A stretch of DNA of 64,000 bases from Deltaproteobacteria bacterium (GCA_026388415.1 JAPLJV010000004.1:530-64529), one strand, 5' to 3'; numbered from the stretch's first letter, positions 1 through 64,000 are shown. Numbers and translations are program-made. The notes: generated from the letters alone by a model not told the origin.

Positions 1-211
1 TCACGACGCCATCCTGCACATTGGAATCATCACCAACATAAATGGGCTGCCCTTCATCACCGCGAAGTGATGCCGTTGGCGATACCATGATATTTTTCCC
101 CAAAATTACGTTGCCGATAACCGCGGCCAACGGATGAACATAGGACGATGGATCAATAACAGGTTCGGATACAGTCGCGTTGAAATCAGTTTTAACATTT
201 TTTCCAATCAT
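1..211 (-). CDS. gamma-class carbonic anhydrase (Cam-like, left-handed beta-helix); only the N-terminal 70 codons are present because the gene runs off the window
   Basis: Own translation from ATG at 211-209: MIGKNVKTDFNATVSEPVIDPSSYVHPLAAVIGNVILGKNIMVSPTASLRGDEGQPIYVGDDSNVQDGVV. GGAGGA lies 4 nt upstream of the ATG. The VSP.AS.R.DEG.PI.VGD.SNVQDGVV stretch matches my memory of Methanosarcina Cam. It is absent from the ORF track because there is no stop in the window. Confidence 0.7.
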   Translation of the reverse strand, partial: MIGKNVKTDFNATVSEPVIDPSSYVHPLAAVIGNVILGKNIMVSPTASLRGDEGQPIYVGDDSNVQDGVV

Positions 212-228
212 TTTATCCTCCACATATT

Positions 229-888
229 TTATATATTTTTCTCGGGGCGTCCAATTGGGAATAAGCCTGAAATTGTATCTTTATTTTCTTCCCGCGCCTT
301 GAGCTGCTGCCAGATTGCCGCCGCTTTTTCTTTAGTTTGTGAAACATCGCCTGAATTATCAATTACAATATCGGCAAGCCCGATCTTGTCCACGATGGGC
401 ATCTGGTTTTTTAGTCTTAACTGGGCTTCATCATAAGACAGACCATTTCGTCCCATCAGCCGGAATATTTGTTCTTCAGGAGATATTAAAATCAGCATTG
501 TCAGATCAAAAAGATATTGCATCTTTTCTTCAAATAACAATGGAACATCAGATAAAATAATGGCCTGCTCTTGCTGCCTTTTGATTTTATCCAATCGTTC
601 ATGCCAAAGATCAAAAACAAGCGGATGGACAATATTGTTCAGGGCTTCAAGTTTTTTTTTGTCCGTAAAAACAATTTGAGCTAATATATTGCGGTTAATT
701 GTATCATCCTGATTGAGAATGCCGTCGCCGCAAAACTTGACAATTTCATTCCAGGCCGGCTTTCCCGGTTCCTGCACTTCATGCGCCAGCTTATCGAAAT
801 CAATCAGATGAGCCCCCAGCGCCACAAACACCTGAGCTACCGTCGTTTTGCCGGAGGCAATCCCGCCTGTCATTCCCACGTTTAACAT
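229..888 (-). CDS. coaE: dephospho-CoA kinase
   Basis: ORF 229..1005 trimmed to the internal ATG at 888, giving MLNVGMTGGIASGKTT (P-loop at the extreme N-terminus, typical of CoaE). Length is about 219 aa. Confidence 0.9.
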   Translation of the reverse strand: MLNVGMTGGIASGKTTVAQVFVALGAHLIDFDKLAHEVQEPGKPAWNEIVKFCGDGILNQDDTINRNILAQIVFTDKKKLEALNNIVHPLVFDLWHERLDKIKRQQEQAIILSDVPLLFEEKMQYLFDLTMLILISPEEQIFRLMGRNGLSYDEAQLRLKNQMPIVDKIGLADIVIDNSGDVSQTKEKAAAIWQQLKAREENKDTISGLFPIGRPEKNI

Positions 889-1324
889 TGTTTTATACTC
901 ATTTGTTAAGGCATTGCTTTTGACGGTGCGGAGTATAGGGGGGCTGTTTTTGCTTGTCAAGGGATATCTGGCAACGCGAAAAAAGAGATAAATTAGGCAA
1001 AACACCTGCCACGCCTCTCAAAGATGCGCACCCCGGCGGGCATTTTTATGACCGCTTAACATCACACCGTCCGGTTTGTCATCATTTTATGGGATTCCCG
1101 CCGGAGACGGGCAGTAGGAAAAGCTTGAAAACGCCTGATGATATTGATACCGTCATGGTGTCCAAAACGAGGGCGCTGGTGCCTACTGGTCTGTTAACTG
1201 ACTTGTCGAGAATAGATGAATTTAATGGTCGAGCATCTGGGCTCCAAACACTAATGTTGGATACGGATGCCGAGAGCGTTTTGTTGAATGCCGGTCCAAA
1301 CATGCAATGCCTAAAAGAATCTAC

Positions 1325-1353
1325 TTGACGTAATCATGTATGTAGTGTATTGT
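1325..1353 (+). promoter_or_regulatory. sigma70-like promoter of the RHH/PIN operon with overlapping direct repeats
   Basis: TTGACG (1325-1330), a 17-nt spacer, then TATTGT (1348-1353). GCAGGAGG Shine-Dalgarno at 1357-1364 and ATG at 1373. TGTAGTG occurs twice (1341-1347 and 1351-1357), flanking and overlapping the -10 element. Confidence 0.45.
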
Positions 1354-1372
1354 AGTGCAGGAGGTAATGAAT

Positions 1373-1591
1373 ATGAGAACAGTCTTGTCGGTAAGCTTGC
1401 CGGATAACGTGGCGGCAGAACTTGAAGCCATTGCCAAAGAAATGGGCAGGAACAAGAGTGACATTGTAAAAGAATCCTTAGGATTATTTCTTTGGGAAAC
1501 GAAGTTCCGCAATGTAAAGAAGAAACTGTCCATCAAGGCTAAGGCTTCCGGTGTTGTTACCGAGGAGGATGTCTTTAAGGCGGTATCATGA
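1373..1591 (+). CDS. ribbon-helix-helix (CopG-like) antitoxin
   Basis: ORF 1355..1591 trimmed to the ATG at 1373, which sits behind a strong SD. MRTVLSVSLPDNVAAELEAIAKEMGRNKSDIVKESL is a typical RHH N-terminus. The stop overlaps the PIN gene start (ATGA at 1588). Confidence 0.75.
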   Translation: MRTVLSVSLPDNVAAELEAIAKEMGRNKSDIVKESLGLFLWETKFRNVKKKLSIKAKASGVVTEEDVFKAVS

Positions 1592-1992
1592 AGGCAGTTT
1601 TCGATACGAACGTCCTTATCGCCGCCTTCCTCACGGAGGGAATCTGTGCCAAGCTCCTGATCCGGGCACGCAGGCGGGATTTCGACATGATTTTATGCGA
1701 TGGAATACTTCAGGATTTTAAGCGTGTCCTTAAGAAAAAGTTTGCCGCCTCTCCTCATGAAATGTCCGAAGCACTGCTTATTCTATCTGCGGCCGCGCAG
1801 GACATTATCGGACAGACTGATCCAATTGTGCCCATTTGTAGAGATTCGGATGACGACTTGATTCTGGCCTGTGCCAGAGATGCTGTTGCAGACTACGTCG
1901 TTACCGGAGATGAAGACTTATTGGTTTTGAAGGATTATGAGGGCATAAGCATCCTAAACCCCAGGGAATTTGAAAAGCTTTTTCCAGATTGA
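1588..1992 (+). CDS. PIN-domain toxin (PIN_3-type putative ribonuclease)
   Basis: MKAVFDTNVLIAAF start; acidic residues in DTN, DSDDD and TGDEDLL contexts; 134 aa; translationally coupled to the upstream RHH gene. Confidence 0.85.
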   Translation: MKAVFDTNVLIAAFLTEGICAKLLIRARRRDFDMILCDGILQDFKRVLKKKFAASPHEMSEALLILSAAAQDIIGQTDPIVPICRDSDDDLILACARDAVADYVVTGDEDLLVLKDYEGISILNPREFEKLFPD

Positions 1993-2307
1993 GAAAGGGA
2001 ACATTCGTTAGCTTGCGTCAGTGCGATTGGTAGCCTGATTTGCCACCTCAGACCATGCGGTCAGATGCTTACCCTTAAAATACAAGTCAATAGAAAAATA
2101 ACACCTGCTAAATCAATGACTTCTGTTTGAAAGGCGCGGGGTAAAACTATAAATATTATCTCCTTACTTACTTGTCCATCTACCCCTGAAAGAAATTCTT
2201 GATATTATTCCTTAATCACTGATTTTATTTGTTCAATAATTGTGATATGCGTGACCGGACCGGTGGGCACCAGAACTATAGATAAAGAGCGAAACAAACC
2301 ATAGGAT

Positions 2308-3222
2308 TTGAACAAGGACCAAGTAATAACTATGAAAGACTTTCAGTACGCGTTAATGCTGATCGAAGCCCGGAAGTATGAGGGCGCTAAGGATCTGCTT
2401 GAGGAGCTGCTCCAGAGCGATCCCGGAAATAAGGACGTTCTGTACAATCTCGGCATGTGCTATACGGAAATGGACGAACCCGAAAAGGCCATAGAAACCC
2501 TGTCTGAATGCGTAAGGTATTACCCCCACTATTCGAATGCTTATGTGGCGCTTGGATTTGCCTATTCACGGCTTGATGAGGATGAAAAGGCCAAGGATAA
2601 TTTCCTGAGGGCTCTCGAGATCGAACCTTCAAATCCCTATGCCCTCAGGAACCTGGGCGGTCTTTATGGCAAAGAAAGCGATTACGAAAGGGCTGTCCAG
2701 TGCCTGGAGAAGTCATTTTTAATCAATCCGGATGACCAGCAGACGGCATACGGCCTCGGCTACAGTTATTTTTACATGGGGAGAACCGATAAGGCCGACA
2801 AGTATTTCACCGCCGCAATAGATCTGAACGAATCTACCAAGATTGCCGCCATGGCAAAAGATTTCAGGAGAGAGATAGCCGAAATCAACCTGAAGGCAAA
2901 AGGTTTCCGAACAGACGCCATGTTTTTCTGTCTTTCAGCCCTTCAATTCTTCAATGATAAAACACAAGAACAGGTCAAACAGGTTGCCTTTGAGATTGGT
3001 GACAAGGGCAGACAGGGACTTGATATCAATAATCCCGAAAAGAAATATACGCTCAATTCCATGGACGGTTCTTTTACAGCGTTGCAACTCGTCAGCTACA
3101 TGTTCGTGGGTTTCAAGATGATTGACCCGCAACTAGATATCGGATTAGATTTGTCCGAGGAATACCAGCAGGCCCTAAACCTGTTCAGTAAGGAAAGCTC
3201 GCGTGGATATACGCTTCATTGA
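2308..3222 (+). CDS. TPR-repeat protein with an uncharacterised C-terminal domain of about 130 aa
   Basis: Repeated TPR signatures (LYNLGMCY, YVALGFAY, LRNLGGLY, AYGLGYSY). The start is ambiguous: TTG at 2308 or ATG at 2332. Confidence 0.7.
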   Translation: MNKDQVITMKDFQYALMLIEARKYEGAKDLLEELLQSDPGNKDVLYNLGMCYTEMDEPEKAIETLSECVRYYPHYSNAYVALGFAYSRLDEDEKAKDNFLRALEIEPSNPYALRNLGGLYGKESDYERAVQCLEKSFLINPDDQQTAYGLGYSYFYMGRTDKADKYFTAAIDLNESTKIAAMAKDFRREIAEINLKAKGFRTDAMFFCLSALQFFNDKTQEQVKQVAFEIGDKGRQGLDINNPEKKYTLNSMDGSFTALQLVSYMFVGFKMIDPQLDIGLDLSEEYQQALNLFSKESSRGYTLH

Positions 3223-4009
3223 CCCCGTTCCCGCTGTTCTTGAAGAGGTCAAGAATGTTACGGGAAAGGGGATAGAATTTATTGAAAAAGAGAATCTGAC
3301 GACATTCGCGATGGTCAAGATGGCAAGAAAAGATATGCCGTCTCACCTCATATATTACAAGAAAAAGCATGACGAAATCATCAACCATCTGATTGTCCAC
3401 GAATGCGGGCATCTTTTCAGAATCTTCAAATGTCCGGAGAATCAGAGATTGATGCCGTACAGTGACCGGAAGATAAAATACAGCGCCCTCATGTCCATAA
3501 AGAAGGAGATCACGGCGTTGAATGATACTTTTTCGGAGGACCAAATCGCCCATATTATAGATATCTGGTACAACGGTCTCATACGACAGGTCACCAACTT
3601 GCCGCCTGACATCATGATCGAAAGGTGGATTTACGATCAATTTCCTACCCTGAGACACCTGCAATTGCAATCGCTGAAACATCAGCATTCAGAATCAATA
3701 CAAGGCCTTGCTGAAACGGTCCAGAGAATGACCCCCCGTACAATCTTGTTAGCAGCTAATGTGATGAATTATGCCTTTTACAGGATTATAGGTCTGCATG
3801 TCGGCCAGAACTTCATAAGGGAATACAGCGCAACCCGCTATCTGGGACAAGGCAAGGAACTGGCGTCCATGACGGAAAAAGATTACACTGACAGCCATGA
3901 AGGCGATAACGTCATGATCGACAAGTGGGCAAATTTCGTCAACATAGTCGGTTGGTTCAAATGGCGCGGATTTGAAGATGTTCCTCCGAATTATATAGAA
4001 ACAGTATAG
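3203..4009 (+). CDS. hypothetical protein with an HExxH motif (putative zinc metallopeptidase-like)
   Basis: 268-aa ORF with a GTG start that overlaps the upstream TPR gene by 20 nt. It contains LIVHECGHLF (HExxH). I recognise no family. Confidence 0.55.
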   Translation: MDIRFIDPVPAVLEEVKNVTGKGIEFIEKENLTTFAMVKMARKDMPSHLIYYKKKHDEIINHLIVHECGHLFRIFKCPENQRLMPYSDRKIKYSALMSIKKEITALNDTFSEDQIAHIIDIWYNGLIRQVTNLPPDIMIERWIYDQFPTLRHLQLQSLKHQHSESIQGLAETVQRMTPRTILLAANVMNYAFYRIIGLHVGQNFIREYSATRYLGQGKELASMTEKDYTDSHEGDNVMIDKWANFVNIVGWFKWRGFEDVPPNYIETV

Positions 4010-4022
4010 GCGATAGAAGCAA

Positions 4023-4811
4023 ATGAAATTATCCATTCCCCTGAAAGATATTATGCTCGCCCCCGGCAAACGGTTTGATCCGGCGGAACATAGTGAACAG
4101 GACGTTACTACCCGCATCAAGAAACTTTATGGCATGATTGCGCAAGTAATGAATATCGTGATTGACAATGGAATGGCTCACATTGAATTCCGGGACGCGA
4201 CACCGGAGAAATTTGCCGAAGCCATGAAGAAGCTGGCAAGGGGAGTTGACGAGGCCGGGAAAAGCAGGCTCCCCGAGGCTCTGAAACTATTTCAGGAGGT
4301 CCTCGCCGTTATTCCCGAAAACGTGGCCGCCCGCCGCAATATGGCCAAGATTTACCTGGAGCAAGGCAAACTGGAAAAAGCAAAACAGCACCTGCAAGAA
4401 TGTTTGCAGATCGCTCCGACAGATGCCTACAGCTACGTAATGCTGGGTAACATCTATTTGCATCACGAAAACAACCTGGACGTAGCCGCTTTCTATTACG
4501 AGAAATGTCTGGAGCTCTATCCCGACGATGCCATGGTCTTGACCAACTACGCCGGCTTGATGACGCAAAAGCAAGAGTTTCAAAAGGCGGAGATCCTTTT
4601 CAAGAAGGCCATCAAGATCCATAATGTCCCAAACGCCTATTACGGTCTGGCTCTTCTTTATCGGATGGCAGGAGAACTTGAAGAAAGTAAAAGCGTTCTG
4701 GAAACGATGTTTGCCCGGATACCTCAGCAAACTTTAGCAAGAGACCATGCTGGGATATACGCGGAAGCCAATGCCCTATACAGTGAATTGAGCAAAGAGA
4801 AGAAACATTGA
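4023..4811 (+). CDS. TPR-repeat protein with an uncharacterised N-terminal region of about 80 aa
   Basis: 262-aa ORF starting 13 nt after the HExxH gene. TPR signatures: RRNMAKIYLEQGKLEKA, YVMLGNIYL, LTNYAGLM, YYGLALLY. Confidence 0.7.
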   Translation: MKLSIPLKDIMLAPGKRFDPAEHSEQDVTTRIKKLYGMIAQVMNIVIDNGMAHIEFRDATPEKFAEAMKKLARGVDEAGKSRLPEALKLFQEVLAVIPENVAARRNMAKIYLEQGKLEKAKQHLQECLQIAPTDAYSYVMLGNIYLHHENNLDVAAFYYEKCLELYPDDAMVLTNYAGLMTQKQEFQKAEILFKKAIKIHNVPNAYYGLALLYRMAGELEESKSVLETMFARIPQQTLARDHAGIYAEANALYSELSKEKKH

Positions 4812-4938
4812 GCTATATAGTTGCTTTTTATTGCTATTTTATAGAGATAATATCCTACCGCGCCATTAGTTTCATGTATCTATAGAAAACTACCTGTTAC
4901 CTTGCTTTCAACATTCATGGTTGCATGTCGGGATTAAA

Positions 4939-4955
4939 TGTGACATTTTGTCACA
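4939..4955. promoter_or_regulatory. perfect palindrome TGTGACA-TTT-TGTCACA upstream of the methyltransferase gene (candidate operator)
   Basis: Read directly from the sequence: a 7-bp inverted repeat with a 3-bp spacer, ending 19 nt before the ATG at 4975. Confidence 0.45.
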
Positions 4956-4974
4956 AATAATCCTTGAGGTTTTT

Positions 4975-6309
4975 ATGGATAAAAATCCCGTCCCACTTAT
5001 CAAAAAAGCAGTTGATGTACATGGTCTGGAGACTGTAGCCGACAATATGGGCAAATCTCCGCGAACCATCAGGCGATGGATGGCCTACGAGACGAAAATG
5101 TCGGTAAATGACTGCCGGGTTATGGAGCAGCTCTACCTTGATCTCTATGAAGCATCTCCGAAAAAAGCTGATTTTACGTTCATTGACCTGTTTGCCGGAA
5201 TAGGCGGGCTCCGGTTGGGGTTTGAAGATATCGGCGGACAATGCATTTTCACCAGTGAATGGGATGCATATTCACAGAAAACGTACCGGGCCAACTTCAA
5301 CGACAATCACGAACTTGCCGGTGATATAAACGACATCATGGGAGATATCAGAAAACATATTCCGGTCTCTCCCGATGTCTTGCTGGCCGGTTTTCCCTGT
5401 CAGCCTTTTTCCATTGCCGGCGTCAGCAAAAAGAATGCCTTGGGCCGTCCGCATGGTTTCGCATGCAAGGAGCAGGGCAACCTGTTTTTCCATATTGCCT
5501 CTATCCTTGCTGAATTGCGGCCGCCTGCCTTCCTGCTGGAAAATGTCAAGAACCTCGAACGGCATGACAAAGGGAACACTTTCCGGGTCATCATGGATAC
5601 CTTGGTGAATAAACTGGAATACAAGGTTCATTACAAGGTGATAGATGCAAAGGGGTTTGTTCCCCAACACCGGGAACGGATTTTTATTGTCGGATTCGAT
5701 GGCGATACCGGCTTTACCTGGGATGATCTCAACCTGCCGGACCCGAAAGCCCTGACCCTGAAAGACATCCTTCAGCCTGCCACGGAGGTTGACAGCAAGT
5801 ACATCCTGTCAGACCACCTGTGGCGCTATCTGCAAGACTATGCAGCAAAGCACAAGGCTGCCGGTCACGGGTTCGGTTTCGGGTTGACGGGAGAAAATGA
5901 AACTACCCGACCATTGACGCCACGATATTTCAAGGATGGCAGTGAAATACTTGTCTATCGAGGAACAGGAAAGAATCCGCGGCGTTTGACACCTCGCGAG
6001 TGTGCTCGGCTGATGGGATTCCGGGATGACTTCAAAATCCCGGTCTCAGATTTGCAAGCTTACAAACAATTCGGCAACGCATCCGTAGTGCCAGTTATTA
6101 GGGAGATTGCAAGAACGATGAATCCGCATATATTGGAAGCGGCGAAAAAAAACAGCGATAATTTGGCTATATTTTTGATGACAGACCAGCCCGAAACTTG
6201 TGGAATATGTGGCGCGCGAACTAACTGGATTGACTACAAAAACGGTCAACAACTGCATACTTGTCCAAGCTGCAATTACATCTATCTGCTGGAGGAATGT
6301 GATGAATAA
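4975..6309 (+). CDS. dcm: DNA (cytosine-5)-methyltransferase
   Basis: m5C MTase motifs in canonical order: FIDLFAGIGG (I), FPCQPFS (IV), ENVKNL (VI), QHRERIFIVGF (VIII), LTPRECARLMGF (IX), QFGNASVVPV (X). There is an extra N-terminal region of about 65 aa and a C-terminal CGIC...CPSC zinc-ribbon-like tail. ORF 4921.. trimmed to the ATG at 4975. Confidence 0.9.
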   Translation: MDKNPVPLIKKAVDVHGLETVADNMGKSPRTIRRWMAYETKMSVNDCRVMEQLYLDLYEASPKKADFTFIDLFAGIGGLRLGFEDIGGQCIFTSEWDAYSQKTYRANFNDNHELAGDINDIMGDIRKHIPVSPDVLLAGFPCQPFSIAGVSKKNALGRPHGFACKEQGNLFFHIASILAELRPPAFLLENVKNLERHDKGNTFRVIMDTLVNKLEYKVHYKVIDAKGFVPQHRERIFIVGFDGDTGFTWDDLNLPDPKALTLKDILQPATEVDSKYILSDHLWRYLQDYAAKHKAAGHGFGFGLTGENETTRPLTPRYFKDGSEILVYRGTGKNPRRLTPRECARLMGFRDDFKIPVSDLQAYKQFGNASVVPVIREIARTMNPHILEAAKKNSDNLAIFLMTDQPETCGICGARTNWIDYKNGQQLHTCPSCNYIYLLEECDE

Positions 6310-7054
6310 ATGGACTATTGAGGAACTGAAACTTGCGCTTGCGCTGTATTGCCAAATTCCCTTTGGCAAAATGCACTCCAGAAACCCCGATGTTATCAGA
6401 TTAGCAGATAAAATAGGCAGAACAGCTTCTGCTGTTGCCATGAAGTTGGTGAATTTTGCAAGTCTCGACCCAGAAATAACAGCGTCTGGCAGGACAGGTC
6501 TTGGAAATGCTTCTGCAACGGATAAAATGGTTTGGGAAACATTCCAAACTGATTGGGATAATGAGTTGCTAAAAGCAACAAAGGATCTTCCTGATTTTAA
6601 AATTCTTTCTTACGAGGATACTGAAGAACCGCTTGTTATTTCTGGCGACACGACTCGTAAGGCTGAAGTAGAAATCAGAATGAAGCAATCCATTTTCCGG
6701 CGCATGATTTTAAGCAGCTATGCTGGCGTATGTTGTATAAGTGGCCTTTCCGAGCCAAAACTACTCATTGCGAGCCATATTGTTCCGTGGAACAAGGACA
6801 GTGAAAATCGGCTGAATCCGCGCAATGGCTTATGCCTATCAGTTTTACATGATAAGGCGTTTGACAGAGGATTGATTACCGTTTTGCCTGATTATACTGT
6901 CGTTGTATCAAAGGAAATTACCAAATTAACAGACGATCGTTTTGCTCAAATCACACTTGTGGCAAATAACGGCCAAAAGATCAAAATGCCGGAAAAATTT
7001 CGTCCATTACCGGAATTTTTAACATGGCATAACCAGAATATGTTCAAACAATAA
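6302..7054 (+). CDS. HNH endonuclease (HNH_2-type, candidate restriction nuclease)
   Basis: ORF 6200.. trimmed to the ATG at 6302, which overlaps the dcm stop by 8 nt (ATGAATAA). C-terminal ASHIVPWNKDSENRLNPRNGLCLSVLHDKAFDRGLITV is the HNH_2 signature as I know it. Confidence 0.8.
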   Translation: MNKWTIEELKLALALYCQIPFGKMHSRNPDVIRLADKIGRTASAVAMKLVNFASLDPEITASGRTGLGNASATDKMVWETFQTDWDNELLKATKDLPDFKILSYEDTEEPLVISGDTTRKAEVEIRMKQSIFRRMILSSYAGVCCISGLSEPKLLIASHIVPWNKDSENRLNPRNGLCLSVLHDKAFDRGLITVLPDYTVVVSKEITKLTDDRFAQITLVANNGQKIKMPEKFRPLPEFLTWHNQNMFKQ

Positions 7055-7061
7055 CCCATGA

Positions 7062-7622
7062 CCGACTGGTAGTTATTACAAGGCAGCCGGTGTTGAAGCA
7101 TTCATCCGGAAATATGGCTACCCGGATATGACAGGGCAAGCCGGACGGGAAGACCGGCTGAATTTTGGCGGCATACATCGAATAGACAGTTATCACGAGC
7201 GAACAGGCTTGGCCATAATGCTGCTCGGTTATGACAGGGAGGCCGGCAAAATTCGTGACGCCACGGGCGGGATTGCACTGATGAATCTCAATGGTGAAGA
7301 GGCAGCCGTCTGGCGCTACACCGAAATTATGGCGCACTGGAATCGCAAGCATGCGCAGGCTGTCTACATTCCCAGCATGAGCAATAAAATTCCCGACCTC
7401 AGATACTGGTACGGCAATCTGGTACGATTGGGGATGGGAACAGATTTCCTGCTTTACCTCAAGGCAATATCGGCAGGACATATCTACTATGATCCGGGTA
7501 TTAAACTGGAAAATGCCTCGACGGCTCCCCATACAAAACAAAGAAGCCAGTTCCGCATCAGGTCGGTGTACGTGCCGTCACTGTATCACGAGATGAAGAC
7601 GGTTGATTTACTGGCTGAATAG
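7062..7622 (+). pseudogene. 5'-truncated MvaI/BcnI-family restriction endonuclease remnant
   Basis: HWNRKHAQAVYIPS, GTDFLLYLKAISAGHIYYDPGIKLE and KQRSQFRIRS resemble the C-terminal part of the MvaI/BcnI family (full length about 240 aa, from memory). The frame is open only from 7062, just after a TGA at 7059-7061. The first ATG is at 7128. The remnant begins 7 nt after the HNH stop. Confidence 0.55.
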
Positions 7623-8030
7623 TAATGAAACCAATTTTCTCTTGCCGCTTCAAGGTGGACAGGTGTAGTTGAAAGTTCTTAACGATAATCCTCATTTTCT
7701 CCAAAATGTTAAAAAACAACGTCTTGGATGTTGTGCAATAACTATGCGATTATTGTAAATCAATAGCACTTATCTATCCGAATATATAAGCGAATAATCT
7801 TAGTGTTGAATATCATTGAAAGACAGCGCATCCATCGTAGATATTCCATGTATATCAATCAGTTATTGCTCTGCTCCTCGAAAATTGAGGAGCTTGAATT
7901 TTGCACCGGCCCGGGGAGGTCTCTCCGACGGTTCCCGCTCGTGGCAGACGCCAGCACTTGAAGAAGGGTGGTTTGTTAAGGCAAAAGGGGAAAGCTCCGC
8001 ACTTGTCTTTTTTTCAACCGCAACGAAGGT

Positions 8031-9533
8031 TTATCCGATCATTCCCTGAGTAGTCACGGTCCGATTTTCCACTATAGTTTGGGTTTCCGGATAAACGTCA
8101 AGCTCAATAGTGAATATTGTTCCTTCGCCCATCTTGCTTTTCACACCTATCTTGCTGCCATGTCCTTCAATTATGCCATAGGCCATACTCAACCCGAGCC
8201 CGGTGCCTTTTCCTACGTCTTTAGTCGTGAAAAATGGATCAAATATCCGCGAAAGATTCTCTTCGGGAATGCCCTCACCCGTATCGGCGAATTCAATGGT
8301 AATGCTTTTCCGTTCAGAAGAGAAGGCGGTTGAGATGGTTAAAGTGCCGCTGCCGTGAATGGCTTCCGCGGCATTGACCAAAATGTTCATGAATACCTGT
8401 TTCAACTGGCTGCCGTTACCCCGTGCAAAAGGTAACGCCGGATCGAGGTTCTTCACTATCTGAATGTTGTGAAATAAAGCCTGATTCTCCAGGAAGAACA
8501 AGCCATCGGTAATGGCGCGATTGATATCTACGGGGTCCATAATTGGTTCGCTTTGACGAGCAAACTCGAGGAGGCTTTTCACTATTTCCTTACATCGGCC
8601 CGCTTCATGAACGATGCGGGTCAGACCCTGGCGCTGGGGATCATCTTCCGGTAGATCCTCAATTAAAAGACTGGCATAGATAAGAATACCTCCCAAGGGG
8701 TTATTTATTTCATGGGCGATCCCGGCAGCAAGCTTACCAAGAGAAGCAAGTTTTTCTGAGCTTGCCAATTGCAGGAGGGTTTCCTTTAATTTCCGTTCCA
8801 TCAGCAACCGGGGTCGTAAATCGGTAAAAATACCGACACTGGCCGTTTCGTTCCCGGAACTTCCATAAATCAGCGCAGCGGACAACTGGCAGGGTATCTC
8901 CTCGCCAGCCTTATTGATGAGGTTAAGGTGAGAGGGTATAAGTTTTCCCACTCCACCGAAATCAGGGCTGCGCAGCTTCTTCATTGTCTCTTTGGTAACA
9001 CCTGCGGGATAGATTTTGGAAATGTGCATCTTCCCAATAACCTCTTCCGCCGGATAGCCCGTCAGGGTCTCGGCGCCCTTGTTGAATATTATGATATTAC
9101 CCTTCATATCGGCAGCGATAATGCCATCCACGGAGCTGGCAATCAGGTTGGCAAAGAATTCATTTGCTTCCCGGAGCTCATTTTCAATCCGCTTTCTCTC
9201 CGAAATATCACGTATATAGGCGTAAACCTTGCGCTCGCCTTCCAATGTTATCGCCTTGGCGATGCACACCTCTACATCCTTTGTCAGCCCCCCGGCGGTG
9301 CTGAGCTTGCCCTCTGAACAGCTTTTCTCACCATAGCGTTCCGGGTGGGTAAAAAGCTCCTCCACTAACTGGTGAAAATAGGTACCTAAAAGAGAAAGGG
9401 CATTACTTCGTTTTAGTTCCCTATTATCGTAGCCGGTAATAACTGCTGCCATCTGATTGGCAAATTCCACTTTATATCGTTCATCAAAAACCAGGATAGC
9501 GTCGTTGGCCAGTTCGATAATGGACTTATACAT
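8031..9533 (-). CDS. soluble PAS-PAS sensor histidine kinase
   Basis: Two PAS-like segments; H-box AAGIAHEINNPLGG; HATPase_c GTGLGLSMAYGIIEGHGSKIGV; no TM segments seen. It starts 16 nt downstream of the metV stop. Confidence 0.9.
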   Translation of the reverse strand: MYKSIIELANDAILVFDERYKVEFANQMAAVITGYDNRELKRSNALSLLGTYFHQLVEELFTHPERYGEKSCSEGKLSTAGGLTKDVEVCIAKAITLEGERKVYAYIRDISERKRIENELREANEFFANLIASSVDGIIAADMKGNIIIFNKGAETLTGYPAEEVIGKMHISKIYPAGVTKETMKKLRSPDFGGVGKLIPSHLNLINKAGEEIPCQLSAALIYGSSGNETASVGIFTDLRPRLLMERKLKETLLQLASSEKLASLGKLAAGIAHEINNPLGGILIYASLLIEDLPEDDPQRQGLTRIVHEAGRCKEIVKSLLEFARQSEPIMDPVDINRAITDGLFFLENQALFHNIQIVKNLDPALPFARGNGSQLKQVFMNILVNAAEAIHGSGTLTISTAFSSERKSITIEFADTGEGIPEENLSRIFDPFFTTKDVGKGTGLGLSMAYGIIEGHGSKIGVKSKMGEGTIFTIELDVYPETQTIVENRTVTTQGMIG

Positions 9534-9548
9534 CGTGGTTTACTCCTT

Positions 9549-10223
9549 TCATTTGGTATATCTTTCCTTATAAGCTTCCTGAACCAGAGTTCCCTGAGTT
9601 TGATTTCGCCATTCCCTGGCAGGTTTTATCCTGAGAATGTTTTCCAACCTGTTCTGTTGCTTTAGACGTTTATGAATCTCAAACCAGGCACAAGGGGTGT
9701 CTTTGCTCACTTCACATTTACCTTCACGAGATGTTCCTCCGCATGGTCCGTTGAAAAGACTCTTGGCGCATCTTGTTACAGGGCAAATTCCTCCTGTTTC
9801 TCCAAGCACACATTCTCCACAGTTTCGGCAACTCTCCTCAAACCATCCGAGATCTCGATCCACTCCGACAAACATGGTGTTTAAAGCCGGAAAGACAGGT
9901 TTTTCAGGATAGCGGTCCGCGATGAACTGGACCCCGGCGCCACAAGCCATCGAGATGATAGCCTCAGAGGATTTTATCCTCTCATCCAGCAGGAAATAAA
10001 AATCGGCATTGCATTGTCTCTCAATCGTAAAGCCATCTATCTGGGGTGAAATATGGTCCGGTTCAAAAGCTTTTTTCAGTTCTTCATTTAAGAGATCAAC
10101 TTCCCTTTGACCCCCTGAAAGACAAATGGAAGTACAACCCCCACAACCGACATTCAAAACTTTCCTGAAGTGTTTTACCATATCCCTGATTTCGGCAAAA
10201 GGCTTTCTTTCCGCAACGATCAT
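9549..10223 (-). CDS. metV: methylenetetrahydrofolate reductase small subunit (MTHFR C-terminal-domain protein)
   Basis: ORF 9549..10400 trimmed to the ATG at 10223 (GGGAGGGAGAAA SD). MIVAERKPFAEIRDM..., VGCGGCTSIC and CPVTRCAKSLFNGPCGG are MetV/MTHFR_C hallmarks as I recall them. Confidence 0.8.
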   Translation of the reverse strand: MIVAERKPFAEIRDMVKHFRKVLNVGCGGCTSICLSGGQREVDLLNEELKKAFEPDHISPQIDGFTIERQCNADFYFLLDERIKSSEAIISMACGAGVQFIADRYPEKPVFPALNTMFVGVDRDLGWFEESCRNCGECVLGETGGICPVTRCAKSLFNGPCGGTSREGKCEVSKDTPCAWFEIHKRLKQQNRLENILRIKPAREWRNQTQGTLVQEAYKERYTK

Positions 10224-10252
10224 TTTCTCCCTCCCAGGTAAATGTCGAGAAA

Positions 10253-10663
10253 TTATCTCCGGATATGGCACTCCCCACAATACCGGGGACCTGTTTTTTT
10301 CTTTTCCTTCTGGTGGTACCCTGCGTGGCAACCGATACACTGGTCGTGAAAGGCCTGCTGCAAATTGAGGCGCAACTTTGAACCATGGCAATTTGAACAA
10401 CGGATATCCGCATTTCCCGCCTCCAGTTTACTTTCGTCGAGAACATTTTTCCCCTTTTGATAAAGATGATGACACGCTTTACAGTCCAGTCCGGCCTCGA
10501 TGTGCTGGTTATGGGGAAACGTCACTACCGGACGTCCTTTATTCTTAAAGGTATTCGAAGAATCTAATACCATCTTGTCCTGCTGCGCCATGAGGACGGA
10601 TCCGGTTAAAGCGATCATGGCCGCCAACGTGATCATCAGAATCATGACGCATTTCCATTTCAT
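10253..10663 (-). CDS. periplasmic tetraheme cytochrome c (c3 family)
   Basis: Signal peptide MKWKCVMILMITLAAMIALTGSVLMA. Four CxxCH motifs (CKACH, CSNCH, CIGCH, CGECH) in a mature protein of about 110 aa. Confidence 0.85.
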   Translation of the reverse strand: MKWKCVMILMITLAAMIALTGSVLMAQQDKMVLDSSNTFKNKGRPVVTFPHNQHIEAGLDCKACHHLYQKGKNVLDESKLEAGNADIRCSNCHGSKLRLNLQQAFHDQCIGCHAGYHQKEKKKTGPRYCGECHIRR

Positions 10664-10680
10664 ACCCTTACTCCCTCAAT

Positions 10681-11082
10681 CTACAACCAGCTTTCCGAAG
10701 AGACCTCATCTATCTGAGGGTACACATCCTGAGATCGGCAGATGCTACGGGTAAAAGCGATCATACTCGGAATGTTAATGCCGATTGGGCAATAACAACG
10801 GCTACAGAGGACACAGTTTCTCCACACGATCCCCTTGATCTCTATCAAAAATCGGCGATCCACTTCACCCCGCTTTTTATATAGTTTTCCTAAAGATTGA
10901 ATGACTTTGTAAGAGGGCATGTATTGGGGATCTTTGTTATGAGCCCTATATAAGAAACAGCTTTCCGCACAAAGGCTGCAATGGGAGCAAAAAGACAGAT
11001 ATCGTTTCATTTTGCCTTTTTGACGATTCAACATCTCTTTGATCGTTTCGGTATCAATGGGCTTTATTTCCTGGTTGGACAT
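10681..11082 (-). CDS. HdrC-like / DsrK-N-terminal-like iron-sulfur protein (two putative [4Fe-4S] sites, no CCG domain)
   Basis: 133 aa. Contains CSHCSLCAESC (CxxCxxCxxxC) and CVLCSRCYCP (CxxCxxCxCP). No signal peptide, so predicted cytoplasmic. Confidence 0.7.
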   Translation of the reverse strand: MSNQEIKPIDTETIKEMLNRQKGKMKRYLSFCSHCSLCAESCFLYRAHNKDPQYMPSYKVIQSLGKLYKKRGEVDRRFLIEIKGIVWRNCVLCSRCYCPIGINIPSMIAFTRSICRSQDVYPQIDEVSSESWL

Positions 11083-11123
11083 TTTGCTCTCCGTTATTCC
11101 CTATGACATCGTAATCATTTGCG

Positions 11124-11762
11124 TTACCACGTCCTGCTTCCCCGGGTGAAACTGTATTCGCTCCCGATCAAGAAACGATACAGGAAGAAAAAGAGCATGT
11201 GACCCAATTTCGTAAACGGGATGGCTATGAGCAGGAGTTCTCCCGCGAGAATGTGAAGGATCATGATAATATGATAGTCAAACCACTGATGATATGCCAG
11301 AAATCCGGTTAAAAAGGGGGCGACTGCTATGAGCAGAACAACATAGTCGTATAGCGAAGTGATGGCTCGAACCCGAGCCAGAAAAAGGCGCCGCATCAGG
11401 AAAAACGCCGCGCAGATCAGTACCGCTATCGTCAACCCGTCGGTGAAAGATTCAGGGAGATTCCCAAGGCTTACCCCCCAAGACTGATTCAGGAGAATAT
11501 TATGTCCCAGCAAGAAAATGGGCGCGAGGATCAGGCAGACATGGAACACCGATGTCGCAATCATCATGAGGGGATCGGTTTTCCATAAAGTCCATTGCCG
11601 GGAAGTAAGGGCGAAGAATGGTTTTTCCATGCCGGCGAGGGGTGGCAAAATCCATTCTTTTTTTTTCGTCAATTTGAAAAATTGGCTCCCCTGATAGAGC
11701 AGCCCCAAAACAAATATGATAAAAGAGGTGGATACTAACTGGCCTCCGATCAAATCGTACAT
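11124..11762 (-). CDS. NarI/DsrM/HdrE-family membrane cytochrome b-like protein
   Basis: 212 aa with about 5-6 hydrophobic helices. His residues in helix contexts (FHVCL, LGHNIL, ILHILAGE, FTKLGHMLFF); the C-terminal P-F-T-K-L-x-H motif is typical of the nitrate-reductase-gamma family. Confidence 0.7.
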   Translation of the reverse strand: MYDLIGGQLVSTSFIIFVLGLLYQGSQFFKLTKKKEWILPPLAGMEKPFFALTSRQWTLWKTDPLMMIATSVFHVCLILAPIFLLGHNILLNQSWGVSLGNLPESFTDGLTIAVLICAAFFLMRRLFLARVRAITSLYDYVVLLIAVAPFLTGFLAYHQWFDYHIIMILHILAGELLLIAIPFTKLGHMLFFFLYRFLIGSEYSFTRGSRTW

Positions 11763-11776
11763 GAACCTCTCCTTAT

Positions 11777-12700
11777 CTAAACTTGAGGTCTGGGAAGGAG
11801 CTTGGCCCGTTCAGCGATTTCCGGCACCCGATGTTCCCATTCAATGGCCATCAGATGAATCCCATGTAATCCCTTAATTTGCTTCATCTCCTCAATCTGC
11901 TCAAGGCAGATTTTAATTCCTTCTTCGGCGCCGGCGCCCTTGGGCGCTTTTGCCATCCGGTCTATGATATCATCAGGGATAGTAATGCCGGAGACATTAT
12001 TTGCCATGTATCGGGCCATACCGACTGATTTAAGAGGGGTCACTCCCGCCAGAATGTGCACCTTTTCGGTCAGTCCCATATCGCTGGCCTGTTTCATCCA
12101 TTCCCGGAACAGTTTCATGTCATAAATGCATTGAGTCTGGATAAAGTCTGCCCCCGCGCTTATTTTTTTTGCCAAACGATGGACCCGCCATTCAAAAGGT
12201 TCAGCAAAGGGATTGGCAGCAGCGCCGATGAAGAGCTGAGGCGCCCCATCAATATCATCGCCGTTAAGAAATTTTTTGTCATCCCGCATCCTCTTTACCA
12301 TTTGGACAAGTTGGATGGAATCAATGTCGAAGACCCCTTTGGTAAAAGGATGGTTGCCAAATTGCTGGTGGTCGCCTGATAGACAGAGCATATTCCGGAT
12401 ACCATGAGCATAGGCGCCCAGGATATCGCTCTGCATGGCGATACGGTTGCGGTCCCGACAGACCATCTGATAGTTCGGTTCCAACCCTTCCTGAATGGCA
12501 ATTAAAGCCGCCGCCCAACTTGCCATTCGCACGACAGCAGTTTGGTTATCTGTGATGTTCACCATATCGGTGATCCCTTTTAGGTAACCGGCTTTCTTTC
12601 GGATCGCCTCCACATTGGCCCCCTGGGGCGGGCCGAGTTCAGAAGTGAAAGCAAAATGTCCAGCTTCGAGAACTCTTTCAAGACGGCTTCCTGACTTCAT
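11777..12700 (-). CDS. metF: 5,10-methylenetetrahydrofolate reductase (acetogen-type MetF)
   Basis: ORF 11777..12733 trimmed to the ATG at 12700 (MKSGSRLERVLEAG...), which removes the overlap with acsE. MetF-family sequence throughout (NITDNQTA, CLSGDH, FIQTQ). Confidence 0.9.
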   Translation of the reverse strand: MKSGSRLERVLEAGHFAFTSELGPPQGANVEAIRKKAGYLKGITDMVNITDNQTAVVRMASWAAALIAIQEGLEPNYQMVCRDRNRIAMQSDILGAYAHGIRNMLCLSGDHQQFGNHPFTKGVFDIDSIQLVQMVKRMRDDKKFLNGDDIDGAPQLFIGAAANPFAEPFEWRVHRLAKKISAGADFIQTQCIYDMKLFREWMKQASDMGLTEKVHILAGVTPLKSVGMARYMANNVSGITIPDDIIDRMAKAPKGAGAEEGIKICLEQIEEMKQIKGLHGIHLMAIEWEHRVPEIAERAKLLPRPQV

Positions 12701-12717
12701 GGATATTTCCCTTTTCG

Positions 12718-13620
12718 TTAAAACTCCAACCATGAATCCGAGTAAAGGGTCTTCCCGATCAAGACCTTGGTCGTCTTGATAAAGTTCACCTGTTCCTTCG
12801 TCAGCGAGGCAACAGCAATATCCTCGCCATCCATCGTACGGGCGACAATATCCCGGAGTTCTGGCCTGCTGCCGCTGGCAAGGGCCTTAATTTCTTCGTC
12901 GAAGGCATCTACGATGCAGCTTACCATGCCGTATCTCTCCAGCATCATCATGTAGGTCTGATTAATGATGGGGCGCAAATGGTCCGGGGCGCCGTTGGAA
13001 ACATTGGAAAGACCGCAGGTTGACTTCAGCCCCGGGGCCATCTCCTGGAAATCCTGAAACATCATCATGAATTCCACACAGCTCGGCACCTGCACCTGGC
13101 TTTGGGGGCTGGTAATGGGTGTGACGATGGGATCAATCCACAAATCCTCATTAGGAATGCCGAATTCCGCGGCCTTCAGCATTAACTCCGCTGCCAGCAC
13201 GCCTCTTTCACTGGCATCCCGGGGCAGCCCGGAAGGTCCCCAGAGGAGGGCCACCAGGCCGGCATTGTATTTCTGGGCCAGGGGAAATTTTGCGGCCATG
13301 CTCTCCGGGCGAGCCATCACCGAATTGATGACGGGTTTGCCCTTTTTGTTTTGGTACACCTTCAAGCCCGCCTCGATGGCTTCGTTGTTAATCGTATCTA
13401 AGTACAAGGGAGTGTCAACAACTTCCTGCACGACTTTGACCACCCACTCCATTAATTCGGCGCCATCTTTCCGCGCCGGTCCCAAGTTGATATCTATATA
13501 GTCAACCCCAGCTTTGGCCTCGGCGATGGCCAGTTCCTGGATCGGCTTGGGGTCCCTGTCCTTCATCGCCGTACCTATTCTCTTAACCATTACATTAAGG
13601 TTTTCTCCGACACGAATCAT
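12718..13620 (-). CDS. acsE: methyltetrahydrofolate:corrinoid/iron-sulfur protein methyltransferase
   Basis: 300 aa. Pterin-binding fold sequence (IGENLNV..., DYIDINLGP, PLYLDT, GLSNVSNG). GAGGAGGAG SD. Sits in the ACS gene context. Confidence 0.9.
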   Translation of the reverse strand: MIRVGENLNVMVKRIGTAMKDRDPKPIQELAIAEAKAGVDYIDINLGPARKDGAELMEWVVKVVQEVVDTPLYLDTINNEAIEAGLKVYQNKKGKPVINSVMARPESMAAKFPLAQKYNAGLVALLWGPSGLPRDASERGVLAAELMLKAAEFGIPNEDLWIDPIVTPITSPQSQVQVPSCVEFMMMFQDFQEMAPGLKSTCGLSNVSNGAPDHLRPIINQTYMMMLERYGMVSCIVDAFDEEIKALASGSRPELRDIVARTMDGEDIAVASLTKEQVNFIKTTKVLIGKTLYSDSWLEF

Positions 13621-13654
13621 CTGCTGCTGCTCCTCCTCAATTAATTTCTAATTA

Positions 13655-15001
13655 CTAAACGCCCATTTTCAGGAACGGTGCCAGGTGAGCAGCTTCGCGC
13701 GGCCCGATCTTCACTTCCCATTCCGGTCCCAGTTCCTCTTCCAGATCGCCGCTGACGGCGGCCACAAATCCAGGAATGATGAGCTTCTTATGCTTGACTC
13801 GCTCGGTAATGCCACATTTCTTGACAAACTGGCCAATAGCATCACCGACAAATTTACCGGCAGCCCAGGCGGTAAGAACGGACAGTCCTTCCGTGTCCAT
13901 GACCAAAAGCCAGCTCGACACGCGGCTCGCCTCTATTTCACCGGACACGATAAAGTAGGTCAAAGCAAAATTGGTGGTAATCAGTACGGGGGAATCCTCC
14001 GTGGGATTGCCGATCGGATAGATGCCCTGCTTCATCATCATCGGACGTTGCGGGTCGGTGTAGATATTGAGTCGCGAGACTAAAAGGGGGAATAAGACTT
14101 CTCCCTGGAAGTCGGAAAGAACTATAATTCCAGCATATTTGGCTATGAACATGGCAGCTATGAGCGCCTCCTTAGCTGGATTGGCCGTCATTTCGCAGGG
14201 GAAGGTGATCGTGGGAAATCCCAGGGAGCGATTCTTCTGCACCAGGGCGGCGCGGCGTAAAAATACCTGATCCTCGAAGGCGCGACGCACTGTTCGGGCG
14301 CCGGTGTCCAGGACGATGTCCTTTATTCCGGCCGCACTCAGTTTATCCGTCAGAGCGCTCAGGCTATCCATATTATCGGCCCTGGCAGCCAGCGGACATT
14401 TGTATTCCCTGGCTAAGGCCGCCAGCGCATCGCTGTTGCCATCGGTAGCGGCGTAAATCAGCGGCAGGCGAGCTGCCGATACCTTGACCGCAGCCGTCAT
14501 GGCCTCCACATTGGTGCTCATGAGGACCAAAGCGGCATCCGTCTCATCCATGACCTTTTTGACCAGCGCTTCATACTTGCCGGCATCCCCGGATTCATTC
14601 TTGAGGGCGATCATCTCGGGACGCAGCACGAGTCCAATCCACTCATACCGCAATTCCTTAAAGCGTTTGATCCGACCCGCGACCTCGTCTGCGGCCATGG
14701 CATCGCTAATGAGAATAGCGAACCCCGGTTTGTTGACGAAGGTTTTTTCATGACGGAAAAGAACCGTTTCGCCGCCGATTTTCACCACGTTATCGCCCGG
14801 GCCAAAAGCAATCGGTCGAATGGGCGGCGCCGATGCTTCCGAAAGCTGAGCACTTGATTCCTCTGATATATGCGGGCATGAGGCTAATTCCGCCTTGGCT
14901 GCCGCCAGATTCATGGCAAAGGCCAGACAGGTAGGCACCCCGCATTCACCGCAGTTTGTTTTGGGCAATAACTTAAATATCTGAATCCCCGTCAGAGCCA
15001 T
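13655..15001 (-). CDS. acsC: corrinoid iron-sulfur protein large subunit
   Basis: The N-terminal LPKTNCGECGVPTCLAFAMNLA [4Fe-4S] motif is typical of AcsC/CdhE. 448 aa. Confidence 0.9.
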   Translation of the reverse strand: MALTGIQIFKLLPKTNCGECGVPTCLAFAMNLAAAKAELASCPHISEESSAQLSEASAPPIRPIAFGPGDNVVKIGGETVLFRHEKTFVNKPGFAILISDAMAADEVAGRIKRFKELRYEWIGLVLRPEMIALKNESGDAGKYEALVKKVMDETDAALVLMSTNVEAMTAAVKVSAARLPLIYAATDGNSDALAALAREYKCPLAARADNMDSLSALTDKLSAAGIKDIVLDTGARTVRRAFEDQVFLRRAALVQKNRSLGFPTITFPCEMTANPAKEALIAAMFIAKYAGIIVLSDFQGEVLFPLLVSRLNIYTDPQRPMMMKQGIYPIGNPTEDSPVLITTNFALTYFIVSGEIEASRVSSWLLVMDTEGLSVLTAWAAGKFVGDAIGQFVKKCGITERVKHKKLIIPGFVAAVSGDLEEELGPEWEVKIGPREAAHLAPFLKMGV

Positions 15002-15020
15002 TTCTACTCTCCTTCCAGCT

Positions 15021-15092
15021 TAAAAAAGTGCTGAGTTCCGAGTACTGAGTGCTGAGTACTTTCTTTTACTTAGTCCTCAGCACTTAGCACTC
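15021..15092 (-). repeat. intercistronic palindromic repeat, copy 1 (terminator-like hairpin plus U-tract, between acsB and acsC)
   Basis: Plus strand: TAAAAAAGTGCTGAGTTCCGAGTACTGAGTGCTGAGTACTTTCTTTTACTTAGTCCTCAGCACTTAGCACT. On the minus (mRNA) sense the AGTGCTAAGTGCTGAGG arm pairs with the downstream arm and is followed by UUUUUU. The element ends 19 nt before the acsC ATG. Confidence 0.8.
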
Positions 15093-15116
15093 TTCCTTTA
15101 TATGATCTATTAGACA

Positions 15117-17330
15117 CTATCCCAGTATTGATTCCATGGTAAGCGCCGGGTGGTTCTTTTCCGTCAAGAACGGCAGAATCTCATCTTCTGTGACCCCGAT
15201 CGTCTCATCGGCGATCATATCAACAAAATTGGCAATTCCCAGTTCGGCCGCCCGTTTCTCCAATCGCTCCCTCAGCTCCTCTTTGAGTATCTTGGGCATC
15301 CACACTAATCTTGGCAATCCTCCGTCGCCTGTCACCCACTTGCGCTGGGTGATATTGTACTTGCTGTGACCGAGGAATCCGGGCGTGACGCCGCCGCCGC
15401 CGGCTGTTCCGGCCAGGGTGGAGAACTTCATTCCGGAGGGGGTCATGCCGTTGAAATCACGGTTCACTGTCATGATGCCATTGCACATGGGCATAACGGC
15501 GGCGATACATTCGCAGCATCCGCAGGTGGTCATGGGATCGTTCATGAGGCTGTACATGCTCACCGCTTCGATCTTCTGCCGGGAAGCGTTGAACACAAAG
15601 TCGTTTACGCCCTTCCACTGGCCGTAGCGATCGTTAAGTGTTTCTCCCTTGGGTACAGGCTGGTTTGGTCCCGTAGGATTGATCTCGAAGGAGGCCTTGC
15701 AGTCCATCCAGTTATAGGCGCCGCAGAGCCCGGTCCGTTCGGGGCTGATAACGCAGACGTGGCTGGGGGCAAAGGACTGGCAGAGGGTGCAGGAGTAGAA
15801 AGTATCGGTGGTCTCGTCGGTCATGCCCTCCACCCGGGCGTCCCGCTTGGCGTAAACTGTCCGGGCCTTGGTCACAAGCTCGCTCACCTTTGCCTTTTCC
15901 GTATAGATCTTTACCTGCACCTTGTCGAAGATGGCTCCGAAATCCTGGTGGAACCTGGCATGAAGGATCCGGCCAATATCGGCCAGGCGGAACCCCTTAT
16001 CCACCGCGGCCTTGCCGACCCTCAACCAGGCAATATCCCGCTGACCAATATGCATGATACCTTGGGCATAATTGATCAGGTGGTGAATCTGACGTTCCAG
16101 GATAGGCTCGAAATCCTCCTGCATCTTCCGGCCCGCCACCTCCGCCACAATGGCTAAGGGGAGCTGGGCCGGCGGAGTGAGTTGATCCAGATCGGGACCG
16201 ATAACCTCTACCCTGCCGTCTTCGACTTCGGCGATGCTCATGGAGGTAACCCACTCCACAGCCTGGGTCCGGCCACCGCCGCACTCCAGATAGATATCCT
16301 CGCCGCGGACCCGTTCGCCTTCAAAGGCCGGTCCATAGGCGACCGGCACCGGGACATTGGACACCGTAACCTTCAGGCCCCTTACCTCGACGGACCGCTG
16401 GACTATCTGGTCGTGAGGGACATTGGCCACCACATGTTCATAGGTACACACGCCCGTGGGCAGGATTTCCGGGATATCCGTATCGGCGATGGTGGGGAAG
16501 CCCCAGTTCACGCAACCCGCAGCGTTGGCCGCCCACTCGGCGCCTACATCGCCCAGGGCGTTGACAAAGGCAAATATCCGGTCCTTATTGTAAAGAAGCA
16601 TCTTCTTGGCGTCGCCTGGTTGCACCCCGCCAAAGGCCATGGCAGCCCGGTTGGCAAAACCCAGGGCGAAGACGGCGGCGGAGATATCCGGTCCGAAGGG
16701 GACCAGACGGGTGTTCCAGCCGATCTGCACCCCTGCTTCGCGGAGCTGCTCCGAGAAGGTGGTGCCGTTCTGGTTGCCGGCCATGAATACATAGAGGTTC
16801 TTTTTCTGATATTCCTCGGCAATCATCTTTGCCGTTCCGGGATCGGGGGCGGCGCCCACAATGGCAGCAAAGCCCGGGGCGGAGCCGTCCACAAATTCGA
16901 TCCCCCGCTTCCGGAAGATCACGTCCCCGGCAGCGCCCAGCCAGATCTTGCCGGAGACCTCGTCAATCTCCTCGCTCGTGAGGTAAAAATCGGGATCCTC
17001 GATATAGCGAATGGCCTCCACTATTTCCTCGGCCAGGATGGCCGCCATGCCGGCATCCAGCAGGGGGCCAAGGTAGGGCAGGTGATAAACATTCTTTATG
17101 TGGGACGGGAGCAGACCCCGACAGATTTCCATAGGTTTCCTGGCATCGCCCAGGGTCTTGACCGGGATGCCCAGAATCGAATAGATAATGGGCAGGTAAT
17201 AGGCGGTATTGGGAAATTCCAGTTTCTGTTCAGGTCCGTATTTTTCCAAGGCCTTCTTCAATTTACCCTCGGCCTTGGAAACGATATTGTATGCGCCCTG
17301 AATGGCGGCAAAGGCAACTAATTTGGACAT
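15117..17330 (-). CDS. acsB: acetyl-CoA synthase (CODH/ACS alpha subunit)
   Basis: 737 aa. A-cluster ligand regions CTLCQSFAPSHVCVISPERTGLCGA and TTCGCCECI. N-terminus typical of bacterial AcsB. Confidence 0.95.
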   Translation of the reverse strand: MSKLVAFAAIQGAYNIVSKAEGKLKKALEKYGPEQKLEFPNTAYYLPIIYSILGIPVKTLGDARKPMEICRGLLPSHIKNVYHLPYLGPLLDAGMAAILAEEIVEAIRYIEDPDFYLTSEEIDEVSGKIWLGAAGDVIFRKRGIEFVDGSAPGFAAIVGAAPDPGTAKMIAEEYQKKNLYVFMAGNQNGTTFSEQLREAGVQIGWNTRLVPFGPDISAAVFALGFANRAAMAFGGVQPGDAKKMLLYNKDRIFAFVNALGDVGAEWAANAAGCVNWGFPTIADTDIPEILPTGVCTYEHVVANVPHDQIVQRSVEVRGLKVTVSNVPVPVAYGPAFEGERVRGEDIYLECGGGRTQAVEWVTSMSIAEVEDGRVEVIGPDLDQLTPPAQLPLAIVAEVAGRKMQEDFEPILERQIHHLINYAQGIMHIGQRDIAWLRVGKAAVDKGFRLADIGRILHARFHQDFGAIFDKVQVKIYTEKAKVSELVTKARTVYAKRDARVEGMTDETTDTFYSCTLCQSFAPSHVCVISPERTGLCGAYNWMDCKASFEINPTGPNQPVPKGETLNDRYGQWKGVNDFVFNASRQKIEAVSMYSLMNDPMTTCGCCECIAAVMPMCNGIMTVNRDFNGMTPSGMKFSTLAGTAGGGGVTPGFLGHSKYNITQRKWVTGDGGLPRLVWMPKILKEELRERLEKRAAELGIANFVDMIADETIGVTEDEILPFLTEKNHPALTMESILG

Positions 17331-17343
17331 GCTGCATCCTCCT

Positions 17344-17426
17344 TAAAAAAGTGCTGAGTTCCGAGTACTGAGTACTGAGTACTGAGTGCTGAGTACTTTC
17401 TTTTACTCAATCCTCAGCACTCAGCA
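17344..17426 (-). repeat. intercistronic palindromic repeat, copy 2 (longest copy, between acsA and acsB)
   Basis: Same core as copy 1, with extra GAGTACT heptamer units (CCGAGTACTGAGTACTGAGTACTGAGTGCTGAGTAC). It lies 7 nt after the acsA stop and 13 nt before the acsB ATG. Confidence 0.8.
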
Positions 17427-17433
17427 TTTGCAT

Positions 17434-19521
17434 TTACCCCGCGGCCAGCTTCTGCCGATCCGCCATATCCATCAGGACCCGTTCACGGGCCTTGTCAATA
17501 CCTAAGGCCTTGCGCTTCTTGTCAATGTGGGCCAGCATCCGGCGGGCCATTTCGTAGGGATCCGAAACCACATCCCATTTGCCGCCCACTATCTTTTCCA
17601 AACCATTGAAGAGGTAATCCTTGAATACAGGCGACCCATCAATGGGCAGACCGGCGCCGAAGATGACATATACACCGCTGCCGACAAAATAATGTCCGAT
17701 GGCCACCGCCTTTTCACTCATCCATTCGGGGGCGCACCCCGCCAACGGCAGATCGCTCAGATCGTTGCCCAGGCCTCCCGCAGCCACTACTGCGGAGGCA
17801 GCCGAGAGCATCCGGCTGTTATCCACGCAGGAACCCATGTGCAGAATCGGGGGGATGCCCACGGTCTCACAAACTTCCGCCAGACCGGGTCCACAATAGA
17901 CCATCGCCGCCTCGGGTGTCAAAAGGCCCGCCTTGCCGAAGGCCATGGCGGCACAGCCCGTAGTCAGGATAATTACGTCATTTTTGAGCAGCTCCTTAGC
18001 CAGAATCAAATGGGCGTTGTCGTGCATCGTCCGGGCATTGTTGCATCCCACAATGGCGGCGATACCCCGGATCCGTCCATTGATGATGTTGTCATTCAGG
18101 GGGACATAAGAGCCGCGGAAGGTTCCGCCCAGGTTATACTCTATGGCCTCGTAGCTGAAACCCACGACCATCTTCTCTTTCTCCCGGGGGATCATCGCTT
18201 CCCCGCGACGATTGGGGAAGTTGTCAATGGCAATCTTCACTATCTTTTTGGCATCTGCCAGGGCGTTATGTTCGTCAAACTCCACATGGATCGTTGCGCC
18301 AGAGGCGATTTTGCAGCGTGTATTGGTGGTGATAAGCTTCGTATGGTAGCAGGCGCAGACATTGGCCAGGCTTTCCATGATACACTGGACATCCACCGTC
18401 ATGGCATCCACCACGCCGGTAACGATAGCCAGTTCCTGCTGCAGGAAGTTCCCGGCAATGGGCAGTCCGTGGCGGAGCAGAATTTCATTGGCCGTACAGC
18501 ACATACCGGCCAGGACAATGCCTTTGGCGCCCTTGCTTTTCGCATAGTCAAGCATCTCAGGATCCCGTACGGCCGCCACGATCATCTCCGGCAGCAACGC
18601 CTCATGACCATGGACGATAATATTTACGTGGTCTTCCTTCAGGACACCGAGGTTGATCTCACCGAGAATGGGCTTGGGAGTGCCGAACATGACATCCTGC
18701 AAATCAGTGGCAATCATCGAACCGGCCCAGCCATCCGCCAGGGCGGCGCGGAAACACTGTTTGACAAGGTTCTGGTAATCCTGATCTACCCCCATATGGG
18801 TCCGGTGCATGATCTCGACGATCTCCCTGTCTATTCCCCGGGGGATAATGTCCAGTTTCTTCCATAGGTCATACCGCGCCTGCGGAGCGCGTTTGGCGTA
18901 ATAGATTTCACCCTCCTGTTTGCCCCATTCACCCAAGGCTTTTTCCCCGACCTCCACAGCGATTTCGTATTTATTCCGCGGTGTTGCCACACTATCAACT
19001 GTGACGCTGATGGCCACGCCGAAGTCCGGGGCAATCGCCCGCAGTTTTTTCTCATCCACAATGTCATAATCCGGCGATTCGCGACGGGCTGCCGCCAGGA
19101 ATACCGCGGCGACGGTGCGACCGTGGTCGGAATGAGAGGCCGAGCCGGCGGCCACCATCCGGGAAAAATTTCGGGCCGCAATTGTTTCCGGCGTGGCGCC
19201 GCATAGCCCCTGCCGGGTATCTTTTCCCTCTGTATTTTCCAAATCCCCCCTTAAACCCCCTTTGGTAAAGGGGGGGATGGGGGAGTTTTTGGTCAGGGGC
19301 AGGCGGCAGGGCCCCTGGGCGCATAGCTTGCAGCAGGTGCCCTGGGCGCCGATATTGCACGGTTTCATGTTTTCGGCACGATCAAATATGGTCTCCACCC
19401 CATCGGCCTGTGCCTTGTAGAGCATCTTGATGGTAGCCTGATCCACCGACTTTTCTTCCGGTTTAATCTGTTTCTTTTCCTTCTCCAGGGGCCTTATCTT
19501 GTCTTTTATCTCGTCCGACAT
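17434..19521 (-). CDS. acsA: Ni-Fe carbon monoxide dehydrogenase catalytic subunit (CODH/ACS beta)
   Basis: 695 aa. CNIGAQGTCCKLCAQGPCR (B/D-cluster Cys) and a CooS-family body. Carries an extra segment between PCR and GLCGA (see findings). Confidence 0.95.
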   Translation of the reverse strand: MSDEIKDKIRPLEKEKKQIKPEEKSVDQATIKMLYKAQADGVETIFDRAENMKPCNIGAQGTCCKLCAQGPCRLPLTKNSPIPPFTKGGLRGDLENTEGKDTRQGLCGATPETIAARNFSRMVAAGSASHSDHGRTVAAVFLAAARRESPDYDIVDEKKLRAIAPDFGVAISVTVDSVATPRNKYEIAVEVGEKALGEWGKQEGEIYYAKRAPQARYDLWKKLDIIPRGIDREIVEIMHRTHMGVDQDYQNLVKQCFRAALADGWAGSMIATDLQDVMFGTPKPILGEINLGVLKEDHVNIIVHGHEALLPEMIVAAVRDPEMLDYAKSKGAKGIVLAGMCCTANEILLRHGLPIAGNFLQQELAIVTGVVDAMTVDVQCIMESLANVCACYHTKLITTNTRCKIASGATIHVEFDEHNALADAKKIVKIAIDNFPNRRGEAMIPREKEKMVVGFSYEAIEYNLGGTFRGSYVPLNDNIINGRIRGIAAIVGCNNARTMHDNAHLILAKELLKNDVIILTTGCAAMAFGKAGLLTPEAAMVYCGPGLAEVCETVGIPPILHMGSCVDNSRMLSAASAVVAAGGLGNDLSDLPLAGCAPEWMSEKAVAIGHYFVGSGVYVIFGAGLPIDGSPVFKDYLFNGLEKIVGGKWDVVSDPYEMARRMLAHIDKKRKALGIDKARERVLMDMADRQKLAAG
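19243..19278. repeat. G/C-run palindromic element embedded in-frame in acsA
   Basis: ATCCCCCC TTAAA CCCCCTTT GGT AAAGGGGG GGAT. The inner hairpin CCCCCTTT/AAAGGGGG (19256-19274) and the outer ATCCCCCC/GGGGGGAT arms were read directly from the sequence. Confidence 0.6.
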
Positions 19522-19534
19522 CTACGCTCCTCCT

Positions 19535-19584
19535 TAAAAAAGTGCTGAGTACTTTCTTTTGCTCAGTCCTCAGCACTCAGCACT
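19535..19584 (-). repeat. intercistronic palindromic repeat, copy 3 (shortest copy, between acsD and acsA)
   Basis: TAAAAAAGTGCTGAGTACTTTCTTTTGCTCAGTCCTCAGCACTCAGCACT. On the mRNA sense AAGUGCUGAGU pairs with ACUCAGCACUU and is followed by UUUUAAGGAGG. The element ends 13 nt before the acsA ATG. Confidence 0.8.
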
Positions 19585-19623
19585 TCTCCTTATATTTCCA
19601 GGCCATGAGCCGTAAAGGGTTCT

Positions 19624-20568
19624 TTACGCGGTAAAATCATTGATCATCTCTCGCACCAGCCGTACCGCTTCGGGGTGTCTCATCACCAGCACATCCGCCC
19701 CGGCCAGAAGAAGCAGGGTCGCGGTCATGGCCTCCATGATGATGCCCCGTCGGGTAGCATCCCCGAGGTGGGGGGCGTCTTCTGTTTTGGCCTTGGCCTC
19801 TTTGGTCTTCCAGACCTCCCCGGCCAGGTTGCAGATGATGGGGAATTGCAGTCTCTCGTCCTGTTGGGTAAGAGCGGCCATACGATCGCGCTCCATTACC
19901 GAGTAGGTATATTCGATTCCGTAACCCAAGCCTCCGGTAGTTGGATCTACTATGAGTTGACGATCCGGCACGCCAAGATTGCCGAGAAGTATGTTGAGCT
20001 GCTTGGCCAGGTTAATATCTATCGGCGTGTTGGCAGAGACGGTATGCTTATAGGCAATCGCGCCGGCGCCGATCTGCTTGTAGTTGTCCGCTACCACCGG
20101 ACCGAGGACCAGATTCATCCCGTCGCTTGCTTCGGCAACTTTGCGTAGTAAATCAGAATCCTTATCGGAGTTACCGCTTCCATAAACAACGACCGGGACA
20201 TCAACCGCCGCGGCCACTTTTTTGGCTGTCTCCGTTGCCTCTTCGCTCGATTTGTTGAGACCATTAGGATCCGTACTGACGAGCTGCAAAGCTATCAGTT
20301 CAGCGCCGTAAACATCTACCGCCTTCTGCGCCCACGCTACCGGATCATTAATAACGTCGAGATAGGGCTCTAATGCCGCCGCCGCCCAATTATCAGGCGC
20401 TACATCGTAAACCTCGATGGCAATTCTCGGGGCGTGGGGCATCTCTCCTTCAAAAAGATGAAAGGGATAGGATGTTTCTCCCCCCACGGTCACGGCTCTG
20501 GCGCCTTTTCCCAATACTACTTCCTTGATCTTTCCCGTATAGACCGCTTTCGGTATTGTGAATGTCAT
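19624..20568 (-). CDS. acsD: corrinoid iron-sulfur protein small subunit
   Basis: 314 aa. The MTFTIPKAVYTGKIKEVVLGKG... N-terminus and TIM-barrel-like body are typical of AcsD/CdhD. Sits in the ACS context. Confidence 0.9.
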   Translation of the reverse strand: MTFTIPKAVYTGKIKEVVLGKGARAVTVGGETSYPFHLFEGEMPHAPRIAIEVYDVAPDNWAAAALEPYLDVINDPVAWAQKAVDVYGAELIALQLVSTDPNGLNKSSEEATETAKKVAAAVDVPVVVYGSGNSDKDSDLLRKVAEASDGMNLVLGPVVADNYKQIGAGAIAYKHTVSANTPIDINLAKQLNILLGNLGVPDRQLIVDPTTGGLGYGIEYTYSVMERDRMAALTQQDERLQFPIICNLAGEVWKTKEAKAKTEDAPHLGDATRRGIIMEAMTATLLLLAGADVLVMRHPEAVRLVREMINDFTA

Positions 20569-20572
20569 TATT

Positions 20573-21472
20573 CTACTCCTTTATGCCTGCTGCCAATTTG
20601 GCCGCCTTAACGGTATTCATCATGAGCATCGTAATGGTCATGGGACCAACTCCGCCTGGAACAGGGGTAATGGCGCCGGCCTTTTCTTTCACGGAGGCAA
20701 AATCAACATCGCCGCACAGCCTGGCCTTGCCTTCCGCAGTCATACCAATCCTGTTCACCCCCACATCAATCACAACGGCGCCTTCTTTCACCATATCAGC
20801 CGTGATGGCGTTGGGCTTGCCGGCCGCAACGATCAGGATGTCCGCCCGCCGGGTATGAAAGGCGATGTCTTTGGAACCGGTATGGCAGATGGTTACCGTG
20901 GCATTAGCCCCTTTCTGTTTCTGTAAAAGGATATTGGCGATGGGCTTGCCCACAATGTTCGAACGGCCGACGACAACCACTTCGGCGCCGCTCGTTTCTA
21001 CTCCCGTACGCATGAGCAACTGCTGAATCCCGGCTGGTGTGCAGGGAAGATAATCAGCCGCGCCGATCATTAGTTTACCCAAATTGACGGGATGAAATCC
21101 GTCCACATCCTTCCGGGGATCAATGGCACAGAGGACTCTTGTTTCATTGACATGCTCCGGCAAGGGGAGTTGCACTAATATACCGTGGATTTTCGGATCC
21201 TGATTATACTTCTCAATCAAGGCCAGTAAATCCGTTTCGGCGACATCCGGAGGCTGGTTGTCCTGCAAAGAGTAAAATCCCAGTTCCCTGGATGCCTTCT
21301 GTTTGGCGGTCACATAGCTGATGGAGGCGGGGTTTTGCCCCACCAGAATCGTTACCAGACCCGGAACGACATTACTTGCTTCCTTGAGCTGCGCCGTCTC
21401 TTCCTTGATCTCTTCCCTGATCTGCGCAGCAATCTCATTGCCGTTGATTAACTTTGCCGTCATATCCTGCAT
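20573..21472 (-). CDS. folD: bifunctional methylene-THF dehydrogenase / methenyl-THF cyclohydrolase
   Basis: 299 aa. LVTILVGQNPASISYV, GILVQLPLP and VVVGRSNIVGKP are FolD signatures. An alternative start is at 21463. Confidence 0.9.
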   Translation of the reverse strand: MQDMTAKLINGNEIAAQIREEIKEETAQLKEASNVVPGLVTILVGQNPASISYVTAKQKASRELGFYSLQDNQPPDVAETDLLALIEKYNQDPKIHGILVQLPLPEHVNETRVLCAIDPRKDVDGFHPVNLGKLMIGAADYLPCTPAGIQQLLMRTGVETSGAEVVVVGRSNIVGKPIANILLQKQKGANATVTICHTGSKDIAFHTRRADILIVAAGKPNAITADMVKEGAVVIDVGVNRIGMTAEGKARLCGDVDFASVKEKAGAITPVPGGVGPMTITMLMMNTVKAAKLAAGIKE

Positions 21473-21483
21473 TTCCTTCTCTA

Positions 21484-22230
21484 TTATAAAATATACTGAT
21501 CAAAAATGCGCCATGCCGCCTGTATCGCTGGAACGGACGCGGGAAGCTGAAAAGTAGGCGTCCCGCTATGGTCAAAGCGGCTGATTTCATCGTCAACAGG
21601 GATAACGCCTGCGAGCACCAGTCCCCTCCTGCCAATTTCTTCCCTGGTATCATCCTGCAGGGGGCCTGTCAGGCGATTCAAGACCAGTACATCTTTGGTG
21701 ATATTCAACTTGAGCTCTCTGATCAGATCGCGGATGCGGGCCGCCGTAATAATGCCGCGGCGGCTGGAATCGGACATGATAAAAAGCAGATCCACATCCT
21801 GAGTTGTCAGGCGGCTGAAATGCTCCATTCCCGCTTCGTTGTCAATAACAATATAAGGGTAGTTTGCCGTCAACATATCTATGTACTTCCTGGCAAGGGT
21901 ATTGGCAGCGCAGTAGCAACCCGCGCCTTCCGGTCGCCCCATTGCCAGCAGATCAAAACCCCTGGCTTCCGTCAAGGCTTCCTGAACCTTATATTCAAAC
22001 CACACATCTTTCGTCATGCCGGCGGGAACTTCCTCTTTCATCGCCTCGCGCATTTGGCCGATAGTGGTCTTGACGTCAATGCCCAGCACTTCATTAAGAT
22101 TGGCATTGGCGTCGGCATCCACCGCGAGGACAGGTCCTTTATTTTTTTCCAGGAGGTAACGAATGACCATGCCCGCAAAGGTAGTCTTGCCCGTTCCTCC
22201 TTTTCCCGATACTGCGATGGTAAAACTCAT
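21484..22230 (-). CDS. cooC: CODH/ACS nickel-insertion accessory ATPase (CooC/AcsF family)
   Basis: P-loop AVSGKGGTGKTT and a CxC motif (GAGCYCAAN). 248 aa. Confidence 0.85.
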   Translation of the reverse strand: MSFTIAVSGKGGTGKTTFAGMVIRYLLEKNKGPVLAVDADANANLNEVLGIDVKTTIGQMREAMKEEVPAGMTKDVWFEYKVQEALTEARGFDLLAMGRPEGAGCYCAANTLARKYIDMLTANYPYIVIDNEAGMEHFSRLTTQDVDLLFIMSDSSRRGIITAARIRDLIRELKLNITKDVLVLNRLTGPLQDDTREEIGRRGLVLAGVIPVDDEISRFDHSGTPTFQLPASVPAIQAAWRIFDQYIL

Positions 22231-22246
22231 GATCTATACCGCCCCT

Positions 22247-22317
22247 TAAAAAAGTGCTGAGTTCCGAGTACTGAGGACTGAGTACTTTCTATTACTCAGT
22301 CCTCAGCACTCAGCACT
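22247..22317 (-). repeat. intercistronic palindromic repeat, copy 4 (between the RACo gene and cooC)
   Basis: TAAAAAAGTGCTGAGTTCCGAGTACTGAGGACTGAGTACTTTCTATTACTCAGTCCTCAGCACTCAGCACT. The perfect 12-bp inner stem is GAGGACUGAGUA/UACUCAGUCCUC. The element ends 16 nt before the cooC ATG. Confidence 0.8.
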
Positions 22318-22347
22318 TCTCCTTAACAAAGTTCTGGATTCCGGTTT

Positions 22348-24351
22348 TCACCGGAATGACGATTTTTGGGCATTTTCCCTGCTCAAATGCAGCCGCTCCT
22401 GTACCTTCGGAAAGGCTGACGCATCAGTGTGGGGCAGAAACAGTGCCGCCATAAATTCATTCATGAAACCGCCGTGATTGCTCAATTCCAGATTGGTCAT
22501 CATGAGTGAGATCCTTTCCGCTTCCTTAAGCAGATCTTGCGAAAAGGAAAGCAGCCGGGCACCCAGCAGGGAACCGTTGCCGACAAAGATGAATTTGCTG
22601 ATCTCCAATTCCGGCAATAAACCTATAAAAATAGCCTTTTCCAGATCGAGATGTCGGCCAAAGCCGCCGGCTATAATGACCTGCTCCAGATCCTTGAAAC
22701 CCAAGCCCAGACTTTCCAGTAGTATCTTGCAACCGGCATATATGGAACCTTTGGTACGGATGAGGTTTTCGATGTCAATCTCCGTCAGGACAATATCTTC
22801 ATGAATTTGCGTTTGTTCTTTGTAGGCCAGCACGTATTCATAACCGTCCCCTCCCCTCCTTACCCGCCCGGTCGGAAGATCGAGGCGAAACTTGCCATCT
22901 TGATCAATAAGGCCTGCCTCCAGCAGTTCGGCTACAATATCAATCAAGCCTGATCCGCAGATGCCGAGTGGCCTGGTGCGGCCGATGGTCAAGATCATCG
23001 GTTCACAGGTGTGCGGGTTGATACTGACTTCTTCAATGGCGCCGCGGGTCGCCCGCATGCCGAATTTTATCCCTGCTCCCTCAAAGGCCGGTCCCGCTGA
23101 GCAGGAAACACTGGCCAGCCAATCCTTGTTTCCCAAAACAATCTCCCCGTTGGTGCCAATATCCATGTAAAGGGTCAAGGCTTCCCGCTGGAAAATGCCG
23201 GAGCCGAGTACGCCGGCGACTACGTCACCGCCTACATAACTGGCCACCGATGGAAAGATATACATATAAACATGTTCGCCGATATTGATGCCCAGATGGA
23301 CCGCTCGTACCGGGGGGATAAAATTGGCGGTGGGCACATAGGGGGCCTCCCGGATATACTTCGGGTCAACGCCCAACAGCAATTGCGTCATGGTCGTATT
23401 GCCGGCTACGACGAGATGGGAAATCAAGGCGCGATCAATGCCGCTCATTTTCAGAAGCTCTTCAATAATGCCATTGATCGTTCCCACCACCGTTTGCTGG
23501 AGCTTCATTAGACCGCCCGGTTTCTGAGAGTGGACGATCCGGGTGATAACGTCTTCTCCGAAATTTATCTGGGCATTATAATCAGAGGCCTCGGCGAGGG
23601 CAAAGAGAGTTGCGCCATTACAGTTACCATCGGGGCAAGCGACAACCTTGCATTCGTTAAGATTGAGGATCTGACCGAAAACAGTGGTGGTGCCGATGTC
23701 CAGTACGATCGAGTAATTCTGCTGGCAATTGTCTCCGGCCGCCACGTTGATTAATTTTGCTCCCTTTATGGTCAGCACCAGGGTAACGGTTACCTTCCAA
23801 TCCGCCTCCCGCAGCAGGCGGCTTAATTTCATAATTACCCGGAAGTCGGTGGAAATGCCGTTAATGCCATGCTGGCGATTGATGGCACGAATAAGGCGCG
23901 TCAGATCGCTGACATTATCGCCCAGAGAAGGAGGCTCTAATTCCACATATATTTTAAATACCGAAGGGTCAACATCCCAACCCTGCACTAATTGGTAAAT
24001 GTCTTTTGGAGAAAGAAGATAAGAGGCAAGGCCCCGATCGCCCTTGAGTGCCAGCGTAGATCTGTCAACCTGCGATTCCGGAGGGATTTCGATATCCACC
24101 GGAGCGATTACGGAAGTCAGGCAAGCCAGCCGATAGCCGTCTGCGTACTCAAATGAGGACAACTTGGCATGCAGCGGCGAGGCGACCAAACCGCCGCTAA
24201 TCCTGACCTTGCATTTGCCGCAGTTTGCATTGCCACCGCAGGAGGCATTGATATGTATCCCCGCGGCCATAGCCGCCTGAAGAAGGTTCTCTCCTTCATC
24301 AACGGAGATGGCTCTCTCGCTGGGATGGAATGTTACCTGATATTTCCCCAT
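22348..24351 (-). CDS. reductive activator of the corrinoid Fe-S protein (RACo-like; [2Fe-2S] ferredoxin domain plus ASKHA ATPase)
   Basis: ORF 22348..24405 trimmed to [25 protein letters not shown]-terminal [12 protein letters not shown] ferredoxin motif and a long ASKHA-like body. Alternative starts are at 24378 and 24405. Confidence 0.8.
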
Positions 24352-25135
24352 CACCTGAACAATCCCTCTTTTTGACATTGATGTTGTAGATGATGCGCAA
24401 ACCATCTAAAGTCAGCATCTGTTCCACTACGTCAATAGTTGCCGTCTGCGCAGCAATGACAGTTGCCAGCCCCCCTGTCGCCACCACCAGAGGATTGCCG
24501 TCCACTTCCTTTTTCATACGCCCCACTATGCCGTCCACCAGGCCGGCATAGCCGTACATAATGCCGGCCTGCATGCTGCTCACGGTATCCTTGGCAACAA
24601 TGTTCCTGGGTTTGGTAAGTTCCACTCGCGGCAGTTTGGCGGTGCGTTCAAACAGAGCTTCCGTGGAGATCATGATCCCTGGTGCGATGCATCCGCCCAT
24701 ATATTCACCCTGGGGAGATATATAATCAAAAGTGGTGGCGGTGCCGAAATCAACGACGATCAAGTCCCGCGCATACTTATTGTAACAGGCGACGGCATTA
24801 ACAATGCGATCGGCGCCTACTTCCTTCGGATTATCGTAAAAAATCGGCATGCCCGTCTTGATACCCGGGCCAACAATCATCGGTTTGATATTAAAATATT
24901 TCCGGCACAGAGGTTCCAGGATATTCAGCATGGGCGGCACGACACAGGAAATAATGATATCCGTAACCGCCTGCGAACTGAGGCGGCTTGACTTATAGAG
25001 ATTGTAAATAAGGATGCCGTATTCATCTACCGTATGACTGGCATTGGTGCGGATTCTCCAGTCATGCACCAGTTCTTCGCCATCGTACACACCCAAGACG
25101 GTATCGGTGTTTCCTACATCCATGACTAATAGCAT
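24299..25135 (-). CDS. coaX: type III pantothenate kinase
   Basis: [17 protein letters not shown] start and FGTATTFD are CoaX signatures. A C-terminal tail of about 25 aa overlaps the RACo start. Confidence 0.85.
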
Positions 25136-25138
25136 TGG

Positions 25139-25939
25139 CTATCCTCTATACCCTTCAATTAACTTGACATCGCCTGCGATGACGCGGCGTTGCTCACCAT
25201 TTCCATCCCTGATAATGAGCGCTCCCGCGTCGTCCATACCCGTGACCATCCCCTGATAAACTTCCTCTCCGAAGGTTACCCCGACGCATCTTTCCATTAG
25301 TTGCGAAGATGACAACCACAATTCCCGGATGGGTTTGATTCCTTCCTTGAGGAATAACTGATATAAATCAGCCATAATTTCAAATAACTTAACTGTCAAC
25401 CCGACACGATCAATCGTCTTCCCCATCTCTATTCGAAGCGATGTGGCAATCTCTTCGAGAGGCGGCGGGAAATCATTTTTTTGCATGTTGATATTGATGC
25501 CGATCCCGACAATGACGAATTCAACCTTATGACCTGCCGTTTTCATTTCCGTCAGAATGCCGCTGACTTTCTTATCATTGATCAGCACATCATTCGGCCA
25601 CTTGAGCCGCACCCGTTGAGGGCAATAGCCGTTTAGGAGTTCGGCGACGGCCACTCCGGCCATGACAGTGAGGGGAGAGGATAAAGCCGCCGCCAAGGCA
25701 GGCCTAAGGATCAAGGATGTATAGAGGTTGACAGCCGGCGGAGACTGCCACACTCTCTGCATACGTCCCCGACCACAGGTCTGATGGTCGGCAATAATGA
25801 CCGTTCCTTCCGGCGCCCCCTCCCCCGCCAACTTGAAGGCCAGTAAATTAGTTGAGTCCGCACTGGGGGAAAAATAAAGCGGCGAGCCAATCGCTTTTCC
25901 CGACAGAGCGGCGTTCAGGTTTTCCGCATTAAAGTCCAT
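25139..25939 (-). CDS. birA: biotin-[acetyl-CoA-carboxylase] ligase (no HTH domain)
   Basis: The HQTCGRGRMQRVWQSP (GRGRxGR-type) motif, then KWPNDVLI. 266 aa. Confidence 0.85.
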   Translation of the reverse strand: MDFNAENLNAALSGKAIGSPLYFSPSADSTNLLAFKLAGEGAPEGTVIIADHQTCGRGRMQRVWQSPPAVNLYTSLILRPALAAALSSPLTVMAGVAVAELLNGYCPQRVRLKWPNDVLINDKKVSGILTEMKTAGHKVEFVIVGIGININMQKNDFPPPLEEIATSLRIEMGKTIDRVGLTVKLFEIMADLYQLFLKEGIKPIRELWLSSSQLMERCVGVTFGEEVYQGMVTGMDDAGALIIRDGNGEQRRVIAGDVKLIEGYRG

Positions 25940-26818
25940 CTAATGTATCTCATCGCGGCATTCCACCCGCAGAGATATGTCCGCTGCCATCACGGAATGG
26001 GTAAGCGCCCCGGATGATATGTAATTTACCCCCGTTCCGGCTATCTCTTTCACATTAGCCAGCGTCACGTTGCCAGATGCCTCCAAAGGGATCCGACCCG
26101 CAACAATTGTTACCGCTTTTTTCATATCGGCAATGCTCATATTGTCAAACATGATCACATCGGCGCCAGCGCTAAGTGCTTCTTCCACCTGTGGGAGATT
26201 TTCCACTTCCACCTCGATCTTGACGGTTATGGGCACCCGGCGACGCACATTGGCTACCGCCGCGGCAATGCTGCCGGCGGCGGCAATATGATTTTCCTTG
26301 ATCAAGGCGCCGTCAAAAAGACCGAAACGATGGCTGTAACCGCCGGCAACGCGGACAGCATAGGTATCCAGGATTCTTAATCCCGGCGCAGTTTTTCTGG
26401 TATGAATGATTTTCACGCCACTGTCTTTCACGGCCTCTACCAAGCGACGCGTGTGGGTGGCAATGCCGCACATCCTTTGCAGAAAGTTCAGCGCCGTCCG
26501 TTCGGCCATTAATATGCTCCCCAGCCGACCCTGAATTACGGCAATGACATCACCTTGCTGCACTTTATCACCGTCTGCAACCGAGGCGGTAAATAGGAGG
26601 TCCGGATCAAGAAACAGAAATGACTCCCGGAAGACATTAATGCCGGCAACAATCGTCTCGGATTTCGCCACCGCTTTTGCGAATCCTGTTTCGTTACCCT
26701 TCAGGGCGCCGCCTGTAGTTACATCCCCGGAACCGATGTCTTCGGCAAGGGCCATCGCGATCAATTTATGCACCGCTGGTTTATATGCCATCAGGTCATC
26801 ATTCATCATTGCTTCCAA
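25940..26818 (-). CDS. nadC: nicotinate-nucleotide (quinolinate) pyrophosphorylase
   Basis: 292 aa. ERTALNFLQRMCGIAT, TRKTAPGLR and IMFDNM are NadC motifs. Confidence 0.9.
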   Translation of the reverse strand: MEAMMNDDLMAYKPAVHKLIAMALAEDIGSGDVTTGGALKGNETGFAKAVAKSETIVAGINVFRESFLFLDPDLLFTASVADGDKVQQGDVIAVIQGRLGSILMAERTALNFLQRMCGIATHTRRLVEAVKDSGVKIIHTRKTAPGLRILDTYAVRVAGGYSHRFGLFDGALIKENHIAAAGSIAAAVANVRRRVPITVKIEVEVENLPQVEEALSAGADVIMFDNMSIADMKKAVTIVAGRIPLEASGNVTLANVKEIAGTGVNYISSGALTHSVMAADISLRVECRDEIH

Positions 26819-26822
26819 TGTC

Positions 26823-29492
26823 TTAGATAATTGCAGCCGCGGCAGATTGGGCGATGTCCTGAAATTTCTTTAAAGCCGCCTCCAGGACATTATGTTTCCC
26901 CATCAAATCGCGATACTTTTCTTCCTCTTTACTTACAATTGCTTCGGCCGCTTTGGCGCGGAAATCGCTGTTGCTGAGCTTCTTAGAAACAAATGACAGG
27001 TCTTTGGCTACCTTGGCAATTTCCTTTTCCAACCTGAACTTTTCGGCGGGAATATCAATGAGCCCTTCGAGGAGAACATATATCATCATGTCCGCCGCGA
27101 CGGCAGTGGCCGCCTCTTTCGCTTCCACTGCCGCGGTAACAATGGTCAGCTCTACCAGATTGGCTAAATGGTAAATATAGTCTTCCGCGCTTAAAATAAC
27201 AGACCGGGATTTGTCGTCTGAGGCATGGATAATTACCTTGAGCTTTTTAGAGGGGGCAATCCCCATTTCTCCACGAATGTTACGGATGGCGGTAATTATC
27301 TCCACAATATTGCGTACTTCCTGCTCGGCAGCGTCATCCCGAGCGGTGTCATTGGGGACGGGAAATTCACTGACCATGAGGTAACCGTCATTGCTGATCA
27401 AATGCTGCCATATTTCCTCGCTCACAAAAGGCATGAAGGGGTGCAGGAGTTTGAGCGATGCCTCCAATACCTGAAGTAACGTGCTCTGAACCGCCCTTCT
27501 CGATCCGGCCTGGCTCTTGCCATAAAGAACCGGTTTTACTAATTCCACGTACCAGTCACATAATTCATGCCAGATGAACTGATAAATGGCTGCGGCCGCC
27601 TCATTAAACCGATACTCATCCAAAGCCTTGATTACTTCCACGACAGTTACGTTCAAACGGGATTTGATCCAGCGGTCAGCGAGCGATAATTCCCCGGTGT
27701 TGACTGGCGATGCGGAGTCATAATCTTCGATATTCATCTGAACGAACTTGGCCATGTTCCAGATCTTGTTTACGAAAAATTTGTAACCCTCTATTCTCTC
27801 CTCGGACATGCGCACATCCCGGCCCTGAGCAGTAAAAGCGGCCAGGGTAAACCGGAAGGCGTCGGCGCCGAACTTGTCCACCATTTTTAGGGGATCTATG
27901 CTGTTGCCCTTGGACTTGCTCATCTTTTCGCCTTTTTCGTCGCGAACGAGGGCATGGAGATAAACATCGCGGAAAGGGACTTCCTTCATAATGTAAAGCC
28001 CCATCATCATCATCCGGGCAACCCAGAAAAAGAGGATATCAAAGCCCGTGATCAACAGGGAAGTTGGATAGAAGGTTTTCAAGGCGGGCGTTTCGTCCGG
28101 CCAGCCCAGCGTGGAAAATGGCCAAAGGGCGGAACTGAACCAGGTATCGAGGACATCTTCATCCTGCTTTAAGTTCGTTTTGCCACAATCCGGGCAGGCA
28201 AGCGGTTCAGCGGCGGCGACAATAATCCTGCCGCATTCGCAATACCAGACGGGGATGCGATGGCCCCACCAGATCTGCCGGGAAATGCACCAGTCACGGA
28301 TATTATTCATCCATTCATAATAGGTGCTTTCCCACATTGAAGGGATTATTCTTGTTTTCCCCTTGGTGACCGCGTTACTGGCTGCCTTGGCCAACGGCTT
28401 GACCTTGACGAACCACTGGCGGGAAACGGTTGGCTCAATATCCGTATGACAGCGATAGCAGCGCCCGATATTATGGTTGTAGGGCTCTTTGTGATCCAGA
28501 TAACCGCCGCTTTCCAAATCCTTGATAATATTTTTTCGGGCCTCGTAACGGTCCATCCCTTCATAAATGCCGCCCTCGGCGTTGATAACGGCGTCTCCAT
28601 TCATGATTTTCAGAATGGGCAGTTGATGCCGTTCGGCCATAGAGAAATCATTGGGGTCGCAGGCCGGCGTAATTTTCACGGCGCCGGTGCCGAATTCCAG
28701 GGAAACATAGTCATCGGCAATGACGGGTATTTCTCGATTAACAAGCGGCAACATGACTGTTTTGCCAATCTTGCCCTGGTGCCTTTTGTCATGGGGGTTA
28801 ACGGCGACGGCCGTATCGCCAAGCATGGTCTCCGGACGCGTTGTTGCCACCACGATCTCGCCCCGGCCCTGGGTAAGAGGATACCGAATATACCAAAGTG
28901 ACGACGGCTCCTCCGTATACTCCACCTCCAGATCAGAAATGGCCGTATGACAGCGGGGACACCAGTTAACAATATAATCACCTTGGTAGATCAAACCGTC
29001 ATTATATAAACGCACAAAGGCTTCCCGGACCGCCCTGGACAGACCTTCATCCATCGTAAAGCGTTCCCTGGACCAGTCGCAGGAACAACCAAGTCTTTTC
29101 AACTGATTGATGATAGTCCCGCCTGATTTGGCTTTCCATTCCCAAACCCGGGCCAGAAACTTTTCCCTGCCCAGATCATGCCGGGATATGCCTTCGGCCG
29201 CCAGTTGCTGCTCCACGACATTCTGGGTGGCGATACCCGCGTGATCCATACCGGGCATCCAAAGCGTGTTGTAACCCTGCATGCGCCGGTATCTGATCAT
29301 AATGTCCTGGAGGACATTATTCAAGGCATGGCCCATGTGCAGAATTCCTGTAACGTTAGGAGGCGGGATGACAATGCAATAGGGTTTATTGGGACTGCTG
29401 TCCGCGGCATGAAACAAATTGCCGCTGACCCAGCTCTGATAATAACTGTCCTCAGAACCATGCGGTTCAAAAGATTTACTCAATAATTTCAT
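26823..29492 (-). CDS. valS: valine-tRNA ligase
   Basis: 889 aa. PPPNVTGILHMGHA (HIGH) and KMSKSKGN (KMSKS), with a C-terminal coiled coil. Confidence 0.95.
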   Translation of the reverse strand: MKLLSKSFEPHGSEDSYYQSWVSGNLFHAADSSPNKPYCIVIPPPNVTGILHMGHALNNVLQDIMIRYRRMQGYNTLWMPGMDHAGIATQNVVEQQLAAEGISRHDLGREKFLARVWEWKAKSGGTIINQLKRLGCSCDWSRERFTMDEGLSRAVREAFVRLYNDGLIYQGDYIVNWCPRCHTAISDLEVEYTEEPSSLWYIRYPLTQGRGEIVVATTRPETMLGDTAVAVNPHDKRHQGKIGKTVMLPLVNREIPVIADDYVSLEFGTGAVKITPACDPNDFSMAERHQLPILKIMNGDAVINAEGGIYEGMDRYEARKNIIKDLESGGYLDHKEPYNHNIGRCYRCHTDIEPTVSRQWFVKVKPLAKAASNAVTKGKTRIIPSMWESTYYEWMNNIRDWCISRQIWWGHRIPVWYCECGRIIVAAAEPLACPDCGKTNLKQDEDVLDTWFSSALWPFSTLGWPDETPALKTFYPTSLLITGFDILFFWVARMMMMGLYIMKEVPFRDVYLHALVRDEKGEKMSKSKGNSIDPLKMVDKFGADAFRFTLAAFTAQGRDVRMSEERIEGYKFFVNKIWNMAKFVQMNIEDYDSASPVNTGELSLADRWIKSRLNVTVVEVIKALDEYRFNEAAAAIYQFIWHELCDWYVELVKPVLYGKSQAGSRRAVQSTLLQVLEASLKLLHPFMPFVSEEIWQHLISNDGYLMVSEFPVPNDTARDDAAEQEVRNIVEIITAIRNIRGEMGIAPSKKLKVIIHASDDKSRSVILSAEDYIYHLANLVELTIVTAAVEAKEAATAVAADMMIYVLLEGLIDIPAEKFRLEKEIAKVAKDLSFVSKKLSNSDFRAKAAEAIVSKEEEKYRDLMGKHNVLEAALKKFQDIAQSAAAAII

Positions 29493-29507
29493 ATATTCAG
29501 ATATTCA

Positions 29508-29548
29508 GATGGGGAGGGGGCTGATTTGAAATCAGCCCCCTCCCCATC
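29508..29548. terminator. very stable GC-rich hairpin between the TPR/SLH gene and valS
   Basis: GATGGGGAGGGGGCTGATTT-G-AAATCAGCCCCCTCCCCATC, with perfect 20-nt arms. It lies 20 nt after the upstream stop (29569) and 15 nt before the valS ATG. No clean U-tract follows it on the minus sense. Confidence 0.4.
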
Positions 29549-29568
29549 TGTCCCCTCGGCAAAAAAGA

Positions 29569-30729
29569 TCAGAATTTCAGTTCTTCCTGGATTTTTCTGA
29601 TATAAAGCAACGCATCTACGCCAGGCACGTCACCTAAGGGCGCAAATTCCCCGGACGTAAAATCTTTTACCCCCATGATCTGCCTTGTGGTAACAACCAT
29701 AACGGCGTTGAAATAAGGAAGATCGGAGCGCAAATCCGGGAAAGGCGAGGTCTGGCCGATAAATTTTGTCGCCAAAGTATTATCGCCCGTCACCTTGATG
29801 AGAATGTCTTCCAGCATCATGGCATAAGTAGCACGATCAATATTCTCTCCTGGATGGAATAAACCATCAGAGTAAGTCTCCAGCCCACGTACGCCAACTC
29901 CCAGAATTCCTTCTATATCTACCTTTAAGGGATGATCGGCAATATCTTTGGGCATTGCTGCCGCTGCGGGGGCATTCTTCGCCTTCTCGGGATCCTTGAA
30001 AGAGGTATCGAACGTTTTAATACTGCGCTTCTTGTATAAAACGTCAATTTTAAGCTCTTCCATAAACAAGGCAGCCACATCGGCCCGGGTAATGCGCTGC
30101 AGGAGGGCAATCTTTTTACCGGCTGCTGTTCCGGGCATGGCCCGCAGGATCTTCTGGATCAGATTCCATGAGATATCGGCGTCCTTTACATATTCCTTCT
30201 TCAGATCAATAACTTTCCGGAACATCTGACCGGCCTGTTCAAAGTCCTGTACCGATATGTAGGCAATACCCATATAGTAATAAGCGGCTGAAGACTGCTT
30301 GTCAATCTTGACAGCACGTTCGAATTCATCGCGGGCGTCATCCAACCATTTACCGCTCATACCCTTGTAAAAAAGTCTTATCCGCGCGATGTGTACAAAT
30401 AATTTTTCCTCTTTGGTGTTGGCATTGCTCCAGGCCTTTTTAATCGCCTCGGCGGCTGCGTCATGATCACCCGTGTAGGCCTTGACCAAGGCAATCCCGG
30501 CATGGGCTTGAGAAAACTCGGGGGCTATCTGGATGGCCAGAGTGAACTCCCGCTCTGCCTCTATATATTTGTCCTCTTCGAGTAAACGCAGGCCGGCAAC
30601 ACTATGGTGTTCCGGTGTGTCCATCGCGCTGACAGGCTTTCGTAATTCCGGCGCACAAGCAAGCATTGCCATCGTCAAACAAATTAACACAACCGATAAT
30701 ACCGATTTTCTGATCTTGAACCGTTTCAT
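29569..30729 (-). CDS. lipoprotein with TPR repeats and SLH-like C-terminal repeats
   Basis: Lipobox MAMLAC; TPR-like N-terminal half; two segments resembling S-layer-homology motifs (ITRADVAALFMEEL, IDRATYAMMLEDIL). Confidence 0.65.
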   Translation of the reverse strand: MKRFKIRKSVLSVVLICLTMAMLACAPELRKPVSAMDTPEHHSVAGLRLLEEDKYIEAEREFTLAIQIAPEFSQAHAGIALVKAYTGDHDAAAEAIKKAWSNANTKEEKLFVHIARIRLFYKGMSGKWLDDARDEFERAVKIDKQSSAAYYYMGIAYISVQDFEQAGQMFRKVIDLKKEYVKDADISWNLIQKILRAMPGTAAGKKIALLQRITRADVAALFMEELKIDVLYKKRSIKTFDTSFKDPEKAKNAPAAAAMPKDIADHPLKVDIEGILGVGVRGLETYSDGLFHPGENIDRATYAMMLEDILIKVTGDNTLATKFIGQTSPFPDLRSDLPYFNAVMVVTTRQIMGVKDFTSGEFAPLGDVPGVDALLYIRKIQEELKF

Positions 30730-30815
30730 ATTGAGCTCCTTTCGTCCCGACTAATAATCCCTTGTTTCACCTCAATAGTAACAACAATCTGGCTATGATT
30801 ATCTTTATGCCCTAT

Positions 30816-31799
30816 TTAAGTCAAGATATTTCGGGTATCCGCTCCGGTCATAAATTCCTCCACCAGTTTTGACAACGATGTGAAATCATCATAACTGAAC
30901 CAGTTGATCTCAGGGTCCGCCTTGAACCAGGTTTCCTGACGTTTGGCGTATTGCCTGGTATCGCGCTTCATTGCGGCGACGGCCTCTTCCAGACTGTAAT
31001 CCCCATGCAGGTAACCTGTTAGATGACGATAACCTAGGGAATGCATGGATTTAAGATCCTCGTGATAGCCCTGTGCAAGCAACCATTTAACCTCCTCAAC
31101 GAAACCGCGGTCAATCATGTCCTCCGCCCGACGCTCTATGCGCCTGTAAAGCTGTGACCGCTCCATCTTCAGCCCTATCTTGAGATAATGATATGGACGC
31201 TCGGAAAAATGGTGCTCTCTTTGCTTGACGACAATAGATTTCCCGCTTTGGTGCCAGACTTCGATGGCGCGCATAATGCGGTTGGTATCGTGCGGATCAA
31301 TCAAATTTGCGGCCAGGGCATCTTTTTCTTTCAGGATAGCATAGAGACTATCCCTGCCGGAGACTTTGAGTTGCATTCGCAAGTAGTCTCTCAAATCCTT
31401 ATCAGCTCCTGCATCCGCAACCAGGCCACCCAGCAGAGCCCGTATATAAAGACCGGTGCCGCCCACGACAATAAAAAGTTTTTGATTATTTCCTGGCACC
31501 GCGATGATCTGACGGGCCAAATTAATATATAAAGAAACATTAAACACCCCGTCCGGATCCACGACATCAATCAGATGGTGGGGAGTATTCTCCCGCTCCG
31601 TTTTGCCAGGTTTGGCCGTACCGATATCCATGTAACGGTAAACTTGCATGGAATCGGCGCTGATAATTTCCGCCCCCCAAGTATGGGCGAGCTTTAAAGC
31701 TAACTGAGTTTTACCAACGCCGGTAGCGCCGACAAGAATCAGCAAACGAGGGGAATGGGGAATAAACACGGGATAATCACCCTTAATAACTATCCTCAA
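30816..31799 (-). CDS. miaA: tRNA dimethylallyltransferase
   Basis: P-loop GATGVGKTQLALKLA and a MiaA-family body. Its start overlaps the mutL stop by 4 nt. Confidence 0.9.
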   Translation of the reverse strand: MRIVIKGDYPVFIPHSPRLLILVGATGVGKTQLALKLAHTWGAEIISADSMQVYRYMDIGTAKPGKTERENTPHHLIDVVDPDGVFNVSLYINLARQIIAVPGNNQKLFIVVGGTGLYIRALLGGLVADAGADKDLRDYLRMQLKVSGRDSLYAILKEKDALAANLIDPHDTNRIMRAIEVWHQSGKSIVVKQREHHFSERPYHYLKIGLKMERSQLYRRIERRAEDMIDRGFVEEVKWLLAQGYHEDLKSMHSLGYRHLTGYLHGDYSLEEAVAAMKRDTRQYAKRQETWFKADPEINWFSYDDFTSLSKLVEEFMTGADTRNILT

Positions 31800-33640
31800 C
31801 GTCTCTTAAACATTTTTTCGATGTCCCACAGGGTGTAAGTAAGAAAGACAGGACGTCCGTGGGGGCAGGAAGCGATGTTTGGTATCGCGTCAAGATTCTT
31901 GACCAGAGCGGCAACTTCCAACGGCGAAAGTTTGTGATTGGCCTTGATGGCGCCCTTACAGGCTAAAAGAGCATATATTTTTTCTCTTTTTTCATCCAAT
32001 GACGCGCCTTCCCTTTCGATGAATTCAGCCAGCAAATCGCTTATCATCGCCTGGGGCGGCAAAGTCGCAAAGAGCGACGGCAGAGACTTGACCACTACCG
32101 TATTCAGGCCAAAGGGTTCTACTTCAAAGCCACAATCCTGAAGAAGCGGCAGACAATCCATCAACAAAGCATAATCGCGGGGCGGCAAGGTGATTACCTC
32201 CGGCAGGAGCAACCGCTGACTCGAAATATGGCTATGGGGAGAAGTCTTATTCTTTAAATTTTCGAATAACAGCCTTTCATGGGCGGCATGTTGATCCACC
32301 ATAACCAGTCTCTCGGCATCAGCAAAAATAAGATACGTCTCCATAACCTGACCTATATACTTATAATCACTAAGAACCATGTCCGGAATGGTTACAGCAG
32401 CCTCTTCCGCCTGTACCGTATGATAATTTTTTGCCGGATAAGATTCTCGCGCCTGCCAGGCAGCAGCGGCGTTTGCCGGGGGAGCTGCGGAGGAAATGCT
32501 GTACCTTTTCAGCGCTTCCTCCACGCGGGAATGGTACTGGGAAAGCGGGACCGTGTGCGGCGCACGGGGCAAATACTCCCCTGCCGGCCCTGCCGTTTGC
32601 GCAGGAACGCCGCTCAGCGCACCGGCCAAACACTCCACGATTGTCTCGTAAACCGCACGGGGATTACGAAAACGAACCTCCATCTTGGCCGGATGGACAT
32701 TTACATCAACTTCATGCGGCGGTAGCTCAAGCAAAAGGACGGCGGCCGGGTATCTTTTAGCGGGAATCAGATTCCGGTAGGCTGTCATCACCGCGTGATT
32801 GATCAGGTGATCGCGGATAAAGCGTTTATTGACGAAGGGGTAGATATGTTTGGAATTAGAGCGGGTGAGCGACGGCTGAGAGGCAAAACCCTGCAGAGTA
32901 AGCCCTTCTCTCTTTCCCGAAATAAAGATCATCTGATCGAGAAAATCGGTACCGAGAACAAGCGCCAACCGTTGGTCGGCTGCATCCGTGGCCGGTATAT
33001 TCAGTATCAATCGCCCATTGGCCGTAACTTTCAGACTCAAAGCAGGATGAGAAAGAGCCAATCTGCTGACCACATCCAGGCAGTGACCCTGTTCCGTCTG
33101 TTCGGACTTGAGAAATTTACGACGCACCGGCACGGGTCCAAAGATATTGGTAACTAATATCGAGGTCCCCACCGGACAGCCGGCCTCGCTGATTTCTTTG
33201 ATGCTGCCAGCTTCCGCGGCTACTCTCACCCCAGCCAGGGCGCCCTGCTGCTTCGTCACCATCTCGACATGGGCTATAGAGGCAATACTGGGCAGGGCCT
33301 CCCCCCGAAATCCGAAGGAATGAACCTTATAGATATCGTCGAAATGATATATTTTGCTGGTGGCAAAACGGGAAAAAGCCAATACCGCATCCTCAGGATC
33401 AATGCCTGCGCCGTTATCGGTTACCCGGACTGATTCGCAGCCACCCTGGCGGAGCTCTATGGCAATGTCGGTCGCCCCCGCATCCAGGGCGTTTTCCAAC
33501 AACTCCTTGACGATGGAAGCGGGCCGTTCAATTACCTCCCCGGCGGCAATTTTGTTTGTTAAATCATCTGGTAAAATAAGAATACGGCCGGGCAAAATCG
33601 CTCCTCCTCCCGGAAGATGATGCAAAAAAATGACAGGCAA
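31796..33640 (-). CDS. mutL: DNA mismatch repair protein MutL (endonuclease-type)
   Basis: The KIAAGEVIERPASIVKELLENALDAGA ATPase N-terminus and the C-terminal DQHAAHERLLFE endonuclease motif. Confidence 0.9.
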   Translation of the reverse strand: MPVIFLHHLPGGGAILPGRILILPDDLTNKIAAGEVIERPASIVKELLENALDAGATDIAIELRQGGCESVRVTDNGAGIDPEDAVLAFSRFATSKIYHFDDIYKVHSFGFRGEALPSIASIAHVEMVTKQQGALAGVRVAAEAGSIKEISEAGCPVGTSILVTNIFGPVPVRRKFLKSEQTEQGHCLDVVSRLALSHPALSLKVTANGRLILNIPATDAADQRLALVLGTDFLDQMIFISGKREGLTLQGFASQPSLTRSNSKHIYPFVNKRFIRDHLINHAVMTAYRNLIPAKRYPAAVLLLELPPHEVDVNVHPAKMEVRFRNPRAVYETIVECLAGALSGVPAQTAGPAGEYLPRAPHTVPLSQYHSRVEEALKRYSISSAAPPANAAAAWQARESYPAKNYHTVQAEEAAVTIPDMVLSDYKYIGQVMETYLIFADAERLVMVDQHAAHERLLFENLKNKTSPHSHISSQRLLLPEVITLPPRDYALLMDCLPLLQDCGFEVEPFGLNTVVVKSLPSLFATLPPQAMISDLLAEFIEREGASLDEKREKIYALLACKGAIKANHKLSPLEVAALVKNLDAIPNIASCPHGRPVFLTYTLWDIEKMFKRR

Positions 33641-33672
33641 AAAGCAAACGCCATCGGGAGATAGATATGAAA

Positions 33673-33703
33673 GACCGCAGCACCTTGACAGGTATCTGCG
33701 GTC
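33673..33703 (-). terminator. candidate intrinsic terminator of the 10-kb envelope operon
   Basis: On the minus sense GACCGCAG-N15-CTGCGGTC is followed by UUUCAUAUCU, about 30 nt after the stop at 33736. Confidence 0.5.
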
Positions 33704-33735
33704 CTCATTTGCTTAACCAACTGAACAAATAAATA

Positions 33736-34659
33736 TCAGTCCAAAACGATCATGACACGGCATTTCTTCATAAAGGACAGGTTATCAGCGGCTGATCTGA
33801 GCGCGGCAGCATCAGCATTACTGATTATGATGTCGGATTTCCCCGCTCCTTGCGCCCTGATAGCCTTGACCGTAAGAGGATTGTTGGTTACGCGCTGATT
33901 ACCCTGCGCCGACGTCAAATCACGGGCATATCCGCTCATGCCCTGCTGGACGGCAAATTCCCGCTCCACTATCACGGAACCGTAAACTTCCTGACCATTT
34001 TCATCAAGAATCTTCGGCGACATCGCCGGTCGCGTCTGCATACCACGCGCATCTACCACCATGCCCGTGTAAACCGCCCCGGAAGATGGCTTTCTTGGCT
34101 CGGAAGTGTAGGAACGGCCTTGCGGTGCAGTTTGAACGGGAGGCGCAGGAGGTGTTACCTGCGGCTGCGCAATTGGTTTTTTCTCCAATGCTTTCGGCAT
34201 GATGGCCGAAGAAAAGTCACCTAAAAGGGGCATGCGCACCGTGACCTCAACTGAGCCATCGGACATATAGTCCTGTTTTACCACCACCGCCCCTTTTACG
34301 ATACCTTCAACCTGGCTGTTGATGACATCGCTCTCGACGACAAAATCCTTCACTAAAGTTGTCGAGTCAATTCTTACCCCCTTGGTAGTTTCAAGCAGAT
34401 TCCTTTTTGCCACAAGTTCAGCGGCCCGCAAGGCCATGGGGCGGGCCTGAATCTTGCCGATAAACCGCTCCGGAGGAGCTCCAATGCCCACTGCTTCGAT
34501 ATATCCGGCTGACCAATTGATACTCCCGGTGCCAACTTTTTCGATGATCTGTTTCCAATCCGACATACTGACAGTATCTTCACAAAAAACCGTATTTGTT
34601 GATAAGATCAGCAGTCCCATAACCAACAGAGCAACAACGTAACGTAACTTCATTTTCAT
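33736..34659 (-). CDS. secreted LPP20/FlgP-like protein with a Pro-rich linker and an uncharacterised C-terminal domain
   Basis: Signal peptide; GYIEAVGIGAPP...ARPMALRAAELVAKRNLLETTKGVRIDS...DGSVEVTVRMPL fits the LPP20-family pattern as I know it; PQVTPPAPPVQTAP linker. Confidence 0.6.
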   Translation of the reverse strand: MKMKLRYVVALLVMGLLILSTNTVFCEDTVSMSDWKQIIEKVGTGSINWSAGYIEAVGIGAPPERFIGKIQARPMALRAAELVAKRNLLETTKGVRIDSTTLVKDFVVESDVINSQVEGIVKGAVVVKQDYMSDGSVEVTVRMPLLGDFSSAIMPKALEKKPIAQPQVTPPAPPVQTAPQGRSYTSEPRKPSSGAVYTGMVVDARGMQTRPAMSPKILDENGQEVYGSVIVEREFAVQQGMSGYARDLTSAQGNQRVTNNPLTVKAIRAQGAGKSDIIISNADAAALRSAADNLSFMKKCRVMIVLD

Positions 34660-34684
34660 TCCTCCCTACTTAAGTTATTGATAC

Positions 34685-37432
34685 TTATTCTTTAAACGCC
34701 TTTTCTTCTGCCCTCTCCAACCAGGGCTTGATATTTATGCTGTCATCATTATTCTTCAATATGTAATTATCATCAGGCGGAGCGCTGCCCCACCAATTGT
34801 ATCTCGCGTCTATATATATGGTAGAACGCGCCTGTATGGCAAATGTGTTTTTGAGGAAATTATTGTAATTGATAACCGGTCTGGACATACCCACACTCTG
34901 GATGGCGGCCTCACCATCGTTATTCAAAAAGGTGCTGTATGTAATTTTCGGCGCGGCGTCATGACGACAGAATACGCCGTTTTGGGAATTATTAGCGATC
35001 AGACAATAGGAAATCTCCGGCGCTCCGTAGTGAATATCAAAGGCCGTCTCGGCGTATTTGACAACACAGTAGGAAAAAGCGCTATTTACCTTGGTCTGTT
35101 TGGTGAACCGGACTGCGGAGGAGTAAGAGCCAGGCAGGAGAGATTTTGCCGAGGCAGTGAAAATAATGGGCAATTCCTTCGTGCCTTTGGCCATCACACC
35201 GCCATCCTCCACCGTGATCGCTCTCCCCTGGTCGTAAAGCAGGGTAACGCCCGGTTCGATGTAAAGGGTAGCTCCATTAATAATAACGATATCTTTGGCT
35301 ATCCGGTAGGGACTGTTAGAGAGGATAAGGAAGGAATCTTTGTCAACAGGTCCGCCTAACTGGGAATCCAGAATGGGCAGCTTGATGGGTTTCCCGGCGG
35401 GCTTATCACCATCAAGAATCGCGGCGATATTAACTTTTCCCCTGATCCGCGCCAGAATGTTAATTCCGCTGACCGTTCCCCACCAGTTTTCCAGCGCCTG
35501 AACAGGCTCGCCGGACATATCGGCCTGCATATCGAGTGGGCTGTTGTCCAAAATCTTGTTTCCCGTAATAACGGCATTGCTGGCTTGCACCCGGATGCCG
35601 ATTCCTTGATTACGGGCAATAACATTATCCCGTAGTAATGGAGAAGATGACTCAATAACAACACCCTCCCGCAGATTATCGCTGATCGTGTTTCCCGATA
35701 ATTTTGGCTGGGCGCCGTCTCGAATCAATACGGCGTTTTGCATGTTTTTGTGGATGGAGTTACGCTGCAATTCCGGCCGGGAAAAAGCGCCCACGATCTT
35801 CAGCGCAATCAGGTTCGCCGTTAACTCGGAATCTTCTACGCGTGGTGAGGAAGCTTCGCAACTGATGGCCGTCTTGGCATTTGATATCCGCAAGTAGGCC
35901 AATTGCTGTTCTTTTTCTTTGGTGTTTATAAATAATATACCCTCCCAGACCTTTCCCTCTTCTGTGGAAGTTAAGGTTATCAGATGCTCTTTAGTTCCTC
36001 TGGCCTTGATCTGCCCCTCAATAATTAATCCGCCTCCCGAGGAGCGGACTTCCGTGCCCGGCTCAATGGTCAGTGTCGCCTTGTCTTTGACCAATATGGT
36101 TTGATCAATGATATATGGGCTGGCGCCGGAATACCAGGTGGTATCGGCCTCAATGGGACCATTTACGGCAGTAGGACCGGGTGCGATCGGCAAGCCAATA
36201 ACAGGGTCAATTTTTTCGCTTTCATTTCCCGCCCAGTCAATGGCCGTCAGGAAATAGTAATATTTCTGACCATTAGTTACTTTATCATCGCGCCATTCAT
36301 TTACCTCGCTTCTGCCCACTTCCTGGAAACCTGAAAGTGGAGTTAAGCTGCGGTAGAGGCGATACCCCGCCAGATCAGTTGCCGGAGATTTGTCCCAGTT
36401 CAGGAGCAACAGATTGTTTCTCCCGACTGTTTGCAGGTTATTAATCTTATCCGGAGGTGTGGTATCAAGCGTCACGGTACCGAGAGCATCTACCCATTGC
36501 GAGGCATTGCCGGCATCATCGGCAAGATATCCGACAATCATGGCGTGAGATACGTTATCGCCGGGCAGGACTTTGTATGTGCCGAGATACCAGCCCGGTT
36601 CCATTTCCTGCATGTCAATGTGCTTTTTGAATTCACCGATGTCAAAATAGGCTTGCATTTTCGGCGCGCCCTGGATGACGACGTTGATCACGTCGCCAGC
36701 TTTTTTGGGCAAGTTTTTCGTATCCTGGGTTAAAAGTGAAATTACGGGCGGGCGCAGCGCTTCCGCGATGGTCGGAACGGGTATCGTTTTAACCATATCC
36801 CGGAAGAGGTCGTCACAGGCCCGTAGCAACTGAATGTCGCGAACATTCATCGCGGTCGCAATCACGGTCGCAATAATGCCGAAAGGTGTGACAGAGAGGC
36901 CGCCCTCATGGATTCTTACAGTGTGCTGTCCGCTCCAGAGGAAATTGCCGGTTTTAGTGTCATACATCTTAATCTCTGCCCCTACGGCAACCTGTGAGTA
37001 CATGACCGCAAACAGCTTGTCAAAATTAGATATCTCGCCAAATACGACCGCATCAACATTCAGTAACTTACCCAATTCCTGGGGTGAAGTTTTATATAAC
37101 GCCTCAGTGTCCCCAAGGTTGGCCTTGCTTAGCAGGTTATCAACCCTTTGCAGTTCCATATCCTTAAAGGGAAGAGAACTGAAATGGTTATAAAATCCTT
37201 TTCTTACAGCCACAGCGCCTTCTTTTTTACGAGACTGATCTATAAAAGGCAGAACGGCTACCGTAACTGGTCTGTGACCCTCCATATATGGGTCAACGAT
37301 AGATTTCCCCTGAAAAAGGTCTCTGATCACGGGTGTGATGACCGTAGTCTCGGTAGCAACCACACAGCTCTGTATGCTGATCATGACCAGTAAGATCCCC
37401 AACCATGAAACTTTACTTAATATCTTTGCCAT
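34685..37432 (-). CDS. lipoprotein: DUF799-like N-terminal module, Ig-like domain, Fn3 domain and two parallel beta-helix regions
   Basis: ORF trimmed to the ATG at 37432 (MAKILSKVSWLGILLVMISIQSC lipobox). VTVAVLPFIDQS...DAVVFGEISNFD...KMYDTKTGNFLW is DUF799/CsgG-like. One Fn3 (LNWDKSPATDLAGYRLYRS...YYYFLTAIDWAGNES). PbH1-like repeats (GNTISDN..GVVIE..DNVIARNQGIGIRV). Confidence 0.7.
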   Translation of the reverse strand: MAKILSKVSWLGILLVMISIQSCVVATETTVITPVIRDLFQGKSIVDPYMEGHRPVTVAVLPFIDQSRKKEGAVAVRKGFYNHFSSLPFKDMELQRVDNLLSKANLGDTEALYKTSPQELGKLLNVDAVVFGEISNFDKLFAVMYSQVAVGAEIKMYDTKTGNFLWSGQHTVRIHEGGLSVTPFGIIATVIATAMNVRDIQLLRACDDLFRDMVKTIPVPTIAEALRPPVISLLTQDTKNLPKKAGDVINVVIQGAPKMQAYFDIGEFKKHIDMQEMEPGWYLGTYKVLPGDNVSHAMIVGYLADDAGNASQWVDALGTVTLDTTPPDKINNLQTVGRNNLLLLNWDKSPATDLAGYRLYRSLTPLSGFQEVGRSEVNEWRDDKVTNGQKYYYFLTAIDWAGNESEKIDPVIGLPIAPGPTAVNGPIEADTTWYSGASPYIIDQTILVKDKATLTIEPGTEVRSSGGGLIIEGQIKARGTKEHLITLTSTEEGKVWEGILFINTKEKEQQLAYLRISNAKTAISCEASSPRVEDSELTANLIALKIVGAFSRPELQRNSIHKNMQNAVLIRDGAQPKLSGNTISDNLREGVVIESSSPLLRDNVIARNQGIGIRVQASNAVITGNKILDNSPLDMQADMSGEPVQALENWWGTVSGINILARIRGKVNIAAILDGDKPAGKPIKLPILDSQLGGPVDKDSFLILSNSPYRIAKDIVIINGATLYIEPGVTLLYDQGRAITVEDGGVMAKGTKELPIIFTASAKSLLPGSYSSAVRFTKQTKVNSAFSYCVVKYAETAFDIHYGAPEISYCLIANNSQNGVFCRHDAAPKITYSTFLNNDGEAAIQSVGMSRPVINYNNFLKNTFAIQARSTIYIDARYNWWGSAPPDDNYILKNNDDSINIKPWLERAEEKAFKE

Positions 37433-37454
37433 AAATGGCCTCCTGCTTATCTGA

Positions 37455-38252
37455 TTAGGCTTGAAAGACCCTGACTTTTTCCAAAGGCTTGCCATTGTCT
37501 CTCAGTACCTTGCCGTGGCCCGGATAAATAGTTTTACAAGCTATTGACCGGCGGAGCATTTCATAAGAGCTGGTCAGTTTCTTTCGATCCCAGTGAAAAC
37601 GATTCAACTCACCGGGGCCGTTTTCGTCGCGGTTAATTATTAAATCACCACAGATCAACTCCTCCGAAGAAGCATTAAAAAAACATACCGAATCCTCTGT
37701 ATGACCAGGCGTTTCAAGATATTCCCATTGATCAAAGCCGAGAAGAGTGCCCGGCGAAGTTGCCGCTGTCGCGAGCGGCTGCCGTTCTGATGCCGGGCCG
37801 AAATATGAAATCCGTTGCCTGTAGGGTATGTTGATAATATTTCTCAGGACGGGCAAGGGAATGCCCGCCAGTCCGGCAAACCCCAGATGGGATATCTTTT
37901 TCACCTGACCAAACCCCACAATAGCAGCTGGCAAAAGACCGCAGCACCAATTACGGATGAGGGAAAGCTTTTTTCTTCCTTCCAGATAACTTTTCACCAG
38001 TTGGTGAAATAACACCTTAGTCGTTGGCGGGCATTTTTTCAGTAGCACCGCGATCCCGCCTATGTGATCAATATGAAAGTGCGTCGCCGTAATGCATTTC
38101 ACCATATCGAGGGACATACCAGGCTGATTATACAAGTAATCCTCCACGTCCTGTGCCGCGCCAATACTCCCCACGTCAACAACCATCAACCCGCCTGACT
38201 CGGAAACGACATATGTATTAGCAAAACCACAGTTGGGAATCTTATGAACCAC
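37455..38252 (-). CDS. MBL-fold metallo-hydrolase
   Basis: The ATHFHIDHIGG (HxHxDH) motif. 265 aa. No signal peptide seen. Confidence 0.8.
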   Translation of the reverse strand: MVHKIPNCGFANTYVVSESGGLMVVDVGSIGAAQDVEDYLYNQPGMSLDMVKCITATHFHIDHIGGIAVLLKKCPPTTKVLFHQLVKSYLEGRKKLSLIRNWCCGLLPAAIVGFGQVKKISHLGFAGLAGIPLPVLRNIINIPYRQRISYFGPASERQPLATAATSPGTLLGFDQWEYLETPGHTEDSVCFFNASSEELICGDLIINRDENGPGELNRFHWDRKKLTSSYEMLRRSIACKTIYPGHGKVLRDNGKPLEKVRVFQA

Positions 38253-38298
38253 AAAACAGCCCTCTTCACATTCATCTGCCTGAAAACTCTAAAAAAAG

Positions 38299-40554
38299 TT
38301 AACGTCCCGTAACGGTTAATTCCCGACTGGGATTGCTTTCGAGGCCGTCTGCATCAACCGTGGTAATCAGATAAGTCTTGGTTTTGCCTTTGGGCGGCGA
38401 GGTCTCGCTGAAGGTATTGGTCTTTTCGTCGGCTATCTTTTCGTTGCCGAAGAATTTTTTTTCATACACACTGTAATTAGCTATATCAGGCTCACGACCT
38501 CGATCCCATTTGAGAATAACCTTACCATTGCGCACATCACCGGATAGACCGGCGGGACTATTTGGTCGAGGCTTGGTAGGTATTTTTACGGTCTCCGAAA
38601 ATTCGCTGATGAGGCCGTCCCGGTCTTCCGCCCGGAGTTTGTAACTATAGGACACGCCATCCTGCAACTCCTTGTCCACATAACCCGTCCGGGCAGGTAT
38701 TTTAGCAACCTGCTTAAAGTCGCCTCCTTCGGAACTCAGTCGCCATAAATGGTAAGTTGAAATATCATTCTCCGGATTAGCTCCCCAGGAAAGGGGGACT
38801 TCCTTCACCTTCAGGGATTCACCCTTAAGCCCCTGCGGGCGTGAAGGCCGGGACTTTGTTGTCGCAGAAACCTCTACCGATGGACTTTCAATATCAACCT
38901 TGTTATAGCACGTTAGACGATAATAGTACTTGCTGCCATCATCAAGCCTGGTTCCGTCCTCATCAACAAATTTATTATTGTTTCTGCCCTCCAGCTTTTT
39001 TATCAGCAAAAATTGACCATCACTCTGCCTGGCGGCATATAGTTTATAGCCTTCCACATCCTCGGTGTTACTGGGAGTACAACTGATTTCGATCTTTTTA
39101 ACGAGTCCGCTAACGGCACGAACATTTTGAGGTGCGGACGGCTTACCCTTCGTGATCGCTGCAACGGTAATTTTCGAAGCTGTTTCCGCTGTTGAAGATT
39201 CAAACACCGTGATGCGGTAGAAATAACGTACCGAGTCCGCCAGACCGTCTATGTCCTTGTATTGAAGTTTTTTTTCACTCGCGTTAGCAGGCTGATCAAT
39301 CACTGCAATCTTCTTGAACCCATCATTTTCCATCGTAGAGCGATAAACATTGTAACCTTTGATATCAGGGCCCTCAAGCGCCGCCCAGGACAGCCTGACT
39401 TCTCTGACCAGATCGCCTTGAGCGTAAATGTTGGTTACAGGCGATACGGTAAGGCCTCTTATGGGAGACGAGTATTCGCTTTCCAAATTTTTTTCATTGT
39501 AGGCGGTTACTTTGTAATATGTTGTTTCTCCGTCGGCAAGCCCCTTATCCGTAAAATCTACCTTGAATATTCTATCGAGGGTGGTGGCCGTATCCACACC
39601 AATGCCCAGATCCTTACCCACAATATTAGCTACTTCTTTATACGGGCCTGGCTCGTTTTTGGAACGGTAAACCTTGTATCCTCGCAATTTCAACGGATCG
39701 CTGCTGCTCATGGGGCTTGGTGTCCACGTAATCTGGATACTCCGAATATGACTTTCCGCTTTCAAAATTACCGGGGAATTGGGTGTTAATACTGTTTCGG
39801 CAAAAAAAATCTCGGAGAATTCACTGCGGGCGCCTTTTTCATTATAGGCTCTGATTTTGTAGTAGTAGAGGACATTTTTTTCCAAATTCTGATCCACATA
39901 TTCCGGTACCGTCACTTGGGAAACCTTGGCGTAGGGACCAGACTGGTTCGTTGCCCGGAATATCTCATAAGACACCGCCATGGCCGGCCCATCCCAGCTC
40001 ATCTGTATCTGTTTGTTGCCCGGACGCACGATAATGTTGACAGGACCGGAAAAATCGGCTTGTCCATCGCTACTGTGAGCACTGATAACAGTTGAGACAA
40101 GCGCTTTACTGAGATCGCTTATTTCACTACCCAGACTGGCGTCGCCGAGCGATCTTATCTGCTTGGAAAAGATGACTTTTTTCTGTTCTATACCAATGGC
40201 ACGGCAATTGATTAAGAGGATGGCACCCTTCTTTTCAACCGATCCTACCACGATCAAATTTAATCCGAGACGGGTGCCGATATTTATTACATTGTCCAAT
40301 TTATCATTTTGCTGCAGGTCATTAAGAGTCATGAATGCTTCCAGGTCCTTACGGTCGAGAACGTTCAGGCTTCGCTCGGAAGTCAGCGAAGTAAGAAGCA
40401 TATTTGTTACGGCGGTCCCCTGACCGGAAGCCTCCATGTTCACCGTTTGAAAATTGAAAATCGCCATCTTCACGGGCGCTGCCGTCGCCACTTCCGTCAG
40501 ATAGAAAATGGCAACTATCAACAACGATATAAAAGCTGCTGCTCTTTTAACCAT
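38299..40554 (-). CDS. secreted protein: CsgG/FlgO-like N-terminal module followed by six Fn3 domains
   Basis: Signal peptide ending ATA-AP. VKMAIFNFQTV...LDRKDLEAFM...LIVVGSV module. Six repeats, each with a W/Y...YRS/YRA...YYYK/YYYR pattern. Confidence 0.7.
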   Translation of the reverse strand: MVKRAAAFISLLIVAIFYLTEVATAAPVKMAIFNFQTVNMEASGQGTAVTNMLLTSLTSERSLNVLDRKDLEAFMTLNDLQQNDKLDNVINIGTRLGLNLIVVGSVEKKGAILLINCRAIGIEQKKVIFSKQIRSLGDASLGSEISDLSKALVSTVISAHSSDGQADFSGPVNIIVRPGNKQIQMSWDGPAMAVSYEIFRATNQSGPYAKVSQVTVPEYVDQNLEKNVLYYYKIRAYNEKGARSEFSEIFFAETVLTPNSPVILKAESHIRSIQITWTPSPMSSSDPLKLRGYKVYRSKNEPGPYKEVANIVGKDLGIGVDTATTLDRIFKVDFTDKGLADGETTYYKVTAYNEKNLESEYSSPIRGLTVSPVTNIYAQGDLVREVRLSWAALEGPDIKGYNVYRSTMENDGFKKIAVIDQPANASEKKLQYKDIDGLADSVRYFYRITVFESSTAETASKITVAAITKGKPSAPQNVRAVSGLVKKIEISCTPSNTEDVEGYKLYAARQSDGQFLLIKKLEGRNNNKFVDEDGTRLDDGSKYYYRLTCYNKVDIESPSVEVSATTKSRPSRPQGLKGESLKVKEVPLSWGANPENDISTYHLWRLSSEGGDFKQVAKIPARTGYVDKELQDGVSYSYKLRAEDRDGLISEFSETVKIPTKPRPNSPAGLSGDVRNGKVILKWDRGREPDIANYSVYEKKFFGNEKIADEKTNTFSETSPPKGKTKTYLITTVDADGLESNPSRELTVTGR

Positions 40555-40582
40555 TTCATTCCTCCGGCGCTTTACTTTACCT

Positions 40583-42568
40583 CTACTTGTCCTGAATCAA
40601 TTTATTGATGCTTTCCTGCGATTGTTGTGAAATTGGTGTCGTAATGCTCTTGAGCTTTTCATCGAACGCGGCATCGGTATATTTTTCCACCGCCTGTTCG
40701 TAATTGCGCCTCTTTTCATACTGTTGAGCGTCATTGAAATATTCTACTTCCAGACTCTGGAATGGCTTGAGGACACTTTGACCGACCTCGGATATCTTCG
40801 CGTTGGTCAGTTCATCAATAACCTCCAGCTCCGATGGAAGGGTCAGAGGATCGTGGGGAATATTGGCCAGGGCAACACCATCCTGATACGCATCTTCCTT
40901 TATGGCTTTACCTGATGTTGTATTAGTAAACATATTTTCACCCGTCGTTGTGTTGACGAGTTTGTACGACACCTCTATCATCGCCGTGACTTTGGCAACA
41001 CCCCGTTTATAGGAGATGAATTGATAAGTCGGTTTTCTGATCGTGCGCGAGGGTGCATGGGCCAATTCTTCCCTACTTGGCTTGGGGTTAAGCATTCTCC
41101 AATCGGAGAATTCGGGGTTAGGCACATCTTCTTCATTCACGAGCACCTTGGCCTGGCCGGTGCTGGGACTGTCCGCATAGTTGGTAGAATATTGCATGAC
41201 ATCACCCATGATGAAGGTATCAATGCCCCGCATTTTACCCATACTTTGAGCTGTTTTAATATCCACCAGACCGGTCTGTCCAAGTTGCATTTCTCTCAAA
41301 ATATTTTCCAGATTCGCTCTTTCAATGATGCGTAAATCACCACTGGCATTCTTATGCAAAAAAGCAGTCAATTTATTGGCGGCAATCTTGCCGGCGTCTT
41401 TATTATTGCCTGGCGAACCGAATTCAAAGACGGCAATGGATTTTTTTATTCTCTTGTTGATGCTATCTCGGGCATCCAACAGTTTTTGGAACAAGTTAGG
41501 GTAGCTGGGATTAAACATCTCCGCCTTTTGCAGCCAGATATAGGCATTGCCCCAAAGCTCCTTTTCCGCATACTTCTCCGATCGCTCCATCAATTTAGCG
41601 CAAAATTTACCTATGAATTCTCTGTAAACCGGATCACTCTGCATCGTCGGTGTATAGTTCCTGGCAGAGTCCAGCAGGCTCATCGCCTTAAAAAGGACAC
41701 CTTGATTTGCCAGCTTGACGGCGTCGGAAAAATATATCTGGCTAACCTTAACCTTCATTGATTCTATCTTGTTGCGGAGGTCTTGGTTATCTGCTTGATA
41801 TTCTGAGGCTTTTTCCAGCATCATAATTGCCCGGTCCCAATTTTGGTTGCGACCAGCATTCTCCCCCTCGGCGATATAGTACTGGATATTGTCCCGATCC
41901 TGTGCCTCTTGATAAAGCTTGGCCACGTCATAATAATTCGGGTTAATCTCAATCAGCTTTTTAAAAGTCTGGACAGCCAATTTCCAGTCTTCCTGTTTTC
42001 TTAAAGCCATTCCCTGCTGGTATAAACTTTTTGCTCCCTCCTGCTCCACCTTTGTCAGCCGGGCGCCGGTATCTTCGTAACTCGGATATATCTTGTTTAT
42101 CTGCTTGAGTTTTTCAGCCGCTGCCGACCAGTCTTCCTTCTGCATATCCGCATCGGCCTGCGCATAAAGTGACTGGAGCTTGCCTTTTAAAATTGAAATT
42201 TTCCCTGCCAGGCTGGTGGCAAACGACTCAATTGTTTGATTAAGCGGATCAAGTCGGCGAGCCTTTTCCGCAGTCACGCTGATCTGCTCCAGGCTGGTTA
42301 AATTCTGATCGGATGCTGCAATCAGTGCCTGCCTGGCTTTTTCATAAACGCTTTTGGCAGCTTCCTGATTGGCTTTACTGAGGGCATCCTTGTATTCTTG
42401 ATTGCCCGGGCTTTCACTCAAAGCCTTTTCAAAATAAATGGCCGCCTCTTCCCAGCGTCTCCCGCTGGCCAGTTCCTGTCCCATTTTGTAACTCTCGCTT
42501 ACAACGCAACCAAAAAACATAAAAACGACAAAGACCAGCAGACTTGTTCCATATGTACTCTTTTTCAT
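40583..42568 (-). CDS. lipoprotein: long TPR array followed by a C-terminal CsgG-family domain
   Basis: Lipobox MFFGC. About 340 aa of TPR-like repeats. Then SIAVFEFGSPG...LRIIERANLENILREMQLGQTGLVD...GIDTFIMGDV...YKLVNTTTGE, a CsgG pattern. Confidence 0.7.
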   Translation of the reverse strand: MKKSTYGTSLLVFVVFMFFGCVVSESYKMGQELASGRRWEEAAIYFEKALSESPGNQEYKDALSKANQEAAKSVYEKARQALIAASDQNLTSLEQISVTAEKARRLDPLNQTIESFATSLAGKISILKGKLQSLYAQADADMQKEDWSAAAEKLKQINKIYPSYEDTGARLTKVEQEGAKSLYQQGMALRKQEDWKLAVQTFKKLIEINPNYYDVAKLYQEAQDRDNIQYYIAEGENAGRNQNWDRAIMMLEKASEYQADNQDLRNKIESMKVKVSQIYFSDAVKLANQGVLFKAMSLLDSARNYTPTMQSDPVYREFIGKFCAKLMERSEKYAEKELWGNAYIWLQKAEMFNPSYPNLFQKLLDARDSINKRIKKSIAVFEFGSPGNNKDAGKIAANKLTAFLHKNASGDLRIIERANLENILREMQLGQTGLVDIKTAQSMGKMRGIDTFIMGDVMQYSTNYADSPSTGQAKVLVNEEDVPNPEFSDWRMLNPKPSREELAHAPSRTIRKPTYQFISYKRGVAKVTAMIEVSYKLVNTTTGENMFTNTTSGKAIKEDAYQDGVALANIPHDPLTLPSELEVIDELTNAKISEVGQSVLKPFQSLEVEYFNDAQQYEKRRNYEQAVEKYTDAAFDEKLKSITTPISQQSQESINKLIQDK

Positions 42569-42611
42569 GCGTGCCTCCCTTAAATGGCAGTATTTGTGAG
42601 TAAGTAAATTG

Positions 42612-43742
42612 TTATCGTGGTTGCGGCAAAAAAATGGCCTTTACCATGTTCTGCGTAATGGCAGATATCTTCAATTTACGTCCCTTCATAACGAAGACGG
42701 AAAGGTCATCAGCTACTCCCTGAATATCGCCCTTAACTTCAATATCCAGCTCGACGGTCCCCTGCTGATAGCTACGTTGATACAAAACTTTAAACCCTTT
42801 CAGAACGAGTTGCAGGTGATCCTTGAAACCTACCAGATCCTGATATTCGTCCAAACCGGAAACCACTAATTTAATGGTGGTGGTGTTGGTAAGTTCAGAG
42901 GACCAGCGTTCCAACGTATCTTCCAGGATTTTCCCGGCCAATTTGCCGGCTGCCTCCTCTGCGAGGCGGCTGATGTCTCCCTTAGCGCCCGGCACTGATT
43001 TAGACTCACTGCCGGTGGTAATAACATCTCCGGTATCGCCATTGATTACCTTTACGGACACACTGACCTTATTAGTAAACATTTCAATGCCGCTGACCGT
43101 AAAGGAATTACTCACGGCCTCAACGGAGCCGAAAATTACAACTTCTGCTCCGTAAGTGCGCGCCAGATTGGACAAGGCTTTTTCGTTAGTTGCGGAAACA
43201 GCCACATTGATTTCACCGCGGCTCTTCTTGACAATTGATGAATCAACAAGTTTAAAACCCTTCACGAGGAAGAACTTGCTCATGGCGGCCTCCGCGATGG
43301 CGTCCTTCTGTCCAGCCTCGTTGAAAACAACCATCAGGCGAGGCCTTGATTTCCTGCTTATGAGGAGTTGCATAGCCTGCAGGCGGTCCTGCAATTTGCC
43401 GGCCCCCACCTCTGCTTCAACGTTAACCTCATAGTTATCGCCCTCCCTTTTTTCGGACAGGATGCGATAATTTTCAACGAATCCCTTGGATTCCGAGAGG
43501 ATACGATCCATCTTGAGCTGGAAATTCTCGACCTCCGTGCTGCCGGTAACCATTACCCCCACTACCTTTTCCACTACATTGCGCAGTGCATTATCAATGG
43601 CCTTGTCTCGGGCAATATCCACAATATTGTTGTGAATTGTGGCCATGCCTACGGCACGGATCTTATTGTTTTCCTGGGCTGCCCAGGTAAGCGTCACCCA
43701 AGTAAGGCACAACAACACAATCAGGCAGACTATTTTTTTCAT
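42612..43742 (-). CDS. secreted FlgT-like three-domain protein
   Basis: Signal peptide ending TWA-AQE. IRAVGMATIHNN..ARDKAIDNALRNVVEKVVGV... is an LPP20/FlgT-N-like domain, followed by middle and C-terminal domains. The assignment is by pattern only. Confidence 0.55.
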   Translation of the reverse strand: MKKIVCLIVLLCLTWVTLTWAAQENNKIRAVGMATIHNNIVDIARDKAIDNALRNVVEKVVGVMVTGSTEVENFQLKMDRILSESKGFVENYRILSEKREGDNYEVNVEAEVGAGKLQDRLQAMQLLISRKSRPRLMVVFNEAGQKDAIAEAAMSKFFLVKGFKLVDSSIVKKSRGEINVAVSATNEKALSNLARTYGAEVVIFGSVEAVSNSFTVSGIEMFTNKVSVSVKVINGDTGDVITTGSESKSVPGAKGDISRLAEEAAGKLAGKILEDTLERWSSELTNTTTIKLVVSGLDEYQDLVGFKDHLQLVLKGFKVLYQRSYQQGTVELDIEVKGDIQGVADDLSVFVMKGRKLKISAITQNMVKAIFLPQPR

Positions 43743-43796
43743 GTCATCAATCCATTTCTCATATTCAGTGCGTGCTTAACTGCTAACTCTACTCGA

Positions 43797-43825
43797 TTTA
43801 TAGGTCAATATACCCGGGCTGTCAA
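43797..43825 (-). promoter_or_regulatory. near-consensus sigma70 promoter of the envelope operon
   Basis: Minus sense: TTGACA (43825-43820), a 17-nt spacer, then TATAAA (43802-43797). This lies about 55 nt upstream of the ATG at 43742. Confidence 0.5.
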
Positions 43826-43910
43826 GCAACAAATTTGGCTCGAATTGATGCTACAGCCAAATCACCAATGCTATTGTATATATATCCTTATTTACCTCAA
43901 AAGCCCTAAA

Positions 43911-44837
43911 TCAGGGGAGAAAAAATAACGGGTTACGTGCTTTATTTTTATAGCGAATCTCGAAATTAAGCAGGCCATCTCCTTTAGTTTCCGACCGCGC
44001 CACGGTGGCTATCTTATCCCCTTTTTTAATACGATCGTCGCGTTTTACCCGACGTTCGCCTAACTGAGTGTATACAGTGGCATAATCATTATCATGCTTC
44101 AGAATGATGGTTTCCCCATAATCCTTTAAATGAGCAGAGAAAATAACTGCTCCACCTGCTGCGGCGGAGACGGGAGCGCCCTCCGGCGCCGCAATTTTAA
44201 TCCCGTTGTAAAACATACCGTTAGGCTGTATTCCGTATCGAGAAACGACCTTTCCGGCAACGGGCCAAATAAAAAACATTTTATCCCGTTGGATTTTATC
44301 TTGTTCCGCATCGGGAGGTAAATTTTCACCTTTGCTGCTCTCCTTTTGCAAAACCGGGGGCAGTTTCAAGGGGAAGATGGTTTTATCAGGTTGCGAGGCA
44401 ATTTCGGATTTGCCGGCGGCGGGAAGTCGGGATTTGTCTCTTTCCGCAGAGTGCTTTTCGTTTAACGGCGGATCAACCCCAGGCGCTTCTCCACCGGGTG
44501 TCAAAGCAACCACATCTCCCTTCCTGCCCGGCGTCCTGGCAGTTTTCTTCTCTGCTTCCTGCACCTTCACGGCAACCAGGATGTCATCTGCAACCGCTTG
44601 GGCATCGGGAATAAAAAGAACTCGGCCGGCTTCCAAGATATCTATATGATCAATATTATTCACTTCCGCGAGTTGCTGCAAGCTGACATGATAAACTTGC
44701 GCTATCCTGTACAGGGTCTCTCCCTTTTTTACGCGATGATAAACGCCGCTGGCCTGTTTGCTTCCGGTTAACGAGCCGGCACAGGCGGTGACCAGGACAA
44801 AAGCGACGATAATCAGCAACTTGCAGATGCGTTGCAT
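43911..44837 (-). CDS. nlpD: LysM / degenerate-LytM (M23) lipoprotein, NlpD-like
   Basis: ORF trimmed to MQRICKLLIIVAFVLVTAC (lipobox). LysM YHRVKKGETLYRIAQVYHVSLQQLAEVNNI. An M23 fold whose metal ligands are replaced (YNGIKI instead of HxGxD, LLNFEI instead of HLHFE). Confidence 0.85.
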   Translation of the reverse strand: MQRICKLLIIVAFVLVTACAGSLTGSKQASGVYHRVKKGETLYRIAQVYHVSLQQLAEVNNIDHIDILEAGRVLFIPDAQAVADDILVAVKVQEAEKKTARTPGRKGDVVALTPGGEAPGVDPPLNEKHSAERDKSRLPAAGKSEIASQPDKTIFPLKLPPVLQKESSKGENLPPDAEQDKIQRDKMFFIWPVAGKVVSRYGIQPNGMFYNGIKIAAPEGAPVSAAAGGAVIFSAHLKDYGETIILKHDNDYATVYTQLGERRVKRDDRIKKGDKIATVARSETKGDGLLNFEIRYKNKARNPLFFLP

Positions 44838-44883
44838 ATCCGGCAACAAATGAGTCTCTTTTCGAGACGGATACAATGAGTGC

Positions 44884-45537
44884 TTACGCTTTCCAGCCAT
44901 AGGCCCCGATAAGATCTACAAAACGACAGCCCACCAGATCTTCTTTTTTCAGATCACCAGCATTTTCGGAAAGGCGGGTAATCCTGGTCAGGGTCTGATA
45001 ATGGCGATCGCCCACCGGTATTATCAGACATCCACCTAATGATAGCTGTTCCACAAGGGTATGGGGTACTGCCGGTGCGCCTGCGGTCACGATAATGGCA
45101 TCAAAGGGCGATTCTTCGCGCCAACCATAAGTACCGTCGCCAACCCTGACGACTACTTGATAATAACCAAGTGATTCCAACAGCCTCCTGGCATTCACAG
45201 CCAGTTGGGCAATGCGATCAATGGAATAGACCTGCGCTCCGAGTTCCGCCAGGACGGCCGCCTGGTATCCGGAACCTGTGCCTATCTCCAACACCTTTTC
45301 GCCGCCCTTCATCTCCAGCAACTCCGTCATCAGGGCTACCATATAAGGCTGAGAAATCGTCTGACCCTCCTCAATAGGCAGCGGGCTGTCGTGGTAGGCC
45401 TGATCCCACATACACTCCGCCACAAACAGGTGACGCGGAACCTTTTCCATGGCCGCCAATACTCGTTGATCCAGGATACCCCGCGAGCGGAGCTGACTAT
45501 CAACCATCCGGGTGCGATTTTTATTGAATCTTTCCAT
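44884..45537 (-). CDS. pcm: protein-L-isoaspartate O-methyltransferase
   Basis: ORF trimmed to MERFNKNRTRMV. QTISQPYMVA and VLEIGTGSGYQAA motifs. Classic pcm-nlpD adjacency. Confidence 0.9.
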   Translation of the reverse strand: MERFNKNRTRMVDSQLRSRGILDQRVLAAMEKVPRHLFVAECMWDQAYHDSPLPIEEGQTISQPYMVALMTELLEMKGGEKVLEIGTGSGYQAAVLAELGAQVYSIDRIAQLAVNARRLLESLGYYQVVVRVGDGTYGWREESPFDAIIVTAGAPAVPHTLVEQLSLGGCLIIPVGDRHYQTLTRITRLSENAGDLKKEDLVGCRFVDLIGAYGWKA

Positions 45538-45551
45538 AAATGATCCAATTT

Positions 45552-46628
45552 CTATCTTGCTAATATATCGCTCACAGCGTTGAAGACTGCATCTACCGTA
45601 ATGCCGTGCATACATTCCCGGGTGGGACACTTTTTCCGGAAGCATGGGCGGCAGGGGATATCAACGCTTACCACGCGATGCCCCTTTCCGTAAGGACCGG
45701 TCCGTCTGGCATCAGTAGGTCCGAAAAGCGCAACAACCGGGGTTCCGACCGCCGCGGCGATGTGCATCGGCCCGCTATCCGTGGTAATCACGAGCGCTGC
45801 GTGCCGGTATAGACAGGTCAGTTCCCGCAGTGACGTTTCCCCGGCCAGGTTAACGGAAGGAACGGACATGAGAGATTGAATAGGGCTGATTTCCTGCTTC
45901 CGAGTTCCGGTAAATACCACCGGTAATTTTAATTCTGCGACAATCCGGTCGCATAAGCGGGCAAACCCTGCGTCATCCCAGAGCTTCGTCTGCCATAAAG
46001 CTATCGGATTGAGAGCCACAAACCGGCCTGTCAAGCCGTTTGACAGGAGCAGTTGCGTTATCCGTTTCTCCTGAGCATCGAGAACAGGAATAATAAATTC
46101 CACCTTCTCCTGACAGTCACCGGCAGTTGCCGTCGCTTTACAGCTTCCACCGCCTGACATCACAAGTTTCTTAGTGTCAAGGTAGTGGACCAGGTCGAGA
46201 TAGCGGTCTACAGCATGCTTGTCCATATCTTCCGGAACTTTTTCACGAATAAAAAGGCCGCTCAGCTCCTGCATACTGTCATAACCAATCTTGCGCTCCG
46301 CCGTGGTCAATAATACGATCAGAGAACTTTTCAGAAGCCCGTGAAAGTCTATAACCAGGTCATAGCGGCGGCTCCTGAGTTCTCTTATGAAAGCCATGAT
46401 ATTTCCGACCGTTTTTAGATGTCCCCTTTTCAAGTCCCTGAGCCAGCGCTTACGGTGAGAAACAAGAACCTTGTCCAGATAAGGGTGGTCCTGGATCAGG
46501 TCGGCGGCTCCTTCCTCTATTACCCAGGTAATGAAGGCCTGGGGATAAAGTTTTCTCAAGGCGGCCAAGGCCGGTAGGGTGTGCACAACGTCGCCGATGG
46601 CGCTTAATTTTACGATCAGGATATTCAT
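45552..46628 (-). CDS. waaC: glycosyltransferase family 9, LPS heptosyltransferase I-like
   Basis: ORF trimmed to MNILIVKLSAIGDVVHTLPAL, a WaaC-like N-terminus. C-terminal TDSGPMHIAAAVG. ATGA overlap with gmhB. Confidence 0.75.
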   Translation of the reverse strand: MNILIVKLSAIGDVVHTLPALAALRKLYPQAFITWVIEEGAADLIQDHPYLDKVLVSHRKRWLRDLKRGHLKTVGNIMAFIRELRSRRYDLVIDFHGLLKSSLIVLLTTAERKIGYDSMQELSGLFIREKVPEDMDKHAVDRYLDLVHYLDTKKLVMSGGGSCKATATAGDCQEKVEFIIPVLDAQEKRITQLLLSNGLTGRFVALNPIALWQTKLWDDAGFARLCDRIVAELKLPVVFTGTRKQEISPIQSLMSVPSVNLAGETSLRELTCLYRHAALVITTDSGPMHIAAAVGTPVVALFGPTDARRTGPYGKGHRVVSVDIPCRPCFRKKCPTRECMHGITVDAVFNAVSDILAR

Positions 46629-47236
46629 TTTTGGCGGTCCTGCATGATCCATATTACAGCAGCAAGGATGTCATCGGCAACATAATTGAGACCGATGTCC
46701 GAGCACTCCGCTTCCGCTTCCCGGCCATAACCGGTCCGGACCAGGACCGCTTTTGCCCCGGCCTTCAGTCCCGCTTGCATATCCTTGCGAGTATCGCCAA
46801 TAAGGTAGGACCGCCCCAGGTCAATCCCCATATCTTGCGCGGCCGTAAGCAGCATTCCTGGCTCCGGTTTCCGACAGTTACATCCCTGACGGTAAATGCC
46901 CTGTCCCTCGGGATGATGAGGGCAGTAATAGAAAGCATCCAAGTGGGCCTGGTGGGGCGCGAGCAGCGACTGAATCTTCATGTGCACGTCCGCGACAAGG
47001 GCCGCAGTAAAATATCCTCGGGCCACGCCGGACTGGTTGGTAACGACGACTGATTTCATCCCGCTGACGTTGATCATTTTGATTGCCCGCGCCGCTTGGG
47101 GATAAAGCATCAGTTGGGCGAGGCTGCTCAGATGCCCGACTTCTTCATTGATTGTTCCATCCCGATCCAAGAATATTGCCTCCACCTTGTTTCCTGGATT
47201 CCCGTTTTCACCGGAATGACGTGTGTATGTTGTCAT
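46625..47236 (-). CDS. gmhB: D,D-heptose 1,7-bisphosphate phosphatase
   Basis: FLDRDGTIN (HAD motif I), CPHHPEG...CNCRKPEPGML (zinc site) and GDTRKD. Confidence 0.85.
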   Translation of the reverse strand: MTTYTRHSGENGNPGNKVEAIFLDRDGTINEEVGHLSSLAQLMLYPQAARAIKMINVSGMKSVVVTNQSGVARGYFTAALVADVHMKIQSLLAPHQAHLDAFYYCPHHPEGQGIYRQGCNCRKPEPGMLLTAAQDMGIDLGRSYLIGDTRKDMQAGLKAGAKAVLVRTGYGREAEAECSDIGLNYVADDILAAVIWIMQDRQK

Positions 47237-48315
47237 CGGTCACCTGAAATTAATGTACGGACGGGTTTAAAATCAGCCCCTACAATAGCTTTTGCCTGGT
47301 TGTAAACCGCCAAGGTTGAAATTGAGTCCATGCAACGGAAATCGGTGGGACAAGTTTCCCGCAGGCAAGGACTACAGTCTGTCTTATTATAAATAATTGT
47401 GTTGTTCTCGCCAATGGGACTGGTGGTAACGGGGTTAGTAGATCCGAAGATGGCAATAGTGGGAATATTCAACGCCCCGGCAACATGCATTAGCCCGGAA
47501 TCATTGGAGATAAAGAGAGCGCACCGGGCCATGAGCGCCACAGAAGTGCGCAAGTCAGTTTTACCGGCCAGATCAAGGAGCGGATATTTTGAGGATCTCT
47601 GGACATTCAGGGTGGTTTCACGGTCGGAGGCACCGCCGAAAAGCATGGTTGTGGCGCCAAATTCTTCCCTGAATTTTTCTGCCACGGCGCCGAAGCGATC
47701 GGGAAACCACTTCTTGGCCGGCCCATAGGTGGCGCCCGGCGCCATCCCGATGAGAAGCTGCTCATTATCAATTCCCTGATCCTGGAGCAACCGGCTGGCC
47801 GTCCTTTCATCTTCTCCCGTCAACTTGATAAAGGGTCCAACGCCTGGGTCTCCGCATCCCAAGCTCTGGGCCATTGCCAAATAGTAATGAGACTGATGGA
47901 CTTTTTTGATGGCTTTCGTCATTACAACAGGGTGAGAAAGCAGGCCGCCGCGGACATCAGTATTGTAGCCGGCGCGAACAGGAATGCCTGACAGCCGGGC
48001 AATAATAGCGGCCTCGATGGCGTTTTGGAGCAAAATAGCCATATCGAACCCCTGGGCCTTCAGTTCTCTCGCCAGCCGCAGCTTGCCCAGCATTCCGGCA
48101 TGGATCCCGGGGCTATGATAAATAATAACTTCATCCACCAGCGGGCAGAGTCGGAATATATCTGCCACCCAGGGCTTCACGAGGATAAATATCCGGGCCT
48201 CGGGATAGGTGTTCCTTATGGAGGAGACGGCGGCAAGAGTGAGTATGGCATCGCCGATCCAGTTTGTTCCCCGGATGAGAATCTTATTCACGCCGCTTGT
48301 TGGTAATTTCCTCAT
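47233..48315 (-). CDS. waaF: glycosyltransferase family 9, LPS heptosyltransferase II-like
   Basis: KILIRGTNWIGDAILTLAA N-terminus and NDSGLMHVAGALN. 360 aa. Confidence 0.75.
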   Translation of the reverse strand: MRKLPTSGVNKILIRGTNWIGDAILTLAAVSSIRNTYPEARIFILVKPWVADIFRLCPLVDEVIIYHSPGIHAGMLGKLRLARELKAQGFDMAILLQNAIEAAIIARLSGIPVRAGYNTDVRGGLLSHPVVMTKAIKKVHQSHYYLAMAQSLGCGDPGVGPFIKLTGEDERTASRLLQDQGIDNEQLLIGMAPGATYGPAKKWFPDRFGAVAEKFREEFGATTMLFGGASDRETTLNVQRSSKYPLLDLAGKTDLRTSVALMARCALFISNDSGLMHVAGALNIPTIAIFGSTNPVTTSPIGENNTIIYNKTDCSPCLRETCPTDFRCMDSISTLAVYNQAKAIVGADFKPVRTLISGDR

Positions 48316-48316
48316 A

Positions 48317-49429
48317 TTATTCCCTGTTAAGCGTTTTCAGATTATCCAGAATCAGTTTTAAAAAACCATCCCCGTCCGGGATGAAGGCCATCTCAATGCG
48401 CAAGAGAAATATCTTCGCCAGAAAATCTGGAAAATCGAGCAGTCTTACGCCATCTTTTTCTGTCGTCAGAATTATATCAGCCTGTAAAAGCTGGGCGTGA
48501 GCGGTAATGCCGGCAATCTCAGACGCACTGTAACAATGATGATCCGGAAAGGCTTCAAAACCGGACAGATTCGCACCCAGGTCTTCTATCGTCCGGCGAA
48601 AGGAAAGCGGATTACCGATGCCGGAAAAGGCATAAATTCTTTTACCTTGCAGAAAGGTAAGCGAAAGGGCATCCCTGTCGGCGTCAATGATTGCCCGGGC
48701 CCTGTGACAGCTCTGAAAACAAGGCGCCAAGCCCTTCAAAAATCGCTGCCGGCAGTCAGGCGAACTTGAACCTGCCGGGTTGCCGCTTCCTGTCATTACA
48801 ATGATATCGGCGCGCCGCAGACCGCGGGGCGGCTCCCGCAGGGATCCGCCCGGAAGCAGGCGACCGTTTCCCAGGGGCCGGCTACTTTCCAAAAGCACAA
48901 TATCAATATCCCGATAAAGACCACGGTGCTGAAAGCCGTCATCGAGAATCAGGATATCGGCGCCCAGTTCCTCTATTGCCTTCTTGCCGGTGAGAAAGCG
49001 GCAAGCGCCTACAATTACGGGCGCCTGGGGCAGCAAGAGAGACATCAGAAATGGCTCGTCGCCCGCTTGCCGATGGTCCATCAGGATACGGCAACCATCG
49101 GAAACAACGCCGCTACTTTGGCCTCCGCGGCGCCCGTAGCCACGCGAAAGAACTGCCGGTCGAAAGCCATTCTCCTTCAGCATGCCAGCCAGCAGGATTG
49201 CCAGGGGCGTTTTCCCGGTGCCGCCGACAGTCAGATTACCGATGCTGATCACCGGGCAGGGAAGTTTTTTGGACCGCAGCGTACCCTGGTCATAAAGAAA
49301 ATTCCTCGCGCCAACGGCAAACCGGTAAGGAATGGACAGGATACGAAGCAAGAGAGATAGCAAAGATATAGCTGGAACCTTGCTCTCTCCGTCCCAAATT
49401 ATCCTGATTATTTCGTGGCGGTTAATCAT
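48317..49429 (-). CDS. lpxK: tetraacyldisaccharide 4'-kinase
   Basis: The ISIGNLTVGGTGKTP P-loop in its characteristic LpxK context. 370 aa. Confidence 0.85.
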   Translation of the reverse strand: MINRHEIIRIIWDGESKVPAISLLSLLLRILSIPYRFAVGARNFLYDQGTLRSKKLPCPVISIGNLTVGGTGKTPLAILLAGMLKENGFRPAVLSRGYGRRGGQSSGVVSDGCRILMDHRQAGDEPFLMSLLLPQAPVIVGACRFLTGKKAIEELGADILILDDGFQHRGLYRDIDIVLLESSRPLGNGRLLPGGSLREPPRGLRRADIIVMTGSGNPAGSSSPDCRQRFLKGLAPCFQSCHRARAIIDADRDALSLTFLQGKRIYAFSGIGNPLSFRRTIEDLGANLSGFEAFPDHHCYSASEIAGITAHAQLLQADIILTTEKDGVRLLDFPDFLAKIFLLRIEMAFIPDGDGFLKLILDNLKTLNRE

Positions 49430-49431
49430 TG

Positions 49432-51180
49432 CTACGGTTTCCCGTTGGCCCGATGAGCATCTTCCTCGCGAAATTGCATGTTGTATAACTTGTAATATTC
49501 GCCTCTTACCTCGAGCAGCTCTTCGTGCGTACCTTCTTCCACGATTTCTCCACCCTCAATGACAACAATCCGGTTGGCATGACGAATGGTGGAAAGCCGG
49601 TGCGCGATGACCAGGGTGGTTCTCCCCCGCATAAGATTGTCCAAGGCCTCCTGAACTTCCATCTCCGCCTCCGTATCCAGCGAAGAGGTAGCTTCATCCA
49701 GGATCAGTATCGGGGCATCTTTAAGCAAGGCGCGGGCGATAGAGAGCCTTTGTTTCTCTCCGCCCGAAAGCTTGGTCCCCAGTTCGCCGATTACCGTTTC
49801 GTATCCCTGAGGCATATTAATAATGAATTCATGGGCATTGGCAGCCCGAGCCGCTCGCCTGATGTCCTCCTCAGTCTTGTTGATATCCCCGTAGGCGATA
49901 TTGCTGCGCACCGTATCGTTAAACAGAATGGTCTGCTGGGTAACGATCGCCATCTGGTTCCTGAGCGATTCCATGGTCACCTCGCGGATATCCACATCGT
50001 CAATCAATATTTGACCGGTCGTAACATCGTAAAAACGGGGGATCAAGTTCACCAGGGTAGTCTTGCCGCCGCCGCTCATACCGACAAAGGCAATAACGTC
50101 GCCCGCTTTTATTTTTAAATTGATGTTTTTTAATACCGGCGTTTCTTCGTAGCAAAAAGTGACGTCCCTCAGCTCTATCTCCCGGGATATTTTCGGCAAG
50201 GCCAAAGCCCCCGGTTTATTCTGAATATCGGGCACATTGTCAATCAGACTGAAGACACGCTCGGCGCCGGCGATGCCTTGCTGAATGGTATTATTGACGT
50301 TCGTCAGGCGTTTGATCGGTTCGTAGAGCATGATCAGGGCGGTTAGAAAGGAAAAAAAAGTGCCGGGCGTAGATTTACCATTTATTACCTGGTTCCCGCC
50401 GTAGAATATGATAGCCGCGATGCCGATCCCCCCCAGAAACTCCATAAAGGGGCTGGACAGGGCATTGATTGTCACTGATTTTAAAGTCAGGTTAAAGAGC
50501 CGTTCGTTGTTTTGGGCGAAACGCTGATTTTCGTAATCTTCCCGGCCAAAGGCCTTGACAATGCGGACGCCGGAAATGGTTTCCTGCAGCATGGTGGTCA
50601 ACGATCCCATTGTTACCTGGGTACGGGTGGCCACATTTCTCATTTTCTCGCCGAACTTGGCGATCGGGAAAACGGTGAGCGGGAAAACGAGCATCCCGAT
50701 GATGGCAAGCTGCCAGTCACGGTAGAAAACGACAAAAACCAAGAATATCAATGTGGAAGAATCGCGTAGCAGGCTGGTAACGGCTTCCGAAACGGCGCCT
50801 TGAACATACGCAACATCATTGGTAATGCGGGACATGAGCAGGCCTGTCGGGTTTCTGGTAAAAAACGCCAGCGACTGCTTTTGAATCTGCCAGTAAAGCG
50901 TATTTCTCAGATCGGCAATAATGCGCTGACCGATAAAGCTCATAAGGATGGTCTGAACATAATTACATATCCCCTTCAAGAGATAAAGCGCGATCACCGC
51001 CAGCGGAATCCACCTCAGCATCAAGCCGTTTTTATTGATAAATATCTCATCGAGAGCTGGTTTGACCAAAAAAGCCAACGACGATGTGAGGGCGCCCACC
51101 GTCAGCATGCAAAGCATTGCCAGGACGAATTTTATCAGGTGCGGTCGGGCCAGTTTCAGGAGGCGTTGGAATATCTTCAT
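49432..51180 (-). CDS. msbA: lipid A export ABC transporter (permease-ATPase fusion)
   Basis: Six-TM N-terminal half. Walker A GMSGGGKTT, the LSGGEKQR signature, and Walker B ILILDEATS. Sits between lpxB and lpxK. Confidence 0.85.
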   Translation of the reverse strand: MKIFQRLLKLARPHLIKFVLAMLCMLTVGALTSSLAFLVKPALDEIFINKNGLMLRWIPLAVIALYLLKGICNYVQTILMSFIGQRIIADLRNTLYWQIQKQSLAFFTRNPTGLLMSRITNDVAYVQGAVSEAVTSLLRDSSTLIFLVFVVFYRDWQLAIIGMLVFPLTVFPIAKFGEKMRNVATRTQVTMGSLTTMLQETISGVRIVKAFGREDYENQRFAQNNERLFNLTLKSVTINALSSPFMEFLGGIGIAAIIFYGGNQVINGKSTPGTFFSFLTALIMLYEPIKRLTNVNNTIQQGIAGAERVFSLIDNVPDIQNKPGALALPKISREIELRDVTFCYEETPVLKNINLKIKAGDVIAFVGMSGGGKTTLVNLIPRFYDVTTGQILIDDVDIREVTMESLRNQMAIVTQQTILFNDTVRSNIAYGDINKTEEDIRRAARAANAHEFIINMPQGYETVIGELGTKLSGGEKQRLSIARALLKDAPILILDEATSSLDTEAEMEVQEALDNLMRGRTTLVIAHRLSTIRHANRIVVIEGGEIVEEGTHEELLEVRGEYYKLYNMQFREEDAHRANGKP

Positions 51181-52373
51181 ATGGGTTTGTGCATATCATC
51201 GGAAGTGAAACAAGTATTCAACAGGTTGGCTACGAGATGAGCCGCCCGCTCGGAAGCACCGGGGGCGCCCAACTGGGCTTTAATCTGGGACAAGGCAATT
51301 TTCATCCTGTCTCTGGCGCTTTGGTCGCCAAGCAGCCGGTCTGCCAGTTCGGCCAGACGTTCCGGATTGGCCTCCGTCTGGACCAATTCGGGAACGATTG
51401 TTTTGCCGGCGATTATATTTACTAGACCGATATTTTTCACCTTGATAAGCATTCTACCCAGTAAATAGGTCAACCGGGAGACGCGGTAAATGATGATCAT
51501 CGGTGTTTCCATGAGCCCAGCCTCCAGGGTCGCCGTACCGGAAGCAACGATGGCCAGGTCGGCGGCAGCCAGAATATCATAAATAGCGTTGGAAACAACA
51601 GTAATCTTGAGATTATAACGATTAATGATGCTTTCCACAAAATCACGAGACAGAGTGCTGGCTAACGGCAAAATAAATTGCAGTTCTTGTTGCTGCTGCA
51701 TTATCGTGGCCGCTTGCAGGCATACCGGCAGGAGTTTTGCCACCTCGCCTGGTCTGCTGCCGGGGAGCAAACTGACGGTTTTTACCCCGGCCCGGAGCCC
51801 CAGTTTTTCCCTGGCTTCTTCCTGTGAAGAGGGAGGTGGAATCATGTCTAGGAGCGGATGACCGACGTATTCGGCATTCACGCCGGCCGACCTGTAGATA
51901 GGCGCCTCAAAAGGTAAAATAACTGCCAACTTGTCAACATTACGTCGAATGGTCGTTATCCTGCCCTTTCGCCAGGCCCATATTTGGGGGCTGATGTAGT
52001 AAAATACCTTGATGCCCCTGGCATGGGCTTTGCGCGCCAGGATAAGATTGAAGTCCGGATAATCAACCAGTATTACGGCTACCGGTTTTTTTTCCTGGAA
52101 AGAACGTACTAAACTGTTCATCACCTTGAGGATGACAGGCAACTTCAAGAAGACTTCCGTAAGCCCAATAACAGCCATCGCAGCGGAATCAGCGATTAAT
52201 TCAATCCCTTCCGCACGGAGCTTCTCACCTCCCACCCCGTAATACCGGTACCGGGGTTCAATTCGTTTCAGGGCCCGGACAAGAGCAGCGGCATGCAAGT
52301 CGCCCGAAGCCTCTCCGGCTACCACCATAATATTTTGATCTTCAGAAGAAACCGGCAGTTCTTTCAGCGGCAA
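51177..52373 (-). CDS. lpxB: lipid-A-disaccharide synthase
   Basis: [20 protein letters not shown]-terminus and an LpxB-family body. 398 aa. Confidence 0.9.
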
Positions 52374-53137
52374 ACACCTCTTTTGGACTTTTGGATAAAG
52401 TCCAGAAAATGTCGGACCTCGACAAAATCAGGGACATCGTTCCTAACCTGGGCGATGGCCTGAGAGAGCAACATACTGGAACGAAAAATAATCCGGTAGG
52501 AATCCTTCAGCGCCTGCAGTACTTCGGCCGAAAAGCCACGCCGTTTCATGCCGATCAGATTAAGGCCGTACAGCCTGGCATGATTGCCCGAGGCCGTGAC
52601 ATAGGGGGGGACATCCTTATTAACGGCTGAAGCGCCGCCAATCATACTATGGGCGCCAATATGGGTGAACTGATGGACACCTGTTAATCCGCCCACCACG
52701 GCATAGTCTTCGATGATAACGTGGCCGGCCAGGTTGGTGCCGTTGGCCAGGACTATGTTGTTAGCCAGGTGGCAGTTGTGGGCAACATGGCAGTAAGCCA
52801 TGATGAGGTTGTGATCGCCGATCATGGTGACGCCAATATCGTCAACAGTGGCTCTATTAATGGTGACGAATTCCCTGATGTTATTGAAATTGCCAATTAC
52901 TACCCTGGTAATTTCTCCCTTGAACTTCAGATCCTGGGGAACGCCGCCGATGCAGGAAAATTGCGAAATCTGGCAGTTTTCACCAATCTCGGTACCAGCT
53001 TCGATTACCACGTGCGAGGCAATGGCGGTGTTGCTGCCGATCCGCACCTGCCGCCCGATAACGCTGTAGGCGCCAATGGTCGCTCCTTCCCCGATATTTA
53101 CATCGGGGGATACTATTGCAGTTGGATGAATATTCAT
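52364..53137 (-). CDS. lpxA: acyl-ACP:UDP-GlcNAc O-acyltransferase
   Basis: [11 protein letters not shown]...; hexapeptide repeats; a C-terminal helical domain. 257 aa. Confidence 0.9.
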
Positions 53138-54177
53138 GACGGATCTATTATTTTACACTCCTCTTCCAGCTTATTTACCCTCATAGTCAGCAAAGACAGC
53201 ATATGCCTCATCTCCGGCAATTTTGCCATTGAGGCGACAACGCGCAACCACATTTTATGGGGCAGGTGCGGCGAGCCGGATACGGTCATGCCTGATGGGA
53301 CATCTTCGTGAATTCCTGATTGTGCGCCGATCATAACCCGATCGCCAATGGCGATGTGTCCCACTAAGCCGGCCTGACCACCAATAATGACACTTTTTCC
53401 CAACCTTGTGCTTCCGGAAATGCCGACTTGGGCGACAATGACGGAATCCTCGCCAATGACAACGTTATGGGCGATCTGGACAAGATTGTCAATTTTAACG
53501 CCCCTTTTAATCCATGTTTTGCCGAGGGTACCGCGGTCAATAGTGCTGTTGGAACCGATTTCCACATCATCGTCAATCTGAACAATGCCCACCTGCGGGA
53601 TTTTAAGGTTATCAGCACCCGGATTGGCATAACCAAAACCATCACCGCCGACCACCACGCCGGCATGCAGGATGACGCGCTTACCGATAATACATTTTCT
53701 GTAAACGCAAACGTTAGGGTAAAGGATCGAATCCTCGTCTATCGAGACATCACGACCGACAAAGACCCCCGGATAAAGAACCACGCCGCGCAATATTCTG
53801 GCGCCCTGGCAAACGGTAGCACCTGGGTAAACAGTGGCCTCCGGCGATATATCAGCGCCCTCCTCCGTGAAAGCCCGGCTGGAAATCCCTGGTGAATGAG
53901 ACTCCTCGGGGCAAAAAATCGCCAGCAGCTTCCCCAGAGCGACGTAAGGATCACCGACAATGATCAGGTTCTTACCGGGGCATTCCGTCCCCGGACGAAC
54001 CAAAATCGCATCCGCGCGGGTGGTTTCTAATTGGCGCAGATATTGCGGATTGGCAATAAAGGTAAGATCCCCTGCGCCTGCTTCTTCGATCGGGTACACA
54101 CGCTCAATTACCACCTCACCGTCACCGACGACGCTACCATTTAAAATACGGGCAATTTCCTTAATTTTCATGGACAA
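53134..54177 (-). CDS. lpxD: UDP-3-O-acylglucosamine N-acyltransferase
   Basis: N-terminal [10 protein letters not shown]...[11 protein letters not shown], long hexapeptide repeats and a C-terminal helix. 347 aa. Confidence 0.9.
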
Positions 54178-54198
54178 GTGATTTCCCTTTTAACAATT

Positions 54199-54747
54199 CT
54201 ATTTTTTAGCGGGGTTGGGTTTATAGCTCTTGTTAAAATCGTCCATGACGCGCTTCGTCAGATCTGCCGTTTTGTTGTAGTAGGGTATCGGCATCGCGCT
54301 CAAGTCAAAGATTACGGTATATTTTTCTTTTTCTCCGATGGCATTGACTACCTTTGAGATTTCGGGAATCATACTCTTGGACAGTTCCTGATCCTTCCCC
54401 TGCAAGTCATCATTGGCTTCCTTGACGAGAACCTGATATTCGCGGAATTTCGCCTGATAGGACGTTTCTTTTTCCTTCAAGGCCGCTTCCGTAAGGATCG
54501 AACGCTGCTTCTCGATCTCCTCCCTCAACTTTTGCAGTTCCGACTCCCTGCCCTGAACAATAAGTCTGTTTTTTTCATAAATATTCTTGAATTCAGCCGC
54601 CGCTTTCTTCCCGGACTCGGAATTCATCATGATCTCCCTGATATCCACAAAACCAATCTTCTCCGCACTGATCTTCTCCGCTGCCGGGGCCACCCCCGCC
54701 AGTAACAGGCTGAGCAAGCCGGTGATCAATAGAACATTTTTTTTCAT
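54199..54747 (-). CDS. skp: periplasmic chaperone Skp/OmpH
   Basis: ORF trimmed to MKKNVLLITGLLSLLLAG (signal peptide, AAGGAGAGG SD). A Lys/Glu-rich coiled-coil body. Sits between bamA and lpxD. Confidence 0.8.
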   Translation of the reverse strand: MKKNVLLITGLLSLLLAGVAPAAEKISAEKIGFVDIREIMMNSESGKKAAAEFKNIYEKNRLIVQGRESELQKLREEIEKQRSILTEAALKEKETSYQAKFREYQVLVKEANDDLQGKDQELSKSMIPEISKVVNAIGEKEKYTVIFDLSAMPIPYYNKTADLTKRVMDDFNKSYKPNPAKK

Positions 54748-54776
54748 AAAATCCTCTCCTTTATTGTTAATTGCCT

Positions 54777-57065
54777 CTACATAAACATGCCGATGGTAAA
54801 TTCCCACCTGTTGGACGATTCGTTTTTCTTCTGATCAAGAACATGGCCCCATTCCAGCCGGAGCGGACCTACGGGCGAGTACCAGCGCACACCGATACCC
54901 GCAGTTTGCCTCATATCATAAATGTCATATCTCGATAGCCAACTGTTGCCGGTATCGTAAAAAAGCACCCCTTTCATGCCGGCATCTTTTATCAGCGGGA
55001 AAACAAACTCGGCATTAAAGTTCATCATGGTCAATCCCCCGATCACGTCGCCGGTGAGAGGATCCATCGGCCCTACGGAACGAAGCCCCCGGAGCGAGTT
55101 GATGCCGCCCAGATAAAATCTTTCGTAAACGGGCACTTCCTTGCCATCCCTGCCCTGCAAATAACCCACGCGGCCTCTGACACCGAAAACAGTATCCAGC
55201 GGCAGCGGATAAAACCAGGCTGAAGTAAGCTGGTATTTGACAAAAGCGGCGTCTCCCTGAAGAAATCCGCCGGTATATTCCGTGGAAACACTGCTTTTCG
55301 ATCCCTTCGAGGGGAATATGTTATCATCCGTCGTATCACTGGTAAGCGTAATCGTCAGGCTGCTCGTGGTTATTTGCCCCTTCTGCTTTATTATGTAAGC
55401 GGAAGCCGTATCGGATATATCACCGACGTTATCCTTGCTCAGCTTGTATCCCGTGTACCAGGAGATGTATTGCCAGATCGGATAGCCAAAAGTAAAACCG
55501 GCGCCCTCGGAATCCATTTTGTAGGTATCATAGATGCGATACATTTTCCAGATGTCGGTCTTGGTCCACAGAGGCATGTCGAACAGCCAGGGCTCGATAA
55601 AGGAAAGTTCGTAATTCGCGGAACTGCCCCCGATATTCGCTCTCAGGCTCAAGCTTTGCCCGCGCCCGAAGAGATTCTGCTGGGCGATCTGGGCCGTAAA
55701 GATTGCGTTGTCCAGGGCGCTGTAACCGGCGCCGATACTGAACATCCCCGTCGGCTTTTCCCGGACGCGAATATTTACATTCGTGGAGTTGGCATCGTCA
55801 CCCTTTTCCGTTTGAAAATCAACTTCTTCAAAATACCGGAGCCGATTGATCGCCATGTAGCTCTTCTTTAGATTGGTCTTGCTGTAAAGATCGCCTTCCA
55901 CCACGGTAAGAAGTCTCCTGATGACCTTATCGCGGGTCTTGACGTTGCCGATAATATTTATCCTGTTGAAGTAAACCTGATTACCCTTCGCTACCTGATA
56001 AACGACATCTACCGTCTGCTCCTTGTCCTGGGGAACTGTACGGGGGACGACATCGGCATAGGCATAGCCCTCGTCACTGCAGGCCTGCTGAATTAAATCC
56101 ATATCTTTCATGACCGCTTCCCGGTCATAATAGCGTTTCTTGTTGATCATCAATTTGTCAAGCAGTTCCGCGCGGGAGAGCTTTATCTCATCACCGGCAA
56201 TGCTGACTTTTCCAACCTGATACCGCTTGCCCTCCGTGATCGTTATCTTGACATAGATGCCTTTCTTGTCGTGAATAATTTCCGGTTCACCGACCTGGGC
56301 ATAGATGAAACCATTGTTCAGGTAGAAGGCATTTATCTTCCCAATGTCCTGATTAAGCTGATCTTTCTTCAATAGCCCGGAATCGCTGATAAAATAAAAG
56401 AAGCCCTTTTCATCGGTGGTCATCAGTTTGCGCAGCTCTTTGGCGGTATAAGCCTCATTGCCTGTAAAGCTTATTTGTTCGATATACGACTGCTCGTTTT
56501 CGACGATATTATAGATTACCCGAGCGTCCTTTTCCCCCTCTTTTTCGACAACATCCACCACTTCAGCGTTGTAATAGCCTTTAGTATCGTATAGTTCCTT
56601 GATGCGTCCCGCATCGGCCTTAATTTTTTCACGGTTCAGGATCTGCTTGACCTTGACGACAATGACAGCATCAATATCATCTTTGGATATTTTCTTGTTG
56701 CCGGAAACCTTGATGGAACCGATAATGCCCTGCTCCTGCAAGGTAAAAGTTATTACCAGGCCCTCGGGGACATCGGTAGTCTGGGCGGAGACATCGGTAA
56801 AATAACCCATTTTATATATTGCCTTGATATCCTGGGCTAAATCCGCACTGGAGAAAACACTTCCCGCAGAACTCTTTATCACCTGGCTTATGGCCGGGCT
56901 TTCAATGCGACGGTTGCCCTTGAATTCAATGCGGGCAATTCTTTGCTCCGTTGCCACGCGCATCAGGATCTGTGAATTTTTTGTCTCCTCTGCAAACAGA
57001 CGGGGAGACGCGAAAAAAGGGAAAAGGAGCAACGCGCATATCAGCGACAATTTTTTCTTAGGCAA
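54777..57065 (-). CDS. bamA: outer membrane protein assembly factor BamA
   Basis: POTRA repeats and a C-terminal beta-barrel ending WEFTIGMFM. The start is uncertain: I chose TTG at 57065 (M/LPKKKLSLICALLLF signal peptide) rather than ATG at 57143, which would overlap lolD by 86 nt. Confidence 0.85.
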   Translation of the reverse strand: MPKKKLSLICALLLFPFFASPRLFAEETKNSQILMRVATEQRIARIEFKGNRRIESPAISQVIKSSAGSVFSSADLAQDIKAIYKMGYFTDVSAQTTDVPEGLVITFTLQEQGIIGSIKVSGNKKISKDDIDAVIVVKVKQILNREKIKADAGRIKELYDTKGYYNAEVVDVVEKEGEKDARVIYNIVENEQSYIEQISFTGNEAYTAKELRKLMTTDEKGFFYFISDSGLLKKDQLNQDIGKINAFYLNNGFIYAQVGEPEIIHDKKGIYVKITITEGKRYQVGKVSIAGDEIKLSRAELLDKLMINKKRYYDREAVMKDMDLIQQACSDEGYAYADVVPRTVPQDKEQTVDVVYQVAKGNQVYFNRINIIGNVKTRDKVIRRLLTVVEGDLYSKTNLKKSYMAINRLRYFEEVDFQTEKGDDANSTNVNIRVREKPTGMFSIGAGYSALDNAIFTAQIAQQNLFGRGQSLSLRANIGGSSANYELSFIEPWLFDMPLWTKTDIWKMYRIYDTYKMDSEGAGFTFGYPIWQYISWYTGYKLSKDNVGDISDTASAYIIKQKGQITTSSLTITLTSDTTDDNIFPSKGSKSSVSTEYTGGFLQGDAAFVKYQLTSAWFYPLPLDTVFGVRGRVGYLQGRDGKEVPVYERFYLGGINSLRGLRSVGPMDPLTGDVIGGLTMMNFNAEFVFPLIKDAGMKGVLFYDTGNSWLSRYDIYDMRQTAGIGVRWYSPVGPLRLEWGHVLDQKKNESSNRWEFTIGMFM

Positions 57066-57738
57066 TCGTGTAAATCCTTCCGTCTCCCAGGCCGATACGA
57101 CGCGACATCCGGTCAGCCAGGGATTTATTATGCGTGACGACAATTAAAGTAACACTTTTGGTTTGATTCAAATTGACGAGCATATCTTCAATTTTTATTC
57201 CCGTTGACCTGTCCAGGTTGCCGGTCGGTTCGTCAGCCAGAAGAATTTCCGGCTCCATCATCAATGCCCTGGCCACGGCGGCACGCTGCTGCTCTCCGCC
57301 GGACAACTCGCCGGGTTTGTGCGTCATCCTATCACCAAGCCCTACTTCGTTCAAGATAATTTGTGCCCGTTCCTTAGCCTCACGACGGGACATACCCTGC
57401 AATAAGGCGGGCATCATCGTATTTTCCAGACTCGTAAATTCCGGCAAGAGATTAAAGAATTGAAAGATAAAACCAATGCTGCGGTTGCGGAAACGGGCCA
57501 TTCTATTTTCGTCCCATTGAAAAACATCCACACCATCGAAGAGCACCGCGCCGGAAGTCGGACGATCCAGGGCGCCCAGAATATGGATCAGGGTGCTTTT
57601 GCCCGCTCCCGACACTCCCAGCACCGCCAGCGATTCCCCGGCGGACACGGTAAGATCGAGGCCCTGCAATACCTCAATTCTCTGGGCATCTTTCACATAG
57701 GTCTTCGTCAGATTTTTTATCTCTATCGCCGCTCCCAT
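57058..57738 (-). CDS. lolD: lipoprotein-releasing system ATP-binding protein
   Basis: Walker A GVSGAGKST, LSGGEQQR, ILLADEPTGNLD. 226 aa. Adjacent to lolC/E. Confidence 0.85.
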   Translation of the reverse strand: MGAAIEIKNLTKTYVKDAQRIEVLQGLDLTVSAGESLAVLGVSGAGKSTLIHILGALDRPTSGAVLFDGVDVFQWDENRMARFRNRSIGFIFQFFNLLPEFTSLENTMMPALLQGMSRREAKERAQIILNEVGLGDRMTHKPGELSGGEQQRAAVARALMMEPEILLADEPTGNLDRSTGIKIEDMLVNLNQTKSVTLIVVTHNKSLADRMSRRIGLGDGRIYTIA

Positions 57739-57759
57739 ATCTCCCTTATATACTTTTCA

Positions 57760-59043
57760 CTAATCATAACGCAGAGTCTCGGCCGGATCCAGACGTGAGG
57801 CACGCCAGGAAGGATATATAGTCGCCAGCAGGCTAATGAAGAGAGTGCCCAGAATAATTGTCGCCACATCCCTGTAATTAACCAAAGAGGGCAGAGCGCT
57901 CAAATAATAGACGTCAGCCGGAAGAATCTTGAAACCAAATATTCTTTCTACGAAAAGCGACAGCTTCTCCAGGTTATAGGCAACGGCCAGGCCGCCGATG
58001 GCGCCGAGGAAGGTGCCGATGACGCCGATAATCAACCCCTGATAAATAAATATCTTCATAATGCTGCGCGAAGTGGCGCCCATCGCCTTCAAGATGGCAA
58101 TATCACGGTTTTTCTCCATAACCACCATGATCAGCGTAGTAATAATATTGAACATCGCGACCAGCACAATCAGGCTGAGAATGATAAACATGACGCGCTT
58201 TTCCATTCTCAGCGCGGCAAAGAGATTTTTGTTCATTTCCATCCAATGCCGGGCCCAGTATGGATAGCCGAGCTTCTTTTCCAATTGCCGGGCGATGCTC
58301 CCGGCCTGATAGATATCGTTGACTTTAACCTCCAACCCCGTAACCAGCTCACCCATATTCAGGAATTCCTGGGCATCGCCAAGAGCCAGAAAGGCAATAG
58401 TGGAATCATATTCGTAAAAGCCGGAGTCAAAAACGCCGACCACGATGAATTTCTTCAGACGCGGCATCATCCCCATGGGCGAGGAAATACCCTGGGGGGA
58501 CATAATGAAAACGGTGTCGAAAAGAAATATCCCCAGATTTTTCGCCAGTTCCTTCCCCAGAACTACACCCGGCATCTTGACGCCTTCCGGGGTAAGTCGG
58601 AGCTGGAGACGGTTTTTTCCTTCCAGGTAGGCGATCTTACCTTCCTGCATCTTGCCCAGATTGATGACCCGGGAAGCTGTTTCGGTATCCATCCCCCTCA
58701 AGATGACACCACTGACGCTTTCACCCTTTTTCAACATGGCCTGCGAGTAAATAAAAGGCGTAACAGCGACTACTTCTTTTTCACGGGCGACTTGTTGCAG
58801 CACCTTATCATAGTCGCGCAGAACCCCGCCGTATTGCATCAGGACGACATGGGCGTTAATGCCGAGGATCTTGGTTCGGAGGTCCGTCTCAAAGCCATTC
58901 ATAACGGCCAGAACAATAATCAGGGCCGCCACGCCCAGAAAAATCCCGGCAATCGAAAACATGGTAATTACGGACACAAAGACCTGCTTGCGCCTGGCCC
59001 GGAGATAGCGCAGACTGATGAATAATTCGTAGGACATAGTCAC
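57760..59043 (-). CDS. lolC: lipoprotein-releasing system permease (LolC/E family)
   Basis: SYELFISLRYLRARRKQ N-terminus; FtsX-like four-TM architecture with a large periplasmic loop. 427 aa. Confidence 0.85.
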   Translation of the reverse strand: MTMSYELFISLRYLRARRKQVFVSVITMFSIAGIFLGVAALIIVLAVMNGFETDLRTKILGINAHVVLMQYGGVLRDYDKVLQQVAREKEVVAVTPFIYSQAMLKKGESVSGVILRGMDTETASRVINLGKMQEGKIAYLEGKNRLQLRLTPEGVKMPGVVLGKELAKNLGIFLFDTVFIMSPQGISSPMGMMPRLKKFIVVGVFDSGFYEYDSTIAFLALGDAQEFLNMGELVTGLEVKVNDIYQAGSIARQLEKKLGYPYWARHWMEMNKNLFAALRMEKRVMFIILSLIVLVAMFNIITTLIMVVMEKNRDIAILKAMGATSRSIMKIFIYQGLIIGVIGTFLGAIGGLAVAYNLEKLSLFVERIFGFKILPADVYYLSALPSLVNYRDVATIILGTLFISLLATIYPSWRASRLDPAETLRYD

Positions 59044-60539
59044 TCTTTTTTTCTCATGTGCGGGAAAAGGATAACGTCCCTGATCGAGGCTGAATCCGTG
59101 AATAACATGACCAGACGGTCAATGCCGATCCCCTCACCCGCCGTGGGCGGCATGGCATATTCGAGGGTGCTGATATAATCCTCATCCATCTCATGGGCTT
59201 CATCATCGCCGGCCGCGCGGTCTTGCAACTGCATTACGAATCGTTCCCGCTGATCAACCGGATCATTTAATTCTGAAAAGGCATTGGCAATCTCCCGGCC
59301 GCAGATATAAAGCTCAAAGCGATCGGTGAACCGGGGATCGGCAGTATTTTTTCTGGAGAGGGGCGAAACCTCCAGAGGGTAATGGGTCACAAATGTGGGT
59401 TGGATGAGCTTATCCTCCACCAGCCCCTCAAAAATGGTCATGATGATCTTTCCCAGGGGATCTCCGTCCTCTACCTCAAGTCGCATACTACGGGAATAAT
59501 CACGGGCCTTTTGCTCATCTTCGAGGATAGCGGGATCAAGCAGGGTATAGCGGACGATAGCCTCCTTAACTGATATGCGTTCCCAGGGCGGCTGCATGTC
59601 TATATCCTGCCCCTGATAAGTAAACCGGAGAGCACCGAAGATCTCCCGGCCCAGGAAGGTAAACATCTCCTCCGTAAAGGTCATCAGATCCTCATAAGTG
59701 GCATAGGCACAGTAAAATTCCATCATCGTGAATTCGGGATTGTTAAAAGCAGAGGTGCCTTCATTGCGAAAGTTACGGTTTATTTCAAAAACCCGCTCCA
59801 TGCCGCCCGTAATCAGCCGTTTTAAATATAATTCCGGGGCAATGCGCAGGTAGAGGTCCATCCCCAGGGCATTATGATGGGTTTTAAAGGGCCTGGCTAC
59901 AGCGCCACCGGCCTGGGGCTGCATCATGGGAGTCTCCACCTCCAGATACTCGTGGTCCTCCATGAACTTGCGCATCAGTTGGATGATGCGGCTGCGCCGG
60001 TAGAACAGCTCTGTTACCTTCGGGTTTGTTATCAGATCCAGATGACGTTGACGGTATCTCGTTTCTACGTCCGTCAGGCCATGCCATTTCTCGGGCAGGG
60101 GACGCACCGCCTTGGCTAAGAGCTTGAATTCGTCCACGTCAATGGTCAGCTCGCCCGTCCTGGTTTTGAATACTTTACCGGCTAAATAAATAATATCGCC
60201 CACATCCAGACGTTTAAAGATCAGGAAAGACTTCTCGCCGATTTTATCCTTCCGGAGAAAGGCCTGGATTTTGCCTTTCCGGTCCTGGATAATGACAAAG
60301 GCGCCTTTGCCGAAGTCACGGATCGCCATCAGACGGCCGGCTAAGGTAAACCGCTCAGCTATCTGCGCCAAGGCGTCCGTTTCGAGGGGGGAAAAGCGGT
60401 CGAGGAGGTCAGCTGAGTTATCATGGACGCGCACATCGTTGGGATATAGGTCCACCCCCTCGGTCTGAAGGGAAAGGATTTTTTCTTTGCGTTTCCGCAG
60501 CAACTCATTATCTTCCATACACATTTCCTTTATGGCCAT
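59040..60539 (-). CDS. lysS: lysine-tRNA ligase (class II)
   Basis: OB-fold N-terminus; class II motifs (FRNEG, MMEFY, GIGIDRLVM). 499 aa. An alternative start is at 60518. Confidence 0.95.
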   Translation of the reverse strand: MAIKEMCMEDNELLRKRKEKILSLQTEGVDLYPNDVRVHDNSADLLDRFSPLETDALAQIAERFTLAGRLMAIRDFGKGAFVIIQDRKGKIQAFLRKDKIGEKSFLIFKRLDVGDIIYLAGKVFKTRTGELTIDVDEFKLLAKAVRPLPEKWHGLTDVETRYRQRHLDLITNPKVTELFYRRSRIIQLMRKFMEDHEYLEVETPMMQPQAGGAVARPFKTHHNALGMDLYLRIAPELYLKRLITGGMERVFEINRNFRNEGTSAFNNPEFTMMEFYCAYATYEDLMTFTEEMFTFLGREIFGALRFTYQGQDIDMQPPWERISVKEAIVRYTLLDPAILEDEQKARDYSRSMRLEVEDGDPLGKIIMTIFEGLVEDKLIQPTFVTHYPLEVSPLSRKNTADPRFTDRFELYICGREIANAFSELNDPVDQRERFVMQLQDRAAGDDEAHEMDEDYISTLEYAMPPTAGEGIGIDRLVMLFTDSASIRDVILFPHMRKKE

Positions 60540-60709
60540 AAGGTGCGAATAGCTATATTTATTTTCTTTTTAAGTCAAGGAAAGATTGTTGCCGACAGCA
60601 GAGGTACACGTAAGCTCTGGAATGGATTGCCTGATGTTTACTGGAAAAGAGAAATCTCGCTGATTTTAATTCTCAAAATCTCATAATTTTAATCATTGCG
60701 GATTAGACT

Positions 60710-60901
60710 TTATGCGGTGCTTTTGACATTGTCCTCCACCAAACCCGATTCAGTTATCTCTGCATCCGCGTTCGGGGCGCTCGTTCCCATATTAGCCTTC
60801 TGCTGCTTGGCCGCCATGCGTTTTGACGCCTTGTCTAATTGTTTCTGCTGTCTTGCCTTTTCTTTCGTCTGTTTGCCAAAGTTGTACATGGATCTTCCCA
60901 T
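60710..60901 (-). CDS. small Lys/Gln-rich hypothetical protein (63 aa)
   Basis: ORF with GGAGCTGAAA directly upstream of the ATG; basic low-complexity sequence. I recognise no family, so coding status is uncertain. Confidence 0.35.
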   Translation of the reverse strand: MGRSMYNFGKQTKEKARQQKQLDKASKRMAAKQQKANMGTSAPNADAEITESGLVEDNVKSTA

Positions 60902-61140
60902 TTTCAGCTCCTGTTTTAGTCATCTTTACGCTCACGACTGGTGGAAGTCGCCGTCAGTATTTGGTCAGCTTGTACTTTACTCTTTGTTCATAGTCAAGGC
61001 ATACTTCCCGAATCGCCGCTCTTGTCAAGTAAGGCACGTTATGATAACGGGAACATCAATGAGTTATAGTCAAAACTTACCCCGATAAACGGGATAAGTG
61101 CGTTAACGAAATCATATCCTGCAAAAATACGCAGAATATG

Positions 61141-61200
61141 ATTTCTAACTTACTAATCACAAAGGACTAATAATAATTTCTAACTTTCTAATAACAAAGG
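61141..61200 (+). repeat. two imperfect 25-nt direct repeats in a divergent intergenic region
   Basis: ATTTCTAACTTACTAATCACAAAGG (61141-61165) and ATTTCTAACTTTCTAATAACAAAGG (61176-61200), 23/25 identical, 35 nt start to start, about 115 nt upstream of the NUDIX gene. Confidence 0.5.
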
Positions 61201-61313
61201 CGTCTGCTAAAAGCGGAAGGCATTTCGCACTTGATTCGTAACGTTAAAGCACTGGATGAATGTATATTTGATTTACGCCTAATTTTTAAAGATATTCCGT
61301 TACCGGCAGTCAT

Positions 61314-62159
61314 ATGGATGAACTAATACCGACCAATAAAGAACTTTTTCTGGAAATGGTTGTTGATAAATTGGGCAGCAATCAGCTCAACTTTGCGGAA
61401 AAACAAGGCCTGATCAGGAAGTCCGCCCCCTCCCCTGCTCCCTTCCAGGCGGCCGGAGTTCTGCTCCCCCTTTTCTACAGCGCAGGAGAGTTTTTTTTCC
61501 GGCTCAGTAAACGTTCCCACGGGATTCCCCAGGCGGGCGATCTCAGCTGCCCGGGCGGCCTTCTGCATGACCGCTGGGACATGATTATCAGGGGGTTGGT
61601 CACCAGCGGGGTCATTCCGGTGCTGCGAAACAAAGCCGGCCAGTTATCCCGGCAGAGGGACGCGGAAACTTTTCAGACCCTGTCCCTGTTTCTCGCCAAC
61701 GCCCTGCGCGAAGCCTGGGAAGAAATTCGCCTTAATCCTTTTTCGGTTCATTTTCTGGGGCCCCTGCCGGCCTATTCCCTGCAACTCTTTCAACGGATAA
61801 TTTTCCCGATGGTCGGCCTGGTGCCAAATATTTCCCGCTTCCGTCCCAATTTTGAGGTGGAATCCCTTGTTGATATCCCCGTGGCTGCTTTTTCTGATCA
61901 GGAAAATTATGCCACCTTGATCCGTGAGGTTGATAGCGGGCTCGGCCGAAGAGAGACAGAACCGCTATTAATGCCCTGTTTGATTTATCACGATCAGACC
62001 GGGGCGGATCATGTCCTCTGGGGCGCGACTTTTTTTGTCATCATAAGTTTTCTGGAAATTGTTTTTAACTTCGAGCTCCCGGAGTGGCGAAACAAACGGT
62101 TAGTCAAAAAAACAATTGACGCCCGTTACTTATCTGGTAAAGGTAACCTGAGACCGTGA
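61314..62159 (+). CDS. NUDIX hydrolase (CoA pyrophosphatase-like)
   Basis: CPGGLLH...ANALREAWEEIRL approximates a Nudix box (GGx5Ex7REUxEExGU) with the PGG context seen in CoA pyrophosphatases. 281 aa. Confidence 0.65.
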   Translation: MDELIPTNKELFLEMVVDKLGSNQLNFAEKQGLIRKSAPSPAPFQAAGVLLPLFYSAGEFFFRLSKRSHGIPQAGDLSCPGGLLHDRWDMIIRGLVTSGVIPVLRNKAGQLSRQRDAETFQTLSLFLANALREAWEEIRLNPFSVHFLGPLPAYSLQLFQRIIFPMVGLVPNISRFRPNFEVESLVDIPVAAFSDQENYATLIREVDSGLGRRETEPLLMPCLIYHDQTGADHVLWGATFFVIISFLEIVFNFELPEWRNKRLVKKTIDARYLSGKGNLRP

Positions 62160-62219
62160 AAAAAACGCAGACGGCGGCTATAAGCTGCGAATCGCCTTTA
62201 AGCAATAGGCAAAGGGAAT

Positions 62220-63626
62220 ATGGATCTTTTTGACCAGCCAGATAATTTCGCCTCCTCCCGACCTCTCGCCGACCGGATGAGACCGCGCACCCTGCAGGAG
62301 TTTATCGGACAATCACACCTCCTGGACGAAGGATGCCTGCTGCGCGGTCTCATCGCCGAAGACCGCATTATTTCCATGATTTTCTGGGGACCGCCCGGAT
62401 CCGGCAAGACGACGCTGGCGAGACTAATCGCCAGGGAGTCGCAGGCGCATTTCATGAGCTTTTCGGCAGTGCTTTCCGGCGTCAAGGAAATCCGCGGCGT
62501 TGTAGAAGAGGCTCAAAGCCAATTACGCTATCACCAAAGGCATACCATTCTTTTTGTTGATGAAATTCACCGCTTTAACAAAGCTCAACAGGACGCCTTT
62601 TTGCAGCATGTGGAAAGCGGCCTGATTACCCTGATCGGCGCGACGACGGAAAACCCTTCCTTTGAGGTCATTGCCCCTCTTTTGTCACGGGCGCGCGTCC
62701 TGCTGCTGAAGCCTTTTTCGGCTGAGGAGCTGGCGATTATTATTACCAGAGCAATAACTGACCAGGACCGGGGCCTCGGAATGCTGGATATAAAGATAGA
62801 AGAAGCGGCCCTGCAGCATATCGTCTGGTCCGCAGATGGTGACGCCCGCACAGCGCTGAACAGTCTGGAGGCCGCTGCCTCGATCGCCTCATCTCATGTT
62901 AACGGCCATCTTAAAGAAAATAATACCATTACGCTGTCCATTGTGGAAGAGGCCATCCAAAAAAAGGCCCTGCAATATGACAAGGCCGGTGAAGAACATT
63001 ACAATCTGATCTCCGCTCTACATAAAAGCCTGCGCGGCAGCGATCCCGATGCCGCTCTCTACTGGATGACCCGTATGCTCGCAGCCGGTGAGCCGCCTCT
63101 ATATGTCGCCCGCCGGATGGTAAGATTTGCCTCGGAAGATATCGGCAATGCCGATCCGCATGCCCTCCTCGTTGCCATGGCCGCTGTCCAGGCCTTTCAA
63201 TTGCTCGGACCACCGGAGGGAGAGCTGGCCCTCGCCCAGGCGGCGGTTTACCTGGCTACGGCGCCAAAAAGCAACGCCCTTTACACAGCCTATGGCCGCA
63301 TAAAGGAGACCATCCGTAAGACCGGTTACCTGCCGGTGCCGCTCCACATCAGGAATGCCCCCACGAAATTGATGCGCGAGCTGGATTACGGCCGCGGATA
63401 CCAATACGCCCATAACTTCGACAATGCCTACGTCCCGCAAGAATATATGCCGGAAGGCATAAATGGCCAGCAATATTATATTCCATCCGACCGTGGCTAT
63501 GAGAAAACAATTAAGGAAAGAATGCTCTACTGGGAAAAAATGCGCCACGCTAAAAAAGAAGGCCTGAAAAAGGAGGAGCCGGAAGGCCACAATGGCCCTC
63601 CGGCTCAGGGAGGAGTGAAGGACTGA
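62220..63626 (+). CDS. rarA: replication-associated recombination protein A (AAA+ ATPase)
   Basis: Walker A FWGPPGSGKTTLA and Walker B LFVDEIHRFNK. C-terminal MgsA domain (HYNLISALHKSLRGSDPDAALYW, YQYAHNF). Confidence 0.9.
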   Translation: MDLFDQPDNFASSRPLADRMRPRTLQEFIGQSHLLDEGCLLRGLIAEDRIISMIFWGPPGSGKTTLARLIARESQAHFMSFSAVLSGVKEIRGVVEEAQSQLRYHQRHTILFVDEIHRFNKAQQDAFLQHVESGLITLIGATTENPSFEVIAPLLSRARVLLLKPFSAEELAIIITRAITDQDRGLGMLDIKIEEAALQHIVWSADGDARTALNSLEAAASIASSHVNGHLKENNTITLSIVEEAIQKKALQYDKAGEEHYNLISALHKSLRGSDPDAALYWMTRMLAAGEPPLYVARRMVRFASEDIGNADPHALLVAMAAVQAFQLLGPPEGELALAQAAVYLATAPKSNALYTAYGRIKETIRKTGYLPVPLHIRNAPTKLMRELDYGRGYQYAHNFDNAYVPQEYMPEGINGQQYYIPSDRGYEKTIKERMLYWEKMRHAKKEGLKKEEPEGHNGPPAQGGVKD

Positions 63627-64000
63627 ACCTTCTGATCTCGGTATTCAACTATCGGCTAAGCATGCCCGTTCTACTTATCCGATAATTTCGTTTGATATGT
63701 TTACACAAAGTATGCCAAAGGAGACGCAGGGACGTGAATTTACTATTTGGGAACCACTAAAGTCTTCCCTATACGAACTCGTGCTTGCTCATGGACGCGG
63801 AAATGCTTTTATTACCGGTATGTTATTGATTTTAGCAGTTGCCGACACGATAAAATAAAATTTAGATGCTATTGTCATTCATTCCGTCAATGAAGACCAT
63901 GAGGCTGCGTTCGCGATCTTGATTGTAGTCCCGTAAGGCAAAAATTGTCGCCCCGGGGACGGTTCAATTTGGATACAATCGGCATATCCGATACTTATGA

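Follow-up and report, generated by a model that had tools for sequence, protein, structure and literature searches.

Syntrophales genomes carry a conserved gene set for FlgT-, CsgG/PelC- and FlgP-like envelope proteins with TPR, Fn3 and beta-helix extensions, outside a flagellar gene context

The rings formed by FlgT, FlgO and FlgP are textbook late additions to the flagellar motor, and we know of no established evolutionary source for them. The three proteins assemble into 26- and 58-fold rings tethered to the outer membrane (10.64898/2025.12.02.691832), and within the FlgP family a hairpin insert correlates with ring formation (PMC12222027). A single alpha/beta core recurs in FlgT and in PqiC-, LptE-, PelC- and CsgG-like lipoproteins (PMC13631591). 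Domain D2 of Tp0624 from Treponema pallidum has a previously uncharacterised fold, and its domains D1 and D2 form one integrated unit (PMC5104382).

Relatives of all these proteins were found together in a 64-kb window (the whole stretch of DNA analysed here) from a Syntrophales bacterium. Six open reading frames on the minus strand, P1 to P6, run from 43742 to 33736, where the first-pass annotation had placed them, and are separated by gaps of 22-46 nt. These genes, the signals at either end and one further linked gene are as follows.

43797-43825, minus strand: promoter-like site, TTGACA-17 nt-TATAAA, within the 168-nt gap between nlpD and P1
42612-43742, minus strand: P1, 376 aa, secreted, FlgT-like
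40583-42568, minus strand: P2, 661 aa, lipoprotein, TPR array plus CsgG-core module
38299-40554, minus strand: P3, 751 aa, secreted, CsgG-core module plus six Fn3 domains
37455-38252, minus strand: P4, 265 aa, hydrolase of the metallo-beta-lactamase fold (MBL), variably present
34685-37495, minus strand: P5, 936-aa open reading frame, lipoprotein, GNA1162/PelC-like module plus Fn3 and beta-helix
33736-34659, minus strand: P6, 307 aa, secreted, non-lipidated, FlgP-like domain plus a domain like D2 of Tp0624
33673-33703, minus strand: terminator-like hairpin with an 8-bp GC-rich outer stem, within the 95-nt gap ahead of mutL
29569-30729, minus strand: lipoprotein with TPR and an SLH-like domain, 386 aa, separated from P6 by mutL-miaA

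The description of six co-directional genes behind a near-consensus promoter proved accurate. Judged by its sequence, 43825-43797 is a near-consensus promoter-like site; with no more than one mismatch, the consensus occurs at 2 sites in the 64 kb against 0.27 expected, and none of the shuffles reached two. At the other end, the hairpin at 33703-33673 has the arms GACCGCAG...CTGCGGTC, with a folding energy of -28 kcal/mol for the region (z = -5.3). The hairpin of the proposed terminator is thereby upheld, but the U tract 3' of it (UUUCAUAUCUAUC) is weak rather than U-rich. A generic promoter and terminator scan gave a number of sites not above chance and missed both operon-end signals; the promoter site was omitted because the last base of its -10 element is A. 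Export signals, which had been attributed to five products, were recovered in all five, as a conserved lipobox cysteine in P2 and P5 only and as SPase-I type signals in P1, P3 and P6.

The FlgT-like product that had been proposed for this operon is P1. It matches Pfam FlgT_N at 1.2e-10 (42 bits, cut-off 28.8), with no match to the Pfam FlgT_M or FlgT_C models. A Foldseek search with the AF2 model of P1 (pLDDT 75.5) ranked Vibrio alginolyticus FlgT first (8z5n_0 and 3w1e, E about 5e-12, about 400 aligned columns), followed by GNA1162, CsgG and PelC; the identity between P1 and FlgT in the structural alignment is just 12-13%. The model indicates that P1 is a three-domain protein matching FlgT over its full length, with an SHS2 domain like FlgT_N and FlgP at the N terminus, a middle domain resembling TolB_N, CsgG and PelC, and a C-terminal domain. 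The N domain is related to that of P6 (94% probability, hhalign). P1 also matches NCBIfam LipL46 (3e-15, under the cut-off), and its homologues are labelled by NCBI as [quoted passage not shown]

P6 bears out the expectation of an LPP20/FlgP-like product through its profile rather than through family models: no Pfam or NCBIfam model, LPP20 included, matches P6 itself, whereas its profile matches every solved FlgP chain in the PDB (Campylobacter jejuni 9hmf_C, 8.8e-12; Vibrio cholerae, 6e-8; V. alginolyticus, 4e-7). The LPP20 threshold of 25.9 bits is passed by the P6 homologue of locus L003 (31.1), and the homologues in loci L072 and L073 carry LPP20. In P6, a Pro-rich linker joins an SHS2 domain (aa 54-143) to a C-terminal domain (aa ~190-307). 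Residues 54-131 align without gaps to residues 70-147 of C. jejuni FlgP, across the hairpin region, and on this alignment the SHS2 domain retains the FlgP-type hairpin segment. The C-terminal domain is, by its profile match (5jir_B, 6.3e-6), homologous to domain D2 of Tp0624. The AF2 model of P6 is poor (pLDDT 56), and the hairpin regions of both P1 and P6 have low confidence in the monomer models, which makes them uninformative either way. In several orthologues S, A or G stands in place of the P6 lipobox cysteine, which indicates that the protein is not lipidated. At 50% identity this very large family falls into 5411 clusters, and it extends to Treponema Tp0624 and to Methylomirabilis.

P2 and P3 carry the extensions that had been described for them, a TPR array and six Fn3 domains, respectively. 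In P2 (Pfam CsgG 2.8e-12, 46.8 bits against a cut-off of 20.8; TPR_1 1.9e-11), a TPR array of about 350 aa precedes the CsgG-core alpha/beta module (aa 385-480), after which the chain continues into a conserved extension at the C terminus, and the lipobox L-A/F-G-C is kept in 52 of 59 orthologues. In P3 the CsgG-core module comes first (aa 24-170) and is followed by the six Fn3 domains (168-751, detected with a self-built HMM), an array that matches the Fn3 domains of Titin and PTPR. The N domain of P3 alone scores 21.7 bits for Pfam CsgG against the cut-off of 20.8, and 17/21 P3 orthologues match that model. The module that the annotation had seen in three products is present in four, as the P1 middle domain has it too. 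Myxococcus TraC was also considered as a relative of P2 (NCBIfam 1e-12) and was dropped, the TPR region being the sole reported matched stretch and thus uninformative; in TraC, a lipoprotein, the TPR region is accompanied by an uncharacterised C domain (PMC8546572).

The similarity of P2 and P3 to CsgG is confined to part of that protein. Two hairpins of the complete CsgG fold form a 36-strand membrane barrel. Of the 210 positions of the Pfam model, P2 matches 37-157 and P3 matches 36-98, and hhalign of their modules to canonical CsgG spans only about 90-110 residues (for P2, aa 375-464 only, at 94% probability); the N domain of P3, at about 150 aa, is too short for a complete CsgG fold. Because both proteins align to the N-terminal CsgG core only, and not to the barrel-forming part, a CsgG-type pore is unlikely on these alignments. 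When the N domain of P3 and the C region of P2 were searched as profiles against PDB sequences, no match was significant (CsgG ranked first for P3, E 0.35) and no FlgO chain appeared. The FlgO family (Pfam PF17680, solved as 9YDS) gave a best E of 0.0043 among P3 orthologues and one faint precomputed match; with weak matches in 2/21 of these orthologues, the FlgO-like assignment is barely supported.

P5 is a lipoprotein whose lipobox cysteine was found by regular expression in 26/37 orthologues and whose true start is probably M22, at 37432. Its N module (aa 74-217) matches Pfam GNA1162-like (PF05643, the DUF799 family) at 5.6e-11 (42.8 bits, cut-off 25.9) and PDB 4hrv at 3.6e-5. Of the Ig, Fn3 and two beta-helix regions that had been assigned to it, the Fn3 (349-443) and both beta-helix regions (Pfam Beta_helix 4.3e-22 and NosD for one of them) were recovered, but the beta-rich stretch at about 250-350 that had been called Ig gave no family match. 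HMM, structure and profile searches thus retrieved the FlgT, CsgG, DUF799 and FlgP/LPP20 assignments. P4 matches Pfam Lactamase_B (9.7e-18) and has no signal peptide. It is an accessory, optional member: the MBL gene occurs in 6/28 complete loci, and elsewhere a small secreted open reading frame takes its position or accompanies it.

A simpler relative of this operon is found in other Thermodesulfobacteriota as a seven-gene cluster encoding LPP20-like, TPR-SLH, FlgT-like, GNA1162, CsgG, PEGA and FecR proteins, with GNA1162 adjoining CsgG. The hhalign probabilities of the Syntrophales products against their homologues there (P1 100% over the full length, P6 100%, the P5 N module 99.5% to the stand-alone GNA1162, P2 and P3 94% to CsgG) indicate that the Syntrophales operon is a rearranged and domain-expanded version of this cluster. 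The CsgG of the simple cluster covers nearly the whole model (8e-34), and its FlgT-like and FecR proteins resemble the Leptospira lipoproteins LipL46 (4.5e-21) and LipL45 (3.8e-13), respectively. PEGA and FecR have no counterpart within P1-P6. Both versions are linked to mutL-miaA. The product of 29569-30729, beyond mutL-miaA and outside the span first described, is 49% identical over its full length to that of the TPR-SLH gene lying directly after the P6 homologue of L003, and scores 22.3 bits for SLH (cut-off 20.8). In L072 and L073 the TPR-SLH gene is flanked by the LPP20-like and FlgT-like genes, in L070 it follows mutL-miaA, and the gene in the window is a probable seventh member of the conserved set; its SLH domain suggests attachment to the wall. 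DUF4810, of the triad DUF799/CsgG-like/DUF4810, was not found in any locus examined. In the literature on DUF799/CsgG/LPP20, GNA1162/DUF4810, LipL46/PEGA and non-flagellar FlgT/O/P, we found no such cluster described.

Synteny in relatives had been set beforehand as a test of the operon, and it is strongly conserved: within Syntrophales, P1-P2-P3 are kept in 51/53 loci and the whole set in 28/39. The operon is nevertheless not the self-contained six-gene unit that had been claimed, given the sporadic MBL gene, the TPR-SLH gene beyond mutL-miaA and the two blocks, P1-P2-P3 and P5-P6, which lie apart in Smithellaceae-type genomes. Upstream are genes for Lol, BamA, Skp, Lpx, MsbA, heptosyltransferases, Pcm and NlpD, in agreement with the envelope neighbourhood reported for the locus, and adjacency to nlpD is lost in many loci. 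The annotated flanks are all housekeeping genes (pcm, nlpD, LPS genes, mutL, miaA, valS, pgsA-like and thrS). Flagellar genes, whose presence beside homologous clusters would have pointed to a motor, were absent from the annotated parts of the 64-kb window and from within about 10 kb in every annotated locus.

We propose that the operon encodes a non-flagellar periplasmic scaffold anchored to the outer membrane, a tentative reading to which we give slightly less than an even chance. The lipoproteins P2 and P5 would be attached to the outer membrane through its inner leaflet. The alpha/beta modules of P2, P3, P5 and the P1 middle domain, which are of a common type, could pack side by side into a ring, as in CsgG, PelC, PqiC and FlgT/FlgO, while P1 and P6 would supply SHS2 domains with the hairpin segment that forms a continuous ring beta-sheet in FlgP. 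From such a platform, three extensions may reach through the periplasm toward the peptidoglycan: the TPR array (P2), a rod of six Fn3 domains (P3) and an arm of Fn3 plus beta-helix (P5). The separately encoded TPR-SLH lipoprotein may anchor the assembly to the wall. The whole would most likely serve envelope architecture, as a tether or spacer between outer membrane and wall or as a dock for a machine spanning the periplasm. Sequence analysis establishes the genes with their homologies, export signals, conservation and non-flagellar surroundings; it is homology that suggests ring formation by these products, and how the extensions are placed and what the structure does for the cell are inferred. 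No translocator is in view for the surface display or adhesion that had been envisaged for the Fn3 and beta-helix modules, and these arrays are most simply taken to be periplasmic.

Homology to ring builders, export signals, co-inheritance and non-flagellar flanks all argue for the scaffold. Against it, P6 is unlipidated, and a protein may belong to the alpha/beta superfamily without forming rings: LptE, a member, works as a single copy, and to our knowledge LpoB has no ring role. Beta-helix domains are, moreover, found more typically in proteins that act on polysaccharides than in pure scaffolds. The most probable alternative is that the products are the periplasmic and outer-membrane part of a pathway for exopolymer export or modification, comparable with Pel, alginate or curli/holdfast. 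A TPR lipoprotein and PelC/CsgG-like rings would guide the polymer, the beta-helix of P5 would bind or modify it, and synthase and pore would be encoded elsewhere. The combination of TPR, lipoprotein and beta-helix recalls AlgK/AlgG and PelB/PelC; PelC and CsgG rank high among the structural matches to the common module, the simple cluster has a full-length CsgG that could act as a genuine channel, and in L072 and L073 genes for a sugar-nucleotide epimerase and a glycosyltransferase are found at a distance of a few kb. The window and 69+ loci nevertheless hold no synthase glycosyltransferase, porin, c-di-GMP receptor, curlin-like substrate or CsgE/F, and no pel genes occur in any locus examined. 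Together with the restriction of P2 and P3 to the CsgG core and the housekeeping flanks, this makes such a pathway improbable.

P2 is lipid-anchored and has both a TPR array and a module like TolB_N, a combination that would also suit products that, in the manner of LpoA (TPR) and LpoB (TolB_N-like), act from an outer-membrane anchor through the wall on synthases or hydrolases and so regulate how peptidoglycan is made or cleaved. The adjoining nlpD, weak LpoB matches of the P5 N module and of the stand-alone GNA1162 and CsgG of the simple cluster, and Fn3 rods that may be long enough for the periplasm all fit such regulators. Every LpoB score is far under the family cut-offs, however, the nlpD adjacency is often lost, and the FlgT-like and FlgP-like proteins are left unexplained, so that we give this explanation a low probability. 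The separable blocks and the variable presence of the MBL gene and the small open reading frame could instead mean that the envelope proteins are co-transcribed yet functionally independent, with no joint assembly. This has a lower probability still, as the same five homologous families recur together across Thermodesulfobacteriota, in two different orders and in a simpler and a more elaborate form, a pattern hard to explain without functional coupling. Least probable, and indeed very unlikely, are ordinary flagellar H-ring or basal-disk accessory genes lying apart from the flagellar regulons of flagellated Syntrophales, for which the NCBI naming of P1 homologues and the closest characterised relatives (FlgT, FlgO, FlgP) speak, but against which stand the annotated surroundings free of flagellar genes, the size and reach of the P6 family and architectures, including the unlipidated two-domain P6, unlike those of the motor components described in 10.64898/2025.12.02.691832 and PMC12222027.

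If the scaffold is taken further, the set may represent a non-flagellar housekeeping organelle of concentric periplasmic rings, tethered to the outer membrane and built of FlgT-, CsgG/PelC- and FlgP-like proteins, an older machine that would have been the source of the H-ring of Vibrio and the basal disk of Campylobacter. We consider this unlikely, although not far-fetched. Besides Thermodesulfobacteriota, the proposal takes in some Acidobacteriota, Methylomirabilota and spirochaetes, since the P6 and FlgT-like families extend there. Were it true, the Syntrophales operon would be the most elaborate form, with pillars of Fn3 and beta-helix spanning the periplasm. With a conserved non-flagellar set that already encodes FlgT-, CsgG/PelC- and FlgP-like proteins together, phylogeny and cryo-ET can be used to test the question of recruitment. 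The set is also a pointer to an uncharacterised envelope structure among syntrophic bacteria important for methanogenic carbon turnover, and gives genomic context to two large unannotated families, the two-domain P6 family (>5,000 clusters at 50% identity) and Tp0624 D2.

Among known systems, the Vibrio H-ring is close in several respects. All three domains of P1 resemble its FlgT, sequence similarity to FlgP of the H-ring and basal disk, hairpin segment included, is seen in the N domains of both P1 and P6, and in Vibrio, too, a soluble FlgT-like protein is encoded with outer-membrane lipoproteins bearing small alpha/beta modules. Unlike the Vibrio H-ring and the Campylobacter/Helicobacter basal disk, the operon has no flagellar context and its relation to FlgO is faint at best; in contrast with FlgP, P6 is non-lipidated and has an additional domain. 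That domain is shared with Tp0624 (PDB 5JIR), whose OmpA-like domain is missing in P6. The fusions to TPR, six Fn3 and beta-helix are unlike any motor component in 10.64898/2025.12.02.691832 or PMC12222027. With PelC/PelB, CsgG, PqiC and GNA1162 (DUF799), the operon shares the alpha/beta core, found in the P1 middle domain, the P2 C region and the N domains of P3 and P5. P2 and P5 are lipid-anchored like the PelC, CsgG, PqiC and GNA1162 lipoproteins, and the TPR partner recalls PelB. The operon differs from PelC, CsgG and PqiC in lacking a partner porin, an MCE tube and curli genes and in having modules fused to long arrays, and from CsgG in that the P2 and P3 matches omit the barrel-forming part. 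Compared with the simple seven-gene cluster, the window lacks PEGA, FecR and full-length CsgG, and has the TPR, Fn3 and beta-helix fusions and another gene order, whereas Desulfobacterales-type loci such as L003 hold the simple and the elaborated versions side by side.

Six co-directional ORFs occupy the minus strand from 43742 to 33736, separated by 22 to 46 nt. Their products, in order, are as follows:

P1 (-), 376 aa: FlgT-like protein with an SPase-I signal and a Pfam FlgT_N match
P2 (-), 661 aa: lipoprotein with a TPR array followed by a C-terminal region above the Pfam CsgG threshold
P3 (-), 751 aa: secreted protein with a 150-aa N domain barely above the CsgG threshold, then six Fn3 repeats
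P4 (-): cytoplasmic MBL-fold hydrolase
P5 (-), ORF of 936 aa: lipoprotein with a GNA1162/DUF799 module, one Fn3 and two beta-helix regions
P6 (-), 307 aa: no match in Pfam or NCBIfam

TTGACA-17-TATAAA lies upstream of P1, in the gap after nlpD, and sites this near the consensus number 2 in 64 kb, versus 0.27 expected. On the 3' side of P6, the last gene, a GC-rich hairpin is accompanied by a weak U tract (region folding energy, -28 kcal/mol; z = -5.3). In a generic scan of the window, promoter- and terminator-like sites were no more frequent than expected by chance, and neither of the two was listed. They are plausible candidates for the promoter and terminator signals of the operon. Allowing one mismatch to TTGACA-17-TATAAT, the window contains just one more site, TTGACA...TATACT at 932-960 (-).

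The AF2 model of P1 (pLDDT 75.5) has V. alginolyticus FlgT (8z5n_0, 3w1e) as its best structural match, with an E value of ~5e-12 over ~400 columns, which identifies P1 as FlgT-like over its full length. For its middle domain, the next matches are GNA1162, CsgG, and PelC. The first-pass annotation had placed a module of one kind in three products. The module is indeed present, but profile-profile comparison raises the count to four (P2C, P3N, P5N, and the P1 middle domain). In P3, its affinity is to CsgG, matched by 17/21 orthologues, rather than to FlgO (2/21). P2C, P3N, and P5N are related to each other and to the P1 middle domain at 45-64% probability, and to the canonical CsgG and GNA1162 of a simpler gene cluster, described below, at 87-99.5%. 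The same type of comparison relates the N-terminal domains of P1 and P6 at 94% probability.

The orthologue profile of P6 matched every solved FlgP (C. jejuni, 8.8e-12; V. cholerae, 6e-8; V. alginolyticus, 4e-7), with the hairpin segment aligned gap-free. Its C-terminal domain (aa ~190-307; window 33739-34092, minus strand) matches T. pallidum Tp0624 (5JIR) at 6.3e-6, within the D2 domain, which its authors described as a novel fold without analogues (PMC5104382); no Pfam model exists for this domain. At 50% identity the two-domain family falls into 5411 clusters, of which 1098 score below 1e-30, and the members looked up either had no name or were called just hypothetical protein. The signal-peptide Cys is not conserved, so P6, in contrast to FlgP, is not a lipoprotein. 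The P2 lipobox is kept in 52/59 orthologues. For P5, the true start is probably M22 (MAKILSK...QSC lipobox). The longest ORF begins 21 codons upstream of this likely start, and its additional stretch (37432-37495, minus strand) runs into the 3' end of the MBL gene.

In the V. cholerae rings, FlgT is 26-fold, and FlgO and FlgP are 58-fold and lipidated (10.64898/2025.12.02.691832). C. jejuni FlgP forms concentric rings via its hairpin, an insert to which the authors tied ring formation in the family (PMC12222027), while the ring lipoproteins PelC, CsgG, and PqiC have an alpha/beta core in common with FlgT (PMC13631591). Since these characterized relatives are all outer-membrane-proximal assemblies, we tentatively favor, as the most likely reading, a periplasmic ring or tether scaffold anchored in the outer membrane, from which the TPR, Fn3, and beta-helix parts would extend toward the wall. 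A scaffold for polymer export or modification is an unlikely reading; the alignments of P2 and P3 to CsgG are confined to its first 90-130 residues and give no sign of a CsgG-type barrel. Lpo-like regulation of wall enzymes by the operon products is less probable still.

One scan of species-representative genomes yielded 69 loci, nearly all from Syntrophales, Syntrophaceae, or Smithella MAGs. The window itself comes from an uncultured 'Deltaproteobacteria' MAG with Syntrophales as its relatives. Synteny is kept, P1 being followed by P2 and P3 in 51/53 loci of sufficient length. In 39 loci, the sequence continues for 9 kb or more downstream of P1. Of these, 28 have P1-P2-P3-(MBL)-P5-P6, the MBL gene being present in only 6 of those; a further 6 have P1-P2-P3 alone, and 5 show partial patterns. 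That the products are independent lipoproteins is a rather improbable explanation. One 5.17-Mb genome carries P5-P6-mutL-miaA with no P1-P3 nearby, and the operon therefore consists of two separable blocks. In 22 loci (L071, 15711-16004; L001, 11074-11496; and 20 others), the P3 and P5 orthologues have between them a conserved ORF for a secreted protein of ~100 aa with no family match; the window lacks this ORF, and the interval there holds only the MBL gene.

Upstream in the window are LolCDE-like, BamA, Skp, LpxD/A/B/K, MsbA, two heptosyltransferases, GmhB-like, Pcm, and NlpD, and downstream are MutL, MiaA, a TPR protein, ValS, and NadC. A Smithellaceae-type locus is flanked by RND efflux, patatin, M24 peptidase, and radical SAM genes, with no flagellar family. 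The earlier remark that no flagellar genes are in view extends to all annotated flanks of the window and the homologous loci, and true flagellar accessories are the least probable of the alternatives. Elsewhere in the window, ~12000-24500 has a G+C of 0.51-0.58, versus ~0.46-0.50 in the remainder; a Wood-Ljungdahl block is suggested here by genes for a Prismane/CO-dehydrogenase family protein (17434-19521) and a RACo-type corrinoid activase (22348-24405).

In other Thermodesulfobacteriota, a simple cluster containing a homologue of each window product adjoins mutL-miaA, with the following order:

LPP20-like (P6 homologue), TPR(-SLH) lipoprotein, FlgT-like, GNA1162, full-length CsgG, PEGA, FecR, pgsA-like

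Just past mutL-miaA in the window, 29569-30729 (-) encodes a TPR lipoprotein with an SLH-like match barely above threshold, 49% identical to the TPR-SLH gene of the simple cluster. This gene is probably part of the P1-P6 system, and the functional unit would therefore reach beyond the reported operon. In Desulfobacterales-type loci, the P1-P2-P3 triad lies beside the simple cluster. At Acidobacteriota locus L068 (2320-4468), a FlgT_N+CsgG gene adjoins a CsgG+FlgT_C gene, which indicates that FlgT domains and the CsgG core were shuffled between neighboring genes. In Thermodesulfobacteriota (L072, 14037-14567; L073, 14361-14894) and in an Acidobacteriota MAG (L068, 4473-5087), the gene immediately after the FlgT-like/CsgG cluster encodes a pgsA-like CDP-alcohol phosphatidyltransferase; the arrangement may be coincidental or may tie the cluster functionally to phospholipid synthesis.

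A literature search found neither the P1-P6 operon nor the simple cluster described. The operon matters chiefly because it opens the question of where the H-ring and basal disk came from to testing and flags an uncharacterized envelope structure in syntrophs. Its building blocks are already known; what is new is their nonflagellar co-occurrence, their fusions with TPR, six Fn3, and beta-helix arrays, and the FlgP-like plus Tp0624-D2 architecture. In Leptospira, LipL46 resembles the FlgT-like protein of the simple cluster, and LipL45 resembles its FecR protein.
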